In this document: positions 1 through 64,000 of the stretch, piece after piece
Position numbering within the stretch: position 1 is the stretch's first letter
How the letters are laid out: the number at the start of each line of letters is the position of its first letter
Sequence record: PZ476263.1
DNA: 64,000 bases
Origin: a phage
Reading direction: 5' to 3' (one strand)
Program-made: the position numbers and the translations under genes
The notes under the pieces: generated by a model
The model's input: the letters and a program-made list of their open reading frames with translations, nothing else
Databases searched by the model: none
Told to the model about the DNA's origin: nothing

Positions 1-59
1 TTCTCTGGAGAAGCAGGCAAGAAATATGAATTCGATCCTTCATCTCTGAAGAGGTAAAA

Positions 60-428
60 ATGATTGACTTAGATAAGAAATACGTTAGAACTTTCGATTT
101 TGAATTGAGTGGTTACCCTGACGAAACATTCCGTGTGGTATTGGACTCTGTAACATATGAAGTGAGATTTACTTGGAATGAAAGGGATGAATCTTGGTTC
201 TTCTCTCTTGGAGATATCGGTGTCCCACCGACAATAACAACTAAACTCACATGTTATTCCGATATCATAGGCCCTTATCGTTATTTAGATAATGTGCCTG
301 ATGGTAACCTTTACCTCTTTCCACTGAGAAACATTGAAACTCGTGTGGGAAGGTATAATGTTGGCCCACTTGCGGGTGTTCAAATGATCTATGCCTCGCA
401 AGAAGAAGATGTGGAGACTATATTCTAA
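60..428 (+). CDS. hypothetical protein, first gene of tail/baseplate module
   Basis: 122-aa ORF; stop overlaps start of next gene (ATGA at 425-428), so co-translated with structural genes. Confidence 0.55.
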   Translation: MIDLDKKYVRTFDFELSGYPDETFRVVLDSVTYEVRFTWNERDESWFFSLGDIGVPPTITTKLTCYSDIIGPYRYLDNVPDGNLYLFPLRNIETRVGRYNVGPLAGVQMIYASQEEDVETIF

Positions 429-1384
429 TGAGAGCATTGGAAAGGACATATACTTTAGTTATCGGAAGACCTGTTTACATTGGTGAAAAGCCCGTCAATA
501 TCGAGAGATATGCGAGTAACACTAACCAAGGTGAGGCATACAAGATTACAGATCTTCATATGACCTTTGAGTTGAAAAAAGATAACTCGAAGGAACCGAA
601 TAAGGGATTTGTTAGTGTATTCAACCTTTCCGATGAAGTAGTTAACTACCTGTCTATCAACCAAAGAGAATCCTTGGCGGTTCTCTTATACGCAGGCTAC
701 AATGGGGATGAGAAATTAATATTCTCGGGAACTATTGAATGGGTTCAAGATACCTTCAAAGACGAGACACGAGAAACAAAATTCATATTTGGAGATGGAA
801 CTTTAAATTTAACTACTGCAACAACTGCCCGTTCTTATCGTAAAGGTACACCGACAAATCAGGTATTAAATGATCTTATTTCAGACCTGAAATTACCAAA
901 AGGTAGAGTGGTAGATTTCGGTAATCAAACTATTCAAAACTCTATGGCTTTTACAGGATCTGCGTCTCAAAATCTTGATAACCTGGCAAAGAATACCGGA
1001 TCTACTTTCTCTGTTCAAGATGGGGCTGTGTACTGGACGAAAGAAGGCTCTCGATTCGCTAATGTAATGTTTGAAATATCTGAAGACGGTGGAATGGTTG
1101 GTGTCCCAACATTAAAACAGCCTGCGGTTTCTAAAAAGAAGAAGAAAAAGGATACTAAAGAGTCCGCGAAGACAAAAGAGAAGAATGTTAAAGAGGATGT
1201 TGGTCTTACGGTAACCACATTACTTAACGGTGCAATTCTTCCTGAGTCAACTGTGTACTTAAATACAAAGTACATAAAAGGATTTTATAAGGTGATTGAG
1301 TTAACCCATCGCGGAGGTTATGAGGGCGGCGACTGGACAACTGAATTAGGATTGGCAGAAACACGAGGGGAGTTGATAAGATAA
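428..1384 (+). CDS. putative baseplate/tail assembly protein
   Basis: 318-aa ORF in co-oriented structural operon; internal lysine-rich linker (KKKKKKDTKESAKTKEK). Confidence 0.5.
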   Translation: MRALERTYTLVIGRPVYIGEKPVNIERYASNTNQGEAYKITDLHMTFELKKDNSKEPNKGFVSVFNLSDEVVNYLSINQRESLAVLLYAGYNGDEKLIFSGTIEWVQDTFKDETRETKFIFGDGTLNLTTATTARSYRKGTPTNQVLNDLISDLKLPKGRVVDFGNQTIQNSMAFTGSASQNLDNLAKNTGSTFSVQDGAVYWTKEGSRFANVMFEISEDGGMVGVPTLKQPAVSKKKKKKDTKESAKTKEKNVKEDVGLTVTTLLNGAILPESTVYLNTKYIKGFYKVIELTHRGGYEGGDWTTELGLAETRGELIR

Positions 1385-1387
1385 ATT

Positions 1388-2128
1388 ATGGCTTATGTAG
1401 ATCGCTACGATGCTGCACTTTCTGTATTCTTTTCCAGACATATGAGAAACGTGCATACAAATATCCGAGGGAGAGTTGTAGGCGTTAACTATGCAGTACC
1501 TTCCGTAGATGTTCAACCTATGGCACAAACTCAATTTGAGAATGGTACTGTGGATAAATTCCCTGTTCTTTATGATGTGCCTATAAACTTTCCTTCAGGT
1601 GCGGGTGGAAAGGCAAGATTGACTATGCCGATCAAAGTGGGGGATATGGTCGGCGTATCTTTTTCAGAAAGAAATGAATCAGATTTTAATGATGTTACCA
1701 CCCATCAATTATTCCCAGGGTGGGCAGTCACCCAAATATTTACAGACGGAAACTCTAAGGCTTCTCACCCAGACAACGTTGTGCTTGAAAATGATAAAGG
1801 ATCATTAACTTTCACGCCCGAGGGTAAAACAACATTGAAAAACGATGTTGCTACTTTTGACGTTTCTGAAACAGGTAAGCTTAACTATACAAATGGTCCC
1901 GCCAATCTTGAAATAGACGAATCGGGAAAAATGACATTCAGCAATGGGTCTGCGAACATAATAGCAAACCCTGGTGGATTGGTAACTGTAAACGGTTGTC
2001 AAATAACCCCTTCGGGGAACGTGATAACTGCATCCGGTATTGACTTAGAGCAATTCTACAGCGAATACAGAATCCATAAACACGGTGGTGTCGAAAGAGG
2101 TGGTGATATTAGTGGAGAACCAGTATAA
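1388..2128 (+). CDS. putative baseplate protein
   Basis: 246-aa ORF tightly packed between neighbours (stop/start overlap at 2125-2130). Confidence 0.5.
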   Translation: MAYVDRYDAALSVFFSRHMRNVHTNIRGRVVGVNYAVPSVDVQPMAQTQFENGTVDKFPVLYDVPINFPSGAGGKARLTMPIKVGDMVGVSFSERNESDFNDVTTHQLFPGWAVTQIFTDGNSKASHPDNVVLENDKGSLTFTPEGKTTLKNDVATFDVSETGKLNYTNGPANLEIDESGKMTFSNGSANIIANPGGLVTVNGCQITPSGNVITASGIDLEQFYSEYRIHKHGGVERGGDISGEPV

Positions 2129-2652
2129 TGGCAACAGTATTTAAAGATTTTCTTTTAAATCCGACAACTGGGGATCTTGATTTTAGTTCTCGAACCCTTG
2201 AGGTTGTCACATCTAACCAGATGAGCTTAAGACAAAGGCTTTATATCCGTTTTGGTATCTGGCAAGGAACTTGGTATTTCGATGAAGGTATTGGATTTCC
2301 TTACGGAATGTTTATCGCTAAGAAAACCTCTAAAACAGTTCTGGACAACAGGATAAAACAAGAAGTAAGACAAGAGCCAGATGTTATCGCAATAGAAGGC
2401 TTTACTTCTTCAATTGACGTGACTAGCAGAAGTTACAAATGCTTTTTTACGGTTGTTACTTCAGAAGGGGAAGAAATAAACTTTGCATTCTTAGGGGAGG
2501 ATGCTTTCGAATACCCTACCCCGCCAGAAGGTAACGTTGAATTGTGTGGTGATGTTGGTTCATTAATCGAATTTAAGAACAAGCTTTACTATCTTATCAA
2601 CTTCAGATTACCTAAATATGGTGATTCCACTTGGGTAAATAACTGGAAATAA
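2128..2652 (+). CDS. putative baseplate protein
   Basis: 174-aa ORF followed by rho-independent terminator. Confidence 0.5.
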   Translation: MATVFKDFLLNPTTGDLDFSSRTLEVVTSNQMSLRQRLYIRFGIWQGTWYFDEGIGFPYGMFIAKKTSKTVLDNRIKQEVRQEPDVIAIEGFTSSIDVTSRSYKCFFTVVTSEGEEINFAFLGEDAFEYPTPPEGNVELCGDVGSLIEFKNKLYYLINFRLPKYGDSTWVNNWK

Positions 2653-2657
2653 CACAA

Positions 2658-2683
2658 GGGAGCCTAGCGCTCCCTTTTCTTTT
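2658..2683 (+). terminator. rho-independent terminator
   Basis: GGGAGC-ctagc-GCTCCC hairpin followed by TTTTCTTTT. Confidence 0.7.
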
Positions 2684-2742
2684 AATTCTCGGAATATTAT
2701 GATAAAATACGCTTATCGTCTAATTTTGGAGCAGGAGGAACA

Positions 2743-4227
2743 ATGGCGTCCAATTACGGTCTAACGGGTAGTGGATTTAACCTCCCGCCGATGGAAGACT
2801 TAGTTCAGGAAACGAAGAAAACCTTTAAGAATGAATTTGGTGAGGACTTCAATACTGAAAGCAACTCCGTCGCAGACAAACTAATTTCTATTTTCAACGA
2901 ACGTGAATACCAACTTTGGCTTTTGATGGGTTCTGTATATTACGCTCAGACAATGCAAGGTGCGGAAGGTATTTACCTTGATGATCTTCTATCTAAACGC
3001 GGTATCTATCGTAACGGCAAGACTCGAAGCACAGGTCAGGTACAAATGACCATTGGGTCAACTGTTCCTTACAATATGATCTATTCCGCGACGGCTTATA
3101 CCATTGACAATGATTATCGTCTTTCTAACGATGTACAGGTAGCAGGGAACATCTTTGCTCAAGTCATTAAAGGAACTGATCTTTCTGTTGGTAGTTATCG
3201 TCTACAGATCCAGAATATTAATGATCAATCCATAAAGGTCATGACTTATCAACTAACAGCCACTTCCGGTGCGCCTGTTATCGCATTCTTCTCAGCAATC
3301 AAAGAATTTATCGTCGAAAACACGATCCTTTCCAATACGGATAAGATCATCATCGACTCTGTGGAAAATGCAATCTACATTGGTTATGATACTAACAAGA
3401 ATCTTACAGGGTTGTCAAGTCGTATCGACTTCAGAACTCAACCCATTGCAGGTAACCGAACGATAACTTTAGATGTTCGTGCAACAGAGCCTGGTCCAAT
3501 ATCTCGTGATGCTTACAGTGTACGAGGTATAAGTCCTGTCCCTGCCGACTTCCTCGATCTTACAAACCTTGTGGCGTTCACGCCTGGTTCAGATGTAGAA
3601 TCTGATAACGAATATCGACTTCGTGCAATCGATGCAGTTAATACCGGAAAGGCAACAAGAACCGCGATCTTGGCTGCATTGCTGAACAAGGTTGAAGGTA
3701 TTGAAAAGGTAAGGATCTTCGCAAACAACACTGACAAGACTAATGCACTTGGTGTCCCTCCTTACTCGTTTATGCCAGTTGTTTATGGTGGTAACACCGC
3801 AGAGATTAGTCAAGTCCTTTACGACACAATCGCAGGTTCCAATAACACTTCGGGAACTACCTTCTACAACATCACGACTGAAGATGACCAGGTGGAAACT
3901 ATTTGGCATACAAAAGCTCAGGCAAGAAGATTGAGCTTACGTATCAGCTATCGTGGAAGACCTCTTTCTGTTGTTGAAGAAACAACGATATCAAATAGCT
4001 TGATTACTGCGATAAATGGAACTATGATAGCCGGAACACTGTATAACGTACAGCTCGTGGGTACTGTTATCAGTTCTACCGCATCCTCCCGCTTTACTCA
4101 AGTTTTTGTAGAGATAAAGAACGTAGAAGAACCTGAATCTTCCTACGTGGGAACGGATGTGTCTGCGGCAGTGACAGAAGTTTTTGCATTGTCGGCAGAA
4201 AATATTGAATTCCGTCAAATAGTTTAA
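2743..4227 (+). CDS. putative baseplate wedge protein (J-like)
   Basis: 494-aa ORF with RBS GGAGGA upstream; size and position typical of baseplate wedge proteins; assignment by context only. Confidence 0.45.
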   Translation: MASNYGLTGSGFNLPPMEDLVQETKKTFKNEFGEDFNTESNSVADKLISIFNEREYQLWLLMGSVYYAQTMQGAEGIYLDDLLSKRGIYRNGKTRSTGQVQMTIGSTVPYNMIYSATAYTIDNDYRLSNDVQVAGNIFAQVIKGTDLSVGSYRLQIQNINDQSIKVMTYQLTATSGAPVIAFFSAIKEFIVENTILSNTDKIIIDSVENAIYIGYDTNKNLTGLSSRIDFRTQPIAGNRTITLDVRATEPGPISRDAYSVRGISPVPADFLDLTNLVAFTPGSDVESDNEYRLRAIDAVNTGKATRTAILAALLNKVEGIEKVRIFANNTDKTNALGVPPYSFMPVVYGGNTAEISQVLYDTIAGSNNTSGTTFYNITTEDDQVETIWHTKAQARRLSLRISYRGRPLSVVEETTISNSLITAINGTMIAGTLYNVQLVGTVISSTASSRFTQVFVEIKNVEEPESSYVGTDVSAAVTEVFALSAENIEFRQIV

Positions 4228-4237
4228 GGAGTTAATT

Positions 4238-4879
4238 GTGGCAGAGAACGTAGAGAAAAAAGATGTTAACCACATCCATCCTCTGCCCGATTTCGTAAAA
4301 GGCGGTATAGATTACTTACCGCCCGAGATCTTTGAAAACAAAGATAACTTGCAGAAGGTCCTTGAGATCTTTCTGAAACGTCTTGAACTCATTGATCAAA
4401 AAGCTGTTGAACTTGCAGAGATGAGAACAATAATCAATGCGGAAGGTGAGACGCTTGACGAGATCGGAAGACAAAATGGGATATTCCGTAATGGACTCAA
4501 TGACCCTGAATATCGCGCGGTAATCATCATCCTAACGGGTGTTGGTTCTAAGAGCGGCACAAGGTCAGAAATAATATCCACACTGAAGCAGCTTTTCGGT
4601 GACGAAGGTGTTACTACCTATAAGGGTAAGAACTACCGAATGGATATTAACATATTTAACACATGTGTTGAAGTTGAACTTATTCTTGACCAGATCCTCG
4701 ATATGCTTCCTTTGGTTACTCACTTGAGACTTGTGGAGCATCAAGGGTATCCCTTTGGATTTGAGGGTGACCAACAAGCTTTCGGGTGGGCATCTGTCTA
4801 TGACAGTGAAAGAACTGGTGCAGGTGGATTATCAACTTTAGTTTATGTATCTGACGAAGAAGACCCTTGGAGCTTCTAA
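4238..4879 (+). CDS. putative baseplate/tail protein
   Basis: 213-aa ORF, GTG start after RBS AAGGAG; sits between wedge-like gene and tail fibre gene. Confidence 0.5.
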   Translation: MAENVEKKDVNHIHPLPDFVKGGIDYLPPEIFENKDNLQKVLEIFLKRLELIDQKAVELAEMRTIINAEGETLDEIGRQNGIFRNGLNDPEYRAVIIILTGVGSKSGTRSEIISTLKQLFGDEGVTTYKGKNYRMDINIFNTCVEVELILDQILDMLPLVTHLRLVEHQGYPFGFEGDQQAFGWASVYDSERTGAGGLSTLVYVSDEEDPWSF

Positions 4880-4891
4880 TAGGAGAATTTA

Positions 4892-6526
4892 ATGGCTATA
4901 CCAACTACGCCGATTGTTGTTTTTGCGGCACAAGATGTTAACCTTCCTGGTACTGGAAGACCAAACAAATCAAAACCTATTGATGATCTGTTGGCGAAAG
5001 GTTATGACAAGGGCCAGAAACCTGCGGCGGAAGAATTTAACTATATCCTCCACCAATCTGGAGCTTGGCTTTCTTATATCATCAATGAGAAGTTCCCCGA
5101 GGTAGAAGAGGAATATCGCAGACTAATCAACGAGCTTGAAAATCGTATTAACGAACAGATCACTATTATTCGTCAAGACGTTGCTGCGGTAAGGCAAAAC
5201 GTAATTGAATTACGTCAATACTTGGATCAACAGGTGGCGAATCTTCGTCGTGAGATTACTGCGGTTGACCAACGGGTTACTCGTTTATCTCAAGACTTGG
5301 ATGCGGCTGTTGCTAACCTTACTTCACGTATAGATGCATTGGAGCCTCGTTTAGTTCCAATTGGTGCAATCCTTACATGGGCAGGACAAACCCCGCCTGC
5401 GGGTTATTTAGAGTGTAATGGTCAGGTATACAATACGAACCAAAACCCGAAACTCTATCAAGTTTTAGGAAGAAACGTAGTTCCTGATTATCGTGGTTTG
5501 TTCCTTCGTGGATGGGCGCATGGGTCTAACGCATACGATCCTGATTCTGGTCGTGCATTGGGATCTATTCAGGGCGATGCAATCCGAAACATTACGGGCG
5601 CAATGGGATATGAAAGTATCCGTACTGACCACGGTTATCGTGAAACTGGTGCACTTTATACTCAGTACAATTCCAACAGTGGTCCAGACCATGACCGTAA
5701 AAACCCTGCGGGTGATGTACGGTTTGATGCGAGCCGTGTAGTTCCTACCGCTCCTGAGAACAGACCAAAAAACGCCGCAGTTATGTATATCATAAAAACT
5801 GATCAGGCTCAGGGTACGGGAAGTCTTTCTCCTACGTCCTTGATTACTACACCTGATACGATAACTAACCGTGTTGGATTTACTCAAGGGATTAGTGCTC
5901 AAGTTCTTCCTGCAAACTTAGCTAGTCAGTATCCGGTAACTTGGACATCACAAAACGGTAATGTTGCAACCGTGGATAGTGCAGGTAACGTAAGATTGAC
6001 CGGACCTGGTGAGACGAATATTATTGCCTCTATATCTACGGGATTGTCGGCGCAGGTTAGAATTGTATCCTATACCGCACTAACAAGTATTAGTATTGGC
6101 ACTATTCCAACCATAGAAGTTAACGGGTCTGAAGTTGTACCTATTAACAGAGTACCTGCAAACTCCAATGAACCTCTGGTTTATTCAACCAGTAATGCAA
6201 ACGTGGCAGTAGTTACCCAAGGTGGTTATGTTTCAGGTGTTGCTCCAGGGACAGCTGTTATTACTGTGCGTGGCTCTATTTCTGGCGCTCAAGCTACAAG
6301 ACAGGTAACTGTAATTCCTGCGACTGTTGTTCAAACTATCGAAGATGTTCGTTTAGGTATTGAACAGCAAACCACTATGAACGGTGACAACTACACGAGT
6401 CCAGTTCGTGCTCCGGCAGGTTGTGTTATCACAGGTGTTGTTTCTGCGGGTCTTGGTCTTAACCAAGGTTATTATAAACCAATCCAGAAGCTTATGTCCG
6501 GCGTTTGGGTGACAGTTCAAGGATAA
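4892..6526 (+). CDS. tail fibre protein (coiled-coil, tail-collar motif, Ig-like repeats)
   Basis: 544 aa; heptad-rich segment (NELENRINEQITIIRQDVAAVRQNV...); tail-collar-like motif GAILTWAGQTPPAGYLECNGQ; two Big_2-like repeats (VTWTSQNGNVATVDSAGNVRLTGPGETNIIAS; LVYSTSNANVAVVTQGGYVSGVAPGTAVITV). Confidence 0.75.
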   Translation: MAIPTTPIVVFAAQDVNLPGTGRPNKSKPIDDLLAKGYDKGQKPAAEEFNYILHQSGAWLSYIINEKFPEVEEEYRRLINELENRINEQITIIRQDVAAVRQNVIELRQYLDQQVANLRREITAVDQRVTRLSQDLDAAVANLTSRIDALEPRLVPIGAILTWAGQTPPAGYLECNGQVYNTNQNPKLYQVLGRNVVPDYRGLFLRGWAHGSNAYDPDSGRALGSIQGDAIRNITGAMGYESIRTDHGYRETGALYTQYNSNSGPDHDRKNPAGDVRFDASRVVPTAPENRPKNAAVMYIIKTDQAQGTGSLSPTSLITTPDTITNRVGFTQGISAQVLPANLASQYPVTWTSQNGNVATVDSAGNVRLTGPGETNIIASISTGLSAQVRIVSYTALTSISIGTIPTIEVNGSEVVPINRVPANSNEPLVYSTSNANVAVVTQGGYVSGVAPGTAVITVRGSISGAQATRQVTVIPATVVQTIEDVRLGIEQQTTMNGDNYTSPVRAPAGCVITGVVSAGLGLNQGYYKPIQKLMSGVWVTVQG

Positions 6527-6531
6527 TAATC

Positions 6532-7044
6532 ATGAGAATGAATAATTTTAAAGTATACTCGCCAGAGGTTAAAGCTTTTGGTGAAGGAGTTCAATATTTT
6601 CAAGATGAAAAGGGAAGGGACTTCTATGAATCTCGTGGACTATTCAAAAAGAAATATGTAGTTTTCTTTGATGAGCACAATATAGTTCGTGGATGGGCAA
6701 AAAGTGAAGAAGTTACCCGTCTTCACCCAGGTGGTTTATCCGTTGTCGACCTGAATACCTTGCCGAAAGAATTTTCTTTACAGGATGGTGTGTGGTCATT
6801 CAATGGGAAACAGGTCGTTAAAGCCGACTATGATCCGGTATTTACCACGGAAGTAAGAAAGGCAGGTATTTTGCAAGTAATTGGGTCTGTTATCGCCCCA
6901 CTTCAAGATGCTGTTGAATTAGGAGAGGCTACGGAAGAAGAGACTGAAAAATACAATCATCTCCGCAGGATGAGAGTTAAAGTCATGCGTATTCCAGATA
7001 GCACTTGCCCCGCCGATATAGACTGGTCAGAGTTTACTGTCTAA
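6532..7044 (+). CDS. putative tail fibre assembly protein/chaperone
   Basis: About 170 aa, immediately downstream of tail fibre gene; start placed at ATG 6532 after AAGGA; track ORF begins 6505. Confidence 0.4.
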   Translation: MRMNNFKVYSPEVKAFGEGVQYFQDEKGRDFYESRGLFKKKYVVFFDEHNIVRGWAKSEEVTRLHPGGLSVVDLNTLPKEFSLQDGVWSFNGKQVVKADYDPVFTTEVRKAGILQVIGSVIAPLQDAVELGEATEEETEKYNHLRRMRVKVMRIPDSTCPADIDWSEFTV

Positions 7045-7056
7045 TCTTACATTTAT

Positions 7057-7073
7057 GTCGGGCTTCGGCCCGA
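7057..7073 (+). terminator. GC hairpin (possible weak terminator or RNA stabiliser)
   Basis: GTCGGGC-ttcg-GCCCGAC perfect hairpin after stop; no downstream T-run. Confidence 0.35.
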
Positions 7074-7086
7074 CTGTGGAGAATCT

Positions 7087-7419
7087 ATGATTGTTGATTT
7101 AATGGCAGTATTAAAAGCACTATGGGGCCTATTAACATTCATTCTTTTAGGTGCACTTAAGATATTTTATTCCGACTTCAAAAAATTGGAGTCCCGTCAA
7201 AGTGAACTTGAAAAGGATGTTCTGCGACTTAAAGAATCTGCGGTCACTAAGGATAGTATTGATGCGATCCTTGACCGAAAAATAAAACATATTACTGATA
7301 CCATTCAAGATATCCGCGAAGATATCACCGACATGAGAAGGGAGGCTAAGGAAGAGAACCATGCTCTTCAGCGTGATATTCGCGAATTGTTGAATAAGAT
7401 CATAGAGGGTCGTAAATGA
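7087..7419 (+). CDS. small membrane protein with coiled-coil
   Basis: 110 aa; N-terminal hydrophobic helix (LWGLLTFILLGAL) then charged coiled-coil. Confidence 0.5.
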   Translation: MIVDLMAVLKALWGLLTFILLGALKIFYSDFKKLESRQSELEKDVLRLKESAVTKDSIDAILDRKIKHITDTIQDIREDITDMRREAKEENHALQRDIRELLNKIIEGRK

Positions 7420-7874
7420 TTACAGCCATAATATATGGCCTTTGTTTTGTAATCCTTGCAACCCGAAAAGAGAGTGGCACGAAGATGGTGGCGGGGATTT
7501 GCCTCGCCTACCTGATTATCGAAAATATAATTTTGTATTATTTCAGCGGTATGATCGTCTTTGACATTTCTCTTTATTTTAATGTCCTCTGGGCATTGGA
7601 TTCGATACTGCTTTTCACTTTAGGTTGCACAGTGAAAGGATTAAGACAAAAGCTAATAGTCGGACTCAGTATACCTTTTATGCTTGTCCAAGTGTTTGCA
7701 ATCCAATACCCAGAACTTTTCCCTCTTTGGGTGTATGAATTCGCTTTCAAGGATGCCCACAAATATTTCATAGAGGTATTTGTGTTTGTATTTTCTTGGA
7801 AGGATAATACAGTCCCTGAGTGGATCAGAACAGCCATAGTAATATTTCTGGTCTTGATTGCTCATTTGGTCTGA
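7416..7874 (+). CDS. polytopic membrane protein
   Basis: 152 aa with at least four hydrophobic segments; ATGA overlap with upstream gene. Confidence 0.5.
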   Translation: MITAIIYGLCFVILATRKESGTKMVAGICLAYLIIENIILYYFSGMIVFDISLYFNVLWALDSILLFTLGCTVKGLRQKLIVGLSIPFMLVQVFAIQYPELFPLWVYEFAFKDAHKYFIEVFVFVFSWKDNTVPEWIRTAIVIFLVLIAHLV

Positions 7875-7896
7875 ACATTGATAATGAAGGTGATCC

Positions 7897-8157
7897 ATGT
7901 TAAAATTTCTGAAAGACCTAGTAACCTCCGCAATAGAACCAGATAAGGCTTCACATACGAAGTTTTGGTCCAATGTGGGTATGGCAGCTATGACTGCTGT
8001 CTTTTTATGGTATGGGTTTAATAATACATTACCAGAGTGGTACGTTTGGTTGTATGCCCCAACCGTGGTTGCTCCGCACCTGTTGAGTGACCTAATTAAC
8101 CTTCGCTGGGGATTATCTCTTAAAAAGGATAAAGACCCTTCAGACGAAAACAAGTAA
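7897..8157 (+). CDS. small membrane protein
   Basis: 86 aa, two hydrophobic helices, charged C-terminus. Confidence 0.5.
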   Translation: MLKFLKDLVTSAIEPDKASHTKFWSNVGMAAMTAVFLWYGFNNTLPEWYVWLYAPTVVAPHLLSDLINLRWGLSLKKDKDPSDENK

Positions 8158-8169
8158 GAGGAGACAACT

Positions 8170-11100
8170 GTGTCGTCTAATACCGATATTTTAGCTTTGC
8201 TTAATACGGAAGCGGATCAAGCTGTGGACCAAATCATTGAAGACTCTAGAAGACTTCACTTGGTGGTCAATGGTACAGGAACAGAACAAGTAGTTACTGA
8301 AGATGGTAGCCTGATTCCTACAATCCGTAAAGCAATTATTGATAATTTTTATTTCAAAACTCCACCTTTACCTTGGAGAAATGGAGGATCGGTTGTTGAG
8401 TTTAACCAACTGTATGCTTTCACCGATCTGAATGGGAATGTATCTTGGTGGTATGCTCCTGGTGCGACGAGTGCTTCTCCTGTTGTGATGAGAGATAGCC
8501 CAATCAATGATGGTAAGTTTAGACCATTCTTTGATAAAGGTAATATTCAAGACACTTACGCTCCGCTTCTTTCTCCGGCTTTCCGTGGAAACCCTACAGT
8601 ACCACTCCCTCCTGAGGGAGATTCTTCCTTTACCATTGCACCAACTGCATGGGTATCTCGCGAAATTGAAAAGGTCCGTGGTGAAATAGTTGAAGAATCT
8701 CGCGGTGAATTTCAAAACATTATTGTAAGGGACGATGCATCTCTTAAAGACCTCTACGTAAGTGGGGAAGCGATCTTTACAAGTGAGAGAATTGCTGCAT
8801 TGGATTCCGAGCTGTCGCTTAAGCGCTTAAGAATGGCAGGTCCACAAGCGGAGATGGCTTTTGAGCAAAATGGATCCTCCCCTGCTGCGGGACTTACCAA
8901 AAAGACAAATATAAAGCCTTATGAAATAACCACTGGCAGGTTCATTTCCAATACTGTGCAGGCTGACGAGATTAAAGTTGGTGATACCTCTCGTTCAGTA
9001 AACAGTTTGGATGTTGAAGGTTACATGCAGGCTGATTATTTACATCTGGAAGGTAATGCCAATAACGATGCGGAAAGACCTCAGTTAATTGTTGACGGCA
9101 TCGCAGAGATTAAAACTCTTCGCGTTATAGATACAATTGAAGGGTTGAAAGCTGACGTTGAAGGTCTAGATATTAACCCCAATAGTGTCGTAGTTGAAAG
9201 AACTTCAAGGGTAAAAGGTGCAGCAACTTTTGATTCTACCGTAAATGTATCCGGCACAACGACTTTAAATAATGTGGTTATTGAAGGTACGCTAACGGGC
9301 GCAGGGATCGGTGTTGACGGAAAAGATATTGCTCCTCGTTCAGTAAATGCGACTTCTGTAACTGTTGCACAAAATCTTAACGTAACTGGTGAGACTTTTG
9401 CAGCTGGGGATATGACTGTAAATAACCTTAGGGTTAACGGTGCACTCATCGCAGATATCGATATTGAGGGAAGTGATCTTAACTTCACCAACATTAACGT
9501 CTCAGAAAAAGCCACAATAAAAGACCTTGAAGTGACAGGAACTGTAACCGGATTTACTGTAAGTGTTGACGGAGAGGATATTTCTCCTGCAACGGTAACA
9601 ACCTCCGGCAATGTAACTGTTGGAAATAACCTTCGTGTCTCTGGCGATCTTACTGTAGATGGTGAACTGGCAATACCTGCCTTAGATACAGGAGAGATCA
9701 CTGCGGGAGATATTTCAGGTAATTCTTTAACCCTCGACGGCGATCTTACCACAGGTCCAGAGTCTACCACTCGTCTTCATAATCTCGTTGTCACAGGAAC
9801 GACCACAGGCCTCACTGTAACAGCGAATGTAGATGGACAAGACATTCTCCCATCCAGTGTCGCTACAGGCAATCTGGATGCATCTGGAGAGGTTTCAGCG
9901 GCATCTCTGTCGGTTACTGGGGCAACGCAAGTAAAAGACCTGAATATTACAGGGACTGTTACCGGATTACAGATCGATCTTTCTGACGAGGCGGTATCTG
10001 TTGATTCAATAACGGCAAGAAGAACTTCCAACTTCGCAGATATTAGTACGACAAATATCACAAATGCTGAAAAGATTACAACTCAGGATTTACAAATCCT
10101 CGGTGATCTTACAGATGCTGACGGTAACCCATTCTATGCCAATGTGACTGGTCAAGACATCTTACCTAACAGTGTTCAATCTGCAACATCTGTCCGAACT
10201 AAAACTTTACGTGTTGAAGAAACATCTCTTCTTGAAGGAACAGTTACTTTAAATAACGGATTGATTGTTACTGACGGGGACATAACTTCAACGCAAGGTA
10301 TTGCAAAGTTTAACGATGTTCAGATATTTGGTTCTTTAACAGATGCGAATGGTAATGGTATTGGCACTGTTGAAAGTATCCAAGGAAGAGATATTGCCCC
10401 TCGAAGTGTTGTGGCTCAAGTTGATGTTCAGGCCGCAGCCTTAGAAATAACAGGGCAGGCACATGTAGGTTCTTTGATTGTTGATGGAGAAACTACAACG
10501 AGCAGCATAAACATTTCAGGTATTGCAACTGCTAATGAAGTTATTGTTGACACGGTAAGGTCTGGTCAGATAACTTCAGGAAACGTAGTAATAACAAGAA
10601 CTGTAGGCTCTTCTGATCCGGCACTTGAAGTACGTGGCCCAGGGCAGATTCAAGGCGATCTCAGTGTTACTGGAACAATCTCTGGAAACATTGACCTGTC
10701 TGCCAAAGATATCAGTGTAAACTCTTTAACCTCAGCAGGAGCTATAACCGGAATATCTGTTTCTTCCAGCACTTCTGTAACTGGATTGTCTGCTACTTTT
10801 GGTGAAGATTACCCTGAAGCACCTGCCTACGGGATTACATCTTTATCTGGTGCAAACATTAATAAAAACCTTCGTGTTGGTGGTAATTTAACTGTTGTTG
10901 GGAACATCTCTGGAAACATTGATCTTAGTGGGAAGACTATCTCTCCGCAAGAGGTTGATGCAACCACGATTGGAGCTACAAATGCCAATCTGACCAACCT
11001 TACAGTTACCGGAAACCTGACTTTACCTTCAGTACCTTTGACTTCTCAAAGTCTTACGGCGGAGGGTCTTGTTAGTGCAGCTAAGTTTAGCACAACTCCA

Positions 11101-11403
11101 AAAGAAAATACAACCAGTTCTTCTACCTACATCCCTGACGGAACTACAAGCGTTTATAACGTTAACGTAGTAAACGATGTGGAAGTAAGAGCACCGTTGA
11201 ATTTGCTTACAAGTGCTAAAGGAGAATCAATTTTCCTGTTCTTCGAACAAGACTCCATCGGAGGTCATGCTGTAACCTTCGGTTCTGATTTTGTTATTCA
11301 TGGAAGTGAAACCATCAACACGGATCCTAGTTCAATAACTGTGGTAAACATGGTTTATCGTGGTAAAGGTCCTTTGATTGACGTTTTCATCACCCGTCGC
11401 TAA
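8170..11403 (+). CDS. large tail fibre protein with internal repeats
   Basis: 1077 aa, GTG start after AAGAGGAG; recurring motif G(K/Q/R/E)DI(A/L/S)P(R/N/A)SV about every 70-90 aa; Ser/Thr/Gly/Val-rich beta-like composition. Confidence 0.75.
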   Translation: MSSNTDILALLNTEADQAVDQIIEDSRRLHLVVNGTGTEQVVTEDGSLIPTIRKAIIDNFYFKTPPLPWRNGGSVVEFNQLYAFTDLNGNVSWWYAPGATSASPVVMRDSPINDGKFRPFFDKGNIQDTYAPLLSPAFRGNPTVPLPPEGDSSFTIAPTAWVSREIEKVRGEIVEESRGEFQNIIVRDDASLKDLYVSGEAIFTSERIAALDSELSLKRLRMAGPQAEMAFEQNGSSPAAGLTKKTNIKPYEITTGRFISNTVQADEIKVGDTSRSVNSLDVEGYMQADYLHLEGNANNDAERPQLIVDGIAEIKTLRVIDTIEGLKADVEGLDINPNSVVVERTSRVKGAATFDSTVNVSGTTTLNNVVIEGTLTGAGIGVDGKDIAPRSVNATSVTVAQNLNVTGETFAAGDMTVNNLRVNGALIADIDIEGSDLNFTNINVSEKATIKDLEVTGTVTGFTVSVDGEDISPATVTTSGNVTVGNNLRVSGDLTVDGELAIPALDTGEITAGDISGNSLTLDGDLTTGPESTTRLHNLVVTGTTTGLTVTANVDGQDILPSSVATGNLDASGEVSAASLSVTGATQVKDLNITGTVTGLQIDLSDEAVSVDSITARRTSNFADISTTNITNAEKITTQDLQILGDLTDADGNPFYANVTGQDILPNSVQSATSVRTKTLRVEETSLLEGTVTLNNGLIVTDGDITSTQGIAKFNDVQIFGSLTDANGNGIGTVESIQGRDIAPRSVVAQVDVQAAALEITGQAHVGSLIVDGETTTSSINISGIATANEVIVDTVRSGQITSGNVVITRTVGSSDPALEVRGPGQIQGDLSVTGTISGNIDLSAKDISVNSLTSAGAITGISVSSSTSVTGLSATFGEDYPEAPAYGITSLSGANINKNLRVGGNLTVVGNISGNIDLSGKTISPQEVDATTIGATNANLTNLTVTGNLTLPSVPLTSQSLTAEGLVSAAKFSTTPKENTTSSSTYIPDGTTSVYNVNVVNDVEVRAPLNLLTSAKGESIFLFFEQDSIGGHAVTFGSDFVIHGSETINTDPSSITVVNMVYRGKGPLIDVFITRR

Positions 11404-11407
11404 TAAA

Positions 11408-11430
11408 GGCCCTTCGGGGCCTTTTCTTTT
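11408..11430 (+). terminator. rho-independent terminator
   Basis: GGCCC-ttcg-GGGCC hairpin followed by TTTTCTTTT. Confidence 0.75.
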
Positions 11431-11441
11431 AAGGAGATAAC

Positions 11442-12674
11442 ATGATCCCTTTTCCAATTATAAACTTCGGTGCAGGACCTGTAATTCCGGCTGGGGTGAA
11501 AATTAAAAATATTCTTAATAATGTTTCTGGCGGAATCTATCTTTTGCTAACAAATGGTGATCTCTATGTTGTTGGTAATCAGGGCGGAAACGGTCTAGGA
11601 AAGAACGGAACAGCAAATATATTACCTTCTGGGTGGACCCTTACAAACACAGGTGTTGAGGAAGTCTATCCTGCAAGTATTACATATGGTTCTGGTGTGT
11701 GGGTTAAGAAGAATAATAATCTTTATGAGTATACGTCATCTTCAGTATTCCCTGCCGTAGCTACTGAACTAAATAACTCCTGGAACGTATTGCCTGCATC
11801 TTATTACACAATAGGAGGGGTTAATATACTGTCCTCCGCTGTCCAGATAACTAAAAACTACGCTATTCAACCTGACGGCACAGTTTACCAATTCAAAGCC
11901 ACAGGTCCTGAAGTGGCATGGCCCGAGAAGACTAAATACATTTTCGAAAATACCTTTAACCAAGTAAGGGTTGATGTTGACGGAAGTTTAAGATACAACG
12001 GTCCCAACGGGTACGACAGGATAGATGGCACTGTTTCTGGGGCAACTACCACATTGACTTGGAAAACAATAGGCGATTCCACAGTAAGATACGTGAAGGC
12101 AAAATGTTCGAGAGGTCAAATAAGAGATCCTTCCGGCGGGACTGGTGCGGTCCCTATAGTTGCTGTCTTTGCTCAAAGAGAAGATGGAGTTTGGGAAGGA
12201 TGCGGATCTACAGGTAGAGCAGGTTCCTCGCTTGGCAATTTACAAGGACCTACCTTGGGTGTAATGACCGACGTACCTGTGGGTAGTGACCTCTATACAG
12301 GTCAGGTATCCAGTTACAGAGAGGCGAGCTTAGGTGTGAGGACTGCCCTTCAAACATATATTGTAGATAGGGTTACCAATACGTACCTTTCCTCTGGCGG
12401 ACAAGGTGGTGAAACATACTCCCTGTACAGAAACTTACCTATCGCCACAAACTCTACCACTTATGCATCTATGGATCAACAGATAATTGATGATGGTGGT
12501 GTTCTGACGATTGCGGAAGGATTTGGAGATACCTTTGGACTACTTGCTACAAATAATGGGAGTCTTTATTGGGTTGGTAAGGGTTACAGTGGTACTAACT
12601 GGCCTTCTGACTTTAATAACACCTCTACTTATTTAAGTAAGTTCAATCTTGAAGGGATAGTGATTCCTGAATAA
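11442..12674 (+). CDS. putative distal tail fibre/receptor-binding protein
   Basis: 410 aa, Gly/Thr/Ser/Tyr-rich, last gene of structural operon before bidirectional terminator. Confidence 0.5.
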   Translation: MIPFPIINFGAGPVIPAGVKIKNILNNVSGGIYLLLTNGDLYVVGNQGGNGLGKNGTANILPSGWTLTNTGVEEVYPASITYGSGVWVKKNNNLYEYTSSSVFPAVATELNNSWNVLPASYYTIGGVNILSSAVQITKNYAIQPDGTVYQFKATGPEVAWPEKTKYIFENTFNQVRVDVDGSLRYNGPNGYDRIDGTVSGATTTLTWKTIGDSTVRYVKAKCSRGQIRDPSGGTGAVPIVAVFAQREDGVWEGCGSTGRAGSSLGNLQGPTLGVMTDVPVGSDLYTGQVSSYREASLGVRTALQTYIVDRVTNTYLSSGGQGGETYSLYRNLPIATNSTTYASMDQQIIDDGGVLTIAEGFGDTFGLLATNNGSLYWVGKGYSGTNWPSDFNNTSTYLSKFNLEGIVIPE

Positions 12675-12709
12675 TAAAAAAGGCTCCCAAAAGGGAGCCT
12701 TTATTTTTA
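12675..12709. terminator. bidirectional rho-independent terminator
   Basis: AGGCTCCC-aaaa-GGGAGCCT hairpin flanked by A-run and T-run; sits between convergent + and - blocks. Confidence 0.8.
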
Positions 12710-12719
12710 TCCTTGAATA

Positions 12720-13877
12720 TTAGAATGGAATTTCATCATCGAAATCCATCATTCCGTCTGCAACCGACATATCGATGTGACCATCTGAAATCGTAGATTG
12801 AGGAGCATCTTCTTCACTAGGCTTCAGATCCTGCTGTTTTACAGGATCCTCTACCTTGCCACCATTTCGAATCTTATCTTCCAGAGAATTAATGAATCGG
12901 AATGTTTCTTCTGTTTTCTGAATAAATGCATCAATACTTTCATTTCCCCAACGAGCAGAAAGAATACCGGACTGACCTAAACGTGCACCAAATGCATAAT
13001 CATCTAAAGATTTAAATTCATCACGTAGCTTGGCTTTAACAGAATCCATAGCTTGAAGGATCTGTTCTACGATAACACCTTTTTCCAAAACTGATTGTTC
13101 AGGGAACATAGCTTCAGAAATTGAAAGGGCATTTCCGAGGCGAATAGGTAGATCATCTTTCTTACTGCCGCCGGACTTATTGCCTGTTGAGCCGCCTGAA
13201 TTTTTAGGACCATACGCTTTAAAGTTAGTTACTTTACCTTCACCATCCCGCAGACCTGCAATTCGACCATCTTTAGCAATTTGAGCCAACTGATCATTAG
13301 AAAGAACGACAAAAACTTCTTCACCACTTTCCACTTTCACAACCACACGATTCCCATCTACCGATGTAATATCACCATAGATTTTAGTTGCCGTTGCAGA
13401 AGACGTTTGCTGGCCTTGCTGTGCTGACTGTTGGCGAGCCTCTCGTGCACCGGAAGCGTCCGTAACCTTAATCTTAGATTTCTTACCTTCAATTGATTCA
13501 CCTTGCTCACCATTAGCACGAGTAAAGACTTTCTTTGAAACAGGTAGACGAATCTTCATACCCTCTTTCAGATCAACGTAGCCACCTTCAGGATTCTTAA
13601 TCTGGAACTGATTTTCATACTTCAGATTCTTAACTTCACCTTCACCAAAAGAAATCCAAGCCTGATCTTCACCTTCTTTCAACAGAACAGAATATCGATG
13701 AGTATTGTTAATGCTCTTTTGTTGGCCTGTGCTCTTATCCTTGAATGTCGTAACTCGTGGACTGCCGTCTTCATTAATACGTTTGATAACGATTCGCTCA
13801 ATAGTACCCGCAGCGATAGAAACAGTAACATCGTTAACAGCATCGTATACAGAATTAATAACTTTAACTTCAGACAT
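12720..13877 (-). CDS. putative ssDNA-binding protein with SSB-type acidic C-terminal tail
   Basis: 385 aa; C-terminus ...MDFDDEIPF matches bacterial SSB tail (DFDDDIPF); Gly/Ser/Gln-rich linker; body not recognisably a canonical OB fold. Confidence 0.55.
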   Translation of the reverse strand: MSEVKVINSVYDAVNDVTVSIAAGTIERIVIKRINEDGSPRVTTFKDKSTGQQKSINNTHRYSVLLKEGEDQAWISFGEGEVKNLKYENQFQIKNPEGGYVDLKEGMKIRLPVSKKVFTRANGEQGESIEGKKSKIKVTDASGAREARQQSAQQGQQTSSATATKIYGDITSVDGNRVVVKVESGEEVFVVLSNDQLAQIAKDGRIAGLRDGEGKVTNFKAYGPKNSGGSTGNKSGGSKKDDLPIRLGNALSISEAMFPEQSVLEKGVIVEQILQAMDSVKAKLRDEFKSLDDYAFGARLGQSGILSARWGNESIDAFIQKTEETFRFINSLEDKIRNGGKVEDPVKQQDLKPSEEDAPQSTISDGHIDMSVADGMMDFDDEIPF

Positions 13878-13955
13878 TCAAACTCTCCTTTATTGATTAC
13901 CCTTTCGGGAACAGAAACTATATTACTACTTCAAAACTTCAATTGCAACTACTTT

Positions 13956-14342
13956 TTACAAATAAACACGTTTAGTTTTAGAATCCACACCCTCAAAAAG
14001 TTCATTGATAATGTTTAAATCTTTGATAAAGCGAACAGTAAAGTCCTCATCTTTCAATGCTCGTAAACGGTCACGTTTTACAATCTTAGGTTCACCGTCA
14101 TCATAATTCAAAACATCAGTTAGATCAAAGAGAGTGATCGTAATTTTTGCGTAAGTTTCCTTATCTATTTTTTGGTTCTTGTCAATCCCATAGACTGACG
14201 CAATTTCAAGTTCGTCTGTATCTTTACTGTATACAATGTTGGTATTCATTGCATACTCTACATCAGTCCATTTTGTGATATTACGAGTTGCAGATTTAAT
14301 TTTCCAACTATCGTCTAATTCGTATTTATCAAAAACGCTCAT
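13956..14342 (-). CDS. hypothetical protein
   Basis: 128-aa ORF in - strand block. Confidence 0.5.
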   Translation of the reverse strand: MSVFDKYELDDSWKIKSATRNITKWTDVEYAMNTNIVYSKDTDELEIASVYGIDKNQKIDKETYAKITITLFDLTDVLNYDDGEPKIVKRDRLRALKDEDFTVRFIKDLNIINELFEGVDSKTKRVYL

Positions 14343-14398
14343 CTTTATCTCCTTCGTTTAGGTTGAGGTAATCATCTTACCCCAACCTTTATTACCTG

Positions 14399-14842
14399 TC
14401 AATACTCTGCGCGAGGTTTAACTACACCAGCTTTAGAAATTGGAAGCTCATCTGCATCTTTACCACGAAGACTATTGATCCATTCCCGTTCTGTCATGAC
14501 ATATTCGTGGTTGTCCTCTTTTGCTAGGCGAACATAAATTTCATAAGCTGACTCTCCGACGGGTCCCATATTACCTCGATCACCTTGTGGACCAGATAAA
14601 ATCTTTTCTACCTGTGCTTTTTCAACGACAGGTTTTGATTTGTATAGCGACCAAATCAGCAGGCCAGTCCAAATAGCCAGACCCGCAAAAGGGTAAATCG
14701 ACAATACAAGTCCCAACAAAGAAAGGATTAAAATAATGTGTTTGTTAAGATGGTCCCGCTTATAAGCGATAACTACAGGAACAAACCAGATCGCCAATAC
14801 AATTAAAGACAGAAAAAGAAAAATTACTATTGCAACATCCAT
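14399..14842 (-). CDS. membrane protein with collagen-like G-X-Y stretch
   Basis: 147 aa; three predicted TM helices then GPQGDRGNMGPVGES (five G-X-Y triplets). Confidence 0.5.
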   Translation of the reverse strand: MDVAIVIFLFLSLIVLAIWFVPVVIAYKRDHLNKHIILILSLLGLVLSIYPFAGLAIWTGLLIWSLYKSKPVVEKAQVEKILSGPQGDRGNMGPVGESAYEIYVRLAKEDNHEYVMTEREWINSLRGKDADELPISKAGVVKPRAEY

Positions 14843-14857
14843 AATGACCTCCTCAGA

Positions 14858-15061
14858 TTAATCGCTTAAAGTAACAGTATCGAAAAACACATCCCGCATC
14901 CACTCTTCAGCGGGACGAATGTAATAACCAGTTTTACCTAGAGATTGGTAATATTTTAAAATCTCTTTGGCAATATCTTTAGTCAAACCTGCCGCTACAA
15001 TACAGCCACCAGGTCCAGAGACTACATGTGTTTTGTATTTATCATTTTTGTTTTTGCTCAT
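14858..15061 (-). CDS. hypothetical protein
   Basis: 67-aa ORF. Confidence 0.4.
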   Translation of the reverse strand: MSKNKNDKYKTHVVSGPGGCIVAAGLTKDIAKEILKYYQSLGKTGYYIRPAEEWMRDVFFDTVTLSD

Positions 15062-15350
15062 TATTCTCTCCCTCTAATTTTTGTTTAAGTTTTTCTGCAT
15101 CCCAACTGTATGAGCTTGGAAGCCCCATTTTAACGTCACTATCTGTAAATGTACATAAAACACCTTTTGCGTCCTGACCCCGTTTAATTATAGAACTATT
15201 ATTATAGTTCGGTTGACTTTTACAAAATTTGTGCAGACTAATAATTTCACTTGGGGTTAAGGATGGTAATTTAGAATAAGAATCTGGTTTTTCATCTTTT
15301 AAATCACAACCTGCAAGAAGAAAAATAAAAGCAACGATTAATTTTTTCAA
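15042..15350 (-). CDS. putative lipoprotein
   Basis: 102 aa; signal peptide with lipobox MKKLIVAFIFLLAGC. Confidence 0.55.
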   Translation of the reverse strand: MKKLIVAFIFLLAGCDLKDEKPDSYSKLPSLTPSEIISLHKFCKSQPNYNNSSIIKRGQDAKGVLCTFTDSDVKMGLPSSYSWDAEKLKQKLEGENNEQKQK

Positions 15351-15497
15351 TTCACGATCCTCCCCAATACTTAAACAATTCTACACATGCGATTGTTGAC
15401 AGTATGAACCATATGGCACTTACAACATTTACATACAGGAATCTACAACCTGCCATAGAAACCATTATAAAGAGGCAGACAAAAGTTTTATAATCAA

Positions 15498-15902
15498 TCA
15501 TTTCTTACTCTCCTTTTTTGATTTTTCGTCTGCATCTACCTGATCTTCCGCCAGACTAATTATCTGATAAACTGTTTCAGGGTTTTGAAGAAACTCTGTA
15601 TATTTCTTGATCCGAACTACGAGTTTTGAACGAACTTTTCTTTCTCTTTCTACTTGCTTGAAGTAATGACCCTTCTGAGTATAAGTCCACGCATAGTAAA
15701 CTGTTTTTGCACGATGGCGGGTTGATTTTAATTTCTCCGCCAGCTCCGTATACGGGTCATTATCTGTGGGACCAAAAAGAAAAATTTGTGCAAAATTCTC
15801 TTTCATAATTTGAGATTCTTCAGGTGTCAGTCGTGGACACTCTTCGGAACCGTACTTAGGACCTTTTACCATTGGTTTTTTAGGATAAACTTTACTATTC
15901 AT
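15498..15902 (-). CDS. hypothetical protein
   Basis: 134-aa basic ORF. Confidence 0.5.
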   Translation of the reverse strand: MNSKVYPKKPMVKGPKYGSEECPRLTPEESQIMKENFAQIFLFGPTDNDPYTELAEKLKSTRHRAKTVYYAWTYTQKGHYFKQVERERKVRSKLVVRIKKYTEFLQNPETVYQIISLAEDQVDADEKSKKESKK

Positions 15903-15977
15903 ATTAATACCTCACTCCCGTTATGTTACTTTTACTCCGATGTAAGAGGGGTATTATAACCCCTCTCGATTTATTTA

Positions 15978-16607
15978 TCAATCACAACTTGAAGAACTTG
16001 AACCGCTATCATAAGAGCTACTGTCATAAGAGCTGGATGAACTCTCATAAGATGATGAAGAAGAACTTGAAGAACAAGATCGACTAGGTTCATCGCTCGC
16101 CATAACAGCGGCATACGTTCCAATACCTCCTAAAACACCTGCTGTTAATGGTACGTCATTGTTGCTGTTGACTTGAGTTGTTCCAGATCGAGATGTCGAA
16201 TTATGGGCCTCTTTAATAAATTTACGTTTAGCCTTTGGCGGCAGTTTCTTACCTTGTGCATAAACAGGAAGGTCAACTTCTTTCAATTTCTCATCTAAAG
16301 GTTTAGCCTTTTTAGGTGGAACTTTTTCAAGCTTAGAAACTTTAACAGTTTTCTTGTCGATGTTAACTCCAACGACGACTTCATTTTCTTCCAGATCGGT
16401 TTCAAATTTTTGAATCTTCGGCTTAGTGAAACGAACACTTTCAGACTTAACATTTAAACCAACAGCTTCAACATATTCTTTTACCTTTTGGGGAGCCTGA
16501 ACATTGTTCACATACTTCCGAGAATTAATATACTCATCAACTTTTGAAGTTTCGATCTTGACAGGTACAAAAATAGATTTCACCCAAGAAAATAATTTTT
16601 TAAACAT
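15978..16607 (-). CDS. hypothetical protein with Ser-rich low-complexity C-terminus
   Basis: 209 aa; Lys-rich body; C-terminal SSSSSSSSYESSSSSYDSSSYDSGSSSSSCD. Confidence 0.5.
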   Translation of the reverse strand: MFKKLFSWVKSIFVPVKIETSKVDEYINSRKYVNNVQAPQKVKEYVEAVGLNVKSESVRFTKPKIQKFETDLEENEVVVGVNIDKKTVKVSKLEKVPPKKAKPLDEKLKEVDLPVYAQGKKLPPKAKRKFIKEAHNSTSRSGTTQVNSNNDVPLTAGVLGGIGTYAAVMASDEPSRSCSSSSSSSSYESSSSSYDSSSYDSGSSSSSCD

Positions 16608-16674
16608 AACTTCCTCCTTTCAATTTTTAATTCGAGGCTATTGTAATTCAATAGCCTTTGCTTGTCAATAAAAT

Positions 16675-16977
16675 TTAAATACCTTCTTCATCTTTTGGTC
16701 GACATTTCTTTTCCATAGCTTTTAGATTCTTATCAGTTTCTTCTGCGAGATCACGAAGTTTTTTAGCAAGAGGTTCACCAACAACGAACCATTTCTTTAC
16801 CGCAATCTTTGTCAACTTCGATAACCAATCGGCGAAATCTTCCATACGCCAAGCTACCCAACTGATAATCGCTGCAAAAATGTTTACAAACATCAACATA
16901 AATCGATGTGGGTTAATAATGCAAAGAATAACGATAAGGGAAAACATTTTTACAAAGTTAAATACAATTTTACTCAT
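16675..16977 (-). CDS. small membrane protein
   Basis: 100 aa, two hydrophobic helices. Confidence 0.45.
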   Translation of the reverse strand: MSKIVFNFVKMFSLIVILCIINPHRFMLMFVNIFAAIISWVAWRMEDFADWLSKLTKIAVKKWFVVGEPLAKKLRDLAEETDKNLKAMEKKCRPKDEEGI

Positions 16978-17381
16978 TTATTAATAGTCTCCTTAACAGT
17001 GTTTTGAATATTCTCATCCCATATTTCAAGGTCAAAGAATTCTAAAGGGCAATCGCCAATATCGTATGAGTTTGCAGTGCAAGGTGAAACCCAATAGCCT
17101 TCAGCAACTATTGATTGTACGCCTTCTGAACTAACAACATACTCAGTTATATAGGGAACCAAGATCGGTTCTACATCACCACAACCACATCCACAACAAA
17201 AATATTGACCATTTTTCAACTCATAGAGTTTATGTGGTGGTTTGATTATCACCTCTGCTAAAGGATATTCAGAGATGATTGCATCATTATACTGTTGGCC
17301 TCGGAACTTTGCAATAAATTTTAAAAAGTTTTGCGTATGTTTTTCTTGAGCTTCGTATTTACGTAAATTATCAATATTCAT
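16974..17381 (-). CDS. hypothetical protein
   Basis: 135 aa, Cys cluster CCGCGCGD. Confidence 0.45.
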   Translation of the reverse strand: MNIDNLRKYEAQEKHTQNFLKFIAKFRGQQYNDAIISEYPLAEVIIKPPHKLYELKNGQYFCCGCGCGDVEPILVPYITEYVVSSEGVQSIVAEGYWVSPCTANSYDIGDCPLEFFDLEIWDENIQNTVKETINK

Positions 17382-17614
17382 TTTTCTTCCTCTTTCCCTC
17401 CAAAGATACTAAAAGCTTTACTGTAGTCAATATGACCATCCACATAATGCTGTTCTTTCAACAGGCATTTCTTGCAAATACGGGATACTCTTGTCATATT
17501 GTCGGGATCATCTATGTACCGTCCTCTTATCGTGGTGTGCATATTTTCTGTTATGACCCACTCATGATTGCAAATAGTTTGAGGGTGTTCTTTTTTCTTT
17601 TTAAAAGGCCACAT
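17378..17614 (-). CDS. small zinc-ribbon-like protein
   Basis: Likely starts at MWPFKKKK (track ORF extends to 17683); C-x-H...CKKC pattern. Confidence 0.4.
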   Translation of the reverse strand: MWPFKKKKEHPQTICNHEWVITENMHTTIRGRYIDDPDNMTRVSRICKKCLLKEQHYVDGHIDYSKAFSIFGGKEEEK

Positions 17615-17615
17615 G

Positions 17616-17813
17616 TTATTTTCCTTTCTTTGTAATGATGAGTTTAAATTTACCATACACTGAATCAGAAAACAAGACATCAACTAAAGAATTATCGTCC
17701 GCTTTAACTTTAAGAAAGTTGCGATTGCCACATTGATTAATGACTTCATACTCCTTACCTTCACTAAAAAGACCCCAACCCTTAAAATTACTTTTCTCAC
17801 AGAGTAGCTTCAT
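17616..17813 (-). CDS. hypothetical protein
   Basis: 65-aa ORF. Confidence 0.4.
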   Translation of the reverse strand: MKLLCEKSNFKGWGLFSEGKEYEVINQCGNRNFLKVKADDNSLVDVLFSDSVYGKFKLIITKKGK

Positions 17814-17888
17814 ATTTTATCCCCTTCTCGTCATTTGATGTAGAGATTATAGTTCATAAAGTATGGACCTGTCAACATATTTATATAA

Positions 17889-17912
17889 ATAAAAAGGCCA
17901 CCCGAAGGTGAC
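17889..17912 (-). terminator. rho-independent terminator (- strand)
   Basis: GC hairpin AGGCCACCC-gaa-GGTGACCT with T-run on - strand. Confidence 0.6.
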
Positions 17913-17921
17913 CTTAATAAA

Positions 17922-18332
17922 TTAATCTTCCAGTGCTGCCAGTGCTGCCAGTTCCGCACGAAGTTCTTCTGGCGTTTTGTTCTTCAGTTCACGAAGTTCT
18001 GCATCTGCAAGCTGATCAATCAGGATCTGACGTTTACGCTTGATTTCTGCACGTTTTGCTGCTTCATCTTCTTCAGCTTTACGGATTTTAATTACCTCTT
18101 TAACAACGGCAAGAGCGAGATCCAGTTTCTTATCTTCTTGAGGTTTATCGTCCACAAAAGAAACTCCACCGAGGCTTTTAATTTCATCATCCAGGTCAAC
18201 AGCAATTCGGTTCAAAGAAAGTTCTGGACCACGAAGATGCAGTGTAAACAGGTCTTCAGTTGTGATATTGCCACGTACAGTTTTAAAACGCAGGTGCTGA
18301 CGAATAGCCTGTTCAAATACATTGTTACTCAT
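17922..18332 (-). CDS. hypothetical protein (coiled-coil)
   Basis: 136-aa ORF, charged helical C-terminus. Confidence 0.5.
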   Translation of the reverse strand: MSNNVFEQAIRQHLRFKTVRGNITTEDLFTLHLRGPELSLNRIAVDLDDEIKSLGGVSFVDDKPQEDKKLDLALAVVKEVIKIRKAEEDEAAKRAEIKRKRQILIDQLADAELRELKNKTPEELRAELAALAALED

Positions 18333-18358
18333 GATAATCTCCTCTGTTATTTATTAAA

Positions 18359-18634
18359 TTATTCTTTTTCGAAAGGGCCGCCAAGGGACACTTTAAGATC
18401 AAAAGATTTTGATAAAATAAAATCAGCGTCCTCATTAAAGAAGTCAAACTGAATAAAACATTCGTTTAGGCTCACACAAACCCCAACCGATTTTACACCG
18501 TTGACATCTTTCATCAGATATTCATATTCAGGTAATAATTTTACATCATAAAAATAAAAGACTCCAGAATCAATTTCGTCCCAACCATCCCAAGATTTAA
18601 CAAATTTACCTTCAATACCTTTTAAGTCGCTCAT
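18359..18634 (-). CDS. hypothetical protein
   Basis: 91-aa ORF. Confidence 0.45.
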   Translation of the reverse strand: MSDLKGIEGKFVKSWDGWDEIDSGVFYFYDVKLLPEYEYLMKDVNGVKSVGVCVSLNECFIQFDFFNEDADFILSKSFDLKVSLGGPFEKE

Positions 18635-18692
18635 TCTAATCTCCTCTCGTTGTTGATGTGATGATTATAGGCTTCCTTGCCCAATGTGTCAA

Positions 18693-20705
18693 TTAAAAAG
18701 TTACTTCAATTACACGATTAAATTTACCAGCTACTTTCAGAATCACAGATTTGCCAGAGGTTTCTGAGAAACCGATACCTGCCAGTTGCTGATCAGATGG
18801 TGCAACTTTCATCTTCTCTGCCAGAACTTCAAATACCTTCTTATGTTTGTTCAGCTCTGGGCGAAGGTATTCATTATAGAATCCACGAGTACCTTCTGGA
18901 TTTGCACAACCTTCCAACATAAAGAAGTAGTGGCGCAGGCCAGTTTTGTTGTTATCCCAATGGTTAGGTGAATTCATAATTACAGAGACTTTCTTAAAGT
19001 TTTCTGTGTTGATTCCCCATACCTTTTTGGAGACTGGTGCAGCCGCCTTCATTTTGCCAGTAATCTTTTCCACCTTACCATTAACAATCTTCACAGAGGC
19101 CACCTGAATTTTGTTGCCATCCTGCGGATTGTTCTCGGCACTCATGTTGTAAATTTCCCCGTTCACCTCCACTTGGATAGAGAAACCTGAACGAGTATTT
19201 GAACGACGACGATAGTTGTGAACAAAGATACCATAAACCCCATCAACGAGATCAGAATAGTAAATATTCTCAACTGGATCCACATCATTCCCAATTCCGC
19301 CTGCATTCATATCTACATCCAATTGACCACCCATTGGAGATCGACGATTACGGTTACCGAAGTAAACTGTGTAATTGCCTGGTTCAACAACAGACAGATC
19401 AAGGTCATCCCCGTTTGACCAAGACAAAGATACACGGAAAGGTGAATCTGTATTGCCGCCTGCTGCTTTAACGCGCTCTTTAATAGAGTCGGTTACTTCA
19501 CCATTGTACGACCAAGAGAAGTTGTTGTCCCACTTAAGCATGTTTGTAGCATCTGCATGTACAGGTGCGATCAGGGATACAAAGTTACCCGCCAGATTGT
19601 TACCAACAAACGCATCAATTCGTTCAGCCGATGGAAGAATATTCTTAAAGAAGTGCTCAGCACTTACCTTTTCCACCTTGTTCAGACTACGAGATGAACC
19701 TTTTGCAGACTCCTCTGAAAGCTCCTCAAACACATTGAACAGCTTCTTAGCTTCACGGTTAGCAAAGAGTACATTGTTAATCGTAATGTCTTCAATCGTC
19801 GCATATCGACGTGCAAGAGAGTCTTCCATACCCAACTCTGCAACTGTTTTCTGAGCCTGTTCAATCATACCTTTGGTGATCAAAGACGTTGGGCGCTTAT
19901 AGTTTGTCGGAGCCATAACTTTTTCCCAAGCTTTAACCGCAGCTTCCAGATCCATATCGTTAGATAAGTTTTCAAGCAACGTTCCTAAAGCTGTGTTACG
20001 GAATTTAAGAACATAGTTATGTTCAACTGCCATCGTCCACAAGAAACCTTGTTTCTCTGAAATGGAGCGACGATCATATTCCTTTTTCAGTTTAATAAAC
20101 AGGTCTACTAAACCACGGAATTCATTACCGCGATACAGAGAGCCTTGAGCAGTCAGTTCTTTGATCGTCTCAGCTGCATCAAGAGTAAGTTCTTTCATGC
20201 TGCGCTCAAAAACTTGAACAATACCACGGATATCGTTCTGCTTGGTTGGGATCACACCTTTATCATACACAACATTGCTCGGAAGAACTGCATAAAAGTG
20301 ATTATAAGTTACAACCTGCCCATTTTCAATAACGTTGTTTTTCTCTAAGCCAACACGGCGTTCATGATGGAAAAACTGATCAACAACATTGCTATTACGA
20401 ACTTTGTTGGCAAGAGAATCAACCACGGCCTGATAGTAGCCAGGGACAGTGATATCCCACACGGACACGATCTCATTGTCGACAAAAGTAACTACACGAC
20501 CAACGTCACGAATAAAGTTTTTGCAGCAATTGCAATCGTACTCACGACGCTCACGGTATACATTGTTAGTCCCTTCAGGGAAAGAATCAAGGTAAAGGTT
20601 GTAAAATTCATCTTTATCAATATCGACAACGAACAGTCCGGTTTTAGACATTTTAGCCAGTTGTTTCTGAATCTCGGTTACGAAAGCGTGGTAGTTGTTA
20701 GACAT
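18693..20705 (-). CDS. large hypothetical protein (enzyme-like, unassigned)
   Basis: 670-aa ORF; N-terminal Cys cluster YDCNCCKNF; no family recognised by eye. Confidence 0.6.
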   Translation of the reverse strand: MSNNYHAFVTEIQKQLAKMSKTGLFVVDIDKDEFYNLYLDSFPEGTNNVYRERREYDCNCCKNFIRDVGRVVTFVDNEIVSVWDITVPGYYQAVVDSLANKVRNSNVVDQFFHHERRVGLEKNNVIENGQVVTYNHFYAVLPSNVVYDKGVIPTKQNDIRGIVQVFERSMKELTLDAAETIKELTAQGSLYRGNEFRGLVDLFIKLKKEYDRRSISEKQGFLWTMAVEHNYVLKFRNTALGTLLENLSNDMDLEAAVKAWEKVMAPTNYKRPTSLITKGMIEQAQKTVAELGMEDSLARRYATIEDITINNVLFANREAKKLFNVFEELSEESAKGSSRSLNKVEKVSAEHFFKNILPSAERIDAFVGNNLAGNFVSLIAPVHADATNMLKWDNNFSWSYNGEVTDSIKERVKAAGGNTDSPFRVSLSWSNGDDLDLSVVEPGNYTVYFGNRNRRSPMGGQLDVDMNAGGIGNDVDPVENIYYSDLVDGVYGIFVHNYRRRSNTRSGFSIQVEVNGEIYNMSAENNPQDGNKIQVASVKIVNGKVEKITGKMKAAAPVSKKVWGINTENFKKVSVIMNSPNHWDNNKTGLRHYFFMLEGCANPEGTRGFYNEYLRPELNKHKKVFEVLAEKMKVAPSDQQLAGIGFSETSGKSVILKVAGKFNRVIEVTF

Positions 20706-20909
20706 TTAATATTCTCCTTTGTGTTTTGATGTGGTAATACTACTTACTTTTCTTTTTGTTGTCAACCTCTTTGTAGAATTCTTTTAAAAATTCTTCGGGA
20801 GGGACTCCCTTTTTATAGTAAGGTAAGCAATCAGAGATCACAAACCACCTGTGTGTTTTCATAGACCAAACGATCTTCTCACACTCGGCAATATACTGGA
20901 TAAAGGTCA

Positions 20910-21185
20910 TTAATCCTTTTTCCCATAAGAAAGAGATTCAAACTGAGATGAATCATTTTCAAAGGACACTTGCTTAGAGTCTTGTTGAGTCTGCTTGTCG
21001 ATCTGGATCAGGCATGTTTCAATCACCGACCCTAAAGGCATTCTCATGCTTTTGCTATAGGCAAGTAAAAACTTAAGTGCTTCTGCTTCTTCTTTTGACA
21101 TGTTTAGTGTAATCATTGTTTTCTCTCTTTTAGTATTATACGTGAACAACAAACCAGACTTGATTTTTATTATTGTAAACTTCAT
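20910..21185 (-). CDS. hypothetical protein
   Basis: 91-aa ORF. Confidence 0.4.
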   Translation of the reverse strand: MKFTIIKIKSGLLFTYNTKREKTMITLNMSKEEAEALKFLLAYSKSMRMPLGSVIETCLIQIDKQTQQDSKQVSFENDSSQFESLSYGKKD

Positions 21186-21321
21186 AAGATTTTAGTATGG
21201 AGTAACAATATTTTTGAAATCCTTTTACTAAGATCGTTGTTTTCTCTTCAGGGATTTCTGAAATATCTACATCAAATATTTCCATAACTACCTCACCGCT
21301 TTCAATTATGCGAATATTCAT
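21136..21321 (-). CDS. hypothetical protein
   Basis: 61-aa ORF. Confidence 0.35.
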   Translation of the reverse strand: MNIRIIESGEVVMEIFDVDISEIPEEKTTILVKGFQKYCYSILKSYEVYNNKNQVWFVVHV

Positions 21322-21331
21322 ATCAGTACCA

Positions 21332-21706
21332 CTATTTAAGTTTTTTCATCTTTTTGATCTGTGATGGCAAAATATAAGTTACTTCATTGAAGATTTCAAG
21401 ATCTTCTTTTTCAACCCATACTCGGCCCGTGTCTGGACAGAAAGTATGACCAACGAGGACAGTCATTGTGTTCTCTTCCCCGATCCCGTAGCAGGGTTGA
21501 CCATCACCATAGTTACTGAAAACAAAGTTTTCATTAGGTTTAAGTGCTTCACCTTGGACAAAGATAACGTAACCAGCTTCTTTCATCGCTTGGATTTCTT
21601 TTGCTCGTTCAAAGCCTTTCATGAAACGAGTGTAAGAGTGTTTATTGGCGAAATCTTTAATTTTGATCTCTTCTAACTTGATGTGGCGGATGTTCAAATG
21701 AGACAT
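21332..21706 (-). CDS. hypothetical protein
   Basis: 124-aa ORF. Confidence 0.5.
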   Translation of the reverse strand: MSHLNIRHIKLEEIKIKDFANKHSYTRFMKGFERAKEIQAMKEAGYVIFVQGEALKPNENFVFSNYGDGQPCYGIGEENTMTVLVGHTFCPDTGRVWVEKEDLEIFNEVTYILPSQIKKMKKLK

Positions 21707-21718
21707 TTTGTTTTCCTC

Positions 21719-21895
21719 TTATTTGTTAATGAATTGGCTAAGGATTTCGATAAGATCTTTAGCTTGTTTCTTGTCGAGAATCACGCTGTCTCCTGCGTGG
21801 AGGATTTCAATAACATCCTCTTCTGCATGATATTCAACTTCCTTTGCATGAAAATCTTCAGTTTCTTTAATCACTTTTACAATGCGCTGTGTCAT
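21719..21895 (-). CDS. hypothetical small acidic protein (not in ORF track, <60 aa)
   Basis: 58-aa ORF read from reverse complement, co-oriented with neighbours; the overlapping + ORF 21683..22009 is antisense and rejected. Confidence 0.4.
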   Translation of the reverse strand: MTQRIVKVIKETEDFHAKEVEYHAEEDVIEILHAGDSVILDKKQAKDLIEILSQFINK

Positions 21896-22005
21896 CTTGT
21901 TTCTCTCCTTTTCTCTCTTTCATCGTTTAGTTTCGATAAGGTGATAGTACATCAACTAACCAATTATTATTTAGCAATTAGTGCTAAACGCCATAATCAA
22001 TCTTA

Positions 22006-22248
22006 TTAATTTTCATTTAATACCCTTAGTGATTTCTTTTCACAAATATCCCTGAGCCTGACTACCTCTCCTATTAGATAGGAAATAGCCTTAGCTTGTA
22101 CTGGTTCATCGTAATCCCCAACTGTCCCAAACACTTCATCGAGAGATAGGAAGAACCCTGAAGAGTAAATACTGTTTTGATCTTCTATAGCACGGTCTGC
22201 ATTAAATTTAATATCTTCCAGGGTGCTATTACTGATATTCATAGTCAA
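22006..22248 (-). CDS. hypothetical protein
   Basis: 80-aa ORF. Confidence 0.45.
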   Translation of the reverse strand: MTMNISNSTLEDIKFNADRAIEDQNSIYSSGFFLSLDEVFGTVGDYDEPVQAKAISYLIGEVVRLRDICEKKSLRVLNEN

Positions 22249-22670
22249 ACTCCATAATCTATCTTAACAAGCTTCCCTTTGTAGTATCCAAAGTTTTTAG
22301 GAAATGCGTCGTACTCGAAGAAATCTCGGTCAAGGGTTCTATCTTTATCGTTATCAATCTCATCATAAAGTTTTTGTAGATCAGCTTTAAATAATTCCTC
22401 ATTTTCTACTGGTTTAGCCTTGTGCATCACAACCATAAGTCCGAACCTGTTTGAGTGAGCTATTGGGCACAGATGCGGGTTATTATACCCTTTCCACTGA
22501 CCCTCTGTCATATTGCTGAGCATTCCTTGAACAAACGCCTTCCATGAATTAAATCTTGGGAACTTAATCGCATACTTGTTTGTGATTATGACAATTCTCG
22601 TCCCGCCACTCCTGTTTATCTGCATCTTAATATCTCCAGACCTCGTTACTTGTTTCGATGAGGGCATCAT
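22245..22670 (-). CDS. hypothetical protein
   Basis: 141-aa ORF. Confidence 0.5.
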   Translation of the reverse strand: MMPSSKQVTRSGDIKMQINRSGGTRIVIITNKYAIKFPRFNSWKAFVQGMLSNMTEGQWKGYNNPHLCPIAHSNRFGLMVVMHKAKPVENEELFKADLQKLYDEIDNDKDRTLDRDFFEYDAFPKNFGYYKGKLVKIDYGV

Positions 22671-22712
22671 ACCAGAATGAATCTGTGTGTCAACACTTTT
22701 TATTCAGGCAAT

Positions 22713-22736
22713 AAAAAACCACCCCGAAGGGTGGCT
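22713..22736 (-). terminator. rho-independent terminator downstream of DNA polymerase (- strand)
   Basis: CCACCC-cgaa-GGGTGG hairpin with T-run on - strand. Confidence 0.7.
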
Positions 22737-22752
22737 TAAGATTAAAGTTTCA

Positions 22753-23651
22753 TTAGTGACAATCTCCCCAGCTGTATCCACACAAGTATTCCCCTGTGAT
22801 ATGCACTGGTGATTTCATCATCTTAGCTGCTTGTTCGACACAACGAACAACCATCTCTCCTACAGGGCAGTATGTAATAGTGAAGATACCATTTTCATCT
22901 GGATCACACTTAAACTTACCTTCCTTGACACAATGGCCTTCGAGGACCATCTTCTTAGCAAGACATGCCTCAACAAAAGCTTTTGCATCAGCTTCGTTAT
23001 CAAACTTCCATACCTTTTTGAACTTCTCCGGCACTTCAAGCTGGTACTCGTCATGGTAATAAATTGTACGACGTACACCTTGATCATACCAACCTTTTTT
23101 AACCAGCTGCCAATGCAACAGGATACCTACCAAGTCAAACATGGCAGCACCACCGTTCTGTTGGAAAGCGTTAAGCAATGAGTGTTTGGATCGGGTATAG
23201 ATCTTACGACCATCAAGACCATAAATGAATCGTTTACCGTTGGCTTCCCAAAACTTCTCAAGTGCTTCTTTACGACCTTTCAAACCTAAGTTGCTATCCC
23301 AAAATGCATCGATTACTGCTTGTGCTTTCTCCAATGAAATTCCAAGCATGGATGCAATCTTAGCTGCTTGAGCACCGTACATAATTCCATAGGTGATCCC
23401 CTTTCCTTCCCCACGAGATACTTTCTTACCCGCTGCCTTGGTATATGCTTCTGCGTTTCGACTATGAGCATCACCACTTTCCATAATTCGGAGGTAAGCA
23501 CCACCATCGAATTCATAACTTCCCCATGCAGCGACCATACCCTCTAAGTTAGAACCGTCTATACCTACCTGATACTTACCCTCGGGTACAGTGAAAAGGT
23601 CACGCATTTCTTTACCTAGAAGAACCTTAGGATCAGGCTTCGGCACGTTAG
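22753..23651 (-). CDS. DNA polymerase, family A (T7 gp5-like), 3' exon: palm/fingers from motif A to C-terminus
   Basis: GIDGSNLEGMV (motif A region), KGITYGIMYGA, GLDGRKIYTRSKHSLLNAFQQNGGA, YHDEYQLEV (motif C), C-terminus ...SWGDCH; parallels the T7 DNA polymerase C-terminal half as recalled; 5' boundary approximate. Confidence 0.85.
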
Positions 23652-24875
23652 CACAATATGTTCGTTAAAGGTCGCAACTCTTTAACCGGGATCGTATACA
23701 CCTGAAGAAATATCTCTTCACACTTTCGAGTACGATTCCTGTTTCTTTTGCTACGTCACAGAAATCTTTCCCATCAAGTATCATTTTTGTTATCTCTAGT
23801 TCCAACTCTTCTTTAGTTTTGTTTCTTAACTTACTGACCCCAAAAGTTTTATCTTCGGCAAATTTACCGATAAAAAATCTAACTGTCGGTTTCTCTAAGT
23901 TTAGGATCTCACAAATCTTTAAAAGAGTCGCACCTTTCCACCATAAAGATCTTGCTTCTTCTGCAAGATGTTTCTTTTCTTCCACTTCAGAAACACATTT
24001 CCCCATGTCGAAAGTTTTTAAGTATCTTGCTGCAAAGTGCCTTTCTTGTCCAAGGTCCAGAGAGATTTTTGCATACGAATCACCTGCCAGATATCTTTTA
24101 TGGATGTGCAGATACATCTCTCCATAGTTATCAAAGCCGGATTGTTTTGCTCTATTATCTCTTTTTGCCATTGAACTTCTTTCAGATGCGATAGTTTTTA
24201 TGGACTCACCAAAAGAGTTTCCAATTGCATCTGGACTAGGACTCACCGCTGAAAAAGTATTATTAGTCATGTTATAGAATTCTGTATTGTTGGCTGCATC
24301 ATTCTCTAAAAGAACTTTTTCTTCGATTTCACGAAGGAGATCTCTTTTGTCTACAACTTCCAACACCTCAGCTACAAATCTATGACCACTTTTTAAATCC
24401 TTTTTCATATCTGGATTGGAAGAGGACCCAAGATAAGGTTTTCCACTCTTAATCGAGATTATTGTGGGGATTCCATCCACATCTATCACTTTGCATTCAC
24501 TTTTACTTCCGATATATTTGTTCGGGTATTCTTCTTTATCGATGTTTTTCAAGAGATAAACAATGTTCATGTATACGTCCTCCGCTGTATCTTTCAACAC
24601 AGTTCAGACTATATCTTTGACACACTAAAGGATAGCTGAACCAATCTACCCCTAATGTATCACAAACCACTTCGATTGTCTACGCTTACAATCTACGCCT
24701 TCCGGCTAGTCGTTGAACCTTCTACCTGTCTGGTAGCTTGGCTGCTGATTGCCCAATCCTTTAACTTTTTAAACCTTCGCTTTGTATTCCTACTCGCAGT
24801 GGTATAAAGGCTCTAAGGGGTTCCCAGCAATTCAATTTGTTTTATACTGAGGCAGCTTTAGTTTACCACAGTGTG
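23652..24875 (-). mobile_element. group I intron interrupting the DNA polymerase gene, carrying a GIY-YIG homing endonuclease ORF
   Basis: All four conserved core elements on - strand RNA: P AAUUGCUGGGAAC (rc of 24820-24832), Q AAUCAGCAGCC (rc of 24740-24750), R GUUCAACGACUAGCC (rc of 24704-24718), S AAGAUAUAGUCUGAAC (rc of 24602-24617); polymerase reading frame resumes after the inserted ORF; exact splice sites not resolved. Confidence 0.75.
23665..24600 (-). CDS. GIY-YIG family homing endonuclease (intron-encoded)
   Basis: 311 aa; N-terminal MNIVYLLKNI...NKYIGSKSE matches the GIY...YIG module; Lys-rich C-terminal half; RBS GGAGGA; located inside the intron downstream of core element S. Confidence 0.75.
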   Translation of the reverse strand: MLKDTAEDVYMNIVYLLKNIDKEEYPNKYIGSKSECKVIDVDGIPTIISIKSGKPYLGSSSNPDMKKDLKSGHRFVAEVLEVVDKRDLLREIEEKVLLENDAANNTEFYNMTNNTFSAVSPSPDAIGNSFGESIKTIASERSSMAKRDNRAKQSGFDNYGEMYLHIHKRYLAGDSYAKISLDLGQERHFAARYLKTFDMGKCVSEVEEKKHLAEEARSLWWKGATLLKICEILNLEKPTVRFFIGKFAEDKTFGVSKLRNKTKEELELEITKMILDGKDFCDVAKETGIVLESVKRYFFRCIRSRLKSCDL

Positions 24876-26594
24876 TTTACGACGGCCTGTATTCGTTATT
24901 CCAGTATAACGTGCAGGTAATTTACCGTCCACCGCAAGTCGAGGATGGTTTAACCAACCTGTATCTACTTTATCCTCTTTCAAAGGATCAAGAACACTTC
25001 GACGGTTACGAAGAGATAGCCATTTTACAATCTGCTTTGCCATATCACCATCGACTCGCTCAAGGTTAGGACAAAGGCCCTGCTGATCCTTAAGCTGCGG
25101 TGATGTTGGTAATGCTCTTGCCTTCTTCCTGAAGAACTTATACATCTTCTCTTTATCTTGCCACTGCTTACCACTGATACCTAAACTTTTCAGAATCAGA
25201 TCGCGATATTCAGTCTGGTCAAGATCATCAATGTATTGACGAACAATGATATCGACTTCGTTATCGGGACGTTGTTTCTTAAACTGGTCCTTCGTCGCAT
25301 CTTTGGTTCGCCACAATGTTGGGACCCAACCCGCATCACGAATAAGGAATTTTTTAACGTCATCCTGATTACCAATACGCATCGGAATCATAATATCCGG
25401 CATCTTTTGATCTTTGATATCCATCAATGCACGGGCCATGTCTTCCGGTGGCAAAGGTACAAGATTTTCCTTTTTCACATTTTGAGAACGAATAAATTCA
25501 GCCATTTTGGATTCATCTTCTACACCATGCTCTACACAATACTTAATTGCAGCAGATGTGAGTGAACCATCGCCCTTAAACGGCTTACTTGGAGCGCCTT
25601 TAAATTCAAGAGCTTCCCAATTCACATTGTAACCTAACTTCTCTAACCATTTCCAGCCCGTACCAGAAAGAGATCCATCTCCTTTAAACGGCTTAGACGG
25701 GAAAGTAGGCTGTGCTGACTTGGACATCTCTTTCTTCGGCAGCTTTGGTTCAACCTCTTCTTCAATTTCTTTCATCATCGTATCAATACGATCACGCAAA
25801 GCTAAACCTTTCTCCACGTCGAAAGTAACACCCTGAATTTCTTGCTCAACCATCAAATAGTCGGTAAGCATACCTCGACGCAAGGCATTCTTCCAATTGA
25901 TGAGCTTCATCTTCTTCGGATCTTTGTCCGATTCATCTTTGTACATGAAACGTTTATCATCCGGCATAGAGTCACATGAAATTTCTTTCATGAGGGCATC
26001 CCATACCATTTCGTTGATGATTACGTCTTCAATAATACGATCACAATATTTCCACAAAGGGAGTCCACGCCAATCTTCGATTGCTACCTTCTGGTTTGCT
26101 ACTCGCATACCCCAAGCTTCAAGTCCATGAGGGCCTACAGGCTTCATTTTACCTGTAACTGGGTTCTTTACCATCTCGGGACAACCGCGCGGCAGAGGGC
26201 GATCTGGATACAGTGTACGGGACATTGAAAGGGTATCGAAGATGTTAACTTGTTTACCATTGATAGTCCCCATGCAACCAGGGTCTGCAAACATATCGTA
26301 TGTTGTTCCAAACATCTTTTTAAACAGCTGTAAGTCATAGCCGAAGATATTATGGATAGCAACAGCTTTTGGTTCAGTCACAAACCACTCATTAAGTTCT
26401 TCCAACTTACGGATCTTAAAGTTCTTACCTTTGGATTGAATAAACTTAACCGCTTGCTCGTAGCCTTCGCGGTTCGGATCGATAAAAATATTCCAATTGT
26501 CCTTTTTGTACTCTTTAAAAAGAACACAGTGAACAAGATCAACTTCTGTCAACAGGCCGTTAGCCTCTGCATCTCCAATAAACAAACCTTTCAT
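24858..26594 (-). CDS. DNA polymerase, family A (T7 gp5-like), 5' exon: 3'-5' exonuclease domain plus N-terminal part of polymerase domain
   Basis: FIGDAEANGL (Exo I), GPHGLEAWGMRV and GWVPT match T7 gp5 landmarks as recalled; ends ...TGRRKHTVVN just before the conserved PNL(Q)xIP region; last codons and stop probably intron-encoded. Confidence 0.85.
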   Translation of the reverse strand: MKGLFIGDAEANGLLTEVDLVHCVLFKEYKKDNWNIFIDPNREGYEQAVKFIQSKGKNFKIRKLEELNEWFVTEPKAVAIHNIFGYDLQLFKKMFGTTYDMFADPGCMGTINGKQVNIFDTLSMSRTLYPDRPLPRGCPEMVKNPVTGKMKPVGPHGLEAWGMRVANQKVAIEDWRGLPLWKYCDRIIEDVIINEMVWDALMKEISCDSMPDDKRFMYKDESDKDPKKMKLINWKNALRRGMLTDYLMVEQEIQGVTFDVEKGLALRDRIDTMMKEIEEEVEPKLPKKEMSKSAQPTFPSKPFKGDGSLSGTGWKWLEKLGYNVNWEALEFKGAPSKPFKGDGSLTSAAIKYCVEHGVEDESKMAEFIRSQNVKKENLVPLPPEDMARALMDIKDQKMPDIMIPMRIGNQDDVKKFLIRDAGWVPTLWRTKDATKDQFKKQRPDNEVDIIVRQYIDDLDQTEYRDLILKSLGISGKQWQDKEKMYKFFRKKARALPTSPQLKDQQGLCPNLERVDGDMAKQIVKWLSLRNRRSVLDPLKEDKVDTGWLNHPRLAVDGKLPARYTGITNTGRRKHTVVN

Positions 26595-26678
26595 GTTCTA
26601 AAACCCTCCTCATCTTCTCTTTACCTTTGACCATATGACCGACTAACTATCTTACACATGATCAAAGAGAAAGACAAC

Positions 26679-26912
26679 TTAATCTTCAATCAATTCGAAT
26701 TCTGGAGCGAAGAGAACTATATTTTGGTCCTCTTCACCTGCCCAGATCCTTGCTGTACAAGGCTTGCCGCTTTTACAACAAAAGTAAACATCGGCCTCGT
26801 AGATATCTCCTACAGAAATTCCATAAGAAGAAAGACTAACGCCATTGGTATCGGGAATGTCGTTCTTTCTGATCTTTATCGAAATTTCTTTTTCTACATA
26901 TGTATTTCTCAA
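26679..26912 (-). CDS. hypothetical protein
   Basis: 77-aa ORF. Confidence 0.45.
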   Translation of the reverse strand: MRNTYVEKEISIKIRKNDIPDTNGVSLSSYGISVGDIYEADVYFCCKSGKPCTARIWAGEEDQNIVLFAPEFELIED

Positions 26913-27352
26913 CGTTCAATCTCCTTCTTTTTGGACATAGTGATGAAATAGTTCTGACCTTTCTTGCACTGGTTAAACCAGCCAACAAGATATCCATCTT
27001 CGATACGAATATCATACTCAGGGTATTCGCCCGTTCCACTGATTATATGGAAAAGTTTACCGAAGTCAATAAAGGTCAGATTATACTGAAAGTTTTCCTC
27101 GTCCTGGAAGATTGCAACAGCAGAGCTTCGGCCCTTTGACGTAGTAATAAACTTAAGTTTAAGTTCACGATGCTCATGATCGACAATGTTAACTTTTCTC
27201 TCAAGCAAGTAATTTGGGTCAACACGGGGCCAATGAGCTTTAAATCTTTCAGCGCCTTCTTCAGTAAAGGCATCACCATCGTAACCAGTAAACCATTTAC
27301 CATTATCTTTTACGTAGCCATGATAACTACGCTTACCTTTTACTTTAATCAT
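26909..27352 (-). CDS. hypothetical protein
   Basis: 147-aa ORF. Confidence 0.5.
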   Translation of the reverse strand: MIKVKGKRSYHGYVKDNGKWFTGYDGDAFTEEGAERFKAHWPRVDPNYLLERKVNIVDHEHRELKLKFITTSKGRSSAVAIFQDEENFQYNLTFIDFGKLFHIISGTGEYPEYDIRIEDGYLVGWFNQCKKGQNYFITMSKKKEIER

Positions 27353-27552
27353 TCCGTTATCTCCTCTTGTTCTGGATCTTCGATCATTGAGCTTTTAACT
27401 CTTGACCCGTATGTGGTCATTTCACCCGACCTACTCGAACCCTCAGGTGCTCTTATGACAGCATGACCTCTTAATAGTGTTCCTTCGTAGGTTTGTCCAA
27501 CTACAAAACCCATTTGGGAAACACCATTATCTCTATAACAAAGTAAATTCAT
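27349..27552 (-). CDS. small paralogue array member 11 (divergent)
   Basis: 67 aa; GQTYEG...IEDPEQEE; shares family scaffold. Confidence 0.55.
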   Translation of the reverse strand: MNLLCYRDNGVSQMGFVVGQTYEGTLLRGHAVIRAPEGSSRSGEMTTYGSRVKSSMIEDPEQEEITE

Positions 27553-27763
27553 CGTTCTCTATTTTAATTTCCTCTGTGATTTTATTTTCGGGATCAAGAA
27601 TAAGGCATGACTTTTTACACGGCACGGAATAAAACAACCCCCGCTCGTTTGGACAGATAATTAAAATATTTCGACCTCCCATATCTTTACCCTCGTAAGA
27701 CTCTCCTACCATTACCCCTTTGTCCCTCAGGAAACTATCCTCTTTTATGTAGATATACCTCAT
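27533..27763 (-). CDS. small paralogue array member 10
   Basis: 76 aa; MRYIYIKED...VGESYEG...ILDPE. Confidence 0.6.
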   Translation of the reverse strand: MRYIYIKEDSFLRDKGVMVGESYEGKDMGGRNILIICPNERGLFYSVPCKKSCLILDPENKITEEIKIENDEFTLL

Positions 27764-27960
27764 AGGCTGTTTTCCTCAGGGTCAAGAATAAAATGTTTAT
27801 CTTCGCAAAATCCCCAGTTATTTTCTCGTCCTAATGGATAGATACAGAGAATATTTTTCTTTATACTTGCATATTTCCCTTCATAAGTACAGCCTATTTC
27901 TACATGTTTCCAAGTAGGAACACTTAAGCATATGTATTTTTTAAATGTTTCTTCATTCAT
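27760..27960 (-). CDS. small paralogue array member 9
   Basis: About 66 aa from internal Met (track ORF to 27984); KKYICLS...IGCTYEG...LCIYPLG...ILDPEE. Confidence 0.6.
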   Translation of the reverse strand: MNEETFKKYICLSVPTWKHVEIGCTYEGKYASIKKNILCIYPLGRENNWGFCEDKHFILDPEENSL

Positions 27961-28156
27961 TTTGGTCCTCCCCCTCAGGGTCAATAACGAAGTGTATAGA
28001 ATTTAAATATCTTATCCCACCATCCAACCCTGTCGGGTAGATACAAAGATAGTGAAGCATTACGCTATCTTCACATCCATAATAAGTCGATCCTAAAGAA
28101 ACTTGACTGCTTGCTTTATCTGATAAGCAGATGTACTTTTTTAAATCCTGTTTCAT
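27953..28156 (-). CDS. small paralogue array member 8
   Basis: 67 aa; KKYICLSD...GSTYYG...LCIYPTG...VIDPEGE. Confidence 0.6.
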   Translation of the reverse strand: MKQDLKKYICLSDKASSQVSLGSTYYGCEDSVMLHYLCIYPTGLDGGIRYLNSIHFVIDPEGEDQNE

Positions 28157-28359
28157 TCATTAACCTCCTCAGGGTCGAGAATGAAATCATTAAAATCGCA
28201 AATTATCCAATCAGCAGACCAAGGGTGATGACCATCAGGGAAAATATATAGAACACCAGGTATCATTCCCCCTATAAAACCTGTATATGTCTCGCCTATT
28301 TTGACAAGATCCTCGTTACTTTTTATACAGAGGAACTTTTTAGTGTTTTTATCTCTCAT
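28153..28359 (-). CDS. small paralogue array member 7
   Basis: 68 aa; KKFLCIKS...IGETYTG...LYIFPDG...ILDPEE. Confidence 0.6.
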   Translation of the reverse strand: MRDKNTKKFLCIKSNEDLVKIGETYTGFIGGMIPGVLYIFPDGHHPWSADWIICDFNDFILDPEEVNE

Positions 28360-28565
28360 TTTTTAATATCCTCTGGTTCCTTTGCAAAACTCTTAGTGCC
28401 TATATATACCCATCCACTACCTATTCCATGAGGATATATACAAAGTGCATCCGACATTGTACTGTCGAATCCTGAATAAGTCTCCCCCAAATTAAGATTT
28501 GAGCATCCTTTGGTGCTTATGCATATGTAATTTTGAATATACATTTCAGGTTTTTGTTTCATTTT
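28356..28565 (-). CDS. small paralogue array member 6
   Basis: About 69 aa from internal Met (track ORF to 28622); NYICIS...LGETYSG...LCIYPHG. Confidence 0.55.
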   Translation of the reverse strand, partial: KMKQKPEMYIQNYICISTKGCSNLNLGETYSGFDSTMSDALCIYPHGIGSGWVYIGTKSFAKEPEDIKK

Positions 28566-28566
28566 A

Positions 28567-28764
28567 TTACTCCTCGTGCTCGGGGTCAAGAACGAAGTCC
28601 GCAGAATGATAGTACACACCATAAGTTTCTATCCCTTTCGGAAAAATATGAAGATAGTTGCTCATTAAAATATCTTTACGACCATAATAGGTCAATCCTT
28701 GAGAGATTGCTGTACCTGCCTCATCAGATATGCAAAGATACTTTTTAAATCCTATTTCACTCAT
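28567..28764 (-). CDS. small paralogue array member 5
   Basis: 65 aa; KKYLCISD...GLTYYG...LHIFPKG...VLDPEHEE. Confidence 0.6.
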   Translation of the reverse strand: MSEIGFKKYLCISDEAGTAISQGLTYYGRKDILMSNYLHIFPKGIETYGVYYHSADFVLDPEHEE

Positions 28765-28953
28765 TTAATCTCCTTCCGGATCAGCCGCTAAGCAAGATCC
28801 CTTACAAGGTGCTGACCTGAGCCAACCCTCATCGTTTAAATAGTAAATGATAATAACAGCATCTCCTATACCCTCAGTGCCTTCGTAAGATTCTCCTATT
28901 ATCAACGGGTAGTCTTCCAAAAGGCGATCTTCTTTTATGTAGATATATTTCAT
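28765..28953 (-). CDS. small paralogue array member 4
   Basis: 62 aa; MKYIYIKED...IGESYEG...AADPEGD. Confidence 0.6.
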   Translation of the reverse strand: MKYIYIKEDRLLEDYPLIIGESYEGTEGIGDAVIIIYYLNDEGWLRSAPCKGSCLAADPEGD

Positions 28954-29145
28954 TTATTCATCGCCTTCGGGATCTTCGACAAAATTATCTAACTTTACAG
29001 GCATAGATAAATTATCAGTCACCTTCACTGTGATGTAAATACTTTGAAAAGATTTAAATTTATTCTCTTCCCGATAAGTCTCGCCAACTACCAAGAGTTT
29101 AGAGTCCTTATTTTGTATGCATAGATAATTTGTCATTGTTTTCAC
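28954..29145 (-). CDS. small paralogue array member 3
   Basis: 63 aa; NYLCIQN...VGETYRE...VEDPEGDE. Confidence 0.6.
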   Translation of the reverse strand: MKTMTNYLCIQNKDSKLLVVGETYREENKFKSFQSIYITVKVTDNLSMPVKLDNFVEDPEGDE

Positions 29146-29345
29146 CTGTATTCAGGGTCTTCCGTGAAACTCTCCTTATTGAAAAATAGAGTAGTATCTT
29201 CATTTGGGAACGTTATAGGTATGTACTTACCCCGAGGAATACTATCGTTTATAAAGTAAGTCATACCTAATTGAAGTTTAGTGCTGTGTATGTTACTTAT
29301 ACATATAACCCCGACAAATCTTTCACCCTTCCTCTCCTTCTTCAT
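29142..29345 (-). CDS. small paralogue array member 2
   Basis: 67 aa; VGVICISN...LGMTYF...TEDPEYR. Confidence 0.55.
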   Translation of the reverse strand: MKKERKGERFVGVICISNIHSTKLQLGMTYFINDSIPRGKYIPITFPNEDTTLFFNKESFTEDPEYR

Positions 29346-29532
29346 ATATTTCAGGATCCTCTACAAAATCAGATTTCTTAAGCCATAGTTCCAAAGTATC
29401 ACTTACCCTTACGGATATCTGCCCACCAAATATTTTAGATGGTCTTACATAGTAAGTTTCTCCGATTACAAGTTTGTAAGTAGACCTATTGCTAACGCAG
29501 AGAAACTTAACATATTTTTGCTGTATACTCAT
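29323..29532 (-). CDS. small paralogue array member 1
   Basis: 69 aa; KFLCVSN...IGETYY...VEDPEIYEE. Confidence 0.55.
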   Translation of the reverse strand: MSIQQKYVKFLCVSNRSTYKLVIGETYYVRPSKIFGGQISVRVSDTLELWLKKSDFVEDPEIYEEGEEG

Positions 29533-29849
29533 GCAAGGCTTCGAACATACTCAAAGACTTTTTCATAATCTTCACCAAAGGAAACATAACCACTTCCCTT
29601 CGGATTGTCTAAACCATATGAATCGTCTTCAAATTTTTCCAGAATGATCCCGCCAGTGTATTCGATATACATCAAATCTCGTACTTTTGTCCACTTACCT
29701 ATACCAAAGGAAGCGAGATCTTTTTTGCAAATTTTAACATGCATATCTTTCTCTCCAGTATGATAGATATAAACATCCCCACTTTGGAGCTGTTCAACAA
29801 TGACCTCTGGAAAGATACCGCTTTGTGATTTACCGAATACCTTTTTCAT
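29529..29849 (-). CDS. hypothetical protein
   Basis: 106-aa ORF immediately upstream of the array. Confidence 0.5.
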   Translation of the reverse strand: MKKVFGKSQSGIFPEVIVEQLQSGDVYIYHTGEKDMHVKICKKDLASFGIGKWTKVRDLMYIEYTGGIILEKFEDDSYGLDNPKGSGYVSFGEDYEKVFEYVRSLA

Positions 29850-29863
29850 TTTACCCCCAATAA

Positions 29864-30544
29864 TTAGTGATTGAATTTAAAAACTGCCCGTGCAAAACCT
29901 TCTGGTGTTAGTGATCGCAATTGTTTTGTCCGATCAGACTTTCCACCTAAATACCGCCATCCCCAAAAACATCCAATATGTTCAACAGGTTTCTTTTCAG
30001 GCATTATAAACCCATTTCCTGACCAAAGGCAAGTCTTTTTAGTGTAGGCATTCTGTAAAGGCATCTGAGGATGATAAGAACCTTCGTGTGGTTCCAGATA
30101 ACCCCCATACTCATACGGATCAAAGTAATGGTCAGGTTTTCGCCATAGGGTACTCATCTTTCCTACAGGATTCTCCACAAACCAAGGACAATTAAATGTA
30201 TTCGCAATCCGCTCTACCATTTTTGCATTGATGATTGACTCCATCAACTGATCATTAGTCCTCTCATGTTTTGCACCCGCTACCGTTAAGTTTGTGCAAG
30301 AAGGGAAAGAGAAGATGATATCTGGCTTTGGGATACCCGCTTTGGCTGCAAAGGCTTCAAAATTATCATCAATCCAACAATTCACATACTCAATATTTGG
30401 ATGCTCTTTACGCATCTTGTACTGACCGTGATCCGCCGTATCGGCATTGAAGCAATAAACTTTCCAACCTGCCTTTGCATACTCATAGCCCATAAAGCCA
30501 CTACCGTCAAAAAGCGACCAAACCACTTTAAAAATATTAATCAT
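29864..30544 (-). CDS. putative DNA (cytosine-5)-methyltransferase-like protein (short)
   Basis: 226 aa; motif I-like LFDGSGFMG, motif IV-like FSFPSCTNL (PC dipeptide), motif VI-like FVENPVG (ENV); too short for a canonical enzyme with target-recognition domain. Confidence 0.5.
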   Translation of the reverse strand: MINIFKVVWSLFDGSGFMGYEYAKAGWKVYCFNADTADHGQYKMRKEHPNIEYVNCWIDDNFEAFAAKAGIPKPDIIFSFPSCTNLTVAGAKHERTNDQLMESIINAKMVERIANTFNCPWFVENPVGKMSTLWRKPDHYFDPYEYGGYLEPHEGSYHPQMPLQNAYTKKTCLWSGNGFIMPEKKPVEHIGCFWGWRYLGGKSDRTKQLRSLTPEGFARAVFKFNH

Positions 30545-30545
30545 A

Positions 30546-30875
30546 TTATCCTCGGATTGAAAGTTTCGCCAAATAAAATATAACCAGGTACAAGCCGTAT
30601 GCTAACGCAACCGAACTCAGTATTGTAATTGTGACAGGCAAGGCCCATAAAAGAACGATAATCATCATCGTTAAACCGAATGCTCCACCAAAACACTCTA
30701 AAAAAGCTTCACTTCCGAACTTAATGGGGTCCAAAGATTTCTTTATCTTGTCCCTTAGGAAAAGAAAAGACATAATAACAAATATTGCGATCCCCAGCAA
30801 GACCCATTGGGTAACAGAGGTGTTTTGTCGGATAAAATGATACCATGCATCATAAATTACTGTCAAGTTTTCCAT
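30546..30875 (-). CDS. membrane protein
   Basis: 109 aa, three hydrophobic segments. Confidence 0.5.
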   Translation of the reverse strand: MENLTVIYDAWYHFIRQNTSVTQWVLLGIAIFVIMSFLFLRDKIKKSLDPIKFGSEAFLECFGGAFGLTMMIIVLLWALPVTITILSSVALAYGLYLVIFYLAKLSIRG

Positions 30876-31240
30876 TAGGTCCTCACTGATAGTTTAACAA
30901 GGATTTCAATAATTTTTACAAGTACAAAGATTAAGACTGCAAAAATAGACACAAAAATAATCAAAGGTAAAAGGTATATTGTCCCTGTGATCAATGCTGA
31001 AATAAGTAAGGAAAAGAAAATCTCCGGTACACCATCCCAACACCACAGTTGCTTACTCTTTTTGTATTGATACCTTAAAATACCAAATAAAGATACAATT
31101 GAAAAAGATATGAAAATGATAAATGGTGTTTCCTTCGAGATCAAGAAACTTATTACATCATTAAACCAAAATATTACGACTCTCTGTGCGAATTCAATCA
31201 TTTCTTTTTCCTCTCTTTCTTCTCTGGTTTTACATCGCAA
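30875..31240 (-). CDS. membrane protein
   Basis: 121 aa, several hydrophobic segments; ATGA overlap with downstream gene. Confidence 0.5.
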   Translation of the reverse strand: MRCKTREEREEKEMIEFAQRVVIFWFNDVISFLISKETPFIIFISFSIVSLFGILRYQYKKSKQLWCWDGVPEIFFSLLISALITGTIYLLPLIIFVSIFAVLIFVLVKIIEILVKLSVRT

Positions 31241-31407
31241 ATTTTGGCTTCATATGCAATTGGTGTTACATAGCGCCAAGTCTTTTTGTAATGGTCGAGG
31301 AGTTCTCTCATATTCTCCTCGTCCTTTGCCCAACCACAAACGTGAGGTATTTCATCAACAGACATTTGACACTTAATATACCAACGCGTTTCTGTGTTTT
31401 TATTCAT
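31198..31407 (-). CDS. hypothetical protein
   Basis: Likely starts at internal Met (MNKNTETRWY); track ORF extends to 31479. Confidence 0.4.
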   Translation of the reverse strand: MNKNTETRWYIKCQMSVDEIPHVCGWAKDEENMRELLDHYKKTWRYVTPIAYEAKICDVKPEKKERKKK

Positions 31408-31640
31408 GATTTTTTCACCAGTTCGTAAATCTCGAAGTCGGATTTCTTTACACACGCTCGCCAACCTGAAGATAAGCAACGAGCAACAACAAAGTCGTCT
31501 GGTAAAGAGGGTGTATTGTTTTCAACCATCAACACATCGCCTTTGAAAACATTAATTTCTATGCTTGTATTATCCCAACATACGTAAGAATAATTATCAT
31601 TTTTGGCAACTAAGAACATTTTAATATTTTTAATTGTCAT
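31404..31640 (-). CDS. hypothetical protein
   Basis: 78-aa ORF. Confidence 0.45.
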   Translation of the reverse strand: MTIKNIKMFLVAKNDNYSYVCWDNTSIEINVFKGDVLMVENNTPSLPDDFVVARCLSSGWRACVKKSDFEIYELVKKS

Positions 31641-31921
31641 TTTACCAACCCCAATTCATATGCCGAGTATAAATCATTTCCTTCGTACCCGTCAACAATA
31701 ATTTTCACATTTTTATCGCGACGCTCATCAACAACCATTCGAGATCCTGCGCCGGATTTAACAAGGTAGGTGTCCTTATTAACCCTTACCGTTTGTGTTC
31801 TTCTTGCAGAAACAATCTCAACCTGTGTATTTTTAGGAACAAATTTAACAATCTCCACCATAGTACCTTCGGTCCCCATTTCCATAAGGTCATACTTAAT
31901 AGCTTTCATTAATGTAGTCAT
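31637..31921 (-). CDS. hypothetical protein
   Basis: 94-aa ORF. Confidence 0.5.
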   Translation of the reverse strand: MTTLMKAIKYDLMEMGTEGTMVEIVKFVPKNTQVEIVSARRTQTVRVNKDTYLVKSGAGSRMVVDERRDKNVKIIVDGYEGNDLYSAYELGLVK

Positions 31922-32091
31922 TGTGCATTCTCCTCTGAAGGGCCTTCTTTAGCCTTTGCAATTGCGTTAATAGTGATTATATAGCTATCTTGTAAGTTTT
32001 CAAGCTCTTTCTTAGTGTCAAAAGGATACCATCCATCTTTAGACATCTTGGCTATGGTTTCGTAATCATCAAATTTCACATCTGAAGGCAT
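31921..32091 (-). CDS. hypothetical small protein (not in ORF track, <60 aa)
   Basis: 57-aa ORF read from reverse complement; TAATG and ATGA overlaps couple it to both neighbours. Confidence 0.4.
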
Positions 32092-32468
32092 TAGCATAAT
32101 TTTACCTCTTTGTTCAGAAAGTCTTTGGCAATAAGACGGATAATTTCTTCTGCGTTTTCAGAATTTACCACACCATAGTTCTTGAAAGGTAAAATGGTGT
32201 CTTCACAAACTTCTTCGAAGAATTTAAATTCGTCATCACATATTTCAAAATATTCGTCACCATTCTCCAGGCAAGTTAACTTTTTTCCATTTATACACAA
32301 AGCCTCTTCAATAAAATAAACCTCATTGAAAAGTCCAATTTTCGTAGGACAAAACACACCACCATTAGAATTAAGTAAATTTACCATTGGGGTGTTGGAA
32401 CGAGGATTATCCTCGACAAACTCAGAGACACGAGATTCTTTTAATTTGTACCATTTACCTAATTCCAT
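32091..32468 (-). CDS. hypothetical protein
   Basis: 125-aa ORF. Confidence 0.5.
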   Translation of the reverse strand: MELGKWYKLKESRVSEFVEDNPRSNTPMVNLLNSNGGVFCPTKIGLFNEVYFIEEALCINGKKLTCLENGDEYFEICDDEFKFFEEVCEDTILPFKNYGVVNSENAEEIIRLIAKDFLNKEVKLC

Positions 32469-32533
32469 CTTCTTTTCCTCTTTTATTGTGTTGATGAGAT
32501 AAGTATAAGGATATTTTAGGTGGCTGTCAATAG

Positions 32534-32562
32534 AAAAACCACCCCGAAGGGTGGTTTATTTT
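32534..32562. terminator. bidirectional rho-independent terminator downstream of primase-helicase
   Basis: CCACCC-cgaa-GGGTGG hairpin flanked by A-run and T-run. Confidence 0.7.
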
Positions 32563-32570
32563 GAAAAATA

Positions 32571-34613
32571 TCAGAAAGGTGCTTCCTCGTCGAAATCCAC
32601 ATCTTCAACTTCCGGTACGTCTGGAATGTTTGCTGCCGCTTCGACAATATCTTGTTGCTCCCAAATCTCTTCCATAGGTTGTCCAAGTTCTTCCATTACT
32701 TCCTTCATCTCTTGCTTCTGAGCTTCAAGGAAGTTTTCATCCGGATCTGGAATGTCCTCTTCTGTGATATCCGAACGGGTAAGGTCCGAATTACTTTCCG
32801 ACAGAGGCTGGATTTCAGCTGCCTTTGGCTTAAAGTCTGGAGAACGATGATCATCTTCTGGATGTGCTGCATACCATTCCCGAAGAGTCTCATATGGACT
32901 GTCCAAAAAGCCTTCTGGCGGCTCAAGGTAATCACCCGTGTCAATGTCATAGAACACAGGGAATTTACCAGCACGACCGTGTTTACGGTCATCCAGAATA
33001 ACAAACCATGAAGTATTTCGTTGCTTCATAGGTAGTTCTGGATCTTTGTTACGCTCAATACCCCACATGTAATACGTGTTACGCATCATTGCACGACTAC
33101 CAGCAAACTGAGCTGATTGAACTTGACCACCAAACTCGTGTGGCTTACCTGCATCTGGCTTATTGAGGTGGCAGAAGCAATAATAAGTAAAACCAAGTTC
33201 TTTAGCCAGCTTGGAGATCTCATCAGAGAACCGCTCAAGTTCCTGGTTAGCCTCTGACGCACTCATACCCTGAACAAGTCGAGTGATCGGGTCAATAAAG
33301 ATATCTTCACACCCTTCTACGATTACAGCATGGCGGATAGCACCTTTCAGTTCATCCCATACTGCACGACCATAGTTGTTATAGTAAATTACACTATCAC
33401 CAACTTCATCTGTCGCCTTGATCAGCTCTTCCTGCTTAAAGTATCCACGTTGACCTTCAAAAACTTCATTGCCCCAAATGTCACGGTAAGTCCCGTCAGG
33501 TTGCGGAAGCATTACTTTTTCTGCGTTAACGAAGTCTTTATGATATCGCTTACCTGCAATCTTCTTACAGGTGATTTCGTTCTCTTCTTCAAACTTAAAT
33601 ACCGCTGCTTTTGCTTTCTCTACGCCAGTGATATGTTCAACCAGCTGGTTAAGCAATTCACTCTTACCCATTTTTACACCCGCACCAATGAAGTAACCTT
33701 CACCGAGGCGACGGCCCAAAGTAAGTTTTGTCAGTGTAGGCCAAGGGAATTTTTTACCCAGCTTAGGGATTTCATGAGCCTTTTCACGGAATTGTGAATA
33801 AGTTGAAAAACCGTCCGGTACATATTCCTTTGGTTTCATTGCTGCCCAAAACAACTGATCAGCAAGACCTTTGTTATACATGTCACAAGGGTCCATATCT
33901 TCAGGGATATCGACCACCTTCATTTGAGGAATAACAGAGTAAACTGCGGCAACCGCATCTTTACCCTTCATAATTCCTTTTGCTTTTTCTGCTTCAGTTG
34001 CCCGATCCGCATCGAAAGCTACAATAATCTCATCAAACTTACTTAACAGCTTATAGTTGTTCTTTTGTGACAAGTTCTGAACAGCGTTAGAAGTTCCGTT
34101 AGAGATGGAAACAACTGTGAAGTTCGGTTTACGTGTCGCACCATCTTTGGGTTTATACTTTTCACGAAGAACTTGCCAAAGAACGGCAGCATCGTATTCA
34201 CCCTCAGTGATAAAGATCATTCGTTTGGAGGATTTATTAGCACCTTCAAGACCAAACAGATCACAAGCTACCGATTGAAAACCGATAGTTGTAAAATGAC
34301 CTTTCTGCTGTTTTGGGATTGTAAGATCACGCTTCTTAAAACCTACAATCTTCCCATCCAAAGTATACGGAAAGTAATGTGCTTCTGCCGAAAGACCGTC
34401 TTTTGCGGAAAGCTTAGTACGAATACCAAAACGCTCTGCTGTCTTTTCATCGATACCACGCTCAGGGATTGCTTTGAACGGATAAGTCATTACATCTGCA
34501 ACTGTTTCTTCTACTCGCGAAGAACTGCTACCAAAACTACGTTGAACACTGGCCTTTGGATTCTTATGCCCAAATTTGTAACCGCCAAACAAACTTTCTC
34601 CGATGGTACTCAT
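32571..34613 (-). CDS. DNA primase-helicase (T7 gp4-like)
   Basis: 680 aa; TOPRIM-like motifs IFITEGEYDAAV and IIVAFDAD; Walker A GAGVKMGKSEL; acidic C-terminus ending ...DVDFDEEAPF; no N-terminal Cys zinc ribbon visible. Confidence 0.85.
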   Translation of the reverse strand: MSTIGESLFGGYKFGHKNPKASVQRSFGSSSSRVEETVADVMTYPFKAIPERGIDEKTAERFGIRTKLSAKDGLSAEAHYFPYTLDGKIVGFKKRDLTIPKQQKGHFTTIGFQSVACDLFGLEGANKSSKRMIFITEGEYDAAVLWQVLREKYKPKDGATRKPNFTVVSISNGTSNAVQNLSQKNNYKLLSKFDEIIVAFDADRATEAEKAKGIMKGKDAVAAVYSVIPQMKVVDIPEDMDPCDMYNKGLADQLFWAAMKPKEYVPDGFSTYSQFREKAHEIPKLGKKFPWPTLTKLTLGRRLGEGYFIGAGVKMGKSELLNQLVEHITGVEKAKAAVFKFEEENEITCKKIAGKRYHKDFVNAEKVMLPQPDGTYRDIWGNEVFEGQRGYFKQEELIKATDEVGDSVIYYNNYGRAVWDELKGAIRHAVIVEGCEDIFIDPITRLVQGMSASEANQELERFSDEISKLAKELGFTYYCFCHLNKPDAGKPHEFGGQVQSAQFAGSRAMMRNTYYMWGIERNKDPELPMKQRNTSWFVILDDRKHGRAGKFPVFYDIDTGDYLEPPEGFLDSPYETLREWYAAHPEDDHRSPDFKPKAAEIQPLSESNSDLTRSDITEEDIPDPDENFLEAQKQEMKEVMEELGQPMEEIWEQQDIVEAAANIPDVPEVEDVDFDEEAPF

Positions 34614-34770
34614 TCCTTCTCCTTAATCATTGTCGCCAAATAAATTGTGTTGCCATTACTATTTACACCTATAGTTACTGATCCTACAAGATGATAACCA
34701 TGACCATAGCACTTCCCTATGATATTTTCAAGAATCGCTAAATTGGTATAACATAATAATTTAACCTCCA

Positions 34771-35046
34771 TTAAAAACCTCCAGTTTCTTCATTGAATGC
34801 TCGTTCGAGTTGAGCATTACGAACCTGATTTTCAATGTTACGATACACTACAGAGTAAGGAATATCAAGAGCAACTTCTTCACCATCTTCATAAACAGTT
34901 ACCGACCAAATGTCCATATAATCACTTGCGTCCCAGTCACTTGCGGCTTCTTCAATACCTTTGGTAAGGATAACTTCAGCCTCAACAACAACTTCTTTAC
35001 CAATTTCTTCGTTAAACATGGTGAATTCGATATTTACTGTACGCAT
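34771..35046 (-). CDS. hypothetical acidic protein
   Basis: 91-aa ORF. Confidence 0.45.
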   Translation of the reverse strand: MRTVNIEFTMFNEEIGKEVVVEAEVILTKGIEEAASDWDASDYMDIWSVTVYEDGEEVALDIPYSVVYRNIENQVRNAQLERAFNEETGGF

Positions 35047-35080
35047 TTATTGTCTCCTGATATTTTATATTTATTCTATA

Positions 35081-35275
35081 TTACTTTTGAGAAGTGATCT
35101 GATCTTCTCTAACCTGAACCTTAGTTCCGTCTGGCATTTCAACAAGATATGCGTTGCATGTCAAGTATTCTTGTTGGAGAAGAATTTTACCTTCTCCGTT
35201 GTAATCCCATTTTTGACTACCTTGCTCAAAATTAACCGAATCGTTGATCTCGTACTTGAAGGTCGTACTCTTCAC
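35081..35275 (-). CDS. hypothetical protein
   Basis: 64-aa ORF. Confidence 0.4.
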   Translation of the reverse strand: MKSTTFKYEINDSVNFEQGSQKWDYNGEGKILLQQEYLTCNAYLVEMPDGTKVQVREDQITSQK

Positions 35276-35471
35276 TTGTCAATACCTCCCCAATCTTTTC
35301 AAAGTTGTCTTTATTCAGATAAAAGTTCATAGTACCTTTATCTACCGGAAGAATCAACCACATTTCATCTTTTTCACAACCATAGTAATTAATTCCGTAC
35401 CCTAAATCACAGGCCCGATCAAAGTCACCTTGGCCTTTTACAACTTTACAACGGCATTCGTTTCTCATCAT
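35232..35471 (-). CDS. hypothetical protein
   Basis: 79-aa ORF, several Cys. Confidence 0.4.
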   Translation of the reverse strand: MMRNECRCKVVKGQGDFDRACDLGYGINYYGCEKDEMWLILPVDKGTMNFYLNKDNFEKIGEVLTSEEYDLQVRDQRFG

Positions 35472-35737
35472 TTACCTCTCGTATGTGGATGGTCAGGAAC
35501 AACATATTTAGAAATAACCTTCGAGATCTGCGTCCGACATTGTTGTGTGTTACCATATTTCTCTGTTGTTTCCATAATCTCGATGATCAACTTATTATAA
35601 AGATCAGGACGAATACGGGGAACTTTGTCTTCAGTCTTTAAAAGCTCCTCAATCGCATCATAAGCGATGCTTTTCATTTGCTGAGCGTTTCCATGATCAG
35701 CTTCGTCAAACCTTTCCCACAAGCGTTCTGGAGTCAT
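35468..35737 (-). CDS. hypothetical protein
   Basis: 89-aa ORF. Confidence 0.45.
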   Translation of the reverse strand: MTPERLWERFDEADHGNAQQMKSIAYDAIEELLKTEDKVPRIRPDLYNKLIIEIMETTEKYGNTQQCRTQISKVISKYVVPDHPHTRGK

Positions 35738-35967
35738 TAATCGTCACTCCCGATAACCTTTAGACCACCATCCATTTCATAGATGACGTGTTCTTTATTT
35801 TCGATCTCTTCTAATCGAGCAATAACGGCATCAAGAAAATTTTGTTCGTCTTTAATTTGTGCCTTAAGACGCTGTAAATTTTGAGAGCTAATGTCACGCA
35901 AGCTTAAGATCTGTGCCTTGTTCAGTTTTGAAAGGTCTTTGCTGTAATCAACAACTTCTAATTTCAT
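35737..35967 (-). CDS. hypothetical coiled-coil protein
   Basis: 76-aa ORF. Confidence 0.45.
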   Translation of the reverse strand: MKLEVVDYSKDLSKLNKAQILSLRDISSQNLQRLKAQIKDEQNFLDAVIARLEEIENKEHVIYEMDGGLKVIGSDD

Positions 35968-36049
35968 TTGTTATCTCCTGTTCTTAAGTATGTGTGTACT
36001 CTATCATAAGTTTTGAAAGGTGCAAGTGTTAATTACACCTTTCTTAAAA

Positions 36050-37402
36050 TTATTGAAAAATTGTCGGGAACTTTTCCTTATAGAAAGCCACAACATCTTG
36101 ATCAACGATAACATCCTTTACTCGCAAACGCTTAAGTAAGCGAAGACCGCTAGTATCTGTCGCACGAGAAAGCATAACGTAAGCCTGACCAGGTGAGAAT
36201 GTCCCATATCCTAGATCAATGTTAACTTTACCAAGTGTAAGACCCTGTGCTTTGTGTCCGGTGATCGCATATCCCAACTTAAATGGATACTGAATATATT
36301 CACCAATTGACTTATCAACCAAAACTGTTTTCTCTACCATCTTCTTAATGGTCTTCTTAGTCCCATCCGGCATATCAATCTCTACGTCTTCGAGAACATT
36401 TTTCTTTTCAGGGACTTGTGTAATATTGTTCCAAGTGAACGGTGCAATCGGGACCATTTTACCATCGATCTCTACAACAACGAAAGTTTTAGCGATACGT
36501 CGAATAATTCCAACAGTACCATTCACATAATCAGGGGTCTTTTTCTTCTGATCATTGTCATTAACGACAATCATAACCTTAAGACCTTCTTTGAGCATTA
36601 ATTTTTCATTAACAGGACGCTCAGTAAATTCACCTGTGATACGTGCATTGAATTCATGAGGTTCTGCCTTAATTTTAGAAAATTCTTTATTGTTAATCTC
36701 TTCCGCGAGCTTGTTTGTTGTTGTAAGAGTTACAGCACCCTCTAAAGAAGGCCCATAGCATTTACTGTTAAAGTAATTCACCGCATCAGGAATGTTTTTA
36801 CCGATACGAATATTATTGAGATGTTCAGCAAATTCTGGATCTGTTTGGCGATGAACCTTAGGCAAGTAAGCATAAGTCATATCCAAGGATTCCCAAGCCT
36901 CACAACCAAAAGGGATTTCTTTACCGTGAAGTTCACGGAATGTTGGAACTTCTTCTTTTTTAAGGACAGGCTTGATCTGGAAGCCATCACCAAACATGAT
37001 TACCTGCAAGCCACCGAAAGGCTCATTAACTTTACGATGATAACGCAGCTTCATATCGATCTCTTTAAGCTTGTCACTACGTGTCATGCCGATCTCATCG
37101 AATACGATTGCATCCAATGCTTCAGATGCCATAAGCATAGCGGGTTTCTTTGATTTAGCTTTATAATCTTCGCTTGTGGTTACTCCAAAGGTGAGTCCAA
37201 AAGCTTTATGAGTCGTCACACCACGGATATTCAATGAAGCTACGCCAGTTGGTGCGACAAAAAGAAAACTGTCAGCAAAGAATTCACGCAGAGAAGCGAT
37301 CATCATACTTTTACCACTACCACCAGGGCCTGTAACGAAAACATTCTTCCCTGCCATAATCTCTGCCATAGCCGCTTCTGTACCGATAACATAATTACTC
37401 AT
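36050..37402 (-). CDS. Dda/RecD-like superfamily 1 DNA helicase
   Basis: 450 aa; Walker A VTGPGGSGKS, Walker B FDEIGM, plus GDGFQ, TGHKAQGLT and YVMLSRA motifs typical of Dda/RecD/Pif1-type helicases. Confidence 0.85.
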   Translation of the reverse strand: MSNYVIGTEAAMAEIMAGKNVFVTGPGGSGKSMMIASLREFFADSFLFVAPTGVASLNIRGVTTHKAFGLTFGVTTSEDYKAKSKKPAMLMASEALDAIVFDEIGMTRSDKLKEIDMKLRYHRKVNEPFGGLQVIMFGDGFQIKPVLKKEEVPTFRELHGKEIPFGCEAWESLDMTYAYLPKVHRQTDPEFAEHLNNIRIGKNIPDAVNYFNSKCYGPSLEGAVTLTTTNKLAEEINNKEFSKIKAEPHEFNARITGEFTERPVNEKLMLKEGLKVMIVVNDNDQKKKTPDYVNGTVGIIRRIAKTFVVVEIDGKMVPIAPFTWNNITQVPEKKNVLEDVEIDMPDGTKKTIKKMVEKTVLVDKSIGEYIQYPFKLGYAITGHKAQGLTLGKVNIDLGYGTFSPGQAYVMLSRATDTSGLRLLKRLRVKDVIVDQDVVAFYKEKFPTIFQ

Positions 37403-37592
37403 TAATGTATTCTCCTACTTCTTCAGGATAAAGGACGTATGATTTACCATCTTTAAGGCTCTGTGCATAATAACAGAATACACTACCATCGGAAACAACT
37501 TCATCATACTCGATGTCTAAAACTTTAAAAATATCATTTGCTTTTGGATGATCGTCTCGGTCGCTGTAATCAGCCTTTAAAAAGATTTTCAC
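37395..37592 (-). CDS. hypothetical protein (start uncertain)
   Basis: GTG at 37592 overlaps the hydrolase stop (GTGA); track ORF from ATG 37667 would overlap the hydrolase 3' end. Confidence 0.4.
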   Translation of the reverse strand: MKIFLKADYSDRDDHPKANDIFKVLDIEYDEVVSDGSVFCYYAQSLKDGKSYVLYPEEVGEYINE

Positions 37593-38105
37593 TTTTTCTT
37601 CTCCTCTTTGTCTTTGTAAAAAACATGATTTTCTATTGTAACCGTACGCTTGAGAAGTTTTCTCCAAATTGGTTTAACCTTCTTCGTATGATAGTACAGA
37701 GATCCGTATGTCGGGTCAAGTCTTTTATAAAGTAATTCATTATCTTTTATTTTGTGAACAAACTTAGATATGTTTATCGCAACTTCCCATGAATCTTTAT
37801 CAGTGATTCGATAATCAGATTTAACAAGTGTCCATGAAAATTGTGAAGACTGGTAAAAACACCCCCTTCATGGTGGTAGGGAACTTATCATGTTTCATTC
37901 TGTTCATGGTCACAAAAGCAACAGCCATCTGACCATTAACTGTCTCACCTCTCGCCTCCATATAGACATTACAGGCAAGAGATTTTACAGAATTATCCTT
38001 CTTACTGCATTTATGGATAACCTTCTGTGCTCTCTCTTTGGCATAAGTAAAGCCTGGTGCCAGAGACAGAGTACAAACTAAAACACCTAAAACAATATTT
38101 CTCAT
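37589..38105 (-). CDS. SleB/CwlJ-type cell-wall hydrolase with signal peptide (putative endolysin), interrupted by +1 frameshift in G5 tract
   Basis: Signal peptide MRNIVLGVLVCTLSLAPGFTYA; Hydrolase_2-like NVYMEARGETVNGQMAVAFVTMNR; frame breaks at C5 (+ strand 37862-37866), and one G fewer would continue ...MKG-CFYQSSQFSWT, the expected motif. Confidence 0.6.
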
Positions 38106-38151
38106 CTTTCCTCCAATTGAGGACCCAGTTTATCACTGGGTCGCTCTCTTG

Positions 38152-38535
38152 TCAATTCCCTTTTTTACTTACAATCTGATCAGCGATCCCTTTCCACAGA
38201 TCATTTAAGAAAGGATTGCTGGTGATAACTTCACCCAACCAAGGACCATACAGACGATAAACATAATCATCTGTTATCGCATACAAAGAACCTTGACGTA
38301 CTGCAAGTCCACGAACAAGGGAAGTTGTTACTCGTCTACCATAATCCCCTGTTTCTTTTGCAACGGATTCTTTGTTTTCAATATAACCAACAAGATTTAC
38401 GAGTTTATCAATACCATCGATCTTGAATCCACACTTACTTTCAAGATCTTCTTGCAAAGTACTAAAACCTTCCAAGCATAAATTGCCACCGAATTTTAAA
38501 CCATACTTAGCTGCAAATTTATCTTGTGAATTCAT
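38152..38535 (-). CDS. hypothetical protein
   Basis: 127-aa ORF. Confidence 0.5.
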   Translation of the reverse strand: MNSQDKFAAKYGLKFGGNLCLEGFSTLQEDLESKCGFKIDGIDKLVNLVGYIENKESVAKETGDYGRRVTTSLVRGLAVRQGSLYAITDDYVYRLYGPWLGEVITSNPFLNDLWKGIADQIVSKKGN

Positions 38536-38738
38536 CAGTATTTCCCTGTTTGGATTTTTCGGGTCTGTTCAGCAATATTTTCAACAGTTTGCTTAACTTT
38601 AATAATCGCTCCATCCACTAAAGTAACTTCAACATGATTACCGTATAGTTCGTTATAACGCTCACGAAAATACAAGACAGATTCTGCACGAACACCGATT
38701 TTAGTATCATCACCACAAATTTCTAATTCTACAAACAT
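38535..38738 (-). CDS. hypothetical protein
   Basis: Likely starts at internal Met (MFVELEICG); track ORF to 38858 overlaps neighbour. Confidence 0.4.
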   Translation of the reverse strand: MFVELEICGDDTKIGVRAESVLYFRERYNELYGNHVEVTLVDGAIIKVKQTVENIAEQTRKIQTGKY

Positions 38739-38739
38739 A

Positions 38740-39003
38740 TCATTCCTCCTTTTCTGCTTCATAACGACGAAGAACAGCTTCACAAATGCCAAGAAATTCT
38801 TGAGTGGAGATATCTTTACCTGCCATACCGATTGTATTGAATAAAACTTCAAGGTCAATAGCTTTTGTATCTTTCTTGAGTTTCAGGGAACCATCTTTAT
38901 TGTACTTCAATTTTTCCAAGAAGAGCATTTGTGGATGTTTACCATTCGGATCAGTGGTTGCAAGATAATCCATAATGTCTTCACGAGGTTCAACGATATT
39001 CAT
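38740..39003 (-). CDS. hypothetical protein
   Basis: 87-aa ORF. Confidence 0.45.
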   Translation of the reverse strand: MNIVEPREDIMDYLATTDPNGKHPQMLFLEKLKYNKDGSLKLKKDTKAIDLEVLFNTIGMAGKDISTQEFLGICEAVLRRYEAEKEE

Positions 39004-39004
39004 A

Positions 39005-39448
39005 TTATTCTCCTGTTAAGTTAAGCTTTGTACCTTTACGAGATTCTAAGAAATTTTTCAAATCTCCGAACTTACCCTTGGGTTTTTCTAAATAAGATGG
39101 TGCTTTATTATAATCCCACTCTTCCTTGGTCTTGTCAATGTCTTTTACACGATCCTCTATGAGTTTTCGAAAAGTGTAAGCTGAATAACCAGAGCGAATA
39201 ACTTTTGGAGGTACGTAGCGCATAAGTCCTGCATCTATCGCCCTTTTGGACAGCCTCAGCTTTTGGTTGTGCATCTTTATACATTTTAAAACATATTGAG
39301 AAAATTCTTCTTTGAATGCTGGATGAATCAATGATTCAGGTGCACCAAACTGAACCTTATTGTAATTTCCATTTCCATCATTAAAGTAACATACTTCTGG
39401 ACGACCTGCAATCACTTCAACATTAAATTCTTCAACTGTGAACTTCAT
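39005..39448 (-). CDS. hypothetical protein
   Basis: 147-aa ORF. Confidence 0.5.
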   Translation of the reverse strand: MKFTVEEFNVEVIAGRPEVCYFNDGNGNYNKVQFGAPESLIHPAFKEEFSQYVLKCIKMHNQKLRLSKRAIDAGLMRYVPPKVIRSGYSAYTFRKLIEDRVKDIDKTKEEWDYNKAPSYLEKPKGKFGDLKNFLESRKGTKLNLTGE

Positions 39449-39515
39449 AATAAAAATGCCCTCACTGTTTCCAATAAGGGCATATTAATATAATTTTAAC
39501 TACCTGTCAATCACT

Positions 39516-39923
39516 TTAAGAGACAAATACAAAATCTTCGAACTTCTCTTTAACCACTCTCCATTTCCACAGGTGACCATCAAGAGGTAACTCTTCCCCT
39601 TTTTCCCAACCACCACCATTTTTGAAAGATTTGTCCTGAGTTAAACGAAACCTTTTATTATCTACAAAAACCCCTTTAACTTTTTCACCAAGTGAAATAG
39701 TGGAACTCTTAGATGCAATGCATTCAAAAACAAGAGATTCAACATCTAAAGAGTCACGATGCATCTCTTCAAAATTTATCTCTAAAACCTTGGCGACAAC
39801 GGGAAGACCCGCTTCAATCTTTTCTTTAGCTTTCAACAGGAATTCCAGATCATCAGAGTCTTTTTCAAATTTGAACTCTTCATCATTATTCCATTTTGTC
39901 CACAATTGGTATTTCTTGATCAT
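39516..39923 (-). CDS. hypothetical protein
   Basis: 135-aa ORF. Confidence 0.5.
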   Translation of the reverse strand: MIKKYQLWTKWNNDEEFKFEKDSDDLEFLLKAKEKIEAGLPVVAKVLEINFEEMHRDSLDVESLVFECIASKSSTISLGEKVKGVFVDNKRFRLTQDKSFKNGGGWEKGEELPLDGHLWKWRVVKEKFEDFVFVS

Positions 39924-39937
39924 CTTTTAATCCTTCT

Positions 39938-40258
39938 TTAATTGAGTAGTTGGATTTTTGGAGTTGTGTCTGCTTTAGCTTCATCACGGAGTCGTTGACG
40001 AACATACAGTTCAATATCTGTTGGTCGCCACAGTTCAACAATAACGACTTCAAATCGGTTAGGATGAGCACCTAGTTGGCTGTTCATATGCTCTGCCATA
40101 AGATCTGCACTGGTTTTGTCTGCAAATACTGCCTTCGCGACAATATTTTTACCGTCTGCCGTCTGGCCCATGCTCATCGATGGGATGTTGTGACCCGCAT
40201 CGTTATCACGAATAGCGAATACCAGTGTAGTGCTTGCATCTTTTAGTAAATCAGTCAT
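39938..40258 (-). CDS. hypothetical protein
   Basis: Likely starts at internal Met (MTDLLKD); track ORF to 40369. Confidence 0.45.
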   Translation of the reverse strand: MTDLLKDASTTLVFAIRDNDAGHNIPSMSMGQTADGKNIVAKAVFADKTSADLMAEHMNSQLGAHPNRFEVVIVELWRPTDIELYVRQRLRDEAKADTTPKIQLLN

Positions 40259-40463
40259 TAATAATCTCCACCTTGTCTGTAATTGAACCCATGTAACACA
40301 AACCCTCAGGACCGCCAAACGGGACCAGTATCTTATTTTTGTACTCCATAGCATCATCCGATGCTTCAAAGATCATACTGTATACTGGCTTACCGAATAA
40401 GTCACAGTCTGTAATATAACGGAACTTATCTCCCTTTACAATATCTTTCGCAAGTTTATTCAT
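40251..40463 (-). CDS. hypothetical protein
   Basis: 70-aa ORF. Confidence 0.4.
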   Translation of the reverse strand: MNKLAKDIVKGDKFRYITDCDLFGKPVYSMIFEASDDAMEYKNKILVPFGGPEGLCYMGSITDKVEIIND

Positions 40464-41154
40464 TTTCTTTATTCTCCAGGGTGATTGGTGATATACCTAA
40501 ACCTTCCATACCCTTATTTAAGATTACACGGTGTACACTAGCTTCAAACTCAGCCTGTGCTTGTGCCTTGATCACTTCGGTATTCTCCTCGAACATACGG
40601 ACAGCAAAATCTGTAGTTTCAGGCAGTTTTCGATGAATCTCTGTCAGTTTGGAGTAAGCTATCGCAAGTTTTCCTTTGGTCACTTTACCACTCGTAATCA
40701 TATTTTCAATATCTGAAAGACCATCTTCATAGTCTTTGAGCATCTTTTGTAAATCCTTTTTAATGTCTACACCAGATAATTCAGATGTACTCTTTTGACC
40801 GACAATACGCGGGATCGGGCCTTCACCTTTTACATGACGTAAAGTAGCCGGAACACCTTGACCACTATGGCAAGACACGAGACTGGCCCATTGGTAAGCG
40901 GTCATTTCAACTTCAACAATACGCTGGCGAGATTTTTCATAATATGTTGGGATACCTGAAGTAACATCCTGATAGCCTTGACTAATCCGTAAACAAACAC
41001 GCTGGTTATGTGTGGTATCTGATCCAAACATTTCCATGTCACCACCCTGAGGATGAGTAATAGTCACCATCCCATAAGCAGGGTGTTCTTGAATAAGACG
41101 GTCCATCGAACCTACTTGCTGAACTTTAACTTCTGGTTTTTGTTTGTTGCTCAT
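40456..41154 (-). CDS. hypothetical protein
   Basis: 232-aa ORF. Confidence 0.55.
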   Translation of the reverse strand: MSNKQKPEVKVQQVGSMDRLIQEHPAYGMVTITHPQGGDMEMFGSDTTHNQRVCLRISQGYQDVTSGIPTYYEKSRQRIVEVEMTAYQWASLVSCHSGQGVPATLRHVKGEGPIPRIVGQKSTSELSGVDIKKDLQKMLKDYEDGLSDIENMITSGKVTKGKLAIAYSKLTEIHRKLPETTDFAVRMFEENTEVIKAQAQAEFEASVHRVILNKGMEGLGISPITLENKENE

Positions 41155-41158
41155 ATGA

Positions 41159-41464
41159 TCACTCCTTCAAAGATTCAATGCATTCTTCCAAAATCTGTTT
41201 TGCATGTTTAAGTTTAATGTTGTTTTGACTTTGTTTTTGTTTTTCACGAATTTCTTCAAAGAAAAGATGATCAGCCAAGTTCATAAGTTCTGTTGCTAAT
41301 TCACGGGCCTCTTCACGAGACAAACGGATGCCTGCCGCTGCTGATTTGCCACTTGCAATCTGCGTCATGTTGGTTTCAATAACAATCTTACCCCTTTCAA
41401 TCTCGGAGGGAGAGATACACAAAGAACCTTCATATTGTGAACTTTTTTCTTTATACAATTTCAT
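41159..41464 (-). CDS. hypothetical coiled-coil protein
   Basis: 101-aa ORF. Confidence 0.45.
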   Translation of the reverse strand: MKLYKEKSSQYEGSLCISPSEIERGKIVIETNMTQIASGKSAAAGIRLSREEARELATELMNLADHLFFEEIREKQKQSQNNIKLKHAKQILEECIESLKE

Positions 41465-41474
41465 ACTTTTCTCC

Positions 41475-42017
41475 TTATTTACGTTTAAATTTGTTATGGC
41501 CTTTTCCTTTCTTCAATTTCGATTGTTTCCAATCTGAAGTATTTGAATTTCCAATTTCAATCGGGCTTGCAAACCAACTTGTAAGATCTTTCTTAGTGAT
41601 ATGCTTCCCAATAGTAGGACATGCACCAAGTAATACAGCTTTAGATTTAATTTCTACAACAGCTTCATTAACTTCATCTTTAAAAGAATCCATAAATTTA
41701 CCAGTTGTCTCAATATCGTAATTACTGTATGAATGAACATAAAGCATAGTTTTAAGCTCATGACGGTTACTTACAACAACTTTAAAACCAGTGTAAGTCC
41801 TCAATCTTGAAAAGATTTCCTGAATGTCATCTGCATCTACAACCGAATCTTTGTCAAGAGACTGAATCAATAAGTATTTAAAATCGAATTTGTAGTCAGA
41901 TTTTGGATTCTTGATTGTTTCAACATACTCTTCAAGACGTTCCCACTCAGTAGGATCATTAATAAGGTCTTCAATACGAAAGATAAAGGGATGCTTGCGA
42001 TTTTGTTGAACTGTCAT
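41475..42017 (-). CDS. hypothetical protein
   Basis: 180-aa ORF, basic C-terminus. Confidence 0.5.
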   Translation of the reverse strand: MTVQQNRKHPFIFRIEDLINDPTEWERLEEYVETIKNPKSDYKFDFKYLLIQSLDKDSVVDADDIQEIFSRLRTYTGFKVVVSNRHELKTMLYVHSYSNYDIETTGKFMDSFKDEVNEAVVEIKSKAVLLGACPTIGKHITKKDLTSWFASPIEIGNSNTSDWKQSKLKKGKGHNKFKRK

Positions 42018-42071
42018 TTTATTATCCTCTTTTGTTTAAGTAGGGTCATTATACATGACCCTTATTGTGTG

Positions 42072-42323
42072 TCAAGCAAAAATTAAAGAAAGTACCTTAA
42101 CAACGACCTGTGGGAACAGGATGATATAATAAACCCCTAAAAGTAAGAAAGGGATAATCAATAACTTTGACTTTACACTGAAAGTTTTATTGAACAAAGA
42201 TTTAATCTGTTCGTAAGTATTGATGATTGTCTGATAATAGGCGGCAGATCCTGAAAAAATACCGATAAGAATCAGAACCATTACACTCGCATTTTCAGAA
42301 ATTGTAAAAATTGCATCGATCAT
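42072..42323 (-). CDS. small membrane protein
   Basis: 83 aa, two or three hydrophobic helices. Confidence 0.45.
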   Translation of the reverse strand: MIDAIFTISENASVMVLILIGIFSGSAAYYQTIINTYEQIKSLFNKTFSVKSKLLIIPFLLLGVYYIILFPQVVVKVLSLIFA

Positions 42324-42325
42324 TT

Positions 42326-42574
42326 TTATTCTCCTTGGTTAATGGTGGAAACTGAAATACGGGTTTTACCTGTGCTGTAAGATGTACTTACCTGTGCACT
42401 TGGACAATAGATTGCACGTAGTGCAGGACCTTGACCACGTACAACGTAAATCTCACAACCTTTTGCCACAAGCTCTGGAGGAAGAACATAGCTATCTGAT
42501 ACTTTTTCCGTTTGTCGGTCGTCACATGCACTAATCATAAACACTAATGCGATTACTGTCAACAACTTTTTCAT
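42326..42574 (-). CDS. putative small lipoprotein
   Basis: 82 aa; signal peptide with lipobox MKKLLTVIALVFMISAC. Confidence 0.5.
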   Translation of the reverse strand: MKKLLTVIALVFMISACDDRQTEKVSDSYVLPPELVAKGCEIYVVRGQGPALRAIYCPSAQVSTSYSTGKTRISVSTINQGE

Positions 42575-42934
42575 TTAATCAACCCTCTTAAAGTAAACCC
42601 TAACCTTAACGACATCAAGAATCTTATTGCTATTCCCGCCGCAATTTTGTAGTCGACGACGTTTATCATCGGCTTCACTGTAGTCCCCAAATAAGTAAAA
42701 ATCTTTTCCAATTGTGGGGATATTATCCTGACCACGAATGGCTAATGCATATTTAATGCCGTCGCCTTCGATAAGTCCACGACTTACTTGTTTACTTACC
42801 CATTTCTCAAACTCCTTTGGTGTGGTGTCTTCAATCTCTTTGTAACCTTCCATTCCCCAAAGCTTATCCCAAAACTTGTCTTCAATCAAGATAATTTTAT
42901 CTTTTAATTTCTTAATGCTATTTTTAATCTTCAT
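42575..42934 (-). CDS. hypothetical protein
   Basis: 119-aa ORF. Confidence 0.5.
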   Translation of the reverse strand: MKIKNSIKKLKDKIILIEDKFWDKLWGMEGYKEIEDTTPKEFEKWVSKQVSRGLIEGDGIKYALAIRGQDNIPTIGKDFYLFGDYSEADDKRRRLQNCGGNSNKILDVVKVRVYFKRVD

Positions 42935-43421
42935 CTATAATTTTCATCCAACTTGGTTTAGAGAATCCCATCGCAAGAGTATCAATCTCTTGCTTAGCCT
43001 TTTGTTCTATTACATTTTGCAATACGATTTCGTTTGCCTCTGGTAAACTAGAATACGCTTCTCTGATTACCCTGTCAAACTTTTCCTTCATCTTTTTAAC
43101 TTCAACCTTAATTTCTACTTCGTCCATTGCATCTTTACAAACACAACAATGACCCTTAAAGTTTAATGTTGACCTGTCTTGTATTGGGAGTGCCACTCTC
43201 CCACAATAAGCACATACGGGAGTACCATAATCACCGATCATCACTGTTTTTGTGGGACGCAAACCAGTTTTAGTAGGGTTCCAGTCAGAAACCCAACCAT
43301 CTTTTCCATAAAGAGTGGAAAAGAAAGGGTATGCTCTTTCATCTACATGATCTTCATCTTTATTTTTCGTCTTTCCTAAGAATTTTATCATCTTCGTATC
43401 CTCGTCGTTTTGATGATTCAA
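42924..43421 (-). CDS. hypothetical protein with Cys-rich zinc-finger-like motif; first gene of leftward block
   Basis: 165 aa; CAYCGR...CCVCKD. Confidence 0.5.
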   Translation of the reverse strand: MNHQNDEDTKMIKFLGKTKNKDEDHVDERAYPFFSTLYGKDGWVSDWNPTKTGLRPTKTVMIGDYGTPVCAYCGRVALPIQDRSTLNFKGHCCVCKDAMDEVEIKVEVKKMKEKFDRVIREAYSSLPEANEIVLQNVIEQKAKQEIDTLAMGFSKPSWMKIIDED

Positions 43422-43449
43422 ATTTACGAGAACTTGAGGGAGAAGTCAA
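43421..43449 (-). promoter_or_regulatory. sigma70-like promoter for leftward block
   Basis: On - strand TTGACT (rc 43444-43449), 17-nt spacer, TAAATT (rc 43421-43426); spacer contains the GAACTTGAGGG motif also repeated at 51.3-51.5 kb. Confidence 0.5.
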
Positions 43450-43512
43450 TACTTGATTTTCATTTATTTTGTGATATTCTTCTCTCAACTTAAACGAGAA
43501 GGAGAGTAATAG

Positions 43513-44043
43513 ATGAAAAAAGATAAAGAGCTTGCAATTGCAATCAGTCTTGCAGCACATCACCACGTTGATCAAACAGATAAAGGAGGTAACGTATACA
43601 TCCTTCACCCTTTGGAAGTTATGAATACTCTAGCAAGTCGTGGTGATTATCATCTTATGGCTGCTGGTGTTCTTCACGACATTCTGGAGGATTGCCCTGT
43701 TACTGAACAAGATTTATTGGACGCAGGGATTAGTATAAAGACAGTAAGAACAGTGAAGAAAGTTACAAAGGTTAAGGGTCAGAAACCTCGGGACTATCTC
43801 TTAGGTATCTTGTATGACATTAACGCTTCAAAAGTTAAGTTGGCAGATCTTAAGCATAACTTGGATCTTCTACGTGTTCGTGAAATCGACGAGAAAGCAG
43901 TAAAAAGAATTAAAAAATATGTTGACATGTATACCGTAATAGAGCAATCTATTGCCTGGCAACAAAAGAACTTTGAAGATTCGGATTCTTACTATAATGC
44001 AAGAGATGAGTATCTGGAGGAGTTAATCAAAATACTGAAATAA
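43513..44043 (+). CDS. small alarmone hydrolase (RelA/SpoT-type HD domain, (p)ppGpp hydrolase-like)
   Basis: 176 aa; HD-domain motifs AAHHH, AAGVLHDILED and KLADLKHNL, characteristic of SpoT/Mesh1-type hydrolases. Confidence 0.7.
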   Translation: MKKDKELAIAISLAAHHHVDQTDKGGNVYILHPLEVMNTLASRGDYHLMAAGVLHDILEDCPVTEQDLLDAGISIKTVRTVKKVTKVKGQKPRDYLLGILYDINASKVKLADLKHNLDLLRVREIDEKAVKRIKKYVDMYTVIEQSIAWQQKNFEDSDSYYNARDEYLEELIKILK

Positions 44044-44059
44044 ATTATTAAAAAAGTTA

Positions 44060-44088
44060 TTGACACGATAAACAAAACGCTCCATAAT
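44060..44088 (+). promoter_or_regulatory. sigma70-like promoter
   Basis: TTGACA (44060-44065), 17 nt, CATAAT (44083-44088); RBS AAAGGAG before ATG 44121. Confidence 0.6.
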
Positions 44089-44120
44089 GAGCACATCAAC
44101 TAAACGAAAGGAGAAACAAA

Positions 44121-45350
44121 ATGCAAGCAACTTATCAACGTATGGACCAGAGCATGTTCAAAAAACGTATCAGCATTCGTCATATGGAAGCGCTTATTCG
44201 CTTGGGTGCATCGATTGGTAAAACTGTGTTCTTTTATGGCGGCGCTGGTCTGGGTAAATCCGAGAAAGTTCGTCAGATCGCAGACGCAATGTTCCCAAAT
44301 CGCGTAGGTAATAACCTCTGTGATGTTCGTCTGTCCGATAAAGAACCACAAGACGTTGCAGGTATTCCGATCCCTGTTACCTTGATTGATGAGAAAACTG
44401 GTAAAGAAGTTACTCGTACCGTTTATGCTGTACCAAACTTCTGGCCTACCGATCCTGATTGGCAGGGTATTGTTTTCCTTGATGAACTGCCTAACGCCCC
44501 GCTGGGTACTCAGCACTCGGCATATCAGGTAATTCTGGATCACGTTGCAGGTGAGCATAAATTCCCTGAAGGCTGCGTGTTTGTAGGTGCGGGTAACCGT
44601 GATACCGATGGTGCAGGTACTACCACAATGCCAGGTCCATTGGTTAACCGTATGATCTTGGCAGAAATTGATTATAACTTGGATGTTTGGATTGAAGATT
44701 ATGCGATTCCTTATCGTTTACATCCGAACGTAATTGGTTTCCTCAAGCAATTCCCTGAACATTTTTACACAGGGGATGTTGAGAACCGAAGCACTCAGGT
44801 ATTCGCTTCGCCTCGCCAATGGAAAACTGTTTCAGATATCCTTTATAAATATGATCAAGGAACTATGTCTGAATTTATCGCAGAGGTGGCGATTGCAGGT
44901 ACAGTTGGCGAAGGTCTTGAAGTTCAAGTATTGGCTTATCATATGCGTACTAAAGAACTTCCGGCGATTGAAGACATTTTCAGCGGTAAAACTAAAGAGC
45001 ATAAGTTGGATCGTAGTAAAAACGACCTGGTTTATGTATTGGCACAGACTGGTCTTCGTAAGATGGAAGATGAAGTCATGGATAATGAGATTAAGGATGA
45101 AGATTTCCTGGAGCGTTCAGGTAACTTCTTAACCTTTATGTACAATAACTATTACGATAACAACAAGGATACTCTGATTGCGATGATCTTGGGTGTATTC
45201 CGTGGTCCAAATGACAAGCCGTCCATTTTGACTGTTAACCCTCGTCGTCAGAAGATGATCCCGATGATGCGTAAGACTTGTCCGACCATCTCAGCTGTTG
45301 TTATGGAGTACATGACTCGTTATGGTCAACTGATTAAAGATTTTGAATAA
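44121..45350 (+). CDS. MoxR/CbbQ/CobS-like AAA+ ATPase
   Basis: 409 aa; Walker A FFYGGAGLGKSE; Walker B VFLDELPNAP. Confidence 0.75.
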   Translation: MQATYQRMDQSMFKKRISIRHMEALIRLGASIGKTVFFYGGAGLGKSEKVRQIADAMFPNRVGNNLCDVRLSDKEPQDVAGIPIPVTLIDEKTGKEVTRTVYAVPNFWPTDPDWQGIVFLDELPNAPLGTQHSAYQVILDHVAGEHKFPEGCVFVGAGNRDTDGAGTTTMPGPLVNRMILAEIDYNLDVWIEDYAIPYRLHPNVIGFLKQFPEHFYTGDVENRSTQVFASPRQWKTVSDILYKYDQGTMSEFIAEVAIAGTVGEGLEVQVLAYHMRTKELPAIEDIFSGKTKEHKLDRSKNDLVYVLAQTGLRKMEDEVMDNEIKDEDFLERSGNFLTFMYNNYYDNNKDTLIAMILGVFRGPNDKPSILTVNPRRQKMIPMMRKTCPTISAVVMEYMTRYGQLIKDFE

Positions 45351-45355
45351 AATCG

Positions 45356-45384
45356 TTGACAACAAAATCTAACTGACTTATTAT
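45356..45384 (+). promoter_or_regulatory. sigma70-like promoter
   Basis: TTGACA (45356-45361), 17 nt, TATTAT (45379-45384). Confidence 0.5.
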
Positions 45385-45432
45385 AGGGGCATCTCGAAAG
45401 GGGTGTCCCTTTTTAATACCGGAGGATATGTA

Positions 45433-46950
45433 ATGATTGACCAAAAAGAAAAAGATATGATTCAACAACAAGACTCAGAAGCTGTTCGTATTATCGAGGC
45501 AGCAAGCCTTCAGTTGATGCGATTTAAACCGTTTTACGGAGTCATGCTGTCATCCATGCCCGTTAAGAACGGTACTTCATGGTGCTCCACAATGGCAACT
45601 GATGGTCGTAACCTCTATTATCATCCAGAATTTATCGCAGGGATGACAGATGAGCGTAAACAGTTAGTTCTTTCACGCCTGAAAGCTTCTGTGAGCGATC
45701 CTCAGCGCCTTAAAGAACTTACCCTGTACATCGAGTCATTTTATCGTCGTAAGACCGCCAGAGAGGTCGCTCTTATCCTTGAGCACGAATGTGACCACGT
45801 AGTTTCTGATCACGCCAGTCGTGGGAAAGGTTTTAATCACGAGCTTTACAATATTGCTGCGGATCATCGTATCAATACAACGGCAGTCCTGATCCATCAA
45901 AAAGGTGATGCATTAGGTAAGGCTTGGTTCCCTCAGGGTGAAAAGACAGTATTTGATCCGTTGCAAGAGTTTGGTTTTATGCATTGGGCTTATTGTGATT
46001 TCAAATTCAAAGATATGTATACAGAGCAGATCTATGAAATTTTGAACAAAGAAGAAAATGAGAAAGATAAATCTGATGGGAAAGGAAATGGATCGGGTAA
46101 CGGTGGGCCGGATGGCGATCTGAAAGGTGTTGACCAACACACAGATGAAAACGGTGATCCTGATGATGGTAATAATGATGTTGAAGATGCATTAGGTATC
46201 GACAAGAAAAGCAAACCAAAGCAGACAGCCGAAGAGCGTCAATATAACGATGGTGTAATGCGTCGAGCTATTGAGAATGCTGTTCAGGCGGCGGGTTCTG
46301 GTGCGCCGGAAGATGCTCGTCTCTTTGTTGAAGCTGACGGTAAGCCAAAGATTAACTACCTTCGTTTGCTTCGTCGTACTATTGAGCGTTTATTTAAACA
46401 GGATGTGTCTTATCGTCGTTTATCTCGTCGTAGTCACTCTTTGACTCGTACATTGCGTGGTGCTGGTTATATTAGTTCTCGACAAACTGTTGGTTTACCT
46501 TCTCACAACAAGCAGAAGACTATTCGTGCGGGTGTTTTCTTTGATGTGTCGGGTTCTTTTAACGATGAACTTCTTAAGCCAACAATGCGAGAGATCAGGG
46601 GTCTTTGTAATCTTTATGATGAGTTTGAAGTTACAATGGCCTGTTGGTCAACTAAGGTTGGTAACATAGAAACTTACACCAAAAAGAATATTAAGGACAT
46701 GGCTAACTATAAGATTAAGACTACTTTTGGTACGGACGTATCTTGTGTCTTTGAAGAGCTAGATAAGATGGAAAATCCTATGGATCAGATCATTATCTAT
46801 ACGGATGGTTACTTCTCTGATGTTTCTCAAACAAAAGATTGGGCCAAAAAGTATGGTAAGAATGTTCTTTGGATCATCCTTGGTCGTGGAGGAAATTCTT
46901 TCAAACCTCCATTCGGCAACGCGATTGATTTTGATAAGTACGTTAAGTAA
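45433..46950 (+). CDS. VWA-domain protein with HExxH motif and acidic linker (partner of AAA+ ATPase)
   Basis: Start placed at ATG 45433 after GGAGGA (track starts at GTG 45403); HECDH motif; acidic low-complexity segment; C-terminal VFFDVSGSF... resembling a VWA MIDAS region. Confidence 0.6.
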   Translation: MIDQKEKDMIQQQDSEAVRIIEAASLQLMRFKPFYGVMLSSMPVKNGTSWCSTMATDGRNLYYHPEFIAGMTDERKQLVLSRLKASVSDPQRLKELTLYIESFYRRKTAREVALILEHECDHVVSDHASRGKGFNHELYNIAADHRINTTAVLIHQKGDALGKAWFPQGEKTVFDPLQEFGFMHWAYCDFKFKDMYTEQIYEILNKEENEKDKSDGKGNGSGNGGPDGDLKGVDQHTDENGDPDDGNNDVEDALGIDKKSKPKQTAEERQYNDGVMRRAIENAVQAAGSGAPEDARLFVEADGKPKINYLRLLRRTIERLFKQDVSYRRLSRRSHSLTRTLRGAGYISSRQTVGLPSHNKQKTIRAGVFFDVSGSFNDELLKPTMREIRGLCNLYDEFEVTMACWSTKVGNIETYTKKNIKDMANYKIKTTFGTDVSCVFEELDKMENPMDQIIIYTDGYFSDVSQTKDWAKKYGKNVLWIILGRGGNSFKPPFGNAIDFDKYVK

Positions 46951-46959
46951 GGAGGTATC

Positions 46960-47331
46960 TTGGACCAGTACGGTACTAAACACAGTATCCTTCGTAAAGG
47001 AGGACACCTCACTGTGTTCTCTATGGATCCCAAAGGGAATTTTAAATCAGAATGGATAATAACTTACAACGGCAAGGGTTTTAAAATGACAAGGTACACT
47101 TACCCTAGTTTTATTAGAAAAGATATTGTCAGCGAAGATACATTCTTGTATCCTGATAAGCTTAAGGATGAGGATATTGATTTTATCGAGGCACTCTTAG
47201 GGACACTAACTGATCAAGAGAGATCTTTGATTAAGCTTTGTTCCTTACTTGTTGCAAAATGGGCGGCGGGTCATTCAGAAGAAGATTTGTTAACAACGAC
47301 TAACAACGTAGTTAAGAGTTGGTCTAACTAA
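46960..47331 (+). CDS. hypothetical protein
   Basis: 123 aa, RBS AAGGAGG. Confidence 0.55.
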   Translation: MDQYGTKHSILRKGGHLTVFSMDPKGNFKSEWIITYNGKGFKMTRYTYPSFIRKDIVSEDTFLYPDKLKDEDIDFIEALLGTLTDQERSLIKLCSLLVAKWAAGHSEEDLLTTTNNVVKSWSN

Positions 47332-47494
47332 CAACATTCTCTTTATGCCCGTTTAGGCATACAATACTATATTAGATAATAAAACCCCTCGCTACGCTCA
47401 CCATTCTGGCCCTGGGGTTTTATATATCTATTAAAAAATTAACCACACTCACATCCGTTCGGTACTTAATTTTTTAAGTTTTCCCAAAATTGTG

Positions 47495-47523
47495 TTGACA
47501 CACAAACATACTGAAGATATAGT
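47495..47523 (+). promoter_or_regulatory. sigma70-like promoter
   Basis: TTGACA (47495-47500), 17 nt, TATAGT. Confidence 0.45.
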
Positions 47524-47790
47524 GAGTTAAAGGAAAAGATATGAATGTTAATGATTTATATAGTAAACTATCCAAAAGGTTCTTTACTTTCTATGGATTG
47601 ATGTTGATTGGTTTAGTTATGTTCTTAGTTGGATCTGTAGGTAAGTTGATCTTAAAATTGTTGGAGGTAATATGATCACAGTTACAAACATGAAGTGGTG
47701 GGCATTAGCTCAAGTGGCTAATGATCAAGATGGTGGTGATGGTAAACGTGCAGTGGCACAGATCTATGTGTATGGTAAAGGAGGTAACTG

Positions 47791-48162
47791 ATGTTGGAAT
47801 TTATTAATAATCTTGATTGGTATTTAGTAGCTTTAGTGGTTGTATACCTTATTTGTGTACCTTTGGTGTTATTCAACTTTGTGGACCTACTGGCCCTAGA
47901 TGATAAATCTGAAACTGCCACTTTTGGTGATCATCTAATGGCGATAGTTTGTGTATTGTCTGCACCCTTGGCACTGCTGTGCTTCTATTTTGTGGCCTTT
48001 GCTTTCTATTTCCCAAAAAGCAAATATGGGAAAAAGTACATTGCATGGAAGATTGAACGAAAACTACGTCGTAAGAAGATTATTAGTCCACTTGATTGGG
48101 CAGTGACCAAACGCCGCATTAGCCGAAAGGAGAAGAGAGATGAAACAGATAACCAAGTTTAA
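47791..48162 (+). CDS. membrane protein
   Basis: 123 aa, two hydrophobic helices, basic C-terminus; preceded by two tiny ORFs (47541-47675, 47672-47791). Confidence 0.5.
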   Translation: MLEFINNLDWYLVALVVVYLICVPLVLFNFVDLLALDDKSETATFGDHLMAIVCVLSAPLALLCFYFVAFAFYFPKSKYGKKYIAWKIERKLRRKKIISPLDWAVTKRRISRKEKRDETDNQV

Positions 48163-48293
48163 GTGGAAGTTTTGGGAGTACACTCTGATCATTGCTGGTT
48201 GGTTATTTGGCTATGGTCATGAAGTGTATTACAATGTGAAACATAAGAGAAATATGGCTTACATTCGTCATGTCTTCCACAAAAGAGGTTAAG

Positions 48294-48821
48294 ATGAAAA
48301 TTGAAAGATCAATGGTTGAGAAGATTACCATCATGGGTCTTAAGAATTACACACCTATCACGGTGATTGTTGAAAATGGAGAGACGGAAGAGCAAGCGAA
48401 CATTAAAATATCTTGCTTTGGTGAAACTTGGTCACACTATTGGGGCAGTATGGGGTCATCGATTGGGGACTTCTTTAATCGTTGCGATAACGATTATCTG
48501 ATCTCTAAGTTAACCAATATCCCTCAAAAAGAAGAGGACTTGTTCCTTGATTGGAAAGTTATGCGTGATATTGTGCTAAAGGCAAGACGTAGACGAGAAA
48601 TTTCAGAGACAGATGCAAGACAGGCTTATTACTACATTTTATTTTATAAACCTGATCGTCATGAATTTGGAAATGGGTTGCCAGACGACCTTCAGCCTAT
48701 TGAAGAGTTGAGAGAATACTGGTATATTGACTGGCCTATGCGAGATAACCCGAAGTACAACTACATTTATGGGATCATTGATGCAGTACGAATTGCATTG
48801 AATACTGAAAAAGGTTGTTGA
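48294..48821 (+). CDS. hypothetical protein
   Basis: Start placed at ATG 48294 after AAGAGG (track starts 48270). Confidence 0.5.
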   Translation: MKIERSMVEKITIMGLKNYTPITVIVENGETEEQANIKISCFGETWSHYWGSMGSSIGDFFNRCDNDYLISKLTNIPQKEEDLFLDWKVMRDIVLKARRRREISETDARQAYYYILFYKPDRHEFGNGLPDDLQPIEELREYWYIDWPMRDNPKYNYIYGIIDAVRIALNTEKGC

Positions 48822-48846
48822 CAACACCACATGGGTGCAGTAAGAT
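48818..48846 (+). promoter_or_regulatory. sigma70-like promoter
   Basis: TTGACA (48818-48823), 17 nt, TAAGAT (48841-48846), overlapping the stop of the upstream gene. Confidence 0.5.
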
Positions 48847-48876
48847 GTACCCATCAAGACAGAAGAGGGAAACAAA

Positions 48877-49557
48877 ATGAGTCATCTTATCGCAAAAATT
48901 AAACCAAACAAACTGGAAGAATTTCTTAAACGTGATTCTGCAAATAAATCTATTTATCATTCTTTGGGTGATAAATTTAAAATTAAACCTGCCAATTCAA
49001 GATGCCGAACAGCGGCCCCTGTACTTTTACCTCAGTATGGGTTCAGTGCAGAAGAAATTGAATATTTCATGAATGTAGTCCCAGATGAAAAATGTGAAGG
49101 GTTTGAATTTAAAGTTGTGTACACTGGAAATAAGGAACGGATGTCTTCTTACCTTGGAAGTTTGTTTGACGGAAAAGAGTTGGATTTTGAATTCACTGTT
49201 GAATTGAAATCCCTGAAATATGGCAGTACAGGAGAATTGGCTTGGTATTTTAAAGACCATCGGATTGACTTTTGTTTAAGTCATGGAGCATTTATTAAAG
49301 ATTTTTCCTTGACTTTAGATTCTGTTTTGGCATACTTAAAACATGTTCAAGAGAAACAAGACGCGGCAAATAAGAAACTAGAGGAGAGTCGAATGAATCC
49401 TAAGAATATTGCATCTCAACGCTACAACGGTTCTACAGTGCAGAGCATCCCTCTTGAGCTAGTAGTGGAAAAGAAAGTTGTAATCCATGATCTTGAAATC
49501 ACTAAACAAAACATTCAAGAAGTTTTTAAGAAAATCTCAAAAATGTTGGAGGACTGA
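48877..49557 (+). CDS. hypothetical protein
   Basis: 226-aa ORF. Confidence 0.55.
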   Translation: MSHLIAKIKPNKLEEFLKRDSANKSIYHSLGDKFKIKPANSRCRTAAPVLLPQYGFSAEEIEYFMNVVPDEKCEGFEFKVVYTGNKERMSSYLGSLFDGKELDFEFTVELKSLKYGSTGELAWYFKDHRIDFCLSHGAFIKDFSLTLDSVLAYLKHVQEKQDAANKKLEESRMNPKNIASQRYNGSTVQSIPLELVVEKKVVIHDLEITKQNIQEVFKKISKMLED

Positions 49558-49559
49558 TT

Positions 49560-49862
49560 ATGAACATTGATGTAGATATTGAAAAACTTTCTCAGGTATT
49601 TGCTGTTCGTGAAAAAATTGCGGTTGACTTTGAGTTTGAAGAAGATGGTCATAAAGACCTTGATTGGTCAAAACTGGAAAAGGATTTCTTAGATGATTTT
49701 CATGACCAAAGTTTTTCAGAGTTTGTTGAAATTACAGGGGATGATTCGGTATGGATGACCTTCTATATGGAAGCTGAAATTGATAATAAGTCTCACTTCC
49801 TTCAAGCACTGGCTTGGATCGAGGCTTACCAACAAGTTATTAATTTAAATATCGTTCGATAA
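49560..49862 (+). CDS. hypothetical highly acidic protein
   Basis: 100 aa, very D/E/F-rich. Confidence 0.5.
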   Translation: MNIDVDIEKLSQVFAVREKIAVDFEFEEDGHKDLDWSKLEKDFLDDFHDQSFSEFVEITGDDSVWMTFYMEAEIDNKSHFLQALAWIEAYQQVINLNIVR

Positions 49863-49872
49863 GGGGGCTTAT

Positions 49873-50112
49873 ATGAGTACGAAGGACGTAAAATTTTATA
49901 TTGGCACTAAGCGAAAAGATTCACGAAAACTAATCATCGTTGAAAATACGAAAACTAATCTGGTTTACGAATTCGATGTTTTTAAGGACCAGGCTCTTGA
50001 TTATCAATCGGTTGTTGATTGGTGGAAAGATGATGATACGGTAAATTACTTTGCCAGCGATATCAAATCCATCCTCCGCTTCTCAACCGTTGAAGAACTG
50101 AAACCAGAATAA
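49873..50112 (+). CDS. hypothetical protein
   Basis: 79-aa ORF. Confidence 0.5.
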   Translation: MSTKDVKFYIGTKRKDSRKLIIVENTKTNLVYEFDVFKDQALDYQSVVDWWKDDDTVNYFASDIKSILRFSTVEELKPE

Positions 50113-50118
50113 GATATA

Positions 50119-50140
50119 AGGGGCCTAAGCGCCCCTTTAA
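50119..50140 (+). terminator. possible terminator
   Basis: AGGGGC-ctaagc-GCCCCT hairpin with short T stretch. Confidence 0.4.
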
Positions 50141-50218
50141 CGCATCAAAGAACAAAAGATGATAAATGACCTTACCTGATACAAAAAGTCCCCACAATAG
50201 CTTACAGGAGATGATAAA

Positions 50219-51031
50219 ATGGCACTCGGATTTGATCCTTTAGTACTTTACGGCATTGTTGAACCATCAACATACAAAACTAACTTTCTTCCTGACGAAC
50301 CGGATACCAAATACTATGTCAAATGTGTAGACGAGATCATAAGAGATGTGGAAAATGAAAACTACGCTGATGCAATCACAGACCTTAATTCTTTGCGTAG
50401 CGACCTTGACATGGGATCTGAACTTACTGACTATATAAATGCAAGTAATGACGCTATCAACAAATTCCACACGGTAATTAAAGATTTGGTTTTAACATAC
50501 GAAGATCTCGATAAGGAGAAATTAACTAAGACTTCCGCCTTGCAATTTATTGAAAGGGTCGGTGAACTACTTGATGAAATCAAACCTGACAGTATTGGCA
50601 TGTCTGCATGGGGTTACTTAGACTCAGATGCAAGAACCTTTGCCCAAACGTTACCTGGATTAAAGCGAGCTAATTTCAGATGGGATCCTGAGAGCGATTG
50701 CTATGTTTCAACAATACATAATAACCATACAAGAGGCTCACTCTTTGCAAAGATCTACCCTAATGGCGACCTGTACATCAATGATCACTTTAATGAAACA
50801 TCTTTACTTTTCAAAAAAGAGAAACAAGGGTATGCCTATAGCTACTTGCTTTACTTCTCAACAAAGGATAAGAAGTTTGGGCCTCACTACGATACTAAAG
50901 TTTTCAAGGAATATTTTGAAGACTGGACACAGCCTACAGACGAAGAGATTTTACTGTTCAATGCAACTATGTCTTATGAGCACGACTTTAGTATCTTTAA
51001 GTATCTTGCTGGAGAGGAATTCGATATTTGA
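50219..51031 (+). CDS. hypothetical protein
   Basis: 270-aa ORF. Confidence 0.55.
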   Translation: MALGFDPLVLYGIVEPSTYKTNFLPDEPDTKYYVKCVDEIIRDVENENYADAITDLNSLRSDLDMGSELTDYINASNDAINKFHTVIKDLVLTYEDLDKEKLTKTSALQFIERVGELLDEIKPDSIGMSAWGYLDSDARTFAQTLPGLKRANFRWDPESDCYVSTIHNNHTRGSLFAKIYPNGDLYINDHFNETSLLFKKEKQGYAYSYLLYFSTKDKKFGPHYDTKVFKEYFEDWTQPTDEEILLFNATMSYEHDFSIFKYLAGEEFDI

Positions 51032-51163
51032 TATTTGATCTCGGGTTGATTTTCAGATTTCAAAGTCAAATTGAAATTGAGATATTTGTCCGTGATATTT
51101 GTTTTGTTTTAGAAAATCAGATTTCAAATTGAAAAATGAATTTGAGATATGAAAGTAGACAAT

Positions 51164-51190
51164 GAGAGGCCAATGGCCTCTTTTCTTTTT
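51164..51190 (+). terminator. rho-independent terminator
   Basis: GAGGCC-aat-GGCCTC hairpin followed by TTTTCTTTTT. Confidence 0.7.
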
Positions 51191-51329
51191 GATACGGAAC
51201 CTATACTTACTAACCCTCCACGTACACGATCCGATAACGCCCCTATGCAAACATACGACAATTAATGTATGACTTACACAACCTCCTTAATCAATTAAAA
51301 TAGTCAAGCTTAAGACCCTAAAAAATTTT

Positions 51330-51520
51330 GAGAACTTGAGGGCTTTTTCATTTTCCAGATCGTATTTTCGATTACTCGAACGAGAACTTGAGAGCTTTCT
51401 CACTAGAAAATTTGGAACTTGAGGGCTTTTTCATTTTTGAGATCGTATTCTGGATTGAGAACTTGAGCTACAGGCCAGATACTTGAGGGCTTTTTCATTT
51501 TCCAAATCGTATTTTGAATT
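51330..51520. repeat. iteron-like direct repeats (five copies of GAACTTGAG(G/A)GCTTT...)
   Basis: Units at about 51330, 51381, 51414, 51457 and 51481; three share the longer form ACTTGAGGGCTTTTTCATTTT(C/T)(C/G)A(G/A)ATCGTATT; inside an ~800-bp ORF-free region. Confidence 0.6.
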
Positions 51521-51855
51521 GAAAAATTTTTCATATGCATAAAATTATATGCATGTCAAGGTCTGGAGGGATAAAATTTTACAGAGTTGAGAATTATTCT
51601 CATTTGCAGAATAGCGGGCAGGGGTGGTGATTATTTCGTGAAACCGTCCTCATCACCATGAATGTATAATAGCACCGTTCAGCTCAAGATTGCAAGAGGT
51701 ATTTTAATTTATTTTTCAATAAATTTTAAACGAATTACCGGCGATCAACCTTACATCTGGTCGCCCAGTATGTTAGCCCCGCCTTTACGCCGTGGGGTGG
51801 CGCTTCCTCTTCTGTATGTAAAACAATATAAGCCCGATCCTTGGGCTTGTCAAGA

Positions 51856-52122
51856 TTATTTTTTGTTTTCTTGCCAGGCTAGGACACCTAACCAGAAAAA
51901 GACGTTCCCTTTCTCGACCTTAGGTATATTACTTTCACCGCCACCGCTTTGCATCCATTCCGCACCGTTATTATACATCTCAAGCTCATAAAGATCGGTT
52001 ATCTTTGTATCCTTAAGGTTAAGGATTGTTTCAACCTTTAAGCCTGTTGCGCTCGCCACTTGGTGGACCGTTCCGCCTTGCCATTTTAAAGCGTGCATAA
52101 GGTGTAGTGTAGTAGTTGTCAT
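51856..52122 (-). CDS. putative HTH DNA-binding regulator
   Basis: 88 aa; helix-turn-helix-like TVHQVASATGLKVETILNL; diverges from rightward small-gene cluster. Confidence 0.45.
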   Translation of the reverse strand: MTTTTLHLMHALKWQGGTVHQVASATGLKVETILNLKDTKITDLYELEMYNNGAEWMQSGGGESNIPKVEKGNVFFWLGVLAWQENKK

Positions 52123-52329
52123 GTTGTGTTGCCCTTTCTTCTATTGTGCGCCCTAGTTGACGCGGTAAAAAGATATTAACTCTTCTTCCTATATAAAGCA
52201 AGTAAAAAGAAACATAAAAAAGATTGAAAATGTTGTTGACGTAGGAAAAAGGTTGGCGTAGTATTCATCTCATCGAACGGCGGCACAACTTAACGCCTAC
52301 ATTAATTAACGTTACTCACTAAGGGGTAA

Positions 52330-52518
52330 ATGATGGAAAGAAAAATTAATCAGCTTGCACCTGGTGCGGTAATGATTCACGAAGGATCAAAACACACTGT
52401 AGTAACTAATCGCCCACACAATGTAAGAGCAAACAAAAATATATTGCAGTTAAAGGATCGTTTTGGTATAGTACAGACTTACACGATTGAGTCAAACAAA
52501 TCAGTTATCGCACACTAA
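52330..52518 (+). CDS. hypothetical small protein
   Basis: 62 aa, RBS AAGGGG. Confidence 0.5.
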   Translation: MMERKINQLAPGAVMIHEGSKHTVVTNRPHNVRANKNILQLKDRFGIVQTYTIESNKSVIAH

Positions 52519-52535
52519 TTAAAAAGGTATACACT

Positions 52536-52871
52536 ATGAGTCAGCAAACTAAATATTTCATCGAAGGCGTTCAAGCGGCATCAACTGGTTTAGGTCCAGT
52601 AAGCCGTTATAAAAAGCCTGAGAACATCGCTGAATTTATGAAAGGGTATGAATCTGTAAGCCGTGAGGCAATGATACTGAGATTCGAATCTAATCCGGTA
52701 GGCAAGTCTAAAAATTCATACAGTGAAGCGCCCGACGTTGTTTATGTTGGTACAGTTAAGCAATGTAACGACCGATTGATCATGTTGCAGCAAAAAGACC
52801 GTAGCGGATTTTTTAAGGTCTACACTAATGATGGTAAACCTTATGAATACGAAAGCAAATATTTCAAATAA
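52536..52871 (+). CDS. hypothetical small protein
   Basis: 111-aa ORF. Confidence 0.5.
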   Translation: MSQQTKYFIEGVQAASTGLGPVSRYKKPENIAEFMKGYESVSREAMILRFESNPVGKSKNSYSEAPDVVYVGTVKQCNDRLIMLQQKDRSGFFKVYTNDGKPYEYESKYFK

Positions 52872-52886
52872 GTTTTAAAAAAGTAG

Positions 52887-52946
52887 TTGACAGCAAGAAA
52901 GTAAACAAGTATATTACACACATAGCGGCGGCAATGATGCAACCGC
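52887..52946 (+). promoter_or_regulatory. sigma70-like promoter plus conserved 5' leader hairpin
   Basis: TTGACA 52887-52892, 17 nt, TATATT 52910-52915; leader hairpin GCGG...CCGC 52925-52946. Confidence 0.6.
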
Positions 52947-52968
52947 AAGACAAAGAGAGATTATCAAG

Positions 52969-53184
52969 ATGGCTAAAGTAACTTTTAAAAAATCCCATAC
53001 CGTTTCCAATGTTGCAGCTGTAAACATGACTATGCCAACTTATAAAACACGCGACGCAGCTCGCAAGGTGGCAACGAAGATCCGCAGTGCTGGCTTGTCT
53101 GTCACGCAGCCTGTAAAAACGGAAAACGGTTGGCAATTGAATGTTAAGCATGTTGGCGGTACTCTTACAATCAACAAAGGCTAA
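52969..53184 (+). CDS. hypothetical small basic protein
   Basis: 71-aa ORF. Confidence 0.55.
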   Translation: MAKVTFKKSHTVSNVAAVNMTMPTYKTRDAARKVATKIRSAGLSVTQPVKTENGWQLNVKHVGGTLTINKG

Positions 53185-53254
53185 TAATAATACTAATCTT
53201 TCATAGCCGGATCGCTGGTCCGGCAAATAACCAACAATATAAAAGGAAACAAAG

Positions 53255-53407
53255 ATGGCTTATTCCAACAACGTAGAAAAAATCAAAGCAAACAAAGATC
53301 GTAAAGCCTGGAATGAAACGGTGATCCGTAAAGGTGCAAAACTGAATAAGACCAAACGTGATCGCACTGATAAACGTGCCTTTGTTGAAATGGAAACAGA
53401 GATCTAA
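53255..53407 (+). CDS. hypothetical small basic protein (not in ORF track)
   Basis: 50-aa ORF with RBS AAAGGAAA. Confidence 0.4.
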   Translation: MAYSNNVEKIKANKDRKAWNETVIRKGAKLNKTKRDRTDKRAFVEMETEI

Positions 53408-53408
53408 C

Positions 53409-53699
53409 ATGAAAAAATTTATTATCGGCGCGGCGGCGGTGTTTCTTTCCTTGAATTGCCAGGCTAATGATACAAAATATCTAAGATGTAACGCCGTCAT
53501 GACCGATGAACAATCAGGGAACACGTTTAAAAAGCCGTTCGAAATAAATCCGGCTGCATTTAATGACGGTGTATTCTACCAAAAGAAAGGGAAAGGCAGT
53601 ACAACGATCTACTATGACGCATCAAAAAACCGAGGGGATATCAGTATCATGGTTGGCCCTGAGGTTGTAGTGTCCGGTTACTTCTCCTGTGAGAAATAA
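53409..53699 (+). CDS. small secreted protein
   Basis: N-terminal signal peptide MKKFIIGAAAVFLSLNCQA; start placed at 53409 (track ORF starts 53358). Confidence 0.5.
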   Translation: MKKFIIGAAAVFLSLNCQANDTKYLRCNAVMTDEQSGNTFKKPFEINPAAFNDGVFYQKKGKGSTTIYYDASKNRGDISIMVGPEVVVSGYFSCEK

Positions 53700-53703
53700 A
53701 GCA

Positions 53704-53732
53704 AGGCCCCTCCCCTGGGGCCTTTTTCTTTT
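53704..53732 (+). terminator. rho-independent terminator
   Basis: AGGCCCC-tccc-ctGGGGCCT hairpin followed by TTTTTCTTTT. Confidence 0.7.
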
Positions 53733-53760
53733 ATGTCCCCCAAAATATTTAAAAATGTTG

Positions 53761-53788
53761 TTGACAGTAAAATTGATTCTGATAAGAT
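53761..53788 (+). promoter_or_regulatory. sigma70-like promoter driving ncRNA-like element copy 1
   Basis: TTGACA 53761-53766, 16 nt, TAAGAT 53783-53788. Confidence 0.55.
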
Positions 53789-53794
53789 GTATCC

Positions 53795-53869
53795 CATCAG
53801 GACGGGGAACGAAGTAAACACTTCCCGTTAAGTAGTCCAGGAGTAAGACATACGAAAAACTCCCCTGAT
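53795..53869 (+). ncRNA. candidate small structured RNA, copy 1
   Basis: No ORF; outer ATCAGG/CCTGAT pairing and inner ACGGGGA/UCCCGU hairpin; near-identical second copy at 56493-56569 with a different loop. Confidence 0.45.
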
Positions 53870-53887
53870 AAAAAGATTTAAAAGTGG

Positions 53888-53942
53888 TTGACAAGAAATT
53901 AAAAACTGTTAAGATGTATCACATAGGGCGGCAATGAGGCCG
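53888..53942 (+). promoter_or_regulatory. sigma70-like promoter plus leader hairpin
   Basis: TTGACA 53888-53893, TAAGAT 53910-53915, hairpin GCGGC-aatgag-GCCGC 53926-53942. Confidence 0.6.
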
Positions 53943-53965
53943 CAGATAACAAAGAGATAAAGAAA

Positions 53966-54337
53966 ATGGCTAAAAATATCAATGTTGCAATGTACGCTGA
54001 ATCCACCAACGCAGATAATGTAAAATTTAAAATTAGCGAGATTGAAGCGGTTCACATTTTGGCTAAACGTTGGTTTCAATCTTCATACGGTAATACTTAT
54101 TTCTCTTTGTCTGTTGATATCGAGATCAGCGGTAAAATGATTGAAGTGGTAAACGTGCCGTTCCAATATGGCTACGGGGATCACTTTGACACTGTGGCAA
54201 TGGAAGAATTTAGCAAGGTTATTGATATGGAAAGTAAAGAATTTTTAAAAGGTAATTACCTGACACGTTTTTGTAAAGATAATGATGTATCTGTTTACTG
54301 CAATGCAGTTGATGTAAAACGTAAAAAAGATTTATAA
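53966..54337 (+). CDS. hypothetical small protein
   Basis: 123-aa ORF. Confidence 0.55.
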   Translation: MAKNINVAMYAESTNADNVKFKISEIEAVHILAKRWFQSSYGNTYFSLSVDIEISGKMIEVVNVPFQYGYGDHFDTVAMEEFSKVIDMESKEFLKGNYLTRFCKDNDVSVYCNAVDVKRKKDL

Positions 54338-54343
54338 TTGTTG

Positions 54344-54404
54344 TTGACAAGATAATTAAAAAGCGTAGAATGTACAACATAGAGGGCGGGAATGGTTCCC
54401 GCCT
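54344..54404 (+). promoter_or_regulatory. sigma70-like promoter plus leader hairpin
   Basis: TTGACA 54344-54349, TAGAAT 54366-54371, hairpin GGCGGGAA...TTCCCGCC 54384-54404. Confidence 0.6.
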
Positions 54405-54425
54405 CACTAAAAAGAGATTAAAATC

Positions 54426-54650
54426 ATGGCTATTATCACCACCAAAATCACAAATACTGTTGGCGAGTCTTTTGTAGTTGCATTTATCACCAATCAACCT
54501 GTTGATGATATTCATTGCACTGTCAACAATTTTGCAGAAAATAATTTTGGTCAATGGTCATCTGTTGAGTACATTGAAACGGTCCAGGTTGCAGCGTTCA
54601 AGGTTAGCCAACATGTTGATTATATTGTTGCACTTGATGAATTAAATTAA
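54426..54650 (+). CDS. hypothetical small protein
   Basis: 74-aa ORF. Confidence 0.5.
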   Translation: MAIITTKITNTVGESFVVAFITNQPVDDIHCTVNNFAENNFGQWSSVEYIETVQVAAFKVSQHVDYIVALDELN

Positions 54651-54657
54651 AAAGTAG

Positions 54658-54714
54658 TTGCAAACAATCTTAAAAAGCGTATAATGTTTTACATAGAGCG
54701 GGAACTATTCCCGC
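54658..54714 (+). promoter_or_regulatory. sigma70-like promoter plus leader hairpin
   Basis: TTGCAA 54658-54663, TATAAT 54680-54685, hairpin GCGGGAA...TTCCCGC 54698-54714. Confidence 0.6.
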
Positions 54715-54736
54715 CAGATATAACGAGGAAAGTGTA

Positions 54737-54979
54737 ATGGAAACCATTTTAATCAAAGACACTGCAACTACTGTTACTTATGATAATGATTGTATTATCC
54801 CTGGTACTGATTACGGCGAACGTGTACCCGTTCAAGTCGAGATTGACACTACATACATTGACCAGGCTGAAAAGTGTATCACTATTGTTATTGGTGAATA
54901 TCGTTTTCTACCAGAAGAGATCCAAAAATGGCAGTATATGATTGACCGTTCGAAATTAGTTGCACAAAGTTTAAAATAA
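54737..54979 (+). CDS. hypothetical small acidic protein
   Basis: 80-aa ORF. Confidence 0.5.
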   Translation: METILIKDTATTVTYDNDCIIPGTDYGERVPVQVEIDTTYIDQAEKCITIVIGEYRFLPEEIQKWQYMIDRSKLVAQSLK

Positions 54980-54982
54980 TAC

Positions 54983-55042
54983 TTGCAATTAGTTTTCAGT
55001 ACTGTACAATGTTTTACATCGAGAGCGGTAGTATTGCCGCTC
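54983..55042 (+). promoter_or_regulatory. sigma70-like promoter plus leader hairpin
   Basis: TTGCAA 54983-54988, TACAAT 55005-55010, hairpin GAGCGG...CCGCTC 55023-55042. Confidence 0.6.
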
Positions 55043-55062
55043 ACAGCAAAGAGAAATCTAAA

Positions 55063-55305
55063 ATGAAAAAATTATCTTCCATCGTCAATCATAATGAAAT
55101 TTTCATTAATGAAAAATCCTACGCATGCATTCAACTAAAAGAGATGAAAGGTGATCGCCGTGTAACTGTCGTTCGCAAAGTTAAAAGTAAGCCTTTTAGT
55201 AATTACTCTATCGATACCGTTCGCATCAATAACGAAGATTATTTGATCGATAGTCAAATAACTTGCAGTCCCACAGCTTCAGTTAGTGCACCATATCACT
55301 ATTGA
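55063..55305 (+). CDS. hypothetical small protein
   Basis: Start placed at ATG 55063 downstream of promoter/hairpin (track starts 55009). Confidence 0.5.
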   Translation: MKKLSSIVNHNEIFINEKSYACIQLKEMKGDRRVTVVRKVKSKPFSNYSIDTVRINNEDYLIDSQITCSPTASVSAPYHY

Positions 55306-55330
55306 CAGAAGGGCCGAGAGGCCCTATAAT
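55302..55330 (+). promoter_or_regulatory. consensus sigma70 promoter with GC hairpin in spacer
   Basis: TTGACA 55302-55307, 17-nt spacer containing GGGCC-gaga-GGCCC, TATAAT 55325-55330. Confidence 0.6.
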
Positions 55331-55364
55331 ACAAACCACCTTAACAAAGAATGAGAGAAACAAA

Positions 55365-55571
55365 ATGATTAATGAAAAACAGATTAACGATGTTCGTGAT
55401 GAGGCTTACTGTACTGCTATTACCAATGGATCACGCGCCGCTTTCAATCTTGTTGTTGACTTGTACCCTGAGCAAGCCGAAAACATTCTTTACCAAGTCA
55501 GTGTAAAGTTGGAAGCAACCGGACACACAAAGTTATCAAACGGAATTGACAAGTTGATCAAAACACTTTAA
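55365..55571 (+). CDS. hypothetical small protein
   Basis: Start placed at ATG 55365 (MINEKQ) after the promoter; track ORF starts 55302. Confidence 0.5.
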   Translation: MINEKQINDVRDEAYCTAITNGSRAAFNLVVDLYPEQAENILYQVSVKLEATGHTKLSNGIDKLIKTL

Positions 55572-55653
55572 TATCTGGTTAACTTTTATCAATGCCGTCG
55601 TTATAGTGGCGGCATGAATAAAAGAAATCATTCTACAACGTAAAGGTTGAAAA

Positions 55654-55965
55654 ATGGATCAAGTCATCCCAATGATAGGTTTAATCGGCTTAGGCTACAT
55701 CGCTACCAGTTTAGCTATGAGTTACATCAATAAGAGAAGAGATAAAATGTTTTGTTACTTTGAATATACTTACAACGGTAAAACAGGGTCATCCCGTGAC
55801 TATGGCCCAATGTTAGAGATTGATGCGGTTGGTGCTATGCGGTATCGAGAGAGCTTAGGGGCAAAGATAACGTTTGAAGTATACCGATCTACCGAAGAGG
55901 AATTATTTTCGATCATTGATGAACGTGCTTACATGCAAGAGCAACAAGATAAACGCCGTAAATAA
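55654..55965 (+). CDS. small membrane-anchored protein
   Basis: 103 aa; N-terminal hydrophobic helix IPMIGLIGLGYIATSLAM. Confidence 0.5.
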   Translation: MDQVIPMIGLIGLGYIATSLAMSYINKRRDKMFCYFEYTYNGKTGSSRDYGPMLEIDAVGAMRYRESLGAKITFEVYRSTEEELFSIIDERAYMQEQQDKRRK

Positions 55966-56014
55966 TTAATATTGTAAATAATTAACAAATCAAACAACAA
56001 GCAAGGTAAACATA

Positions 56015-56158
56015 ATGAATACAAATATTAACCGTGAGAAAGTAAAAAGCAAAAACAAAATGGACTATGAAGAAGTAAAAGCAATGAAGAAAAGCAAAGA
56101 TAACAAACAACAACGCCGCAGGACGCGCTACAGTTGGGAAAACATAGACATCCTTTAA
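56015..56158 (+). CDS. hypothetical small basic protein (not in ORF track)
   Basis: 47-aa Lys/Arg-rich ORF. Confidence 0.35.
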   Translation: MNTNINREKVKSKNKMDYEEVKAMKKSKDNKQQRRRTRYSWENIDIL

Positions 56159-56190
56159 GATTGTATAAGTTGAAACATAAATCATCACAA

Positions 56191-56217
56191 AGGCCCTTTA
56201 AGGGCCTTATTTCATTG
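56191..56217 (+). terminator. rho-independent terminator
   Basis: AGGCCC-ttta-AGGGCCT hairpin followed by T-rich tract. Confidence 0.6.
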
Positions 56218-56227
56218 GAGGGAATAC

Positions 56228-56455
56228 ATGATTAATCCATATAGCTTAACAGAGTTGATCCGACTTCTGAAATCTAAGCCGCTAGGGACGGCTTATACTT
56301 ATATTGTGATGGAGGGTAAGGATTATGCAGGGGTAAGCCGATCTATCACGGCAACGGCCTCTAGGGAGGGCCTAAAGGTGAGTATTTCGCAGATCCTTAT
56401 TGTTGATCCTTCCACATGTGAGACGAAAGAAGCTGTAAAAATAATTAGAAAATAG
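56228..56455 (+). CDS. hypothetical small protein
   Basis: 75 aa, RBS GGAGGG. Confidence 0.5.
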   Translation: MINPYSLTELIRLLKSKPLGTAYTYIVMEGKDYAGVSRSITATASREGLKVSISQILIVDPSTCETKEAVKIIRK

Positions 56456-56458
56456 TAT

Positions 56459-56486
56459 TGACACTGTATTGGAATAGTGTAGAATT
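56459..56486 (+). promoter_or_regulatory. sigma70-like promoter driving ncRNA-like element copy 2
   Basis: TTGACA 56459-56464, 16 nt, TAGAAT 56481-56486. Confidence 0.55.
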
Positions 56487-56492
56487 TATTAC

Positions 56493-56569
56493 ATCAGGAC
56501 GGGGAACAAAAACAAATAGTTCCCCGTTAAGTAGCCCAGGAGTAAGGCAGACGAAAAACTCCCCTGATA
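56493..56569 (+). ncRNA. candidate small structured RNA, copy 2
   Basis: Same element as 53795-53869; perfect ACGGGGAA/TTCCCCGT stem; loop differs while stems are conserved. Confidence 0.45.
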
Positions 56570-56576
56570 AAAAGAT

Positions 56577-56604
56577 TGACAACAAATAGTAAATAAGTAC
56601 AATA
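56577..56604 (+). promoter_or_regulatory. sigma70-like promoter
   Basis: TTGACA 56577-56582, 16 nt, TACAAT 56599-56604. Confidence 0.55.
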
Positions 56605-56654
56605 AGACTTAATGAGACGGGCAAAGGTCCAAAACAACAACAAGGTAACTTATC

Positions 56655-56891
56655 ATGATTGAACAAATCAAAACTACTAAACCAAATTTTAACGGTGATG
56701 TTTCTCACTTTATTGGTGACAATGAAAGAGGAACACCCTACGCTGCGGTAACAGTTCAGCCAAATGGTGATTATTGGTTTACCTTGTACGGGTCTTATTC
56801 CTTTGGACGTTCGGCACATGAAAAGATCTTACAAGTAGTTAAGCCTACAGGAAAGAACATCACGGCAGAAAAATATTTTACTAAACATTAA
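56655..56891 (+). CDS. hypothetical small protein
   Basis: 78-aa ORF. Confidence 0.5.
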   Translation: MIEQIKTTKPNFNGDVSHFIGDNERGTPYAAVTVQPNGDYWFTLYGSYSFGRSAHEKILQVVKPTGKNITAEKYFTKH

Positions 56892-56898
56892 AAAGTAC

Positions 56899-56956
56899 TT
56901 CCAAACTAAGTTTAAAAGCGTATAATGTTTTACATCAAGAGCGGCAAGGGCCGCTC
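56899..56956 (+). promoter_or_regulatory. sigma70-like promoter plus leader hairpin
   Basis: TTCCAA (weak -35) 56899-56904, TATAAT 56921-56926, hairpin GAGCGGC-aagg-GCCGCTC 56939-56956. Confidence 0.55.
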
Positions 56957-56978
56957 ACACAAACAAAGAGAAATTATC

Positions 56979-57230
56979 ATGACTAACAAAACTAAAACTA
57001 CTAAAACTTATAACGGTCACAAAAACAAAACTCATTGGAATGTTTCCTTATGGATTAATAACGGTGAGTCATTGTATCGGCTTGCTCAAAATTGCATCGC
57101 TCAAAGTAAAACGAAAGATATTGCGGCGGAATGTATGTACCGCAGATTAAAAGCCAACGGTACTACTACAACGCCGGACGGATTCAAGTATAGCACTACG
57201 GCGATCCGTGCTGCAATGGTTGGAATGTAA
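56979..57230 (+). CDS. hypothetical small basic protein
   Basis: Start placed at ATG 56979 downstream of promoter/hairpin (track starts 56925). Confidence 0.5.
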   Translation: MTNKTKTTKTYNGHKNKTHWNVSLWINNGESLYRLAQNCIAQSKTKDIAAECMYRRLKANGTTTTPDGFKYSTTAIRAAMVGM

Positions 57231-57286
57231 CATTCAATACTGAGTTAATGGCGGGATTAGTTCCCGCCTTTGCGGAGAAATATCTA

Positions 57287-57574
57287 ATGAGCAAAGTAAT
57301 TGACTATAAAGTGTTAACTAAATCATTGTCAATCAGTGAGTGCAACGATGGTTTTTGGATGTACGATGAAACACGCGGCATGAATCTAGCTATGAAGGCT
57401 AAAACGGCTGAGGCGGCGTATGTGCAAGCCCTGGAATACTACCAGAGACGTTTAAAGGAAGTAGAAAACAATTATCAGAATCTCAAAGAGAAAGTAGATC
57501 ATTTCGTTGGTCAATTCGTTGACGATGACGAGGAAGACGGGCACTACTGCAACCGCTGCGGATCTTACAATTAA
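57287..57574 (+). CDS. hypothetical small protein
   Basis: Start placed at ATG 57287 after leader hairpin GGCGGGAttagTTCCCGCC (57250-57268); track starts 57248. Confidence 0.45.
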   Translation: MSKVIDYKVLTKSLSISECNDGFWMYDETRGMNLAMKAKTAEAAYVQALEYYQRRLKEVENNYQNLKEKVDHFVGQFVDDDEEDGHYCNRCGSYN

Positions 57575-57596
57575 ATAAATAAATAAATAAAAAAGT

Positions 57597-57658
57597 TTGA
57601 CAACGTTTTAAATTAGTGTAATATGTATCACATAGAGCGGTGGAATGGTCTACCGCTC
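57597..57658 (+). promoter_or_regulatory. sigma70-like promoter plus leader hairpin
   Basis: TTGACA 57597-57602, TAATAT 57619-57624, hairpin GAGCGGT...ACCGCTC 57635-57658. Confidence 0.6.
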
Positions 57659-57678
57659 ACAAATAAGAGATTATCAAA

Positions 57679-57858
57679 ATGACTATCATCGCAAAAACTG
57701 AAATAATCGGCCTGGATTCTATCATCATGACGTTTGAAGAACAAAAAGGTATGTATGTAGTTTCCTATAGTAATTATGTTCGGGAGTATGAAACGGTAGA
57801 CGAAGCCTTTGAAAGTTACATTCGTCAGGTGAATAAAGCATACGACGACTACCGCTAA
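57679..57858 (+). CDS. hypothetical small protein (not in ORF track)
   Basis: 59-aa ORF directly downstream of promoter/hairpin. Confidence 0.45.
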   Translation: MTIIAKTEIIGLDSIIMTFEEQKGMYVVSYSNYVREYETVDEAFESYIRQVNKAYDDYR

Positions 57859-57945
57859 AATATATTACCAGTACTATTAAAGATATTGACAATGTTTGAT
57901 AGTACTGTATGATTGATTTTATCAAGACTCCTAAAGGATCACAAA

Positions 57946-58089
57946 ATGAAAATTTGCCAATGTGGTAAAAAGTCTATCCCTGGTTTAAAACGTGGTGTTT
58001 CTCTTTGTCAGTATCATTATAATGTTAAAATATGGGGTAAACAGTGGGCCGACCAAGTGGAAGCATCAAAGAAAGTAAAAAGTAATTAA
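57946..58089 (+). CDS. hypothetical small Cys-containing protein (not in ORF track)
   Basis: 47-aa ORF MKICQCGKK...CQYHY; promoter TTGACA/TATGAT upstream. Confidence 0.35.
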   Translation: MKICQCGKKSIPGLKRGVSLCQYHYNVKIWGKQWADQVEASKKVKSN

Positions 58090-58180
58090 AATATTTAAAC
58101 AGTTGACATTGGTTTATGTGGTCGGGTACAATGACCACATAGACAAATGAAACAAACAATATAAATTAACGAGGTTTATC

Positions 58181-58492
58181 ATGATCTTTGAAGTTTTTGC
58201 GGGTATGTGTTTTTATGGTGCTGCCGCCGTTCGTCAATGCGATGATTATGTAGTTGAATCATATAATGATGTTTTAACTTGTGAGATCGTAACTAGTGAA
58301 TACTCACGGGATCGCCGTTGGATTAATCCAGCCTGTATCGACTCTCTGGAAGCTATGCCAGAAGGTCAAGAATTAACAGAAGAAGAAACAGAAGAGGTTA
58401 GAGAGGTATTATCTTACATGCTCGATAACTTAGATTCTAGTGCACTGCAAAGAATGTATGCAGTAGCACAAGAAAGCGAACTGACCAACTGA
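58181..58492 (+). CDS. hypothetical small acidic protein
   Basis: 103-aa ORF; promoter TTGACA/TACAAT with hairpin ATGTGGTC...GACCACAT over the -10. Confidence 0.5.
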   Translation: MIFEVFAGMCFYGAAAVRQCDDYVVESYNDVLTCEIVTSEYSRDRRWINPACIDSLEAMPEGQELTEEETEEVREVLSYMLDNLDSSALQRMYAVAQESELTN

Positions 58493-58519
58493 CCAAAACA
58501 GATAACAAGGTAAACAAAA

Positions 58520-58702
58520 ATGAAAGCATCAATGATGGTTGCAACTGTAAACATTATCATAGGTAACGGCACGGGACACCATGAGATCATAAAAAACAAG
58601 GCTTACAGCCTTGCAACCTTAAAGGCGGATATGCGCTTATCCCTGGGGCAAATCAAAGCTTACTTTCGTGAAGGTCATCACAAAAAGGTAGTAAATTCTT
58701 AA
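58520..58702 (+). CDS. hypothetical small protein
   Basis: 60-aa ORF. Confidence 0.45.
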   Translation: MKASMMVATVNIIIGNGTGHHEIIKNKAYSLATLKADMRLSLGQIKAYFREGHHKKVVNS

Positions 58703-58721
58703 AATATTTCTTTACTTGTGG

Positions 58722-58750
58722 GCCTATCTTCTTTAAGATAGGCTTTATCA
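58722..58750 (+). terminator. rho-independent terminator
   Basis: GCCTATCTT-cttt-AAGATAGGC hairpin followed by T-rich tract. Confidence 0.55.
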
Positions 58751-58782
58751 GTTTTAGAATACACAAACAAAGAGGGTACAAA

Positions 58783-59076
58783 ATGAAAAAGGCAAATCAA
58801 TATTTCTTCCTGAATGCCGTTAATGATCATATCGTTGTTAGCATGTTGGTTAATTCGAATCCAATGATGCTAACATTTTGTGACGAGGCATACACTTTAC
58901 CAAAACATAAAAAAGCATTTTTAAAAGTGGTTGCAACTCCAAATAAAACAGGGTATATTCTTGACTATAAGGTCACAGAAGGTCAGAAAGTGATTGCAGT
59001 CGGTGAAAGCACCGAGATCCCTAAGGATGAGATCTACGGCGTGATCGCTGGTTTTGTGAATGCAGTGTTTGAATAA
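58783..59076 (+). CDS. hypothetical small protein
   Basis: 97 aa, RBS AGAGGG. Confidence 0.5.
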   Translation: MKKANQYFFLNAVNDHIVVSMLVNSNPMMLTFCDEAYTLPKHKKAFLKVVATPNKTGYILDYKVTEGQKVIAVGESTEIPKDEIYGVIAGFVNAVFE

Positions 59077-59102
59077 TCATACAACCATAAAGAGACAAGA
59101 TC

Positions 59103-59324
59103 ATGAATAAAGTAACTGAATTTTTATATCAATCATTGGCAACTTTACTGTTTACCGTTGCAGGTATCGCCCTTATCAGTGGTGTTGGTGCAATGTTTAT
59201 CGGTTACTTCACTTTTACCGCTATTACTTTCATCGTTTGTCCTGTAATGGCATACGCCGCTACAAAAATTGTAATCTATGTGGATGATAAAATTTATCCT
59301 AAAAAGTCATTGCATACTAAGTAA
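59103..59324 (+). CDS. small membrane protein
   Basis: 73 aa, two hydrophobic helices. Confidence 0.5.
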   Translation: MNKVTEFLYQSLATLLFTVAGIALISGVGAMFIGYFTFTAITFIVCPVMAYAATKIVIYVDDKIYPKKSLHTK

Positions 59325-59387
59325 GATTAAAGTATATTACATACATTGAAGCGGTGAACGGTTCACCGCACAAAAAGAGTAAATAAA

Positions 59388-59540
59388 ATGTTTAAGTTAA
59401 TAACCTGGGAACATCAATCATCTTCACCAATCACCCGCACCTTTTTTGATCTGTGTACCGCTTATCGTTTAGCTAAAGGTGGTTACTATAAAGCCCAGAT
59501 TATTGATGAAAACAATGTAATACTGTACGAATTCAAATAA
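59388..59540 (+). CDS. hypothetical small protein (not in ORF track)
   Basis: 50-aa ORF downstream of leader hairpin GCGGTGAAC...GTTCACCGC (59349-59370). Confidence 0.4.
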   Translation: MFKLITWEHQSSSPITRTFFDLCTAYRLAKGGYYKAQIIDENNVILYEFK

Positions 59541-59742
59541 AAAACTTTAAAAAAGTAGTTGACACGAATAACAGATAGTATATAATTACTATCAACAAGA
59601 CGGGAAACAGGTTCCCCACTAAATAATCTTACAGGAGTCCGTAAAATGATGGCAATCTTCTTAATCTCTCTTCTGGTCGCTGTTTCTTCTGCAACTGCTG
59701 CCGCTGTTCTGTATGATACCCGTTACAATGAGAACTGATAAA

Positions 59743-59970
59743 ATGCTAAACATGAAAAACGTTGTCGGAAAGACTGAGACACTAAAAGCGCTTAATCCTG
59801 GTCAATCAACGGTGTGGATCTGCACTGAGGCCGGAAAGGTCGAAAGAGATATGAGATTATTTACTGCGACCGCTTGCAGATTAAAATTTAAGATTGTTCA
59901 AAGTAGCGCGATGATTGTAAAGGTAAATGATTTACCAGTAGAATCCATTATTATTACCCGTATAGAGTGA
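59743..59970 (+). CDS. hypothetical small protein
   Basis: Start uncertain (ATG 59713 or 59743); a 30-codon hydrophobic mini-ORF (59647-59738) lies upstream. Confidence 0.45.
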   Translation: MLNMKNVVGKTETLKALNPGQSTVWICTEAGKVERDMRLFTATACRLKFKIVQSSAMIVKVNDLPVESIIITRIE

Positions 59971-59982
59971 AAGAGGCCATAA

Positions 59983-60291
59983 ATGTATAAAGACTATATT
60001 TTCAACGATAAATATAACAATGTGATTGAAATCAGCGAACAATCGAAAGATGCGGCGGTAAATCGTATCGGGCAAGTTTTAGGATTATCAGCAAAGGATC
60101 TTATTCTAGTGCATGATCTTATTCTAGTGCATGAGTCTGATAATCCTGATTACCTGGCTGCAAGGGATAGCGGCTTGAATCATGAGTCTGCAATAGAGGT
60201 CGCAAATGGTGAGATATCACTAGATGACGCTCTCGGGGCAATGGATATGGTTAGCGAGTGTAATTTTATGCTTATGGAGGCTTCAAAATGA
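59983..60291 (+). CDS. hypothetical small acidic protein
   Basis: 102 aa; internal 22-bp perfect direct repeat (aggatcttattctagtgcatga twice, 60095-60138). Confidence 0.5.
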   Translation: MYKDYIFNDKYNNVIEISEQSKDAAVNRIGQVLGLSAKDLILVHDLILVHESDNPDYLAARDSGLNHESAIEVANGEISLDDALGAMDMVSECNFMLMEASK

Positions 60292-60480
60292 ATCCTAACG
60301 GCCTTGAATTTAAAGCTATTCCCAACCTTGCCGGATTGCGTAACAAATCGGCACGAAATCAAAGAAGATTGGAGAAAAAGAAGAATAATAGAAAATAATT
60401 GTTGACACCCTTCCTTAAATCCTTTAAATTGCTCCACATAGGGCGGCAATAGTGCCGCTCACTAATCTGGAGTTATCACC

Positions 60481-60882
60481 ATGACTTTTACAATCCTTTC
60501 TTATGCTGACGTAGCAAACATCGCTAAAACTTTTGGACCTCGGGCACTGGAATATGCCGTATCTAATGGTAATCTGACAAAGGAGCAATGCTACCTGATC
60601 GGCAGTTGTAAACGTTGGGCGGTATCCCGTAACATCGAGATTGAAAACGTTAATGATGGGAATATCGAGTACACTGTTGATGCCGTATTCCAATCTATTG
60701 ACCTGGGCGGTATCTATAATACCAATCTTAACGATGTTCGTATTATCCGCACTGGCTTCGGTGCTTATGATGTATCTATCCGTGAAGCTATGGACAAGGG
60801 ATACATTAGCAAGGATCAATTAGCTTACATCATGCAACAAACTAAGGAACGTAACGAAGTAAAGGCTATCTTAGGCTTGTAA
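60481..60882 (+). CDS. hypothetical protein
   Basis: 133-aa ORF downstream of promoter TTGACA plus leader hairpin GCGGCA...TGCCGC. Confidence 0.55.
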   Translation: MTFTILSYADVANIAKTFGPRALEYAVSNGNLTKEQCYLIGSCKRWAVSRNIEIENVNDGNIEYTVDAVFQSIDLGGIYNTNLNDVRIIRTGFGAYDVSIREAMDKGYISKDQLAYIMQQTKERNEVKAILGL

Positions 60883-60900
60883 TCCGGTAGTCAGCTTACA

Positions 60901-60926
60901 AGGCCCCTTCATGGGGCCTTTCTTTT
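60901..60926 (+). terminator. rho-independent terminator
   Basis: AGGCCCC-ttcat-GGGGCCT hairpin followed by TTCTTTT. Confidence 0.7.
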
Positions 60927-60969
60927 ATGTGTTGAGCAAAAATAAATTAAAAATAATTCAAAAAGACTA

Positions 60970-60997
60970 TTGACTCAACCGCAAAAAAGGGTAGAAT
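60970..60997 (+). promoter_or_regulatory. sigma70-like promoter driving long ORF-free leader
   Basis: TTGACT 60970-60975, 16 nt, TAGAAT 60992-60997. Confidence 0.55.
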
Positions 60998-61003
60998 GTA
61001 TTA

Positions 61004-61287
61004 CATCAAGACGATGAAGCAGCGATGTAAAGTAGTCGCCCTGGTGAGTAAGTTCGGTGAAGGTTAATCGACCTAAGTAACCGAAAGTTAGTAAGGATAA
61101 GGACTCTGGGATTGAATACGTCATAGACGGGCTACACTATCCAGTCAGTGAAGAGGTCGGCTGAGCAATGACCCTACGGCTTTACGAAGACCGTGCTATC
61201 CTGTGACTAACAACAAAAACAGTAAAAAGCAGTAAGAAACACAAAGTAAAGAATTTTAATCAAATCACAAAATAAAAGGTTGACATC
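61004..61287 (+). ncRNA. candidate structured RNA / long 5' leader (about 280 nt, ORF-free)
   Basis: Promoter-proximal region with no ORF over 17 codons; many local stem-forming segments; the TTGACA at 61279 is too close to the ATG to serve the downstream gene, so 61288 is probably transcribed through this leader. Confidence 0.4.
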
Positions 61288-61527
61288 ATGCAAACGATCA
61301 TTACTAAGTTTTTGGCCCCTACTAATACCCGTTGCGCTCGCATCATTGCAAAATGCTGGTTGACAAATATCACGATTGCTTATCCAGTAGCGGAGATCAA
61401 CGAAGCCCACAAAATTGCAGCTCAGCAATTGATCGTTAAGTTAAAGATGACGACGGGCAATGATTGGAATATCGTTGCAAGTGGTGAAACACCGGACGGA
61501 TCAGGTTATGCATTTATCATCAAATAA
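61288..61527 (+). CDS. hypothetical small protein
   Basis: 79 aa, RBS AAAGG. Confidence 0.5.
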   Translation: MQTIITKFLAPTNTRCARIIAKCWLTNITIAYPVAEINEAHKIAAQQLIVKLKMTTGNDWNIVASGETPDGSGYAFIIK

Positions 61528-61609
61528 GTGTTGACAAGCTAGGTAATAAATAGTAAATTGATGTTCTGGCGGCGCAACGGTGCACGGCATAGGTTAAGGA
61601 CCAATTATC

Positions 61610-61996
61610 ATGAAAACAGAAATCATTATTGAAATCATCAACGGTTATAAAGAAGCCTTTATCTTTGCTGAATCAGCCAGGGATCATGAAGGTAATTTTA
61701 TAGAGAACATGACTGATTATGAATTTTCAGATCAAGCCCAGCAACGGATCATTCGTGACGTGGCGGCTTTTTGTGATGCCAATGATGCCGCTATCTCTGA
61801 GGCAATGAGCGACGGCGCAACAGCCAACCAGATCGGGAATGATTTACATTTTACCCGTAACGGTCACGGCGTAGGCTTTTGGGATCGCCCTGAAATATAC
61901 ACCACTAACACGGCTAACCGCTTAACTAATGCGGCTAAGTTTATGCCAGATGTGACGGCTTACATTCGTGAAGATAATTTGATTTATATTGAATAA
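61610..61996 (+). CDS. hypothetical acidic protein
   Basis: 128-aa ORF; promoter TTGACA/TAAATT upstream. Confidence 0.55.
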   Translation: MKTEIIIEIINGYKEAFIFAESARDHEGNFIENMTDYEFSDQAQQRIIRDVAAFCDANDAAISEAMSDGATANQIGNDLHFTRNGHGVGFWDRPEIYTTNTANRLTNAAKFMPDVTAYIREDNLIYIE

Positions 61997-62079
61997 AAGT
62001 ATTGACACAGATCGGCATTGTGCTATGATTTACCACGTAGGGCGGCAATATCGCCGCCTCAATCAAAGGAAGTAAAACC

Positions 62080-62379
62080 ATGAATCAGACCACTTTAATT
62101 TCTTCTCTTCTTTCTTATGACGATGACCGCCTGAGCAACGGATCACTTTTTGATGCTATTACCTTTGAATCCTCAAAGATTGGTGCAAGCGTTCTTAAAT
62201 TTGCATATCTTGAAAATTACGAAATCAATCAGATTCGTTTGAACATCCTGGATAGCATTACCACTGAGGAAGGCGTAAAGGTTAGCAAGGCCGCAAGCAA
62301 GGAAGGTAAAACGTTTATCATTGTTGATTATCTCGATATCTATGGGGATAAGGCCAGTAAGTATTTTATTGCACAATAA
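62080..62379 (+). CDS. hypothetical small protein
   Basis: 99-aa ORF downstream of TTGACA/TATGAT plus leader hairpin GGCGGC...GCCGCC. Confidence 0.55.
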   Translation: MNQTTLISSLLSYDDDRLSNGSLFDAITFESSKIGASVLKFAYLENYEINQIRLNILDSITTEEGVKVSKAASKEGKTFIIVDYLDIYGDKASKYFIAQ

Positions 62380-62390
62380 AGGAAAACATC

Positions 62391-62582
62391 ATGACCGTTG
62401 ATCAAGTTAGAAAGGTTTTAGCAGCGTTGCGCTATCACAACCACAGCAAGGTAAAGAATGATCCTGATTATCTGGATTCATCATTGGAAGAGGATACCTT
62501 GCAAGCTATAAGCCATATGCAAACAATGCTTAAGCGTATGACTGAGAAAAACAGATCAGATTATATTGGCGATAAGATTTAA
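62391..62582 (+). CDS. hypothetical small protein
   Basis: 63-aa ORF. Confidence 0.45.
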   Translation: MTVDQVRKVLAALRYHNHSKVKNDPDYLDSSLEEDTLQAISHMQTMLKRMTEKNRSDYIGDKI

Positions 62583-62670
62583 AAAGTACTTGCATTGTAC
62601 TTAGAATCAAGTATAATGTTTTATATCGAGAGGGGGGAAACGGTTCTCCCTGATAATAAGGAATAAAATC

Positions 62671-62874
62671 ATGACTGCTGCTAACCGCCTGATCGCCGTC
62701 CTGAATAAAGCAAAAACTAACCTTTTAGACGTTCAAATCAAAGAACAGGCGAACGGTGAGATTCTCGCCACGGTATCCGATGGCGGTTACATATCAGAGT
62801 CATTCACTACCGATAATCTGGATCATCTTGTCTGGAAATTAGAAATTATCGTAGAGGATATGCAAATCATCTAA
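62671..62874 (+). CDS. hypothetical small protein
   Basis: 67-aa ORF downstream of TTGCAT/TATAAT plus GC hairpin. Confidence 0.5.
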   Translation: MTAANRLIAVLNKAKTNLLDVQIKEQANGEILATVSDGGYISESFTTDNLDHLVWKLEIIVEDMQII

Positions 62875-62883
62875 TCATTGCAA

Positions 62884-62907
62884 AGGCCCTTCGGGGCCTT
62901 TCTTGTT
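62884..62907 (+). terminator. rho-independent terminator ending the small-gene cluster
   Basis: AGGCCC-ttcg-GGGCCT hairpin followed by TTCTTGTT. Confidence 0.7.
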
Positions 62908-62912
62908 ATCGG

Positions 62913-62986
62913 TGTCACTCCCCCAACCTATATAAACCTTCCTATCCTATTCCTCCCATCAATCCACAACCTAACCCAACCGTTTG
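62913..62986 (+). repeat. G-depleted tract on + strand
   Basis: About 70 consecutive nt with no G (tcactcccccaacctatataaaccttcctatcc...). Confidence 0.6.
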
Positions 62987-63278
62987 GATTATCTAATCAT
63001 CAATACCTATAAAATCTTATACTATATCACAATAGCTTTTCCCTTGTCCACAATAATTATGAAAGAGAACCATTGCCAGAATATCGAGAGGGTGGCGCGA
63101 CCGTAGGGAGCGACACTATAAAACGAGTATACCCTCCTACCGCTATGCGGTCATCGGTGATAACCGATATCGTTACACGCTATCTGTTCTCTTCGTTTCC
63201 TCGTTTTATAGTGTCTATCAGTTAAACAAAATTAGTCTTTGTCAATTATTATTTCACTTATTCCCAAAATAAATTGGC

Positions 63279-63362
63279 TGTAGTTACTATTGAATGTAGC
63301 AATAGTTCAAATGATTGTAGTAATAGTTCAACTGAATGTAGTAATAGTTAAAATGATTGTAT
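63279..63362. repeat. tandem 21-bp direct repeats (about 3.5 copies)
   Basis: tgaatgtagcaatagttcaaa / tgattgtagtaatagttcaac / tgaatgtagtaatagttaaaa / tgattgtat. Confidence 0.7.
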
Positions 63363-64000
63363 ATTCACTTTATTTGAATATGTAATCAATAGGGTTGCTT
63401 ATACCATAGATGATTAGTAGTGTCAACAGGTAATTATTGTTCGCAAAGAGATAGAGATTGTTTATTCTTTGTCCACAATGAAGGTCGTAAGGGCACTTAT
63501 AGCATGGTTTTCTTTACCTTTGCTTGATAAAGCACGCTTCTCTCTTCTTGTCAAATAAAAATTTATTTTTTCTTTCTTGCCAGAATATCGAGGGTGACTT
63601 GCCCCAATGTTGGGAGGGCCGTCGGTCGTGGAATCTATCAAGTTGGAATGATTCGACCTGCAACCTTTATTGTTGGGATAGTCACGTCTGTAATCGTCCC
63701 AAACCAGGCGGGGCGCGGAGTAGGGGAGTAGTCGGGTCGTCAGTCAATCCATTTTGGCAACTGGTCCGGCTTAGTGCGTATAAGTTGTATTATGTTAAAT
63801 GCAGATCGAAATCGGTATTCTAAATCAGATTCAGAAGTCAATAGAAATCTTTAACTTTATTGTTGGAAGGGCACAACATTTTTCTTGACAAGTCGAATCA
63901 AAGATGTATTGTGGATTGAAAATAAATGAAGATAATGCTTGACTTCTTGGATATTTTGAAAACATCGGACCCCCCTCCCCCTCCCCCGAGAGCGGCGTGC

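Follow-up and report, generated by a model that had tools for sequence, protein, structure and literature searches.

Is the stretch that begins at position 56,458 of this phage DNA one more promoter and 5' hairpin among many, or does it encode an RNA with a structure and a role of its own? The window, by which we mean the whole 64,000-nt stretch analysed (record PZ476263.1), comes from a Vequintavirinae-like myovirus whose structural genes are about 79% identical to those of LTH01, UPEC06, A73 and A7_1. Its part from 46 to 64 kb is an early region of small same-strand ORFs, in which 89 promoter-like sites were counted vs 57.7 expected, and almost every ORF there has its own sigma70-type promoter and GC-rich 5' hairpin, arranged as repeated cassettes. 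Such an early cassette (46000-64000, plus strand) has a sigma70 promoter, then the motif ACAUnnAG and a GC-rich 5' hairpin (GGCGGGAA...UUCCCGCC), with a ribosome-binding site in front of a small ORF, as seen at 54344-54437 and 57597-57690 (+). The cassettes comprise repeat families D1-D4 and D7, and the promoter and the helices P1 and P2 of the element studied here fit their pattern; the linker/P3 core of the element forms repeat family D5, which is extra to the cassette and element-specific.

The features at the locus, designated copy 2, are the following.

56458..56485 (+): sigma70-type promoter of copy 2, TTGACA, 16-nt spacer, TAGAAT
56493..56498 (+): P1 5' strand, AUCAGG, paired with 56563-56568 in the MFE fold
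56499..56527 (+): P2 hairpin, ACGGGGAAC, 11-nt variable loop, GUUCCCCGU, in the MFE fold
56528..56538 (+): linker UAAGUAGCCCA, with the PK1 5' strands G56531-U56532 and G56534-C56535-C56536
56539..56562 (+): P3 hairpin, GGAGU, 14-nt loop AAGGCAGACGAAAA, ACUCC
56563..56568 (+): P1 3' strand, CCUGAU, followed by the A-rich spacer AAAAAGA
56576..56603 (+): second sigma70-type promoter directly 3' of the element, TTGACA (56576-56581), 16-nt spacer, TACAAT (56598-56603)
56655..56891 (+): small downstream early gene, 78 aa, PHROG 9227, unknown function, with no specific tie to the element

The -35 hexamer TTGACA of copy 2 occupies 56458-56463 and the -10 hexamer TAGAAT 56480-56485, and the predicted transcription start, A56493, lies 7 bases past the -10 box and is the first base of the P1 strand AUCAGG. 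The same -10-to-+1 geometry is found at the annotated T7 A1 start (GATACT-7 nt-AUCGAG). The plus-strand RNA 56493-56575 has an MFE of -25.9 kcal/mol (z = -4.5; no shuffle among 200 reached this stability), and its MFE fold is exactly the three-helix P1/P2/P3 structure, 76 nt in size. P2 is formed by nine perfect pairs between 56499-56507 and 56519-56527, around a loop whose length and sequence differ among homologues, and in P3 the strand at 56539-56543 pairs with that at 56558-56562. The P2-P3 linker (UAAGUAGCC) pairs with the P3 loop as a pseudoknot, PK1, whose loop partners are G56546-G56547-C56548 and A56551-C56552. Promoter direction, gene orientation and G-U pairing all indicate that the plus strand is the RNA strand; homologues show G-U pairs that would be C-A mismatches if read on the opposite strand.

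Two further matches were noted within copy 2. Both the P2 loop (56512-56520) and the spacer of the following promoter (56582-56590) contain the 9-mer ACAAATAGT, which may be chance or possibly a trace of cassette recombination. The sequence AGUUCCCCG is common to copy 2 and the E. coli type I-E CRISPR repeat; a reading of the element as a mimic of that repeat was rejected, since homologues do not retain the match and the stems come in the opposite order.

A first copy lies 2.7 kb away, with these features.

53703-53734: intrinsic terminator 5' of the copy 1 promoter
53761..53788 (+): promoter of copy 1, TTGACA, 16-nt spacer, TAAGAT
53796..53869 (+): element copy 1, with the same P1, P2, linker, P3 and PK1 as copy 2

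The two copies are 92% identical over a 60-nt core, the middle PK1 pair being U:A in copy 1 and C:G in copy 2, and copy 1 is a true homologue of copy 2. A 22-nt core pattern occurred twice in the window vs 0.00 expected, and a covariance model of the core (R1) scored 51.2 and 47.4 bits on the two copies, with the next window match at 9.5 bits. No third, divergent copy was found in the window with patterns or with the covariance model at full sensitivity, and the linker and P3 sequences were found nowhere else in the window by patterns and covariance model. The hairpin at 59594-59620, considered as a third copy, is merely a generic 5' hairpin resembling P1/P2. The copies are single, and no tandem array of the element was found. 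Copy 1 directly follows a terminator and copy 2 does not; consistent placement right after terminators, as predicted by operon-start antitermination, was therefore rejected.

The initial annotation, made from sequence alone, had called this locus a second copy of a promoter-driven structured RNA with the same architecture as a copy at 53761-53869. Both claims held: promoter orientation, the fold at +1 and helix covariation across phage families (see below) agree, and copy 1 is homologous. The TTGACA-16-TAGAAT promoter was confirmed with its -35 box starting at 56458 and not at 56459, and the further promoter placed before gene 56655..56891 was confirmed with its start at 56576 and not at 56577, both -35 boxes having been off by one base. 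The inner stem, described as a perfect 8-bp pairing, was confirmed and has one A-U more, giving 9 pairs. What failed was the reading of CTCCCCTGAT as one block; it consists of two strands, ACUCC (P3 3', 56558-56562) and CCUGAU (P1 3', 56563-56568). The same annotation overlooked PK1, the most conserved part; it also overlooked the likeness of P1/P2 to the generic promoter and 5'-hairpin cassette, the specific part being the linker/P3 core, and the fact that the element is not private to this genome and has relatives that include the T7 A1-to-A2 leader.

To describe the core across its relatives, we used a 40-nt family core, AAGUAG-N-C...P3...AAG-N'-C....GAAAA, with the full consensus AAGUAG-N-C-(P3 5' strand)-(U)AAG-N'-C-N4-GAA(A/C)A-(P3 3' strand), which both window copies fit with zero mismatches. 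Alignment A2 contained 41 distinct 40-nt cores, and the structure tested was P3 plus the linker/loop pseudoknot, with the PK1 scheme G-U with A-C and G-N-C with G-N'-C. In this alignment 96.2% of the paired cells were paired vs 21-43% when the 3' partners were slid; five pairs varied on both sides, and the covariation score was not reached by any shuffle. For the P3 pairs, two-sided changes were seen in 5-8 of 41 sequences, with at least four compensated versions in all (GGAG/CUCC, CCAG/CUGG, CCUG/CAGG and CUUG/CAAG). The middle PK1 pair took all four Watson-Crick forms (AU 32, UA 5, CG 3 and GC 1; n = 41), the G-C pair in the second pseudoknot segment was G-U in seven cases, and AAGUAG was invariant in 41/41 cores. 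Positions fixed in the search patterns are partly invariant by construction; all paired positions were left free. The member filter demanded a standard pair at N:N'. Without it, the sole exception in a phage context was EmilieFrey, and the other failures were unrelated metagenome matches without P3. Among the phage copies found, this one (MZ501063, locus L006, 432-470) alone is mismatched at the covarying PK1 pair, with C:A; its near-twin outra has C:G at the same pair. A loop-E or sarcin-ricin reading of AGUA...GAA was rejected, as the covariation fits the G-U/A-C plus G-N-C/G-N'-C pseudoknot better.

These data bear on the simplest alternative, that there is no RNA function and the locus is a plain promoter and stem-loop cassette, or a short ORF (a TTG-initiated frame of 43 aa at 56458..56589). 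In its favour, the promoter, P1 and P2 are like those of generic cassettes, and some GenBank records annotate short ORFs over the element. Against it, three helices show compensatory changes, and the P2 and P3 loops have indels of 1-2 nt, not multiples of three; the element is also conserved far above its surroundings, and the annotated ORFs vary in frame and strand between records. The short-ORF reading is ruled out by the indels and the covariation, and we regard the no-function explanation as a whole as very unlikely.

The distribution of relatives shows how far the core extends. A blastn search with the 86-nt element gave 103 places in 45 large myovirus records at 84-98% identity, the records being Asteriusvirus jumbo phages, Justusliebigvirus and unclassified Vequintavirinae. 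The element keeps this identity in surroundings of which, over 12 kb, only about 14% has a match in any phage, and the copies are always intergenic or beneath dubious short ORFs, amid small early genes. Each Asteriusvirus carries two type A copies, or four where the terminal repeat is duplicated, and in addition a divergent copy, type B, which lies 5' of the 121Q gene 277 family; type B-like copies were found as well in phage LTH01, Erwinia jumbo phage Hallingskeid and environmental jumbo contigs. In type B the linker and the P3 loop are kept, P3 is CCAGU/ACUGG, CCUG/CAGG or CUUGU/ACAAG, and the P2 hairpin is missing, the structure being closed by GACG/CGUC and P1. Compensated P1 versions occur among the type B relatives (AUCAAG/CUUUGAU; CAUC/GAUG vs CAUG/CAU). 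The type B unit of 121Q (KM507819, locus L002, 4544-5289) consists of a terminator, promoter, type B element, gene 277 (160 aa, PHROG 27871) and terminator, and is the sole case in which the element resembles the 5' UTR of one specific conserved gene.

T7-like contigs were recovered with the pattern AAGTAG N C N5 GTAAG N C N4 GAAAA, in which only the unpaired consensus is fixed. In T7 the core lies at nt 552-590, which corresponds to about +55 to +93 in the A1 transcript, the first early one; annotated promoters lie on either side, A1 (498) and A2 (626), and the core region is without annotation in the T7 record (NC_001604). A blastn search with the T7 segment matched 489 T7-like podovirus records in Studiervirinae, Melnykvirinae and Slopekvirinae, whose hosts include Escherichia, Klebsiella, Salmonella, Yersinia, Enterobacter, Erwinia, Kosakonia and Aeromonas. 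Like the window copies, family members have a sigma70-type early promoter at most about 100 nt upstream and share the strand of the early genes, and the order promoter, element, promoter is common to the window and T7 (A1, element, A2). The distance from the left end of the genome is 3.4-6.9 kb in the Asteriusvirus records that start at the terminal repeat and 0.55 kb in T7. Genes beside different copies belong to eight PHROG families, all of unknown function; because the downstream genes differ between copies, the element is not a gene-specific riboswitch.

We also built a covariance model from T7-type sequences only (R2). The two window copies ranked first and second with this model (25.8 and 20.4 bits, E-values 2.7e-4 and 7e-3), the next window match having an E-value of 1.8, and the model aligned its own P2, linker, P3 and 3' flank onto them. 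Since a T7-only model finds both copies, the homology between the window and T7 is independent of models seeded with the window.

Comparative analysis of the T7-type copies revealed a second pseudoknot, PK2, in which the six-base loop of a short P2 hairpin pairs with the 5-6 bases directly 3' of P3. Its variants include GUCAA/UUGAC, GUCAAG/CUUGAC, GUCAUC/GAUGAC, GUCAC/GUGAC, GAUUAG/CUAAUC, GUGAA/UUCAC and UCGGU/ACCGA, and in alignment A3 each of the five core pairs varied on both sides, with 149 of 150 cells paired. The PK2 3' strand of T7 (UUGAC; locus L059, 189-193, corresponding to T7 nt 588-592) is the RNA copy of the A2 -35 hexamer, and where the A2 -35 hexamer differs, the P2 loop is altered to match (also in loci L062, L073, L056 and L024); the same bases therefore serve as promoter element and as RNA helix. 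The P1 3' strand CCUGAU of the window copy aligns to this PK2 3' strand. The 3' flank after P3 pairs with the 5' end as P1 in type A, with GACG in type B and with the P2 loop in T7-type copies, which indicates that an invariant core is closed by three peripheral solutions. As a separate observation, T7-like leaders carry a boxA-like CGCUCUUUAACAA downstream of A2/A3 (locus L059, 412-424, corresponding to T7 nt 811-823; also L062 and L066); no boxA-like sequence was found near the window elements.

Outside phages the element was not found in 5,426 E. coli genomes, and in 185,579 bacterial and archaeal species genomes (one per species) the only real matches were on two short T7-like contigs, 21 of the 23 pattern matches in the species genomes being without P3 and pseudoknot pairing. 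Pattern matches in soil metagenomes (about 10 near-identical loci, including L030) were taken as chance, the match in L030 lying inside an opposite-strand 462-aa ORF. In an IMG/VR contig of 207,855 bp (L105), the sequence AAGUAGCCCCCUGCAUAAGGCGGUCGAAAAUAGG at about 2057-2100 has a C:G pseudoknot pair and a weak 4-bp P3, and it is possible that this is a distant family member in another jumbo-phage contig.

Taken together, the element is very likely the 5'-terminal domain of an early transcript synthesised by the sigma70 RNA polymerase of the host, with a compact pseudoknotted fold. With similarly high confidence, the closing helix P1 is stacked on P2 and the linker UAAGUAG-N-C is paired to the P3 loop, so that the P3 loop AAG-N'-C-xxAC-GAAAA and the linker form an H-type pseudoknot with the A-rich GAAAA positioned for a helix groove. 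We consider it very probable, too, that the core defines a phage-restricted RNA family across unrelated phages of enterobacteria and their relatives, carried by Vequintavirinae-like phages, Justusliebigvirus, Asteriusvirus, Erwinia jumbo phages and T7-like podoviruses.

Comparison with known RNA families returned nothing for this element. At the gathering threshold, the sole window match to Rfam 15 (4227 models, among them riboswitches, ribozymes, ToxI and sRNAs) was a group I intron elsewhere; a permissive Rfam scan around the element gave at best 15-17 bits (E about 0.9), and the T7 leader had no Rfam match at E up to 10. No tRNA or tmRNA was found in the window with ARAGORN. No prior description was found in Rfam 15 or in the literature searched, including searches with literal sequences, in which matches to the T7 fragment sequence were only promoter or 'internalisation' cassette uses; the older subscription literature on T7 early RNA was not covered, and an earlier mention is possible. 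The intron (Rfam RF00028, 73.8 bits) lies at 24585-24952 (-), between the ORFs 24858..26594(-) and 23665..24600(-), and the next ORF past these flanking ORFs, 22753..23646(-), has a family A DNA polymerase domain; a polymerase gene is likely split or interrupted by the intron.

These comparisons bear on two further rivals. According to the first, the element is a small-molecule or ion aptamer, acting as a riboswitch-like sensor or a sponge. H-type pseudoknots of this sort are typical of small aptamers, e.g., preQ1-II and SAM-II, and the conserved core with its H-type pseudoknot, A-rich third strand and many invariant unpaired bases would suit one. Against this, the downstream genes are unrelated (the eight PHROG families), neither a terminator nor ribosome-binding-site sequestration overlaps the element and no U-tract terminator lies 3' of the fold, type A copies have a promoter next to them, and no Rfam riboswitch matched even at E = 10. 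The second rival is a self-cleaving ribozyme that processes the early transcript, for which the compact double-pseudoknot architecture of the T7-type copies speaks. Against a ribozyme, no Rfam ribozyme model matched, and in classical T7 early-RNA work the sizes of the leader fragments were reportedly accounted for by the RNase III site and the starts at A1, A2 and A3, without any additional cut. Both explanations appear very unlikely.

The data establish the promoter and the fold, the covariation and distribution of the element and its lack of linkage to any gene, but there are no functional data for any member of the family, and the role proposed here is inferred. In the mechanism ranked first, the nascent element RNA would fold on leaving the polymerase and bind a host machine, most likely the elongating host RNA polymerase or a factor on it such as Rho, and this binding would make transcription from that promoter more processive, with less pausing and less termination, as HK022 put RNAs do. 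The proposal rests on the element being always promoter-proximal, gene-indifferent and located in first-entering DNA, and on its carriers sharing a host and few proteins. Binding of some host component is probable because the carriers share a host and not proteins, and because the core presents a folded surface on which many unpaired bases are invariant. The host target, the action in cis and the effect on processivity are each inferred, and we hold this reading of a host-directed, put-like leader only tentatively, as slightly more doubtful than not even though it leads the alternatives.

Several observations speak against put-like action, among them a fold that differs from that of put (see below). 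Nearly every gene of the early region has its own promoter, and the need for antitermination is therefore not obvious. The Asteriusvirus type B copy stands in a one-gene unit between terminators, upstream terminators are inconsistent in the window (present before copy 1, absent before copy 2), and the T7 A2 and A3 transcripts cover the same genes without the element. The full promoter directly 3' of the element would suit an independent RNA gene equally.

The closest rival is a trans-acting decoy or takeover RNA that would be cut out of, or active within, the early transcript and would sequester or redirect a host protein, for instance a nuclease, an RNA chaperone, a translation factor or a defence protein. 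An RNA would be the first phage product available after infection, as translation is unneeded. This explanation is supported by the element having its own strong promoter followed at once by another, as a separate gene in a cassette array would, and by an AU-rich single strand 3' of P1 that is a potential RNase E-type cut site. The conservation of structure and of unpaired invariant bases is typical of a protein- or ligand-binding surface, and the presence in phages that share a host but few proteins and the absence from host genomes fit as well. Against it, the RNA is without a terminator or a defined 3' end and has no known binding partner, and type B copies are simply the 5' UTR of a gene. 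A decoy remains possible and is nearly as credible as the put-like reading.

Less probable is a stabilising or translation-tuning leader, in which the folded 5' domain would guard against 5'-end-dependent decay or a host RNase, or would set translation of the first gene. It is supported by the fold beginning at +1 in types A and B, by the GC-rich hairpins with which the generic early 5' UTRs of the region also open, and by the type B copies lying 40-60 nt upstream of a ribosome-binding site. However, a simple hairpin does the same job at other genes, which leaves the invariant pseudoknot core found across phage families unexplained; T7-type elements begin at about +45 of the transcript and not at +1, and the second promoter of type A yields transcripts without the element. 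We therefore consider this explanation unlikely.

The preferred put-like reading and its decoy rival differ in what they would mean. If the target is the polymerase, the element would be a second put-type RNA, structurally unrelated to the first, and may bear on T7 genome entry driven by host transcription; as a processivity RNA it would show that put-type regulation reaches well beyond HK022. If it is a decoy, it would be a new RNA tool for takeover or anti-defence. Few templates in transcription research are used as much as the T7 A1 promoter with its transcribed leader, and a conserved, covarying double pseudoknot lies there unannotated. The same core starts early transcripts in jumbo phages and rV5-like myoviruses. 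These phages have hardly any proteins in common with T7, and the shared core points to an RNA function that is directed at the host and has passed repeatedly from phage to phage. A bolder reading follows, for which the arguments on either side seem to us evenly balanced: the element would represent a new class of host-directed phage RNA, made early and spread horizontally, that reprograms or blocks a host machine without a phage protein. In this reading transfer would span podoviruses, rV5-like myoviruses and jumbo phages, and the machine would be RNA polymerase, Rho, or a defence or decay factor. In practical terms, the family offers an object of 40-80 nt with natural compensatory variants for asking how phages control the first seconds of transcription by host polymerase.

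To place the element among known systems, we compared it with four kinds of RNA. In the PeSL cassettes of T4-type phages, a sigma70 early promoter with a 5' stem-loop is reported to recur in the gaps separating small early genes (Arbiol, Comeau and Krisch 2010), and the many promoter/hairpin units of the window are like them, the P1/P2 part of the element resembling one. The conserved part of the element is instead the linker/P3 core, and PeSL units are not known to have a conserved pseudoknot core or conservation across phage families. Type III antitoxin RNAs are protein-binding pseudoknots of 35-45 nt from phage or host, and pseudo-ToxI copies in phages act as anti-defence decoys. The element is likewise a small pseudoknotted RNA; ToxI, in contrast, consists of tandem 34-45 nt repeats next to a toxN-type gene, or is copied from such a locus, whereas the element is single. 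ToxI gave no Rfam match here, the neighbouring ORFs had no toxN-type domain, and no counterpart was found in the bacterial genomes. With preQ1-II, SAM-II and the T4 gene 32 leader the element shares a short hairpin loop paired with a flanking strand and an A-rich third strand, but it differs in having no sequence or model match, no tie to a gene and no known ligand or protein.

The put RNAs of HK022 come nearest. They measure about 70 nt, are encoded directly 3' of early promoters, two per genome, and bind elongating polymerase to suppress pausing and termination, through the beta' zinc-binding domain, with no phage protein needed (PMC9378689). Like putL and putR, the element is an RNA of about 70-80 nt that lies just 3' of early sigma70 promoters, is present more than once in a genome, has a conserved tertiary structure and lacks a specific gene partner. 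The put fold is a V made of two long stem-loops; its stem I has a minor-groove triplex, and a pseudoknot is lacking (PMC9378689), whereas the element has a three-helix or double-pseudoknot fold and another consensus, and there are no polymerase activity data for it. The element fails the structural definition of put and is not filed as a put RNA; in position and logic, by analogy and with no sequence comparison behind it, it is closest to put.

Follow-up and report, generated by a model that had tools for sequence, protein, structure and literature searches.

Tandem duplications generated by slipped-strand mispairing are reportedly described by the Streisinger model and by Levinson and Gutman (1987). 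Such duplications are a typical product of polymerase slippage, and palindromic features are enriched in insertions and deletions (indels; PMC3638132). In the published slippage model, an identity of about 6 nt or more is what stabilises a misaligned loop (PMC3638132). Within protein-coding sequences, in-frame tandem duplications of 3–84 bp are common in blaKPC variants (PMC12593533), where they have arisen repeatedly, in many isolates, and confer a phenotype shown to be selectable.

In the present study we analysed a stretch of 64,000 nt of the phage sequence record PZ476263.1 (referred to below, at its full length, as the window), in which a small conserved gene carries a doubled 18-bp unit of six codons (DLILVH). 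This is probably a recent, lineage-private, in-frame duplication that arose by slippage or template switching. The gene, the two copies of the unit and the overlapping downstream open reading frame (ORF) are located as follows:

59983..60291, + strand: the repeat-bearing gene, 102 aa (96 aa in all relatives), identified as a gene from PHROG matches and dN/dS
60097..60114, + strand: copy 1 of GATCTTATTCTAGTGCAT, codons 39–44, encoding DLILVH; an 18-column gap in the related loci L001–L004
60115..60132, + strand: copy 2 of GATCTTATTCTAGTGCAT, codons 45–50, encoding DLILVH; 100 % identical to copy 1
60133..60134, + strand: GA dinucleotide, identical to the first 2 nt of the unit; the breakpoint microhomology, which stretches the period-18 identity to 38 nt
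60288..60398, + strand: downstream 36-aa ORF (PHROG 31652), whose start overlaps the stop of the repeat-bearing gene (ATGA)

The phage locus shares with the described slippage indels, in which the copy count of a unit changes, (i) an exact head-to-tail duplication, (ii) a single-copy ancestor, (iii) a GA dinucleotide common to both breakpoints, (iv) an AT-rich sequence, and (v) a palindromic feature nearby. It differs from the slippage model in that a displacement of 18 nt combined with a microhomology of 2 nt places it at the long-loop, weak-anchor end. With the blaKPC duplications it has in common a length that is a multiple of three, a reading frame that is kept and a repeated peptide in an otherwise conserved protein; however, the phage duplication is present in one genome and there is no evidence of selection. 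As a mutation it is an ordinary recent in-frame microduplication, one more case of a well-known type.

Analysis with Tandem Repeats Finder placed the repeat at 60097..60134 of the window, with a period of 18, 2.1 copies, 100 % matches and a score of 76. The 18-mer GATCTTATTCTAGTGCAT begins at 60097 and again at 60115, the copies lying head to tail with 100 % identity and without a spacer, and the identity at period 18 extends over 38 nt (two copies plus GA). Either copy may be regarded as the inserted one, the register being ambiguous by 2 nt. The original prediction had described a perfect 22-bp tandem spanning 60095..60138 (the letters of this span are AGGATCTTATTCTAGTGCATGATCTTATTCTAGTGCATGAGTCT). 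A perfect tandem repeat is indeed present in this gene, and both the ORF (59983..60291) and the encoded peptide, DLILVH-DLILVH, were correctly given, as translation of the ORF showed; the size was not, as the unit is 18 bp and a single occurrence of the 22-mer AGGATCTTATTCTAGTGCATGA, at 60095, was detected. The span had been drawn 2 nt too far to the left and 4 nt too far to the right. The wrong figure of 22 bp leaves the interpretation unaffected. The register of the unit coincides with a codon boundary ((60097-59983) mod 3 = 0), and exactly six codons are doubled, so that residues 38–51 of the 102-aa product read K-DLILVH-DLILVH-E.

In 64 kb, 1.5e-7 runs with 20 or more matches at period 18 are expected (analytic value, per-base match probability of 0.262), or 8e-6 when the same expectation is summed over periods 6 to 60. 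When the window was simulated 200 times with a first-order Markov model, no perfect tandem of two copies and a period of at least 12 arose, and the repeat at 60097..60134 is the sole perfect tandem (at least two copies, period of at least 10) in the 64-kb window. A chance origin of the 18-nt repeat is excluded.

The set of relatives used for comparison comprised 11 syntenic loci from 11 different sample or run accessions (ENA, JGI, Logan), representing five distinct alleles; the loci were drawn from contigs encoding four homologues found in a database of 5.8 billion proteins. Each of these four homologues is 96 aa long, i.e. 102 minus 6, with one DLIL[V/A]H, and the unit is likewise single-copy in all 11 loci. 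The nearest allele, that of L001–L004, differs from the window over 381 aligned columns by two substitutions (N27K and A59V) and by one gap, which covers exactly the 18 columns of the unit. Apart from the 18-nt insertion, no indel in 3.6 kb of aligned sequence exceeds 4 nt. Since the other alleles vary synonymously within the unit (ATT TTG, ATC TTA), while the two copies in the window match exactly, the duplication can be regarded as young. The exact-product look-up revealed no record of the 102-aa protein. The junction 24-mer, found in the duplicated allele only, was absent from IMG/VR, JGI metagenomes and GTDB genomes, and a search with the gapped flank pattern gave no match for either allele in IMG/VR or JGI metagenomes. 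The single-copy state of all relatives, together with the absence of the junction elsewhere, indicates that one copy is ancestral and that the duplication is derived, recent and, in public data, private to PZ476263.1. A recent slippage duplication was one of the two options raised in the original prediction, an assembly artefact being the other, and the comparison with related genomes (11 of 11 loci and four of four homologues with one copy) speaks for it. The site showed one copy in every relative and two in the window, and not the copy-number series of a contingency locus or VNTR.

The ancestral sequence would have read ...CAAAG, followed by GATCTTATTCTAGTGCAT and GAGT..., so that GA both opens the unit and follows it. 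The identity at the breakpoint thus amounts to 2 nt, which is a weak anchor for classical slippage. A one-step origin may be envisaged, by replication slippage or by microhomology-mediated template switching, in which the nascent 3' end, ...GCAT(GA), would re-pair with the unit-opening GA 18 nt upstream, after which the unit would be copied a second time. Judged from the breakpoints, a microhomology-mediated template switch (FoSTeS/MMBIR-like) would fit equally well as slippage. Since a perfect 11-bp stem holds the unit in its loop, polymerase pausing may have contributed; the two arms of the stem are the following:

60081..60091, + strand: left arm AGGATTATCAG of an inverted repeat (perfect, 11 nt) flanking the duplicated unit on both sides
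60137..60147, + strand: right arm CTGATAATCCT of the same inverted repeat, pairing with the left arm

The loop of this inverted repeat measured 27 nt in the single-copy ancestor and measures 45 nt here. Perfect inverted repeats of this kind (at least 11 nt, loop of at most 60 nt) were detected at just two loci in 64 kb, and 0.4 % of simulated 291-nt sequences hold one. The co-location of the duplicated unit with such a rare inverted repeat is notable, and an inverted repeat beside the unit agrees with the reported enrichment of indels at palindromes and with tandem duplication as an outcome of slippage (PMC3638132). However, a simple hairpin model does not obviously predict the doubling of only part of a loop, and the role of the inverted repeat in the duplication is circumstantial. 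Compared with shuffled sequences, the DNA hairpin was only marginally stabilised (z = -1.9; 10 of 200 shuffles fold equally well), and the z-scores of folding were no better than -0.9 to -1.9. The arms pair at 11 of 11 positions in L001 and L011, at 10 of 11 in L005 and at 7 of 11 in L008 and L009. We rejected a conserved functional RNA or DNA stem-loop as an explanation of the inverted repeat, given that the pairing decays across the alleles without compensatory changes. The other perfect short-loop inverted repeat of at least 11 nt in the window (47431–47477) has 12-nt AT-rich arms, TTAAAAAATTAA and TTAATTTTTTAA, and is intergenic, with a TTGACA shortly downstream of it, at about 47495.

The ATG of the repeat-bearing gene is preceded, 6 nt upstream, by AAGAGG, and its stop codon overlaps the start of the next ORF (ATGA). 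The reading frame of the gene, its stop codon and the overlapping downstream start are all unchanged by the duplication; the frame and start of the downstream ORF are unaffected because the duplicated length is a multiple of three. The dN/dS values obtained for the five distinct alleles (0.12–0.31) indicate that the gene is genuine and under purifying selection.

The encoded protein consists of a lineage-specific N-terminal part (approximately aa 1–50) and a C-terminal module (approximately aa 56–98), the latter being common to small proteins of T1-like and other phages. Profile comparison revealed matches to PHROG 9323 (E = 8.8e-15), PHROG 9085 (E = 3.7e-10) and PHROG 4823 (E = 1.7e-6), all annotated as 'unknown function'; these matches cover the C-terminal module alone (aa 56–98) and reflect a shared motif, ...GLN.E.A..VA.G.ISL.DALG.MDM..E.... 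The module was found by tblastn in 567 phage records, mostly of T1-like and Klebsiella phages, none of which covered at least 80 % of the protein. Proteins of 69–74 aa encoded by Tunavirus UP30 and Changchunvirus W011D align with the C-terminal module, but in the alignment these T1-like proteins are without the N-terminal approximately 45 residues that bear DLILVH. The full-length architecture is confined to one 50 % cluster, as revealed by a profile search of a library of 1.84 billion representatives. Two further proteins returned by the representative search, P0005 (1409 aa, six matching stretches) and P0009 (535 aa, four stretches), were judged spurious, because they are long, internally repetitive proteins in which one short motif, KRIG..LS..DL(I/V), is matched many times. 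No Pfam match was obtained for the protein or for 10 relatives with the C-terminal module, the best hit of a profile search against the PDB had an E-value of only 0.78, and Foldseek comparison with viral structures gave no match at E <= 0.001.

Within the unit, the residues D, L, I, L and H are invariant in the alignment of homologues. AlphaFold2 models were built from a shallow alignment and are of low confidence (pLDDT of 60.7 for the single-copy and 55.7 for the duplicated protein). The single-copy model contains strands at residues 4–8 and 13–17, a helix at 22–33 and a strand at 40–44 (LILVH), followed by three helices. At this low confidence, DLILVH may form the third strand of a beta-beta-alpha-beta N-terminal unit, and the insertion would repeat a conserved hydrophobic element at the point where this unit meets the C-terminal helical module, again a low-confidence placement. 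In the model of the duplicated protein, residues 39–52 fall below a pLDDT of 50 and the strand is lost. Since the family is under purifying selection and the segment is invariant or nearly so, the insertion is more likely to be neutral to mildly harmful than beneficial; a duplication that is most likely neutral or mildly deleterious would simply be too young to have been purged.

Several other explanations of the repeat were considered. It is unlikely to be an artefact, whether introduced by the assembler or polisher, by template switching in vitro during library amplification, or by a minority variant of the phage stock that entered the consensus. The uniqueness of the allele, with neither its protein nor its junction found in the resources searched, and the single copy in all related loci would be expected from such an error, and the flanking 11-nt inverted repeat could equally drive template switching by a polymerase in vitro. 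Against this, the entire repeat of 38 nt is below any modern read length, short-read assemblers usually collapse tandem repeats rather than create them, and a lone duplication of this type in 64 kb gives no sign of systematic error; moreover, the insertion is exactly in frame in a constrained gene, whereas an artefact would be in frame only one time in three. Transposition leaves a direct duplication of the target sequence, and the repeat could in principle be the footprint of a transposon or homing element that inserted and was precisely excised, but the copies abut with nothing between them, no mobile element occupies the site of the unit in any of the 11 syntenic loci, and the target-site duplications of common bacterial insertion-sequence families are shorter than 18 bp; the probability of such an origin is very small. 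Equally small is the probability that the repeat functions at the DNA level, as an operator, iteron or other protein-binding site, or as a contingency repeat inside the gene. Two exact 18-nt direct repeats, each with GATC and CTAG, could suggest this, as could the copy-number-variable 21-nt non-coding repeat of the same genome (63291..63361). Nevertheless, the repeat is missing from all 11 relatives, four of them nearly identical in this gene, and is therefore not a conserved site; there are two copies only, in frame and coding, and the DNA of the unit is conserved no further than the protein requires. Iteron or operator direct repeats were accordingly rejected, as the relatives do not keep the repeat and the sequence around it is coding and under purifying selection.

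It is also very unlikely that the duplication is adaptive, i.e. that the six-residue repeat alters the activity or partner specificity of the protein and was selected, for example with a new host strain or in escape from defence. The gene sits among small, fast-evolving genes with a high density of promoters, as is typical of host-takeover regions, and all three differences from the nearest allele (two non-synonymous substitutions, no synonymous ones, and the duplication) alter the protein; in-frame tandem duplications can be adaptive (PMC12593533). However, with approximately 78 % of sites being non-synonymous, two of two substitutions would be non-synonymous by chance about 60 % of the time, so the count of two against zero is not significant and positive selection deduced from it was rejected. 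Furthermore, the doubled segment is invariant or nearly so in a family under purifying selection, and the duplication is present in one genome only. A more specific proposal appears highly improbable, namely that the protein is an 'early' one that interacts with the host, that the duplication was selected in it as a gain and became fixed when the phage adapted to a new host strain, and that the hairpin had made the site prone to mutation. If this were true, the repeated beta-strand or linker would alter oligomerisation or target binding, and the adaptive in-frame duplications of blaKPC would have an equivalent in a phage.

As a recent duplication by slippage or template switching, which is the reading we prefer, the 18-nt repeat is at most a strain marker and a quality-control flag (an annotation of 102 aa versus 96 aa). 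It also illustrates, in one case, how a microduplication can lie within the loop of a perfect inverted repeat and, as a natural insertion variant beside a conserved module, could be a useful allele for studies of the protein.

From sequence comparison, the source of the window appears to be an approximately 140-kb Vequintavirinae-like phage of E. coli. The best cultured matches are the 'Septuagintavirus' phages A73, W70, A5-4 and A7_1, plus UPEC06, with approximately 80 % identity over approximately 20 % of a 24-kb query. The Vequintavirinae phages W70, A73 and A5-4 of this group have been described (PMC11370258); the Septuagintavirus phages differ from the present one in having no full-length homologue of the repeat-bearing gene. 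Phage Jab has a genome of 142.1 kb with a GC content of 40.09 % (PMC13538427), and the Jab lineage is resembled here in both respects, the related metagenomic contigs measuring 138–141 kb and the GC content being 39 %.

The gene belongs to a + strand array of small ORFs with promoter-like repeats and terminator-like hairpins (an 'early-like' region). The promoter-like repeats form a family composed of an A-rich tract, TTGACA, a spacer of 16–17 nt, a TATAAT-like hexamer and a conserved leader, ACAT.GAG.GCGG, with at least nine members in 52000–64000 (e.g. at 53876, 54332, 54646, 54971, 56887, 59547 and 62578). One member lies upstream of the repeat-bearing gene:

59559..59586, + strand: perfect sigma-70-type consensus TTGACA-16-TATAAT, a member of the promoter-like repeat family

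This sequence is the likely promoter of a block of four ORFs (59646..60398) that includes the repeat-bearing gene. The promoter-like repeats are often followed by GC hairpins, either GGCGGGAATGGTTCCCGCC (at 54385, 54697 and 57250) or GGGCGGCAAT..GCCGC (at 53925, 60441 and 62039). The segment 60390–60500 of the window matches many Vequintavirinae and Stephanstirmvirinae phages at 78–89 %. Scans for tRNAs and Rfam families in the neighbourhood of the gene found nothing.

The ORF immediately upstream (59713–59970) encodes 85 aa from its first ATG. In the relatives a product of 75 aa is called, with a start equivalent to approximately 59743, and PHROG 5988 matches residues 14–85; on these two grounds, translation probably starts at the later ATG. 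A further ORF of this region, 60481–60882, matches PHROG 10173 (E = 1.5e-54). Patches of small genes in the early region (approximately 53800–62700, including 60544–60882) display 76–91 % DNA identity with the approximately 350-kb jumbo phages 121Q, PBECO4, TH47 and UE-S1. As the jumbo phages represent a different phage group, this sharing implies horizontal exchange of small genes.

The divergence of the window from L001–L004 is mosaic. The 18-nt insertion excepted, there are 0–5 mismatches per 100 nt in 59623–60423, while about 1 kb upstream (58928–59326) the figure is 16–23 in L001, L002 and L004 and 4–14 in L003. This pattern suggests recombination among co-circulating relatives.

The end of the window (62900–64000) is gene-poor, with short ORFs only, most of them starting with TTG or GTG; neither a tRNA nor an Rfam match at the gathering score was found in it. 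It contains a tandem repeat of the 21-nt unit TGAATGTAGTAATAGTTCAAA at 63291–63361 (3.4 copies, 86 % matches), of which there are approximately 2.4 copies in L002 and approximately 1.4 in L001, with conserved flanks. Unlike the 18-nt duplication, the 21-nt array is a genuine VNTR or iteron-like non-coding repeat. The same stretch also holds a CCCCCT run of 2.8 copies (63971–63987), and may have a regulatory role, contain an origin or represent a genome end. Elsewhere in the window, a perfect 9-nt tandem repeat of CCAGTGCTG (2.6 copies, 17930–17952) lies within the - strand ORF 17922–18332 and encodes the C-terminal ...AELAALAALED of its 136-aa product.

Follow-up and report, generated by a model that had tools for sequence, protein, structure and literature searches.

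Transcription unit and leader

In the window, by which we mean the whole stretch of phage DNA that was analysed (64,000 nucleotides, sequence record PZ476263.1), a short gene starting at 61288 is preceded by a sigma70-type promoter and by a long leader that holds a conserved structured RNA. The features of the locus are as follows.

60900-60920, + strand: intrinsic terminator of the upstream gene, strong, AAGGCCCC-TTCAT-GGGGCCTT followed by a T-run
60970-60997, + strand: sigma70-type promoter, TTGACT-16-TAGAAT, score 10/12
61008-61213, + strand: structured RNA element, 206 nt
61214-61287, + strand: spacer, 74 nt, A-rich (57% A, 26% GC or 0.257), with three AGUAA(A/G) words
61275-61279, + strand: Shine-Dalgarno sequence AAAGG of gene 61288, inside the spacer
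61288-61527, + strand: downstream gene, 79 aa, PHROG 3199, function unknown

The promoter that the first-pass annotation had recognized at 60970-60997 is indeed present, just 3' of the strong terminator, and this terminator sets apart the transcription unit that begins at 60970. The promoter would place the transcription start near 61004. Together with the first transcribed words, GTATTACATCAAGACG, it is found again at another promoter of the window (56458-56501), and the same combination of promoter and initial words is also present in Asteriusvirus phages. A scan of the window gave no further promoter-like or terminator-like site in 60997-61531, and transcription of gene 61288 through the leader, as had been proposed, is the simplest reading; the gene is presumably translated from the same transcript as the element. 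The TTGACA that had been noted close to the ATG at 61288 was found at 61280-61285 instead of 61279, which leaves 2 nt and not 4 nt before the start codon. The operon ends at 62882-62901, and according to the window scan several of the genes 3' of the element carry promoters of their own.

The region of about 280 nt between promoter and gene had been described as free of ORFs longer than 17 codons and as richer in GC than its surroundings. Essentially it is ORF-free, but the longest ORF on the same strand has 23 codons (60996-61067). The ATG of this ORF overlaps the -10 box and is missing from the Kuravirus-type copies that were read (XT32); the remaining ORFs in the stretch are short or lie on the minus strand. 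No micro-ORF is conserved among the homologues, in which substitutions track base-pairing and not codons. The GC content of 61000-61213 (0.465-0.471) exceeds that of the flanks (0.365-0.405) and thus that of the neighbouring intergenic DNA, but not that of the neighbouring coding sequence (0.42-0.48). The structured part covers 206 nt (61008-61213) and not all of the 280 nt. The spacer that follows it shows no conservation in other members and contains no boxA.

Blastn searches against 50,697 phage records showed that parts of the region have different relatives. The gene upstream of the element has its matches in Asteriusvirus jumbo phages and the gene downstream in Vequintavirinae-like phages of about 140 kb, while 61016-61206 is 72-78% identical to unannotated DNA from phages of very different kinds.

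Fold of the leader RNA

The fold was modelled on an alignment of 13 full-length members made with MAFFT (alignment A3) and comprises 44 pairs in 10 helices. Standard pairs are formed in 97.4% of the cells of this alignment (44 pairs, 13 members), against 31-42% if the 3' partners are slid by 1-3 columns, and compensatory double changes occur in 27 of the 44 pairs. None of 500 shuffles reached the observed covariation score, and the result was unchanged when 22 sequences aligned to the model were used. Further covariation lies outside what MAFFT captured, both in the arm named PC (ACGG/CCGU, ACGUAU/AUACGU, CUAG/CUAG, CCAUA/UAUGG, CUCA/UGAG) and at the tip of the arm named PA (CGUC/GACG, CUGG/CUGG, CUGG/CCAG). 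The short inverted repeats that had been noticed in the window are real and correspond to helices of the conserved fold, as was established base by base for all coordinates of the anatomy given below, in window numbering. The search of the window with the covariance model (R1) returned a single copy of the element, which matches the model over its full length with 184.6 bits (E = 7e-56).

Pairs of the G-U and U-G type are frequent in the fold and would be A-C mismatches on the opposite strand. The tolerance of these wobbles implies that only the + strand forms the fold, and in every phage this is the strand that is transcribed. The folding energy of the single sequence is not unusual when compared with shuffled sequence (z = +0.27), and the case for a structure rests on the comparison among members and not on thermodynamics. 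On the strength of covariation we assign 61008-61213 as a conserved structured RNA on the transcribed strand, which supports the earlier proposal of a candidate ncRNA or regulatory leader.

The unremarkable folding energy is what one would expect if there were no functional RNA at all, and the region either happened by chance to be poor in ORFs or held a signal at the DNA level, for instance an origin or packaging site. The probability of this is negligible, as covariation is overwhelming and the G-U pairs are strand-specific. Furthermore, the orientation of the element always matches transcription, and its position is tied to promoters and not to replication or packaging landmarks. Covariation, strand specificity and promoter-tied position together exclude both chance and a DNA-level signal.

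The predicted anatomy of the element is as follows.

61010-61040, + strand: hairpin H1, variable lower stem, internal loop, 3-bp upper stem and GCGA (GNRA) tetraloop
61043-61052, + strand: single-stranded linker GGUGAGUAAG, conserved
61053-61085, + strand: hairpin H2, 6-bp lower stem, GAA/AAGUA internal loop, 4-bp upper stem and a loop with conserved UAAUC
61087-61211, + strand: 3' domain, a closing helix in two parts around three arms (PA, PB, PC)
61087-61092 with 61206-61211 and 61094-61099 with 61197-61202, + strand: closing helix
61102-61146, + strand: arm PA, with the invariant words UAAGGACUC
61152-61175, + strand: arm PB, with a conserved AAU in the loop
61176-61194, + strand: arm PC, with a CUU-UACG-AAG tip

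The internal loop of H1 is lined by an invariant GAAG on the 5' side and an invariant AAGUAG on the 3' side. Its upper stem changes from GCA/UGC to GUG/CAC in the Klebsiella phages, in which the GNRA loop is kept. In the linker GUAAG is invariant or nearly so throughout the family, and in the lower stem of H2 all six pairs covary. The GAA/AGUA loops of the two hairpins carry the sequence signature of bulged-G modules and may be of the sarcin-ricin or loop E kind.

Three resemblances were rejected. A sigma70 pause element that might be read into the conserved linker (TAAGNT, which requires A at position 2 and T at position 6) does not recur consistently among the members or in the short leaders. 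For a canonical 11-nt tetraloop receptor in H2, suggested by the word CCUAAG, the opposite strand is unfit and the word itself varies (GCCAAG, CUCAAG). A likeness to the GTPase centre of 23S rRNA and to loop E of 5S rRNA that was seen by eye consists of local words and is not homology; on an E. coli rrn operon (16S, 23S, 5S, leader and spacer) R1 scored 5.2 bits at best.

Distribution of the element

The element was found in about 30 distinct phages in total. The window copy sits in a Vequintavirinae-like myovirus, and blastn with this copy matched podophages of the Kuravirus group with genomes of 75-77 kb (XT32, XT18, XT73, MN03, SDYTW1 and the partial record of FS2B), which infect E. coli, as well as the microvirus NC29, which has a single-stranded DNA genome of 6.3 kb. 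Weaker matches were obtained with Pseudomonas phage MR4 and Ralstonia phage Reminis. The use of divergent members as seeds added the Erwinia phages Era103, phiEa1H, phiEa100, S2 and Tapenade, eight Klebsiella Autographiviridae and Pantoea phage Nifs112, so that the hosts of SP6-like and other Autographiviridae carriers include Erwinia, Klebsiella, Pantoea, Pseudomonas and Ralstonia.

Pattern scans contributed a few more members on contigs from IMG/VR and metagenomes. The abundance in IMG/VR is low, with fewer than 10 contigs found by exact-pattern scans; two further patterns gave 60 loci, only 4 of which are new real members, and the 15 IMG/VR matches to a pattern from the 3' domain (AAGTA-N19-TAAGGACTCNG) were all due to chance. 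Blastn found no bacterial copy in 5,426 E. coli genomes and no match on plasmids. When the genomes of 185,579 bacterial and archaeal species (one per species) were scanned with the pattern, 9 matches appeared that are chance-like and mostly lie in coding-like sequence. Each of them scored at most 15 bits with R1, and AAGGACTC occurred in none of the 9. In these searches the family is confined to phages, and it is small and well defined. Its carriers include phages cultured on E. coli hosts, namely Bas89 and Bas86 of the BASEL collection and NC29, which together with the small size and clear definition of the family makes it immediately testable.

Placement behind host promoters

In most members with a clear promoter the GAAG box begins 14-18 nt after the sigma70 -10 hexamer; in SU7, PAS59 and Bas89 this distance is 27-28 nt, and weak promoter calls (7/12) were obtained for XT32/MN03 and Reminis/KL01. 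H1 starts within the first few transcribed nucleotides of members with a clear call. The placement behind a sigma70 promoter is constant across four unrelated lineages, and this context tells more about the element than any other feature. In Era103, the first 4 kb of the + strand contain no strong sigma70 match other than the promoter of this copy. The copy of the Kuravirus phage PAS59, at position 657 (the terminal repeat occupies 1-275), lies at the start of the first transcription unit from the left end of the genome, as does that of K1-ULIP33, where the element lies at 552 and the first gene at 796.

A scan for terminator-like sites 3' of the Era103 and XT32 copies found none. In the window, the promoter of an independent sRNA gene is present, but 61213-61531 holds no terminator-like site. 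As no terminator follows the window, Era103 and XT32 copies, the RNA is better described as a leader than as a self-contained sRNA gene. The genes behind it are unrelated: a 79-aa protein here and a 163-aa protein in Kuravirus, both of unknown function, the scaffolding protein gpD in NC29, and assorted small early genes in Autographiviridae. The distance from the element to the start codon ranges from about 30 to more than 150 nt, and the intervening sequence is unrelated or contains boxA. No phage protein co-occurs with the element, which must also work in a microvirus that depends entirely on host transcription. The partner is therefore expected to be a host component, and one that must be common to Enterobacterales, Pseudomonas and Ralstonia.

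A 5' UTR location and a fitting size of about 190 nt are also what a riboswitch-like sensor would have, in which a small molecule or ion bound by the 3' junction domain would tune expression of the downstream early genes. The multi-helix junction, with covarying helices and invariant junction and loop bases (UAAGGACUC, GUCAGUGAAG, AAU), agrees with this, and in Kuravirus direct reading showed a UUCACAA between the Shine-Dalgarno sequence and the AUG that complements the UUGUGAA of the closing helix. Such a complement was not found in the window, in NC29 or in Autographiviridae, however. There is no consistent expression platform and no terminator, the variable distance to the start codon and the functionally unrelated downstream genes do not suit a sensor, Rfam holds no related aptamer, and the 5' domain persists in phages without the junction domain. 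We regard a riboswitch as distinctly unlikely.

The Autographiviridae offer a further context. Behind every full-length copy read in this group stands an rrn-type boxA with the sequence (G)CTCTTTAACAA, or TTCTTTAACAA in Era103, which lies 1-28 nt 3' of the element, and 122 nt in MR4. This boxA is absent from the window, Kuravirus and NC29 copies. In the window, the boxA consensus (GCTCTTTAACAA or CGCTCTTA) does not occur in 60998-61287, and the sole match with at most one mismatch is at 18095. Phage SP6 lacks the element, yet has three copies of boxA in its early region, with a simple hairpin between the promoter and the first of them. The presence of boxA in SP6 indicates that boxA is a trait of that phage lineage, and the association therefore carries little weight; as an argument about function it is weakened accordingly. 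What the sequences do suggest is that in SP6-like phages the element fills the upstream hairpin slot, the 'boxB position', inside a leader that appears devoted to elongation control.

Gain, loss and the 5' domain

The microvirus NC29 provides the clearest case of gain. Its close relatives WA45, NC35, NC3, alpha3 and others have a C-D intergenic leader of 43 nt, which in NC29 is replaced by a stretch of 233 nt with the element. NC29 and these relatives share the PD-type promoter that lies within the end of gene C. Since the promoter is shared with relatives that lack the element, the RNA was inserted precisely behind a pre-existing promoter for host polymerase. It brought no promoter of its own, in a genome that is under tight size constraint. 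This insertion is a natural gain-of-function experiment, for which WA45 and NC35 are isogenic-like phages without the RNA. A comparable difference is found with A7_1, a sequenced relative of the window phage, in which the orthologue of gene 61288 lies behind a 76-nt intergenic region and no element is present. Whatever its mechanism, the element provides an unambiguous example of horizontal transfer of a non-coding RNA from one phage realm to another.

The 5' domain, H1 and H2 (61010-61085, about 75 nt), is retained alone in SU7, PAS59, Bas86 and the UKE3 and BS3 phages. Comparison with L060 showed that contig L007/L045 has lost the 3' domain and boxA via a deletion between CTCAAG repeats. In contig L007 and the SU7-type phages the lone 5' domain follows the promoter immediately. 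The constant core of the element is thus its pair of 5' hairpins.

Retention of the 5' domain alone bears on the possibility that the RNA cleaves itself as a ribozyme or serves as a dedicated processing signal, so that the leader is trimmed to a defined mRNA 5' end. The complex conserved junction fold and its invariant unpaired bases would be in keeping with catalysis. Phages often carry small ribozymes, and an mRNA that begins with a 5' OH would be protected. No known class matches even at permissive thresholds, though, and a cleavage site is unmarked; with some phages keeping only the 5' domain, we consider such a function very unlikely.

The element is always 5'-terminal, and in NC29 it heads the mRNA of the most abundant structural proteins, as one might expect of an mRNA stabilizer or translation enhancer, that is, a compact 5' structure that blocks 5'-end-dependent decay by RppH or RNase E or recruits ribosomes and in this way increases the amount of downstream protein. 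An invariant UAAGGA resembles a Shine-Dalgarno sequence, which would suit the enhancer, but it is largely base-paired within helix PA. For stabilization a simple 5' hairpin suffices, and some 200 nt with dozens of invariant unpaired positions, maintained from Ralstonia to E. coli, are in excess of this. Either role appears improbable.

The pattern of gain and loss can also be read in terms of a trans-acting RNA, with the leader being cut off or accumulating and then titrating a host factor, as an immediate-early decoy made before any phage protein. Candidate targets may include Rho, RNase E, Hfq or ProQ, a ribosomal protein or a defence protein. Movement among unrelated phages and absence from close relatives resemble the behaviour of accessory counter-defence genes, and in Kuravirus and SP6-like phages the element is the first RNA from the entering genome end. 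The many invariant unpaired nucleotides and the GAA/AGUA loops, which are like platforms for proteins, would fit as well. Against a decoy, the 3' end is not defined by a terminator or a recognizable processing site, and the NC29 element took over an mRNA leader instead of forming a separate gene. Moreover, the host range of Enterobacterales, Pseudomonas and Ralstonia favours a partner in the core machinery over a sporadic defence system. A trans-acting decoy is in our judgement unlikely, and the RNA may act either as a leader in cis or as a free ncRNA in trans.

Proposed mode of action

The element is probably a portable module that acts on the host gene-expression machinery. As a tentative proposal, held with less than even confidence and drawn by analogy, we suggest a cis-acting leader that modifies the host elongation complex in a way similar to the put RNAs of phage HK022, to which it is not homologous. 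The region would be the 5' leader of a transcript made by host RNA polymerase, of which the first 205 nt or so would fold co-transcriptionally into two hairpins with GAA/AGUA loops and then into a junction closed by a long-range helix. The folded RNA would act in cis on the very transcription complex that made it, so that the host polymerase would withstand pausing, Rho or terminators or would be licensed by other means to elongate into the downstream genes. In the manner of the two-hairpin put RNAs, this action would need no phage protein. The element could thus be a plug-in that works behind any sigma70 promoter, which would explain its spread among unrelated phages.

A cis-acting elongation element fits the strictly promoter-proximal position, the finding that no terminator follows, the insertion into leaders that already existed and the retained two-hairpin core of about 75 nt; we infer every step that involves RNA polymerase, Rho or termination. 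Several observations speak against it. A need for antitermination is not evident in the window, in which no internal terminator is seen before 62882-62901 and several promoters occur downstream. The large 3' domain with its many invariant unpaired bases exceeds the needs of known antiterminator RNAs and would also fit an RNA that binds a ligand or a protein. Finally, a 5'-terminal position is equally expected for a processed RNA that acts in trans.

If the cis-acting elongation element is real and its target is host RNA polymerase or Rho, it would join put as only the second type of phage RNA known to modify elongation by itself, and would be the first such RNA in lytic phages of several families. 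It would also have a bearing on the way in which podoviruses ensure that the incoming genome receives its first, host-driven transcription. Being compact and apparently functional behind sigma70 promoters of any kind in Enterobacterales, Pseudomonas and Ralstonia, the element could become a part for synthetic biology.

Comparison with known RNAs and systems

A covariance-model scan for known RNA families, which the first-pass annotation had suggested as a check, assigned no Rfam 15 family to the element. At gathering thresholds, the only hit in the whole window was a group I intron at 24585-24952, and in a permissive scan of 60800-61400 the best overlapping hits reached 9-16 bits, compared with gathering scores of 65-95. 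Rfam likewise gave nothing on the element in Era103, MR4, XT32, NC29 and K1-ULIP33, ARAGORN found no tRNA or tmRNA genes in the window, and full-text searches of the literature returned no description of the element RNA. The element is new as a sequence family with respect to Rfam 15 and the literature, a comparison that leaves the 10,006 candidates of PMC10690425 to one side. With the RNAs of that survey, listed as candidate structured RNAs in viral metagenomes, it shares that it is a phage RNA motif with covariation upstream of genes; it differs in being rare in IMG/VR (fewer than 10 contigs) and may have escaped discovery based on clustering.

Riboswitch aptamers resemble the element in that it is a multi-helix junction in a 5' UTR with conserved junction nucleotides and a length like that of the lysine and cobalamin aptamers. 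Unlike these, it has no Rfam aptamer match, no conserved expression platform and no known ligand, and is followed by unrelated genes.

The leaders of rrn operons and the lambda nut sites (boxB-boxA-boxC) are closer in layout, as the Autographiviridae element lies between a promoter and a perfect or near-perfect rrn-type boxA, in the slot that is held by boxB in rrn and by a plain hairpin in SP6. H1 also ends in a GNRA tetraloop, as do boxB-like hairpins. In contrast to boxB, the element is ten times larger, its window, Kuravirus and NC29 copies have no boxA, and SP6 shows that boxA is separable from it.

The closest parallel is with put of HK022. The putL RNA consists of about 70 nt with two stem-loops just downstream of PL, and put acts alone on RNA polymerase (PMC9378689). 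The 5' domain of the element, of about 75 nt, similarly forms two covarying stem-loops adjacent to a promoter, and these have non-Watson-Crick internal loops. Both RNAs are encoded by phages and stand first in early operons that host sigma70 RNA polymerase transcribes, and for neither is a dedicated phage protein partner in evidence. They differ in that the element adds a junction domain of about 125 nt and occurs in lytic myo-, podo- and microviruses, whereas put belongs to lambdoid prophages, and there is no detectable homology. A search with R1, with filters off, of HK022 24000-34000 gave 5.9 bits at best (E = 0.53) and homology to put was rejected; this stretch should include PL and PR upstream of the O gene (30029), put itself being unannotated in the record.

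It is possible, though we think it rather doubtful, that the mechanism of the element is one not yet described. A similarly low probability attaches to a new portable, protein-independent class of RNA, an 'RNA moron' that would spread horizontally because only host components are needed, and which would either reprogramme host elongation unlike put and nut or represent a new ribozyme or ligand-sensing class. As a kind, the element is most likely a variant of the promoter-proximal phage leader RNAs.

Leaders and other elements of the window

Within the phage DNA the large structured leader (61008-61213, + strand) is accompanied by the following features:

24585-24952, - strand: group I intron
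56458-56575, + strand: second promoter (TTGACA-16-TAGAAT) with its leader
60436-60462 and 62036-62060, + strand: two copies of a GC-rich hairpin motif (GTAGGGCGGCAATAGTGCCGC and GTAGGGCGGCAATATCGCCGCC)
61214-61287, + strand: spacer between the large element and gene 61288, 57% A
62882-62901: strong terminator

The leader of ca. 80 nt that follows the 56458 promoter has a very stable predicted fold (-26 kcal/mol, z = -4.8) with the shape of a small junction. Its initial transcribed words (TTATTACATCAGGACG) are nearly identical to those behind the promoter of the large element, and the words AAGUAG and AGUAAG are common to this leader, the large element and a short leader of Asteriusvirus PBECO4 (L061 1546-1600). 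The 56458-56575 leader may be a smaller relative of the large element, or it may represent a distinct leader class. The GC-rich hairpins lie directly 3' of TTGACA promoters at 60402 and 62002; this motif represents another, distinct short leader that recurs in the gene cluster.

The spacer preceding gene 61288 contains three AGUAA(A/G) words (CAGUAAAAAG, CAGUAAGAAA and AAGUAAAGAA) spaced by about 11-14 nt, and these resemble (ARN)n tracts. Conservation of the spacer was absent in the other phages and contigs carrying the element. Past the terminator, up to position 64000, ca. 1.1 kb of short overlapping ORFs on both strands lacks a convincing gene. The group I intron matched the full-length Rfam model RF00028 with 73.8 bits, and was the sole Rfam match at the gathering threshold in the entire window.

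Variation and surroundings of the element in other phages

A clean deletion between CTCAAG repeats separates two closely related metagenomic Autographiviridae-like contigs (L045/L007 versus L060). In L045/L007 the 3' domain and the boxA antitermination word are lost while the promoter, hairpin H1 and most of hairpin H2 are retained. Two other copies have the following surroundings:

Phage XT32, 2400-2950: non-coding region of ca. 930 nt upstream of the Kuravirus element copy
Era103, 822-1280: HNH endonuclease gene immediately upstream of the element's promoter

The XT32 region is flanked by divergent gene clusters and harbors many copies of a C-rich word (TTCCCCCGT or TACCCGT), and these repeats may be sites where a protein binds, or may mark an origin. 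The Era103 HNH endonuclease gene and the element's promoter overlap at the end of the gene, and a gene of this type was absent at that position from the other members examined.

BoxA sequences in SP6

Phage SP6, which does not carry the element, has three rrn-type boxA sequences at positions 656, 926 and 1536 (two GCTCTTTAACAA, one GATCTTTAACAA). Similar words, GCTAGTGT and GCTTAGTGT, occur downstream of the copies at 656 and 926. Each copy precedes an early gene. This arrangement suggests that SP6-like phages have Nus-factor antitermination as an integral part of the early region transcribed by the host polymerase.

Follow-up and report, generated by a model that had tools for sequence, protein, structure and literature searches.

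A conserved hairpin-forming element beside the 475-bp direct terminal repeat at the probable right-hand genome end of Escherichia phage Jab

The gene-free, repeat-rich stretch that closes the phage DNA analyzed here (64,000 nt of record PZ476263.1; hereafter the window) is very probably the right-hand physical end of the genome of Escherichia coli phage Jab, an rV5-like myovirus of the subfamily Vequintavirinae. As a kind of feature, a short direct terminal repeat (DTR) at the end of a phage genome is ordinary, and the DTR of Jab has already been published; the anatomy of the surrounding cis elements is newly described. In front of the DTR lies a conserved hairpin-forming element, and this arrangement is the usual, barely described end structure in rV5-like phages; we found no annotation or paper in which the element is described. 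The features of this region are listed in Table 1; all five repeats named in the initial annotation are present, and its coordinates differ from ours by no more than 1-5 nt.

Table 1. Sequence features at the right-hand end of the window.
Feature	Position	Strand	Remarks
Intrinsic terminator	62882..62901	+	8-bp stem with 5 GC pairs, then a T-rich tail (terminator scan)
G-free, C-rich tract	62915..63034	+	67-nt run at 62915-62981 and 47-nt run at 62988-63034
16-mer TTGCCAGAATATCGAG, copy A	63073..63088	+	2 nt 5' of the core, outside the DTR
GC-rich core GGTGGCGCGACCGTAGGGAGC	63091..63111	+	Consensus GGCGCGAsCGkAGsGAGC
Inverted repeat, perfect 16 bp	63112..63215	.	GACACTATAAAACGAG (63112-63127) pairs with CTCGTTTTATAGTGTC (63200-63215)
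Inner hairpins of the inverted repeat	63139-63151 and 63155-63195
AT-rich spacer	63216..63525	.	Between hairpin element and DTR; composition profile, 23-33% GC over 63190-63460
Tandem 21-bp repeats, core TGTAGTAATAGTT	63280..63361	+	3.4 good copies and one degenerate leading copy from 63280
DTR, right copy (probable)	63526..64000	.	Near cut 63525/63526; far cut at genome end 64000; from published length and homologous edges
16-mer TTGCCAGAATATCGAG, copy B	63577..63592	+	Starts 51 nt inside the DTR
GTTGGRA direct repeats, candidate protein-binding array	63609..63868	+	Copies at 63609, 63642, 63672, and 63862
27-mer GTGCGTATAAGTTGTATTATGTTAAAT	63774..63800	+	Near the middle of the DTR; unique in the window
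Sigma-70-like promoter match TTGACA-16-TATTGT (putative)	63885..63912	+	Points to the genome end; 10/12 positions
Poly-C tract CCCCCCTCCCCCTCCCCC	63970..63987	+	Ends 13 nt before the far cut

Because the published PCR primer pair Jab2_F and Jab2_R matches the window (at 6266 and 6436), we assigned the window to the last 64 kb of the Escherichia phage Jab genome. According to the Jab paper, this genome is 142,100 bp in length and has a DTR of 475 bp; that paper contains no read-start analysis, and the DTR rests on CheckV, which reports any overlap of a sequence start with its end as a DTR and on its own cannot separate fixed ends from assembly overlap. Positions 63526-64000 amount to exactly 475 bp, matching the published length. 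The primers, the published DTR, and the homologous edges described below support the assignment of this segment as the right DTR copy, with base 64000 as the probable physical end. One copy of the DTR falls within the window, and the left genome end lies outside it. Sequence comparison identified Septuagintavirus, UPEC06, and LTH01 as the closest relatives, in agreement with the Jab paper. Exact-pattern scans of IMG/VR and JGI metagenomes and exact-protein look-ups with the last two genes recovered neither Jab nor further relatives. A Pfam search of the large open reading frames (ORFs) in the window found replication genes only and no terminase gene.

The edges of the DTR were examined by comparison among Jab, UPEC06, Gotham, and KPP-1. 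The record of UPEC06 has an exact 462-bp repeat shared by its start and end; in alignment with Jab, this record begins at 63526 and stops one base beyond the equivalent of 64000. The termini of this phage were analyzed with PhageTerm, and the genome announcement gives no PhageTerm result. KPP-1 has a 514-bp DTR derived from twofold coverage and PhageTerm and was classed as T7-type; for Gotham (459 bp), fixed ends are based on reads and twofold coverage. Read starts that pile up at the repeat edges were reported for both of these phages. Redundancies of 458 bp were reported for EdH4 and HdK5. At the near edge, all four mapped phages have in common the context ..TTGCTW|RAYAA.. followed by a CT-rich stretch and TGTCAA, and at the far edge, which is visible in three, the common context is ..CCGTC(C)GCC|TGGCAGCA. 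In Jab, the corresponding cuts read ..TTGCTT|GATAAA.. at 63525/63526 and ..GGCGTGC| at 64000. The edge contexts are also kept in eight further genomes, and the near-edge context lies exactly 274 nt 5' of the 27-mer in Mydo, PVP-SE1, GAP31, 4MG, and EC152. For PVP-SE1 (NC_016071), the predicted ends are 117218-117732. Thus, the fixed, sequence-specific edges common to relatives by which a DTR terminus is recognized were found in all four phages compared. The initial annotation had named packaging sites, genome termini, and replication origins as typical settings of such repeat clusters, and the terminus is the reading that the primers, published DTR, and homologous edges support.

These edges also bear on the possibility that the genome has no fixed ends, such that the 475-bp overlap is an assembly artifact of a circularly permuted headful genome and the repeats are intergenic regulatory clutter between convergent transcription units. 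We regard this as very improbable. The rV5 genome was originally described as circularly permuted, headful packaging with partial permutation was deduced from PhageTerm in one Vequintavirus paper, and the CheckV call is compatible with an overlap of either origin. However, the break occurs at homologous nucleotides in four phages for which both the assembling groups and the methods differed, the edge context keeps its distance from the 27-mer in eight further genomes, and both Gotham and KPP-1 have read-based fixed ends with twofold coverage.

The DTR is part of a terminal module with the same order across the subfamily, namely, a terminator, a G-free C-rich tract, the GC-rich core with the inverted repeat, an AT-rich spacer of ~200-310 bp, and the DTR with its central 27-mer. 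We defined the module by the core consensus with a perfect inverted repeat (15 bp or longer) immediately after it and the 27-mer 419-677 nt downstream; Jab conforms to this definition with the core, arms, and 27-mer given in Table 1. The succession of core, perfect inverted repeat, and 27-mer was found in a single orientation, after a gene block transcribed towards the module, in 13 genomes and in Gotham, the record of which was reverse-complemented (we oriented it with the module landmarks and the location of the arm rich in small, promoter-rich genes). The core is ~92-97% identical in Seunavirus, Avunavirus, Mydovirus, and unclassified Acinetobacter and Serratia phages, and it matches 69 phage records, mostly in unannotated stretches. 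The 27-mer is present with at most four changes in 14/14 genomes, 419-677 nt after the hairpin element. Among the four genomes with mapped DTRs, its distance to the near edge is 235-274 nt and that to the far edge 169-213 nt. Jab and KPP-1 have spacers of nearly equal length (310 and 308 nt), and that of Gotham measures 199 nt.

The inverted repeat was placed by the initial annotation at 63110-63220 as 16 bp with internal hairpins, and our analysis bears this out. The similarity of the arms extends to 90% over 21 nt, and the arms enclose 72 nt. When folded as DNA, the segment 63108-63220 has a predicted free energy of -21.3 kcal/mol (z = -5.97), and none of 200 shuffled sequences folded as well. 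Despite differing in sequence, the arms pair perfectly over 15-21 bp in each of the 13 genomes examined. Across nine lineages, 13 of the 18 pairs have changed on both sides and none on one side only, a pattern that 0/500 shuffles reached. Strict Watson-Crick pairing holds in all ~190 arm pair-cells, with zero G-U pairs. The tip of the inner hairpin has three versions among the close relatives, each of which keeps the pairing, and the loop ranges from 71 to 217 nt across genomes with unrelated content. Judging from this pairing pattern, the hairpin element most plausibly acts at the DNA level. Because PVP-SE1, Av-05, and TH18 carry a third copy of the right arm, the perfect complementarity of the arms could instead reflect a single co-evolving protein that binds at two inverted sites.

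The same observations can be set against the alternative that 63073-63222 is a gene for a small structured non-coding RNA, with a paralogous unit from 63577, in which the 16-mer would act as promoter or mark the 5' end, with an RNA stem formed by the inverted repeat. This block is near-invariant across six close relatives, the replacement at the inner-hairpin tip is compensatory, and the arms covary across genera. Moreover, one G-U pair in the inner hairpin and the T-G wobbles in a small hairpin at 63805-63816 suit the plus strand only. Nevertheless, we consider an RNA gene quite unlikely. No Rfam match was found in the Jab region (E ≤ 1) or in five relatives (E ≤ 0.1), and the z-scores of the RNA fold are modest on both strands (-1.66 for plus and -1.36 for minus). 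Upstream of the 16-mer, there is no credible sigma-70 promoter, and the stem has no terminator after it. The total lack of G-U among the arm pair-cells is unusual for an RNA stem, and the loop varies in length and content among genomes. A weak CrcZ-like Rfam match is located at 61213, outside the end region.

The view of the initial annotation that this region has no convincing genes holds: the ORFs are at most 99 aa, and searches of the region found no tRNAs and no Rfam matches. A 50-aa ORF over 63073-63225 has its frame broken by a 1-nt indel in all relatives, and the 99-aa ORF has no conserved product. An example of the small proteins annotated in several relatives is a 44-aa ORF on the minus strand (63965-63831), which is intact and annotated in W70, A73, A5-4, and LTH01. 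It has GGAGG 8 nt before its ATG, in a G-rich Shine-Dalgarno-like leader that is the complement of the poly-C tract, and UPEC06 has a synonymous change from CCA to CCG. Yet the 11 substitutions among seven genomes fall 4/3/4 on codon positions 1/2/3, no homologue was found outside the 95%-identical DNA block, the annotated strand and extent of such genes differ among genomes, and the other ORFs are frameshifted or unconserved. We consider it extremely unlikely that the region encodes small proteins.

Several further elements are located in or near the DTR. The dispersed repeat that had been noticed at 63074 and 63578 corresponds to the 16-mer TTGCCAGAATATCGAG, which occurs in two exact copies and nowhere else in the 64 kb. 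Similarity between the two sites extends upstream to a unit of ~55 nt, with TTGTCC or TTGTCA exactly 29 nt before each copy. Both copies are kept as TTGCCAGAGTATGG in 6/6 close relatives; in Gotham and PVP-SE1, a different 18-20-mer abuts the core and recurs downstream. We considered an ancient tandem third copy of the DTR behind the 504-bp spacing of the 16-mers, and this idea is unsupported, with only ~55 nt similar at that offset. The sequence AAATATCGAGG near the repeat start of Gotham was also considered as a counterpart of the 16-mer in Jab; with Gotham oriented by the core, the inverted repeat, and the 27-mer, it lies at the opposite end and in the opposite orientation, and we regard it as a coincidence. 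Readings of the 16-mer and 27-mer as sigma-70, sigma-54, extended -10, or T4 late or middle promoters were rejected, as inspection by eye revealed no register in which both hexamers and spacing were acceptable and a promoter scan was empty there.

The GTTGG motif occurs four times in Jab and six times per close relative, always in plus-strand orientation within the DTR, compared with 0.5 copies expected in 475 nt from the window-wide frequency. It is absent from the flanking gene-free DNA in Jab and five of the six relatives, and W70 has four copies in a longer flank. The sigma-70-like match is invariant in seven close genomes except for one base in UPEC06. The poly-C motif cccccctccccctccccc, previously placed at 63970-63988, is present with its right end corrected to 63987; Gotham and KPP-1 are merely C-rich at this place. 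The initial annotation had proposed that a lack of conservation of these repeats in related genomes would speak against its reading. The outcome of this comparison is mixed: conservation extends to the inverted repeat, the 16-mer, and the right DTR half but not to the 21-bp array, and the poly-C tract is kept only in the six closest relatives. Because the 21-bp array and the poly-C tract are unconserved beyond the closest relatives, they may lack a role in packaging.

The 21-bp array figures in another reading of the region, in which 63062-63525 is a replication origin with 21-bp iterons, an AT-rich unwinding spacer, and the core and hairpin as a site for primosome or primase loading. Such an origin would be compatible with a DTR at 63526-64000. 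The array was noted earlier as 3.5 tandem copies at 63279-63362; we found 3.4 copies at 63291-63361 (period of 21, 86% matches) and a degenerate copy from 63280. The period equals two helical turns, the repeats are within a ~250-bp stretch of 23-33% GC, and the adjacent hairpin element is conserved and strongly folding. These helix-phased direct repeats beside an AT-rich stretch resemble iteron origins such as lambda ori and plasmid oriV. In addition, the sequence TTGTCCACA, which agrees with the DnaA box TTATCCACA in 8/9 positions, occurs at 63043 and 63468, and plasmids of T7 require an origin together with the concatemer junction for packaging, as indicated by the title of Chung and Hinkle (1990) given in a citing paper.

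Against this reading, an equivalent array was absent at the spacer in all 12 relatives examined, which have only unrelated two-copy repeats. An iteron origin may be recognized by at least three phased direct repeats beside an AT-rich region, which Jab has, and by a conserved array with an initiator gene, which it lacks; unlike known iteron origins, the Jab array consists of 3.4 copies only and has as its neighbors genes for small hypothetical proteins. The DnaA-like box reads TTGCCCACA with two mismatches in six close relatives, and about one near-match per 1.1 kb is expected by chance; we rejected the two copies of TTGTCCACA in Jab as DnaA boxes, as they are weak and unconserved. Turns in GC skew within the window track only the direction of transcription, and the authors of the rV5 study found likewise. 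Taken together, a replication origin at this location appears unlikely.

Upstream of the module core, the intrinsic terminator ends the last small plus-strand gene of early type (62671-62874), and terminators are annotated at the equivalent place after the last gene in PVP-SE1, Gotham, and Mydo. The G-free tract that follows had been delimited as ~70 nt at 62913-62986, which is slightly too wide. The exact run contains 31 C (46%), 20 A, 16 T, and no G, with Gs at 62914 and 62982, and no other G- or C-free run in the window is as long; 7/200 dinucleotide shuffles reached 67 nt. Most relatives have C-rich, G-poor windows of 60 nt after the last gene (23 C/2 G in A7_1, 23/4 in PVP-SE1, and 26/1 in ABPH49), and this property is weaker in KPP-1, Mydo, and Kashira. 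By composition, the tract looks like a putative Rho-utilization (rut) site. Sites of this kind have no sequence consensus and are recognized as C-rich, G-poor segments of ~60-80 nt downstream of a gene, a description that fits 62915-62981. The likeness lies in ~70 nt of C-rich DNA without G directly after a coding region, recurring in most relatives; the difference is that the Jab tract comes after an intrinsic terminator rather than replacing one.

From this arrangement, we infer what the hairpin element, the 27-mer, and the GTTGG array do, as well as every protein-DNA interaction, as follows. The intrinsic terminator and the G-free tract, as a probable Rho loading site, would keep transcription out of the end region, where a perfect inverted repeat, able to fold into a branched hairpin, comes after the GC-rich core. 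In concatemers, a single copy of the DTR would join successive genomes. The terminase would recognize sequences in or near the DTR, for which the central 27-mer, the GTTGG array, and the 16-mer are candidates, and would cut at two fixed sites, 63525/63526 and 64000. DNA synthesis would then duplicate the DTR such that both ends of each packaged genome carry it, as in T7-type packaging. The hairpin element, which in every Vequintavirinae lineage examined is 200-310 bp outside the DTR on the side of the genome being completed, may serve in the copying of the DTR as a site of fold-back, nicking, or priming; alternatively, it may be an origin that feeds concatemer formation. A tentative, though possible, specific form of this model is that the core and inverted repeat constitute a cis-acting DNA hairpin that duplicates the DTR, through fold-back or nick-primed synthesis or as an end-proximal origin, and that the 27-mer is the terminase site that sets both cuts at measured distances.

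For the subfamily, this comparison defines the start and end of Vequintavirinae genomes by sequence, with two cut-site contexts and the 27-mer as a landmark, and adds a conserved, covarying hairpin element beside the DTR. Many Vequintavirinae records could be re-oriented to their true ends, which is relevant to a subfamily widely proposed for phage therapy; the engineering and rebooting of these genomes also require correct termini. The hairpin and the 27-mer provide mutational targets for studying the duplication of short DTRs outside the T7 model. If the tentative roles given above for the hairpin and 27-mer are true, they would constitute the first set of cis elements to be defined for DTR duplication in a large myovirus, and the ends of dozens of records described as circularly permuted (e.g., PVP-SE1) would be predictable by sequence alone.

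Compared with other Vequintavirinae, the DTR of Jab is similar in length and has the same location, a gene-free gap of 2-3 kb towards which the gene blocks on both sides are transcribed, with homologous cut-site contexts, the 27-mer inside the DTR, and the core and hairpin 200-310 bp outside. However, the DTR sequences of Gotham and KPP-1 cannot be aligned with that of Jab outside the 27-mer and the two edges, and no protein similarity was found between the end-proximal genes of Gotham and Jab. The 16-mer, GTTGG array, and poly-C tract are found only in Jab and the group of Septuagintavirus, UPEC06, and LTH01, and the 21-bp array only in Jab.

Jab resembles T7 and T3 in having fixed ends with a direct repeat that is short and exact, a single copy of which is present per junction and needs duplication during packaging. 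The terminal repeat of T7 is 160 bp, compared with 475 bp in Jab. Jab differs in having no sequence similarity to these phages, in being a myovirus of ~140 kb, and in having no single-subunit RNA polymerase gene in the window. The heptamer ATCTGTT, at which T7 RNA polymerase pauses, occurs at 63182-63188 and is invariant in close relatives, with ~0.13 occurrences expected by chance. We rejected it as a T7-type pause site, as a match of seven bases lacks significance and a polymerase that could read it is missing; no T7-type RNA polymerase is known in Vequintavirinae. In T7, a hairpin-ended DNA intermediate that contains the repeat was reported, and an origin with the junction suffices for the packaging of plasmids (Chung and Hinkle, 1990; Molineux, 2006; both as summarized in citing work). 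In the genome map of rV5, the corresponding gene-free gap between transcription units was drawn as a gray "non-coding" box with no assigned function (Kropinski et al., 2013). That genome was then taken as circularly permuted, whereas the gap is now seen to hold a DTR and conserved cis elements.

In database searches, the end region and the preceding 19 kb are closest to Escherichia phages A7_1, W70, A73, A5-4 (Septuagintavirus), UPEC06, and LTH01, all in Vequintavirinae. Both primers (Jab2_F and Jab2_R) of the 2026 paper describing phage Jab match this DNA (positions 6266 and 6436), which is therefore the right 64 kb of Jab or a near-identical phage. The record of UPEC06, on which its authors ran PhageTerm, has exactly the same 462 bp at start and end; its first base aligns to 63526 and its last base one position past 64000. 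The stretch 63526-64000 is 475 bp long, equal to the published Jab repeat, and this match and the UPEC06 alignment indicate that the window stops at the right physical genome end, not at an arbitrary slice. Judged from these comparisons, the last 475 bp is the right copy of the direct terminal repeat (DTR), the only copy within the window. No terminase gene was found within the 64 kb.

Repeat edges are known in four genomes, namely, Jab, UPEC06, Gotham (a 459-bp terminal repeat with a single fixed packaging start), and KPP-1 (a 514-bp repeat established by two-fold coverage and PhageTerm and assigned to the T7-type class); EdH4 and HdK5 have 458-bp terminal repeats. The edges of the four genomes are homologous, and each near edge is followed by a CT-rich run and then TGTCAA (the latter not in UPEC06). 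Homologous breakpoints obtained by four groups with differing assemblers and methods argue that these ends are real and specified by sequence. The genome-terminus reading of the initial annotation, which is correct, thus has this homology in its favor as well as the length match and the UPEC06 alignment. A permuted, headful-packaged Jab genome, with the 475-bp overlap arising from assembly, is contradicted by the homologous edges, although headful packaging was inferred via PhageTerm for one Vequintavirus and rV5 was originally described as permuted.

Repeat edges in four genomes (/, cut; distances in nt)
Genome	Hairpin to repeat	Near edge to 27-mer	27-mer to far edge	Near edge	Far edge
Jab	310	248	200	cctttgctt/GATAAAGC	...GCGGCGTGC (end)
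UPEC06		235	200	gtttgcta/GACAAAAC	GCCGTGCC/tggcagcag
Gotham	199	263	169	attatgtca/GACAAGTT	TCCGTCCGCC/tggcagcac
KPP-1	308	274	213	gtattgcta/AACACAAT	TGTCCGTC/tagcaccgc

The near-edge context also lies exactly 274 nt 5' of the 27-mer (a conserved motif inside the DTR) in Mydo, PVP-SE1, GAP31, 4MG, and EC152, and 211-223 nt 5' of it in Av-05 and TH18. Based on the conserved edge contexts and the 27-mer, we predict repeats of 515 bp in PVP-SE1 (NC_016071 117218-117732; 2643-3157 of locus L010) and 514 bp in Mydo (2386-2899 of locus L015), matching the 514 bp mapped in KPP-1. The rV5 paper placed PVP-SE1-like phages among circularly permuted genomes, with records that 'start in radically different positions'. 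Locus tags wrap in or just before the gene-free region in W70 (W70_1 by W70_251, locus L004) and A73 (A73_1 by A73_264, locus L005), which suggests that the original assemblies began near the terminal region and that the records were later re-set to the terminase gene start.

The absence of convincing genes from the end region was borne out, as searches there for tRNAs and Rfam families gave no match and the longest ORF has 99 aa. That the region encodes small proteins is not supported: the 99-aa ORF has no conserved product, all relatives have a frameshift in the 50-aa ORF that crosses the inverted repeat, and the 11 substitutions in a 44-aa ORF on the minus strand, which some relatives have annotated, are distributed 4/3/4 over the three codon positions.

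Features of the end region
Feature	Position	Description
G-free run	62915-62981	67 nt, 46% C; second G-free run, 47 nt, follows
Conserved block	63062-63222	16-mer, GC-rich core, inverted repeat; 87-95% identical (91-95% in four of six relatives)
Dispersed 16-mer TTGCCAGAATATCGAG	63073 and 63577	Exact; absent elsewhere in window
GC-rich core	63091-63111	GGTGGCGCGACCGTAGGGAGCGACAC...
Inverted repeat	63112-63127 and 63200-63215	Perfect, 16 bp
Tandem array	63291-63361	21-bp unit, 3.4 copies, 86% matches
Conserved block	63519-63594	Near repeat edge, second 16-mer; ~76% identical
DTR	63526-64000	475 bp
GTTGG(R)A direct repeats	In DTR	Plus strand; 4 copies in Jab, 6 in each close relative
Conserved block	63773-64000	Right half of repeat; ~95% identical
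27-mer	63774-63800	Single occurrence in window
Hairpin ATCG-AAAT-CGGT	63805-63816	4 bp; conserved right half of DTR
Putative promoter	63885-63912	TTGACA-16-TATTGT, directed out of genome end
Poly-C tract	63970-63987	

The G-free tract, inverted repeat, tandem 21-mers, dispersed repeat, and poly-C motif noted initially are all real by direct reading or repeat tools. Their conservation holds in part. In the comparison with the six close relatives, conservation is confined to three blocks of the end region; the 16-mer, core, and inverted repeat belong to one of these, no counterpart of the 21-bp array was found in the relatives, and the poly-C tract is common to the six closest genomes only. The terminus reading leaves room for a possible replication origin in 63062-63525; the iteron-like array, its most origin-like part, is not conserved. 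No other stretch of the 64 kb lacking G or C is as long as the G-free run, a length reached by 7 of 200 dinucleotide shuffles. The run is C-rich, lies directly 3' of a terminator, and resembles Rho loading sites in composition; in most but not all relatives, the last gene is likewise followed by C-rich, G-poor windows. The GTTGG(R)A repeats are a reasonable candidate for a protein-binding array: window-wide frequency predicts 0.5 copies in 475 nt vs. the four in Jab (Poisson P ~0.002), and in Jab and five relatives none occur in the gene-free DNA alongside (W70, with a longer flank, has four). In the very small hairpin at 63805-63816, one pair is replaced in compensatory fashion in LTH01 (C-G to T-A) and another goes from G-C to G-T in A5-4, consistent with plus-strand RNA or single-strand structure.

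A sensitive search with block 63062-63222 matched the core in Seunavirus, Avunavirus, Mydovirus, and unclassified Acinetobacter and Serratia phages (69 records, mostly within stretches without annotated feature). In all 13 further genomes compared, including A7_1 and UPEC06, the layout is constant: small genes transcribed towards the element and a terminator, then the core, a perfect inverted repeat (arms 15-21 bp, loops 71-217 nt), and, 419-677 nt beyond it, the 27-mer GTGCGyATAA...GTwTTATGTTAAAT. The order is identical in Gotham and KPP-1 after reverse-complementing the records. A 63-aa ORF (62391-62582) has 86% protein identity to the last gene before the module in Av-05 (Avunavirus); the surrounding genes are not shared, suggesting that this gene travels with the module or is retained beside it.

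The core and both arms were aligned across eleven genomes with nine arm variants. Both sides changed in 13 of 18 real arm pairs and one side alone in none, so G-U intermediates are absent. This covariation was reached by none of 500 shuffles, and shifting the partner by 1-3 columns lowers pairing from 90% to 30-50%. The longer inner hairpin tip has three versions among close relatives, all with intact pairing. The predicted DNA fold of the Jab element has -21.3 kcal/mol (z = -5.97); as RNA in longer context, its two strands are unremarkable (z = -1.66 and -1.36). Because strictly Watson-Crick pairing is valid on both strands at once, we consider an RNA stem less likely than a DNA-level hairpin or cruciform, or than arms held identical by templated copying. 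This pairing, the weak RNA fold scores, and the lack of an Rfam match also make a small RNA gene unlikely. Alternatively, a single co-evolving protein may bind the two arms as inverted sites; a third right-arm copy in PVP-SE1, Av-05, and TH18 would fit. On its invariant 3' side (CTATCTGTTCTCTTCG), the inner hairpin contains ATCTGTT (63182-63188), the class II pause/termination heptamer of T7 RNA polymerase that occurs at the T7 concatemer junction; the Gotham gene-free gap contains TCTGTTCTCTTCG. Since no single-subunit polymerase is known in Vequintavirinae, the match is probably due to chance.

The window has opposed blocks on the minus (12700-44000) and plus (44100-62900) strands. The point at which replication genes (DnaB-like primase-helicase, PIF1 helicase, and split family-A DNA polymerase) and the early small-gene block diverge, ~44 kb, coincides with a turn in cumulative GC skew. 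The equivalent genes are co-oriented with the small-gene block in Gotham, indicating that one block was inverted between genera. At 62002-62070 and 62590-62660, a strong sigma-70-like promoter and a short GC hairpin in the 5' leader precede each small early-type gene. Promoter-plus-stem-loop cassettes are known for T4-type early genes, and the Jab arrangement is reminiscent of these. The 77 nt at 62600-62676 (sigma-70 promoter TTGCAT-17-TATAAT, 5' hairpin, and start of the last gene) are 94-96% identical to jumbo Asteriusvirus phages (PBECO4, JP4, and others), and scattered early-gene segments of 53800-62680 are 85-91% identical to such phages. These similarities suggest that unrelated groups of E. 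coli phages have exchanged early-gene or promoter cassettes.

A genome terminus with a DTR is a known kind of feature, and the Jab repeat is already published. No earlier description seems to exist of the conserved cut-site contexts, the 27-mer, or the covarying hairpin element; in the rV5 paper, the gap is just drawn as 'non-coding'. The 27-mer, GTTGG array, and 16-mer may act as recognition elements, the G-free tract may be a Rho site shielding the end region from early transcription, and the hairpin element beside the repeat may participate in repeat duplication or end-proximal initiation. The literature establishes, for this family and for T7-type phages, that concatemers carry one repeat per junction, that terminase cuts are sequence-specific, and that DNA synthesis duplicates the repeat; T7 models invoke strand displacement or primed synthesis, with a hairpin-ended intermediate also reported.
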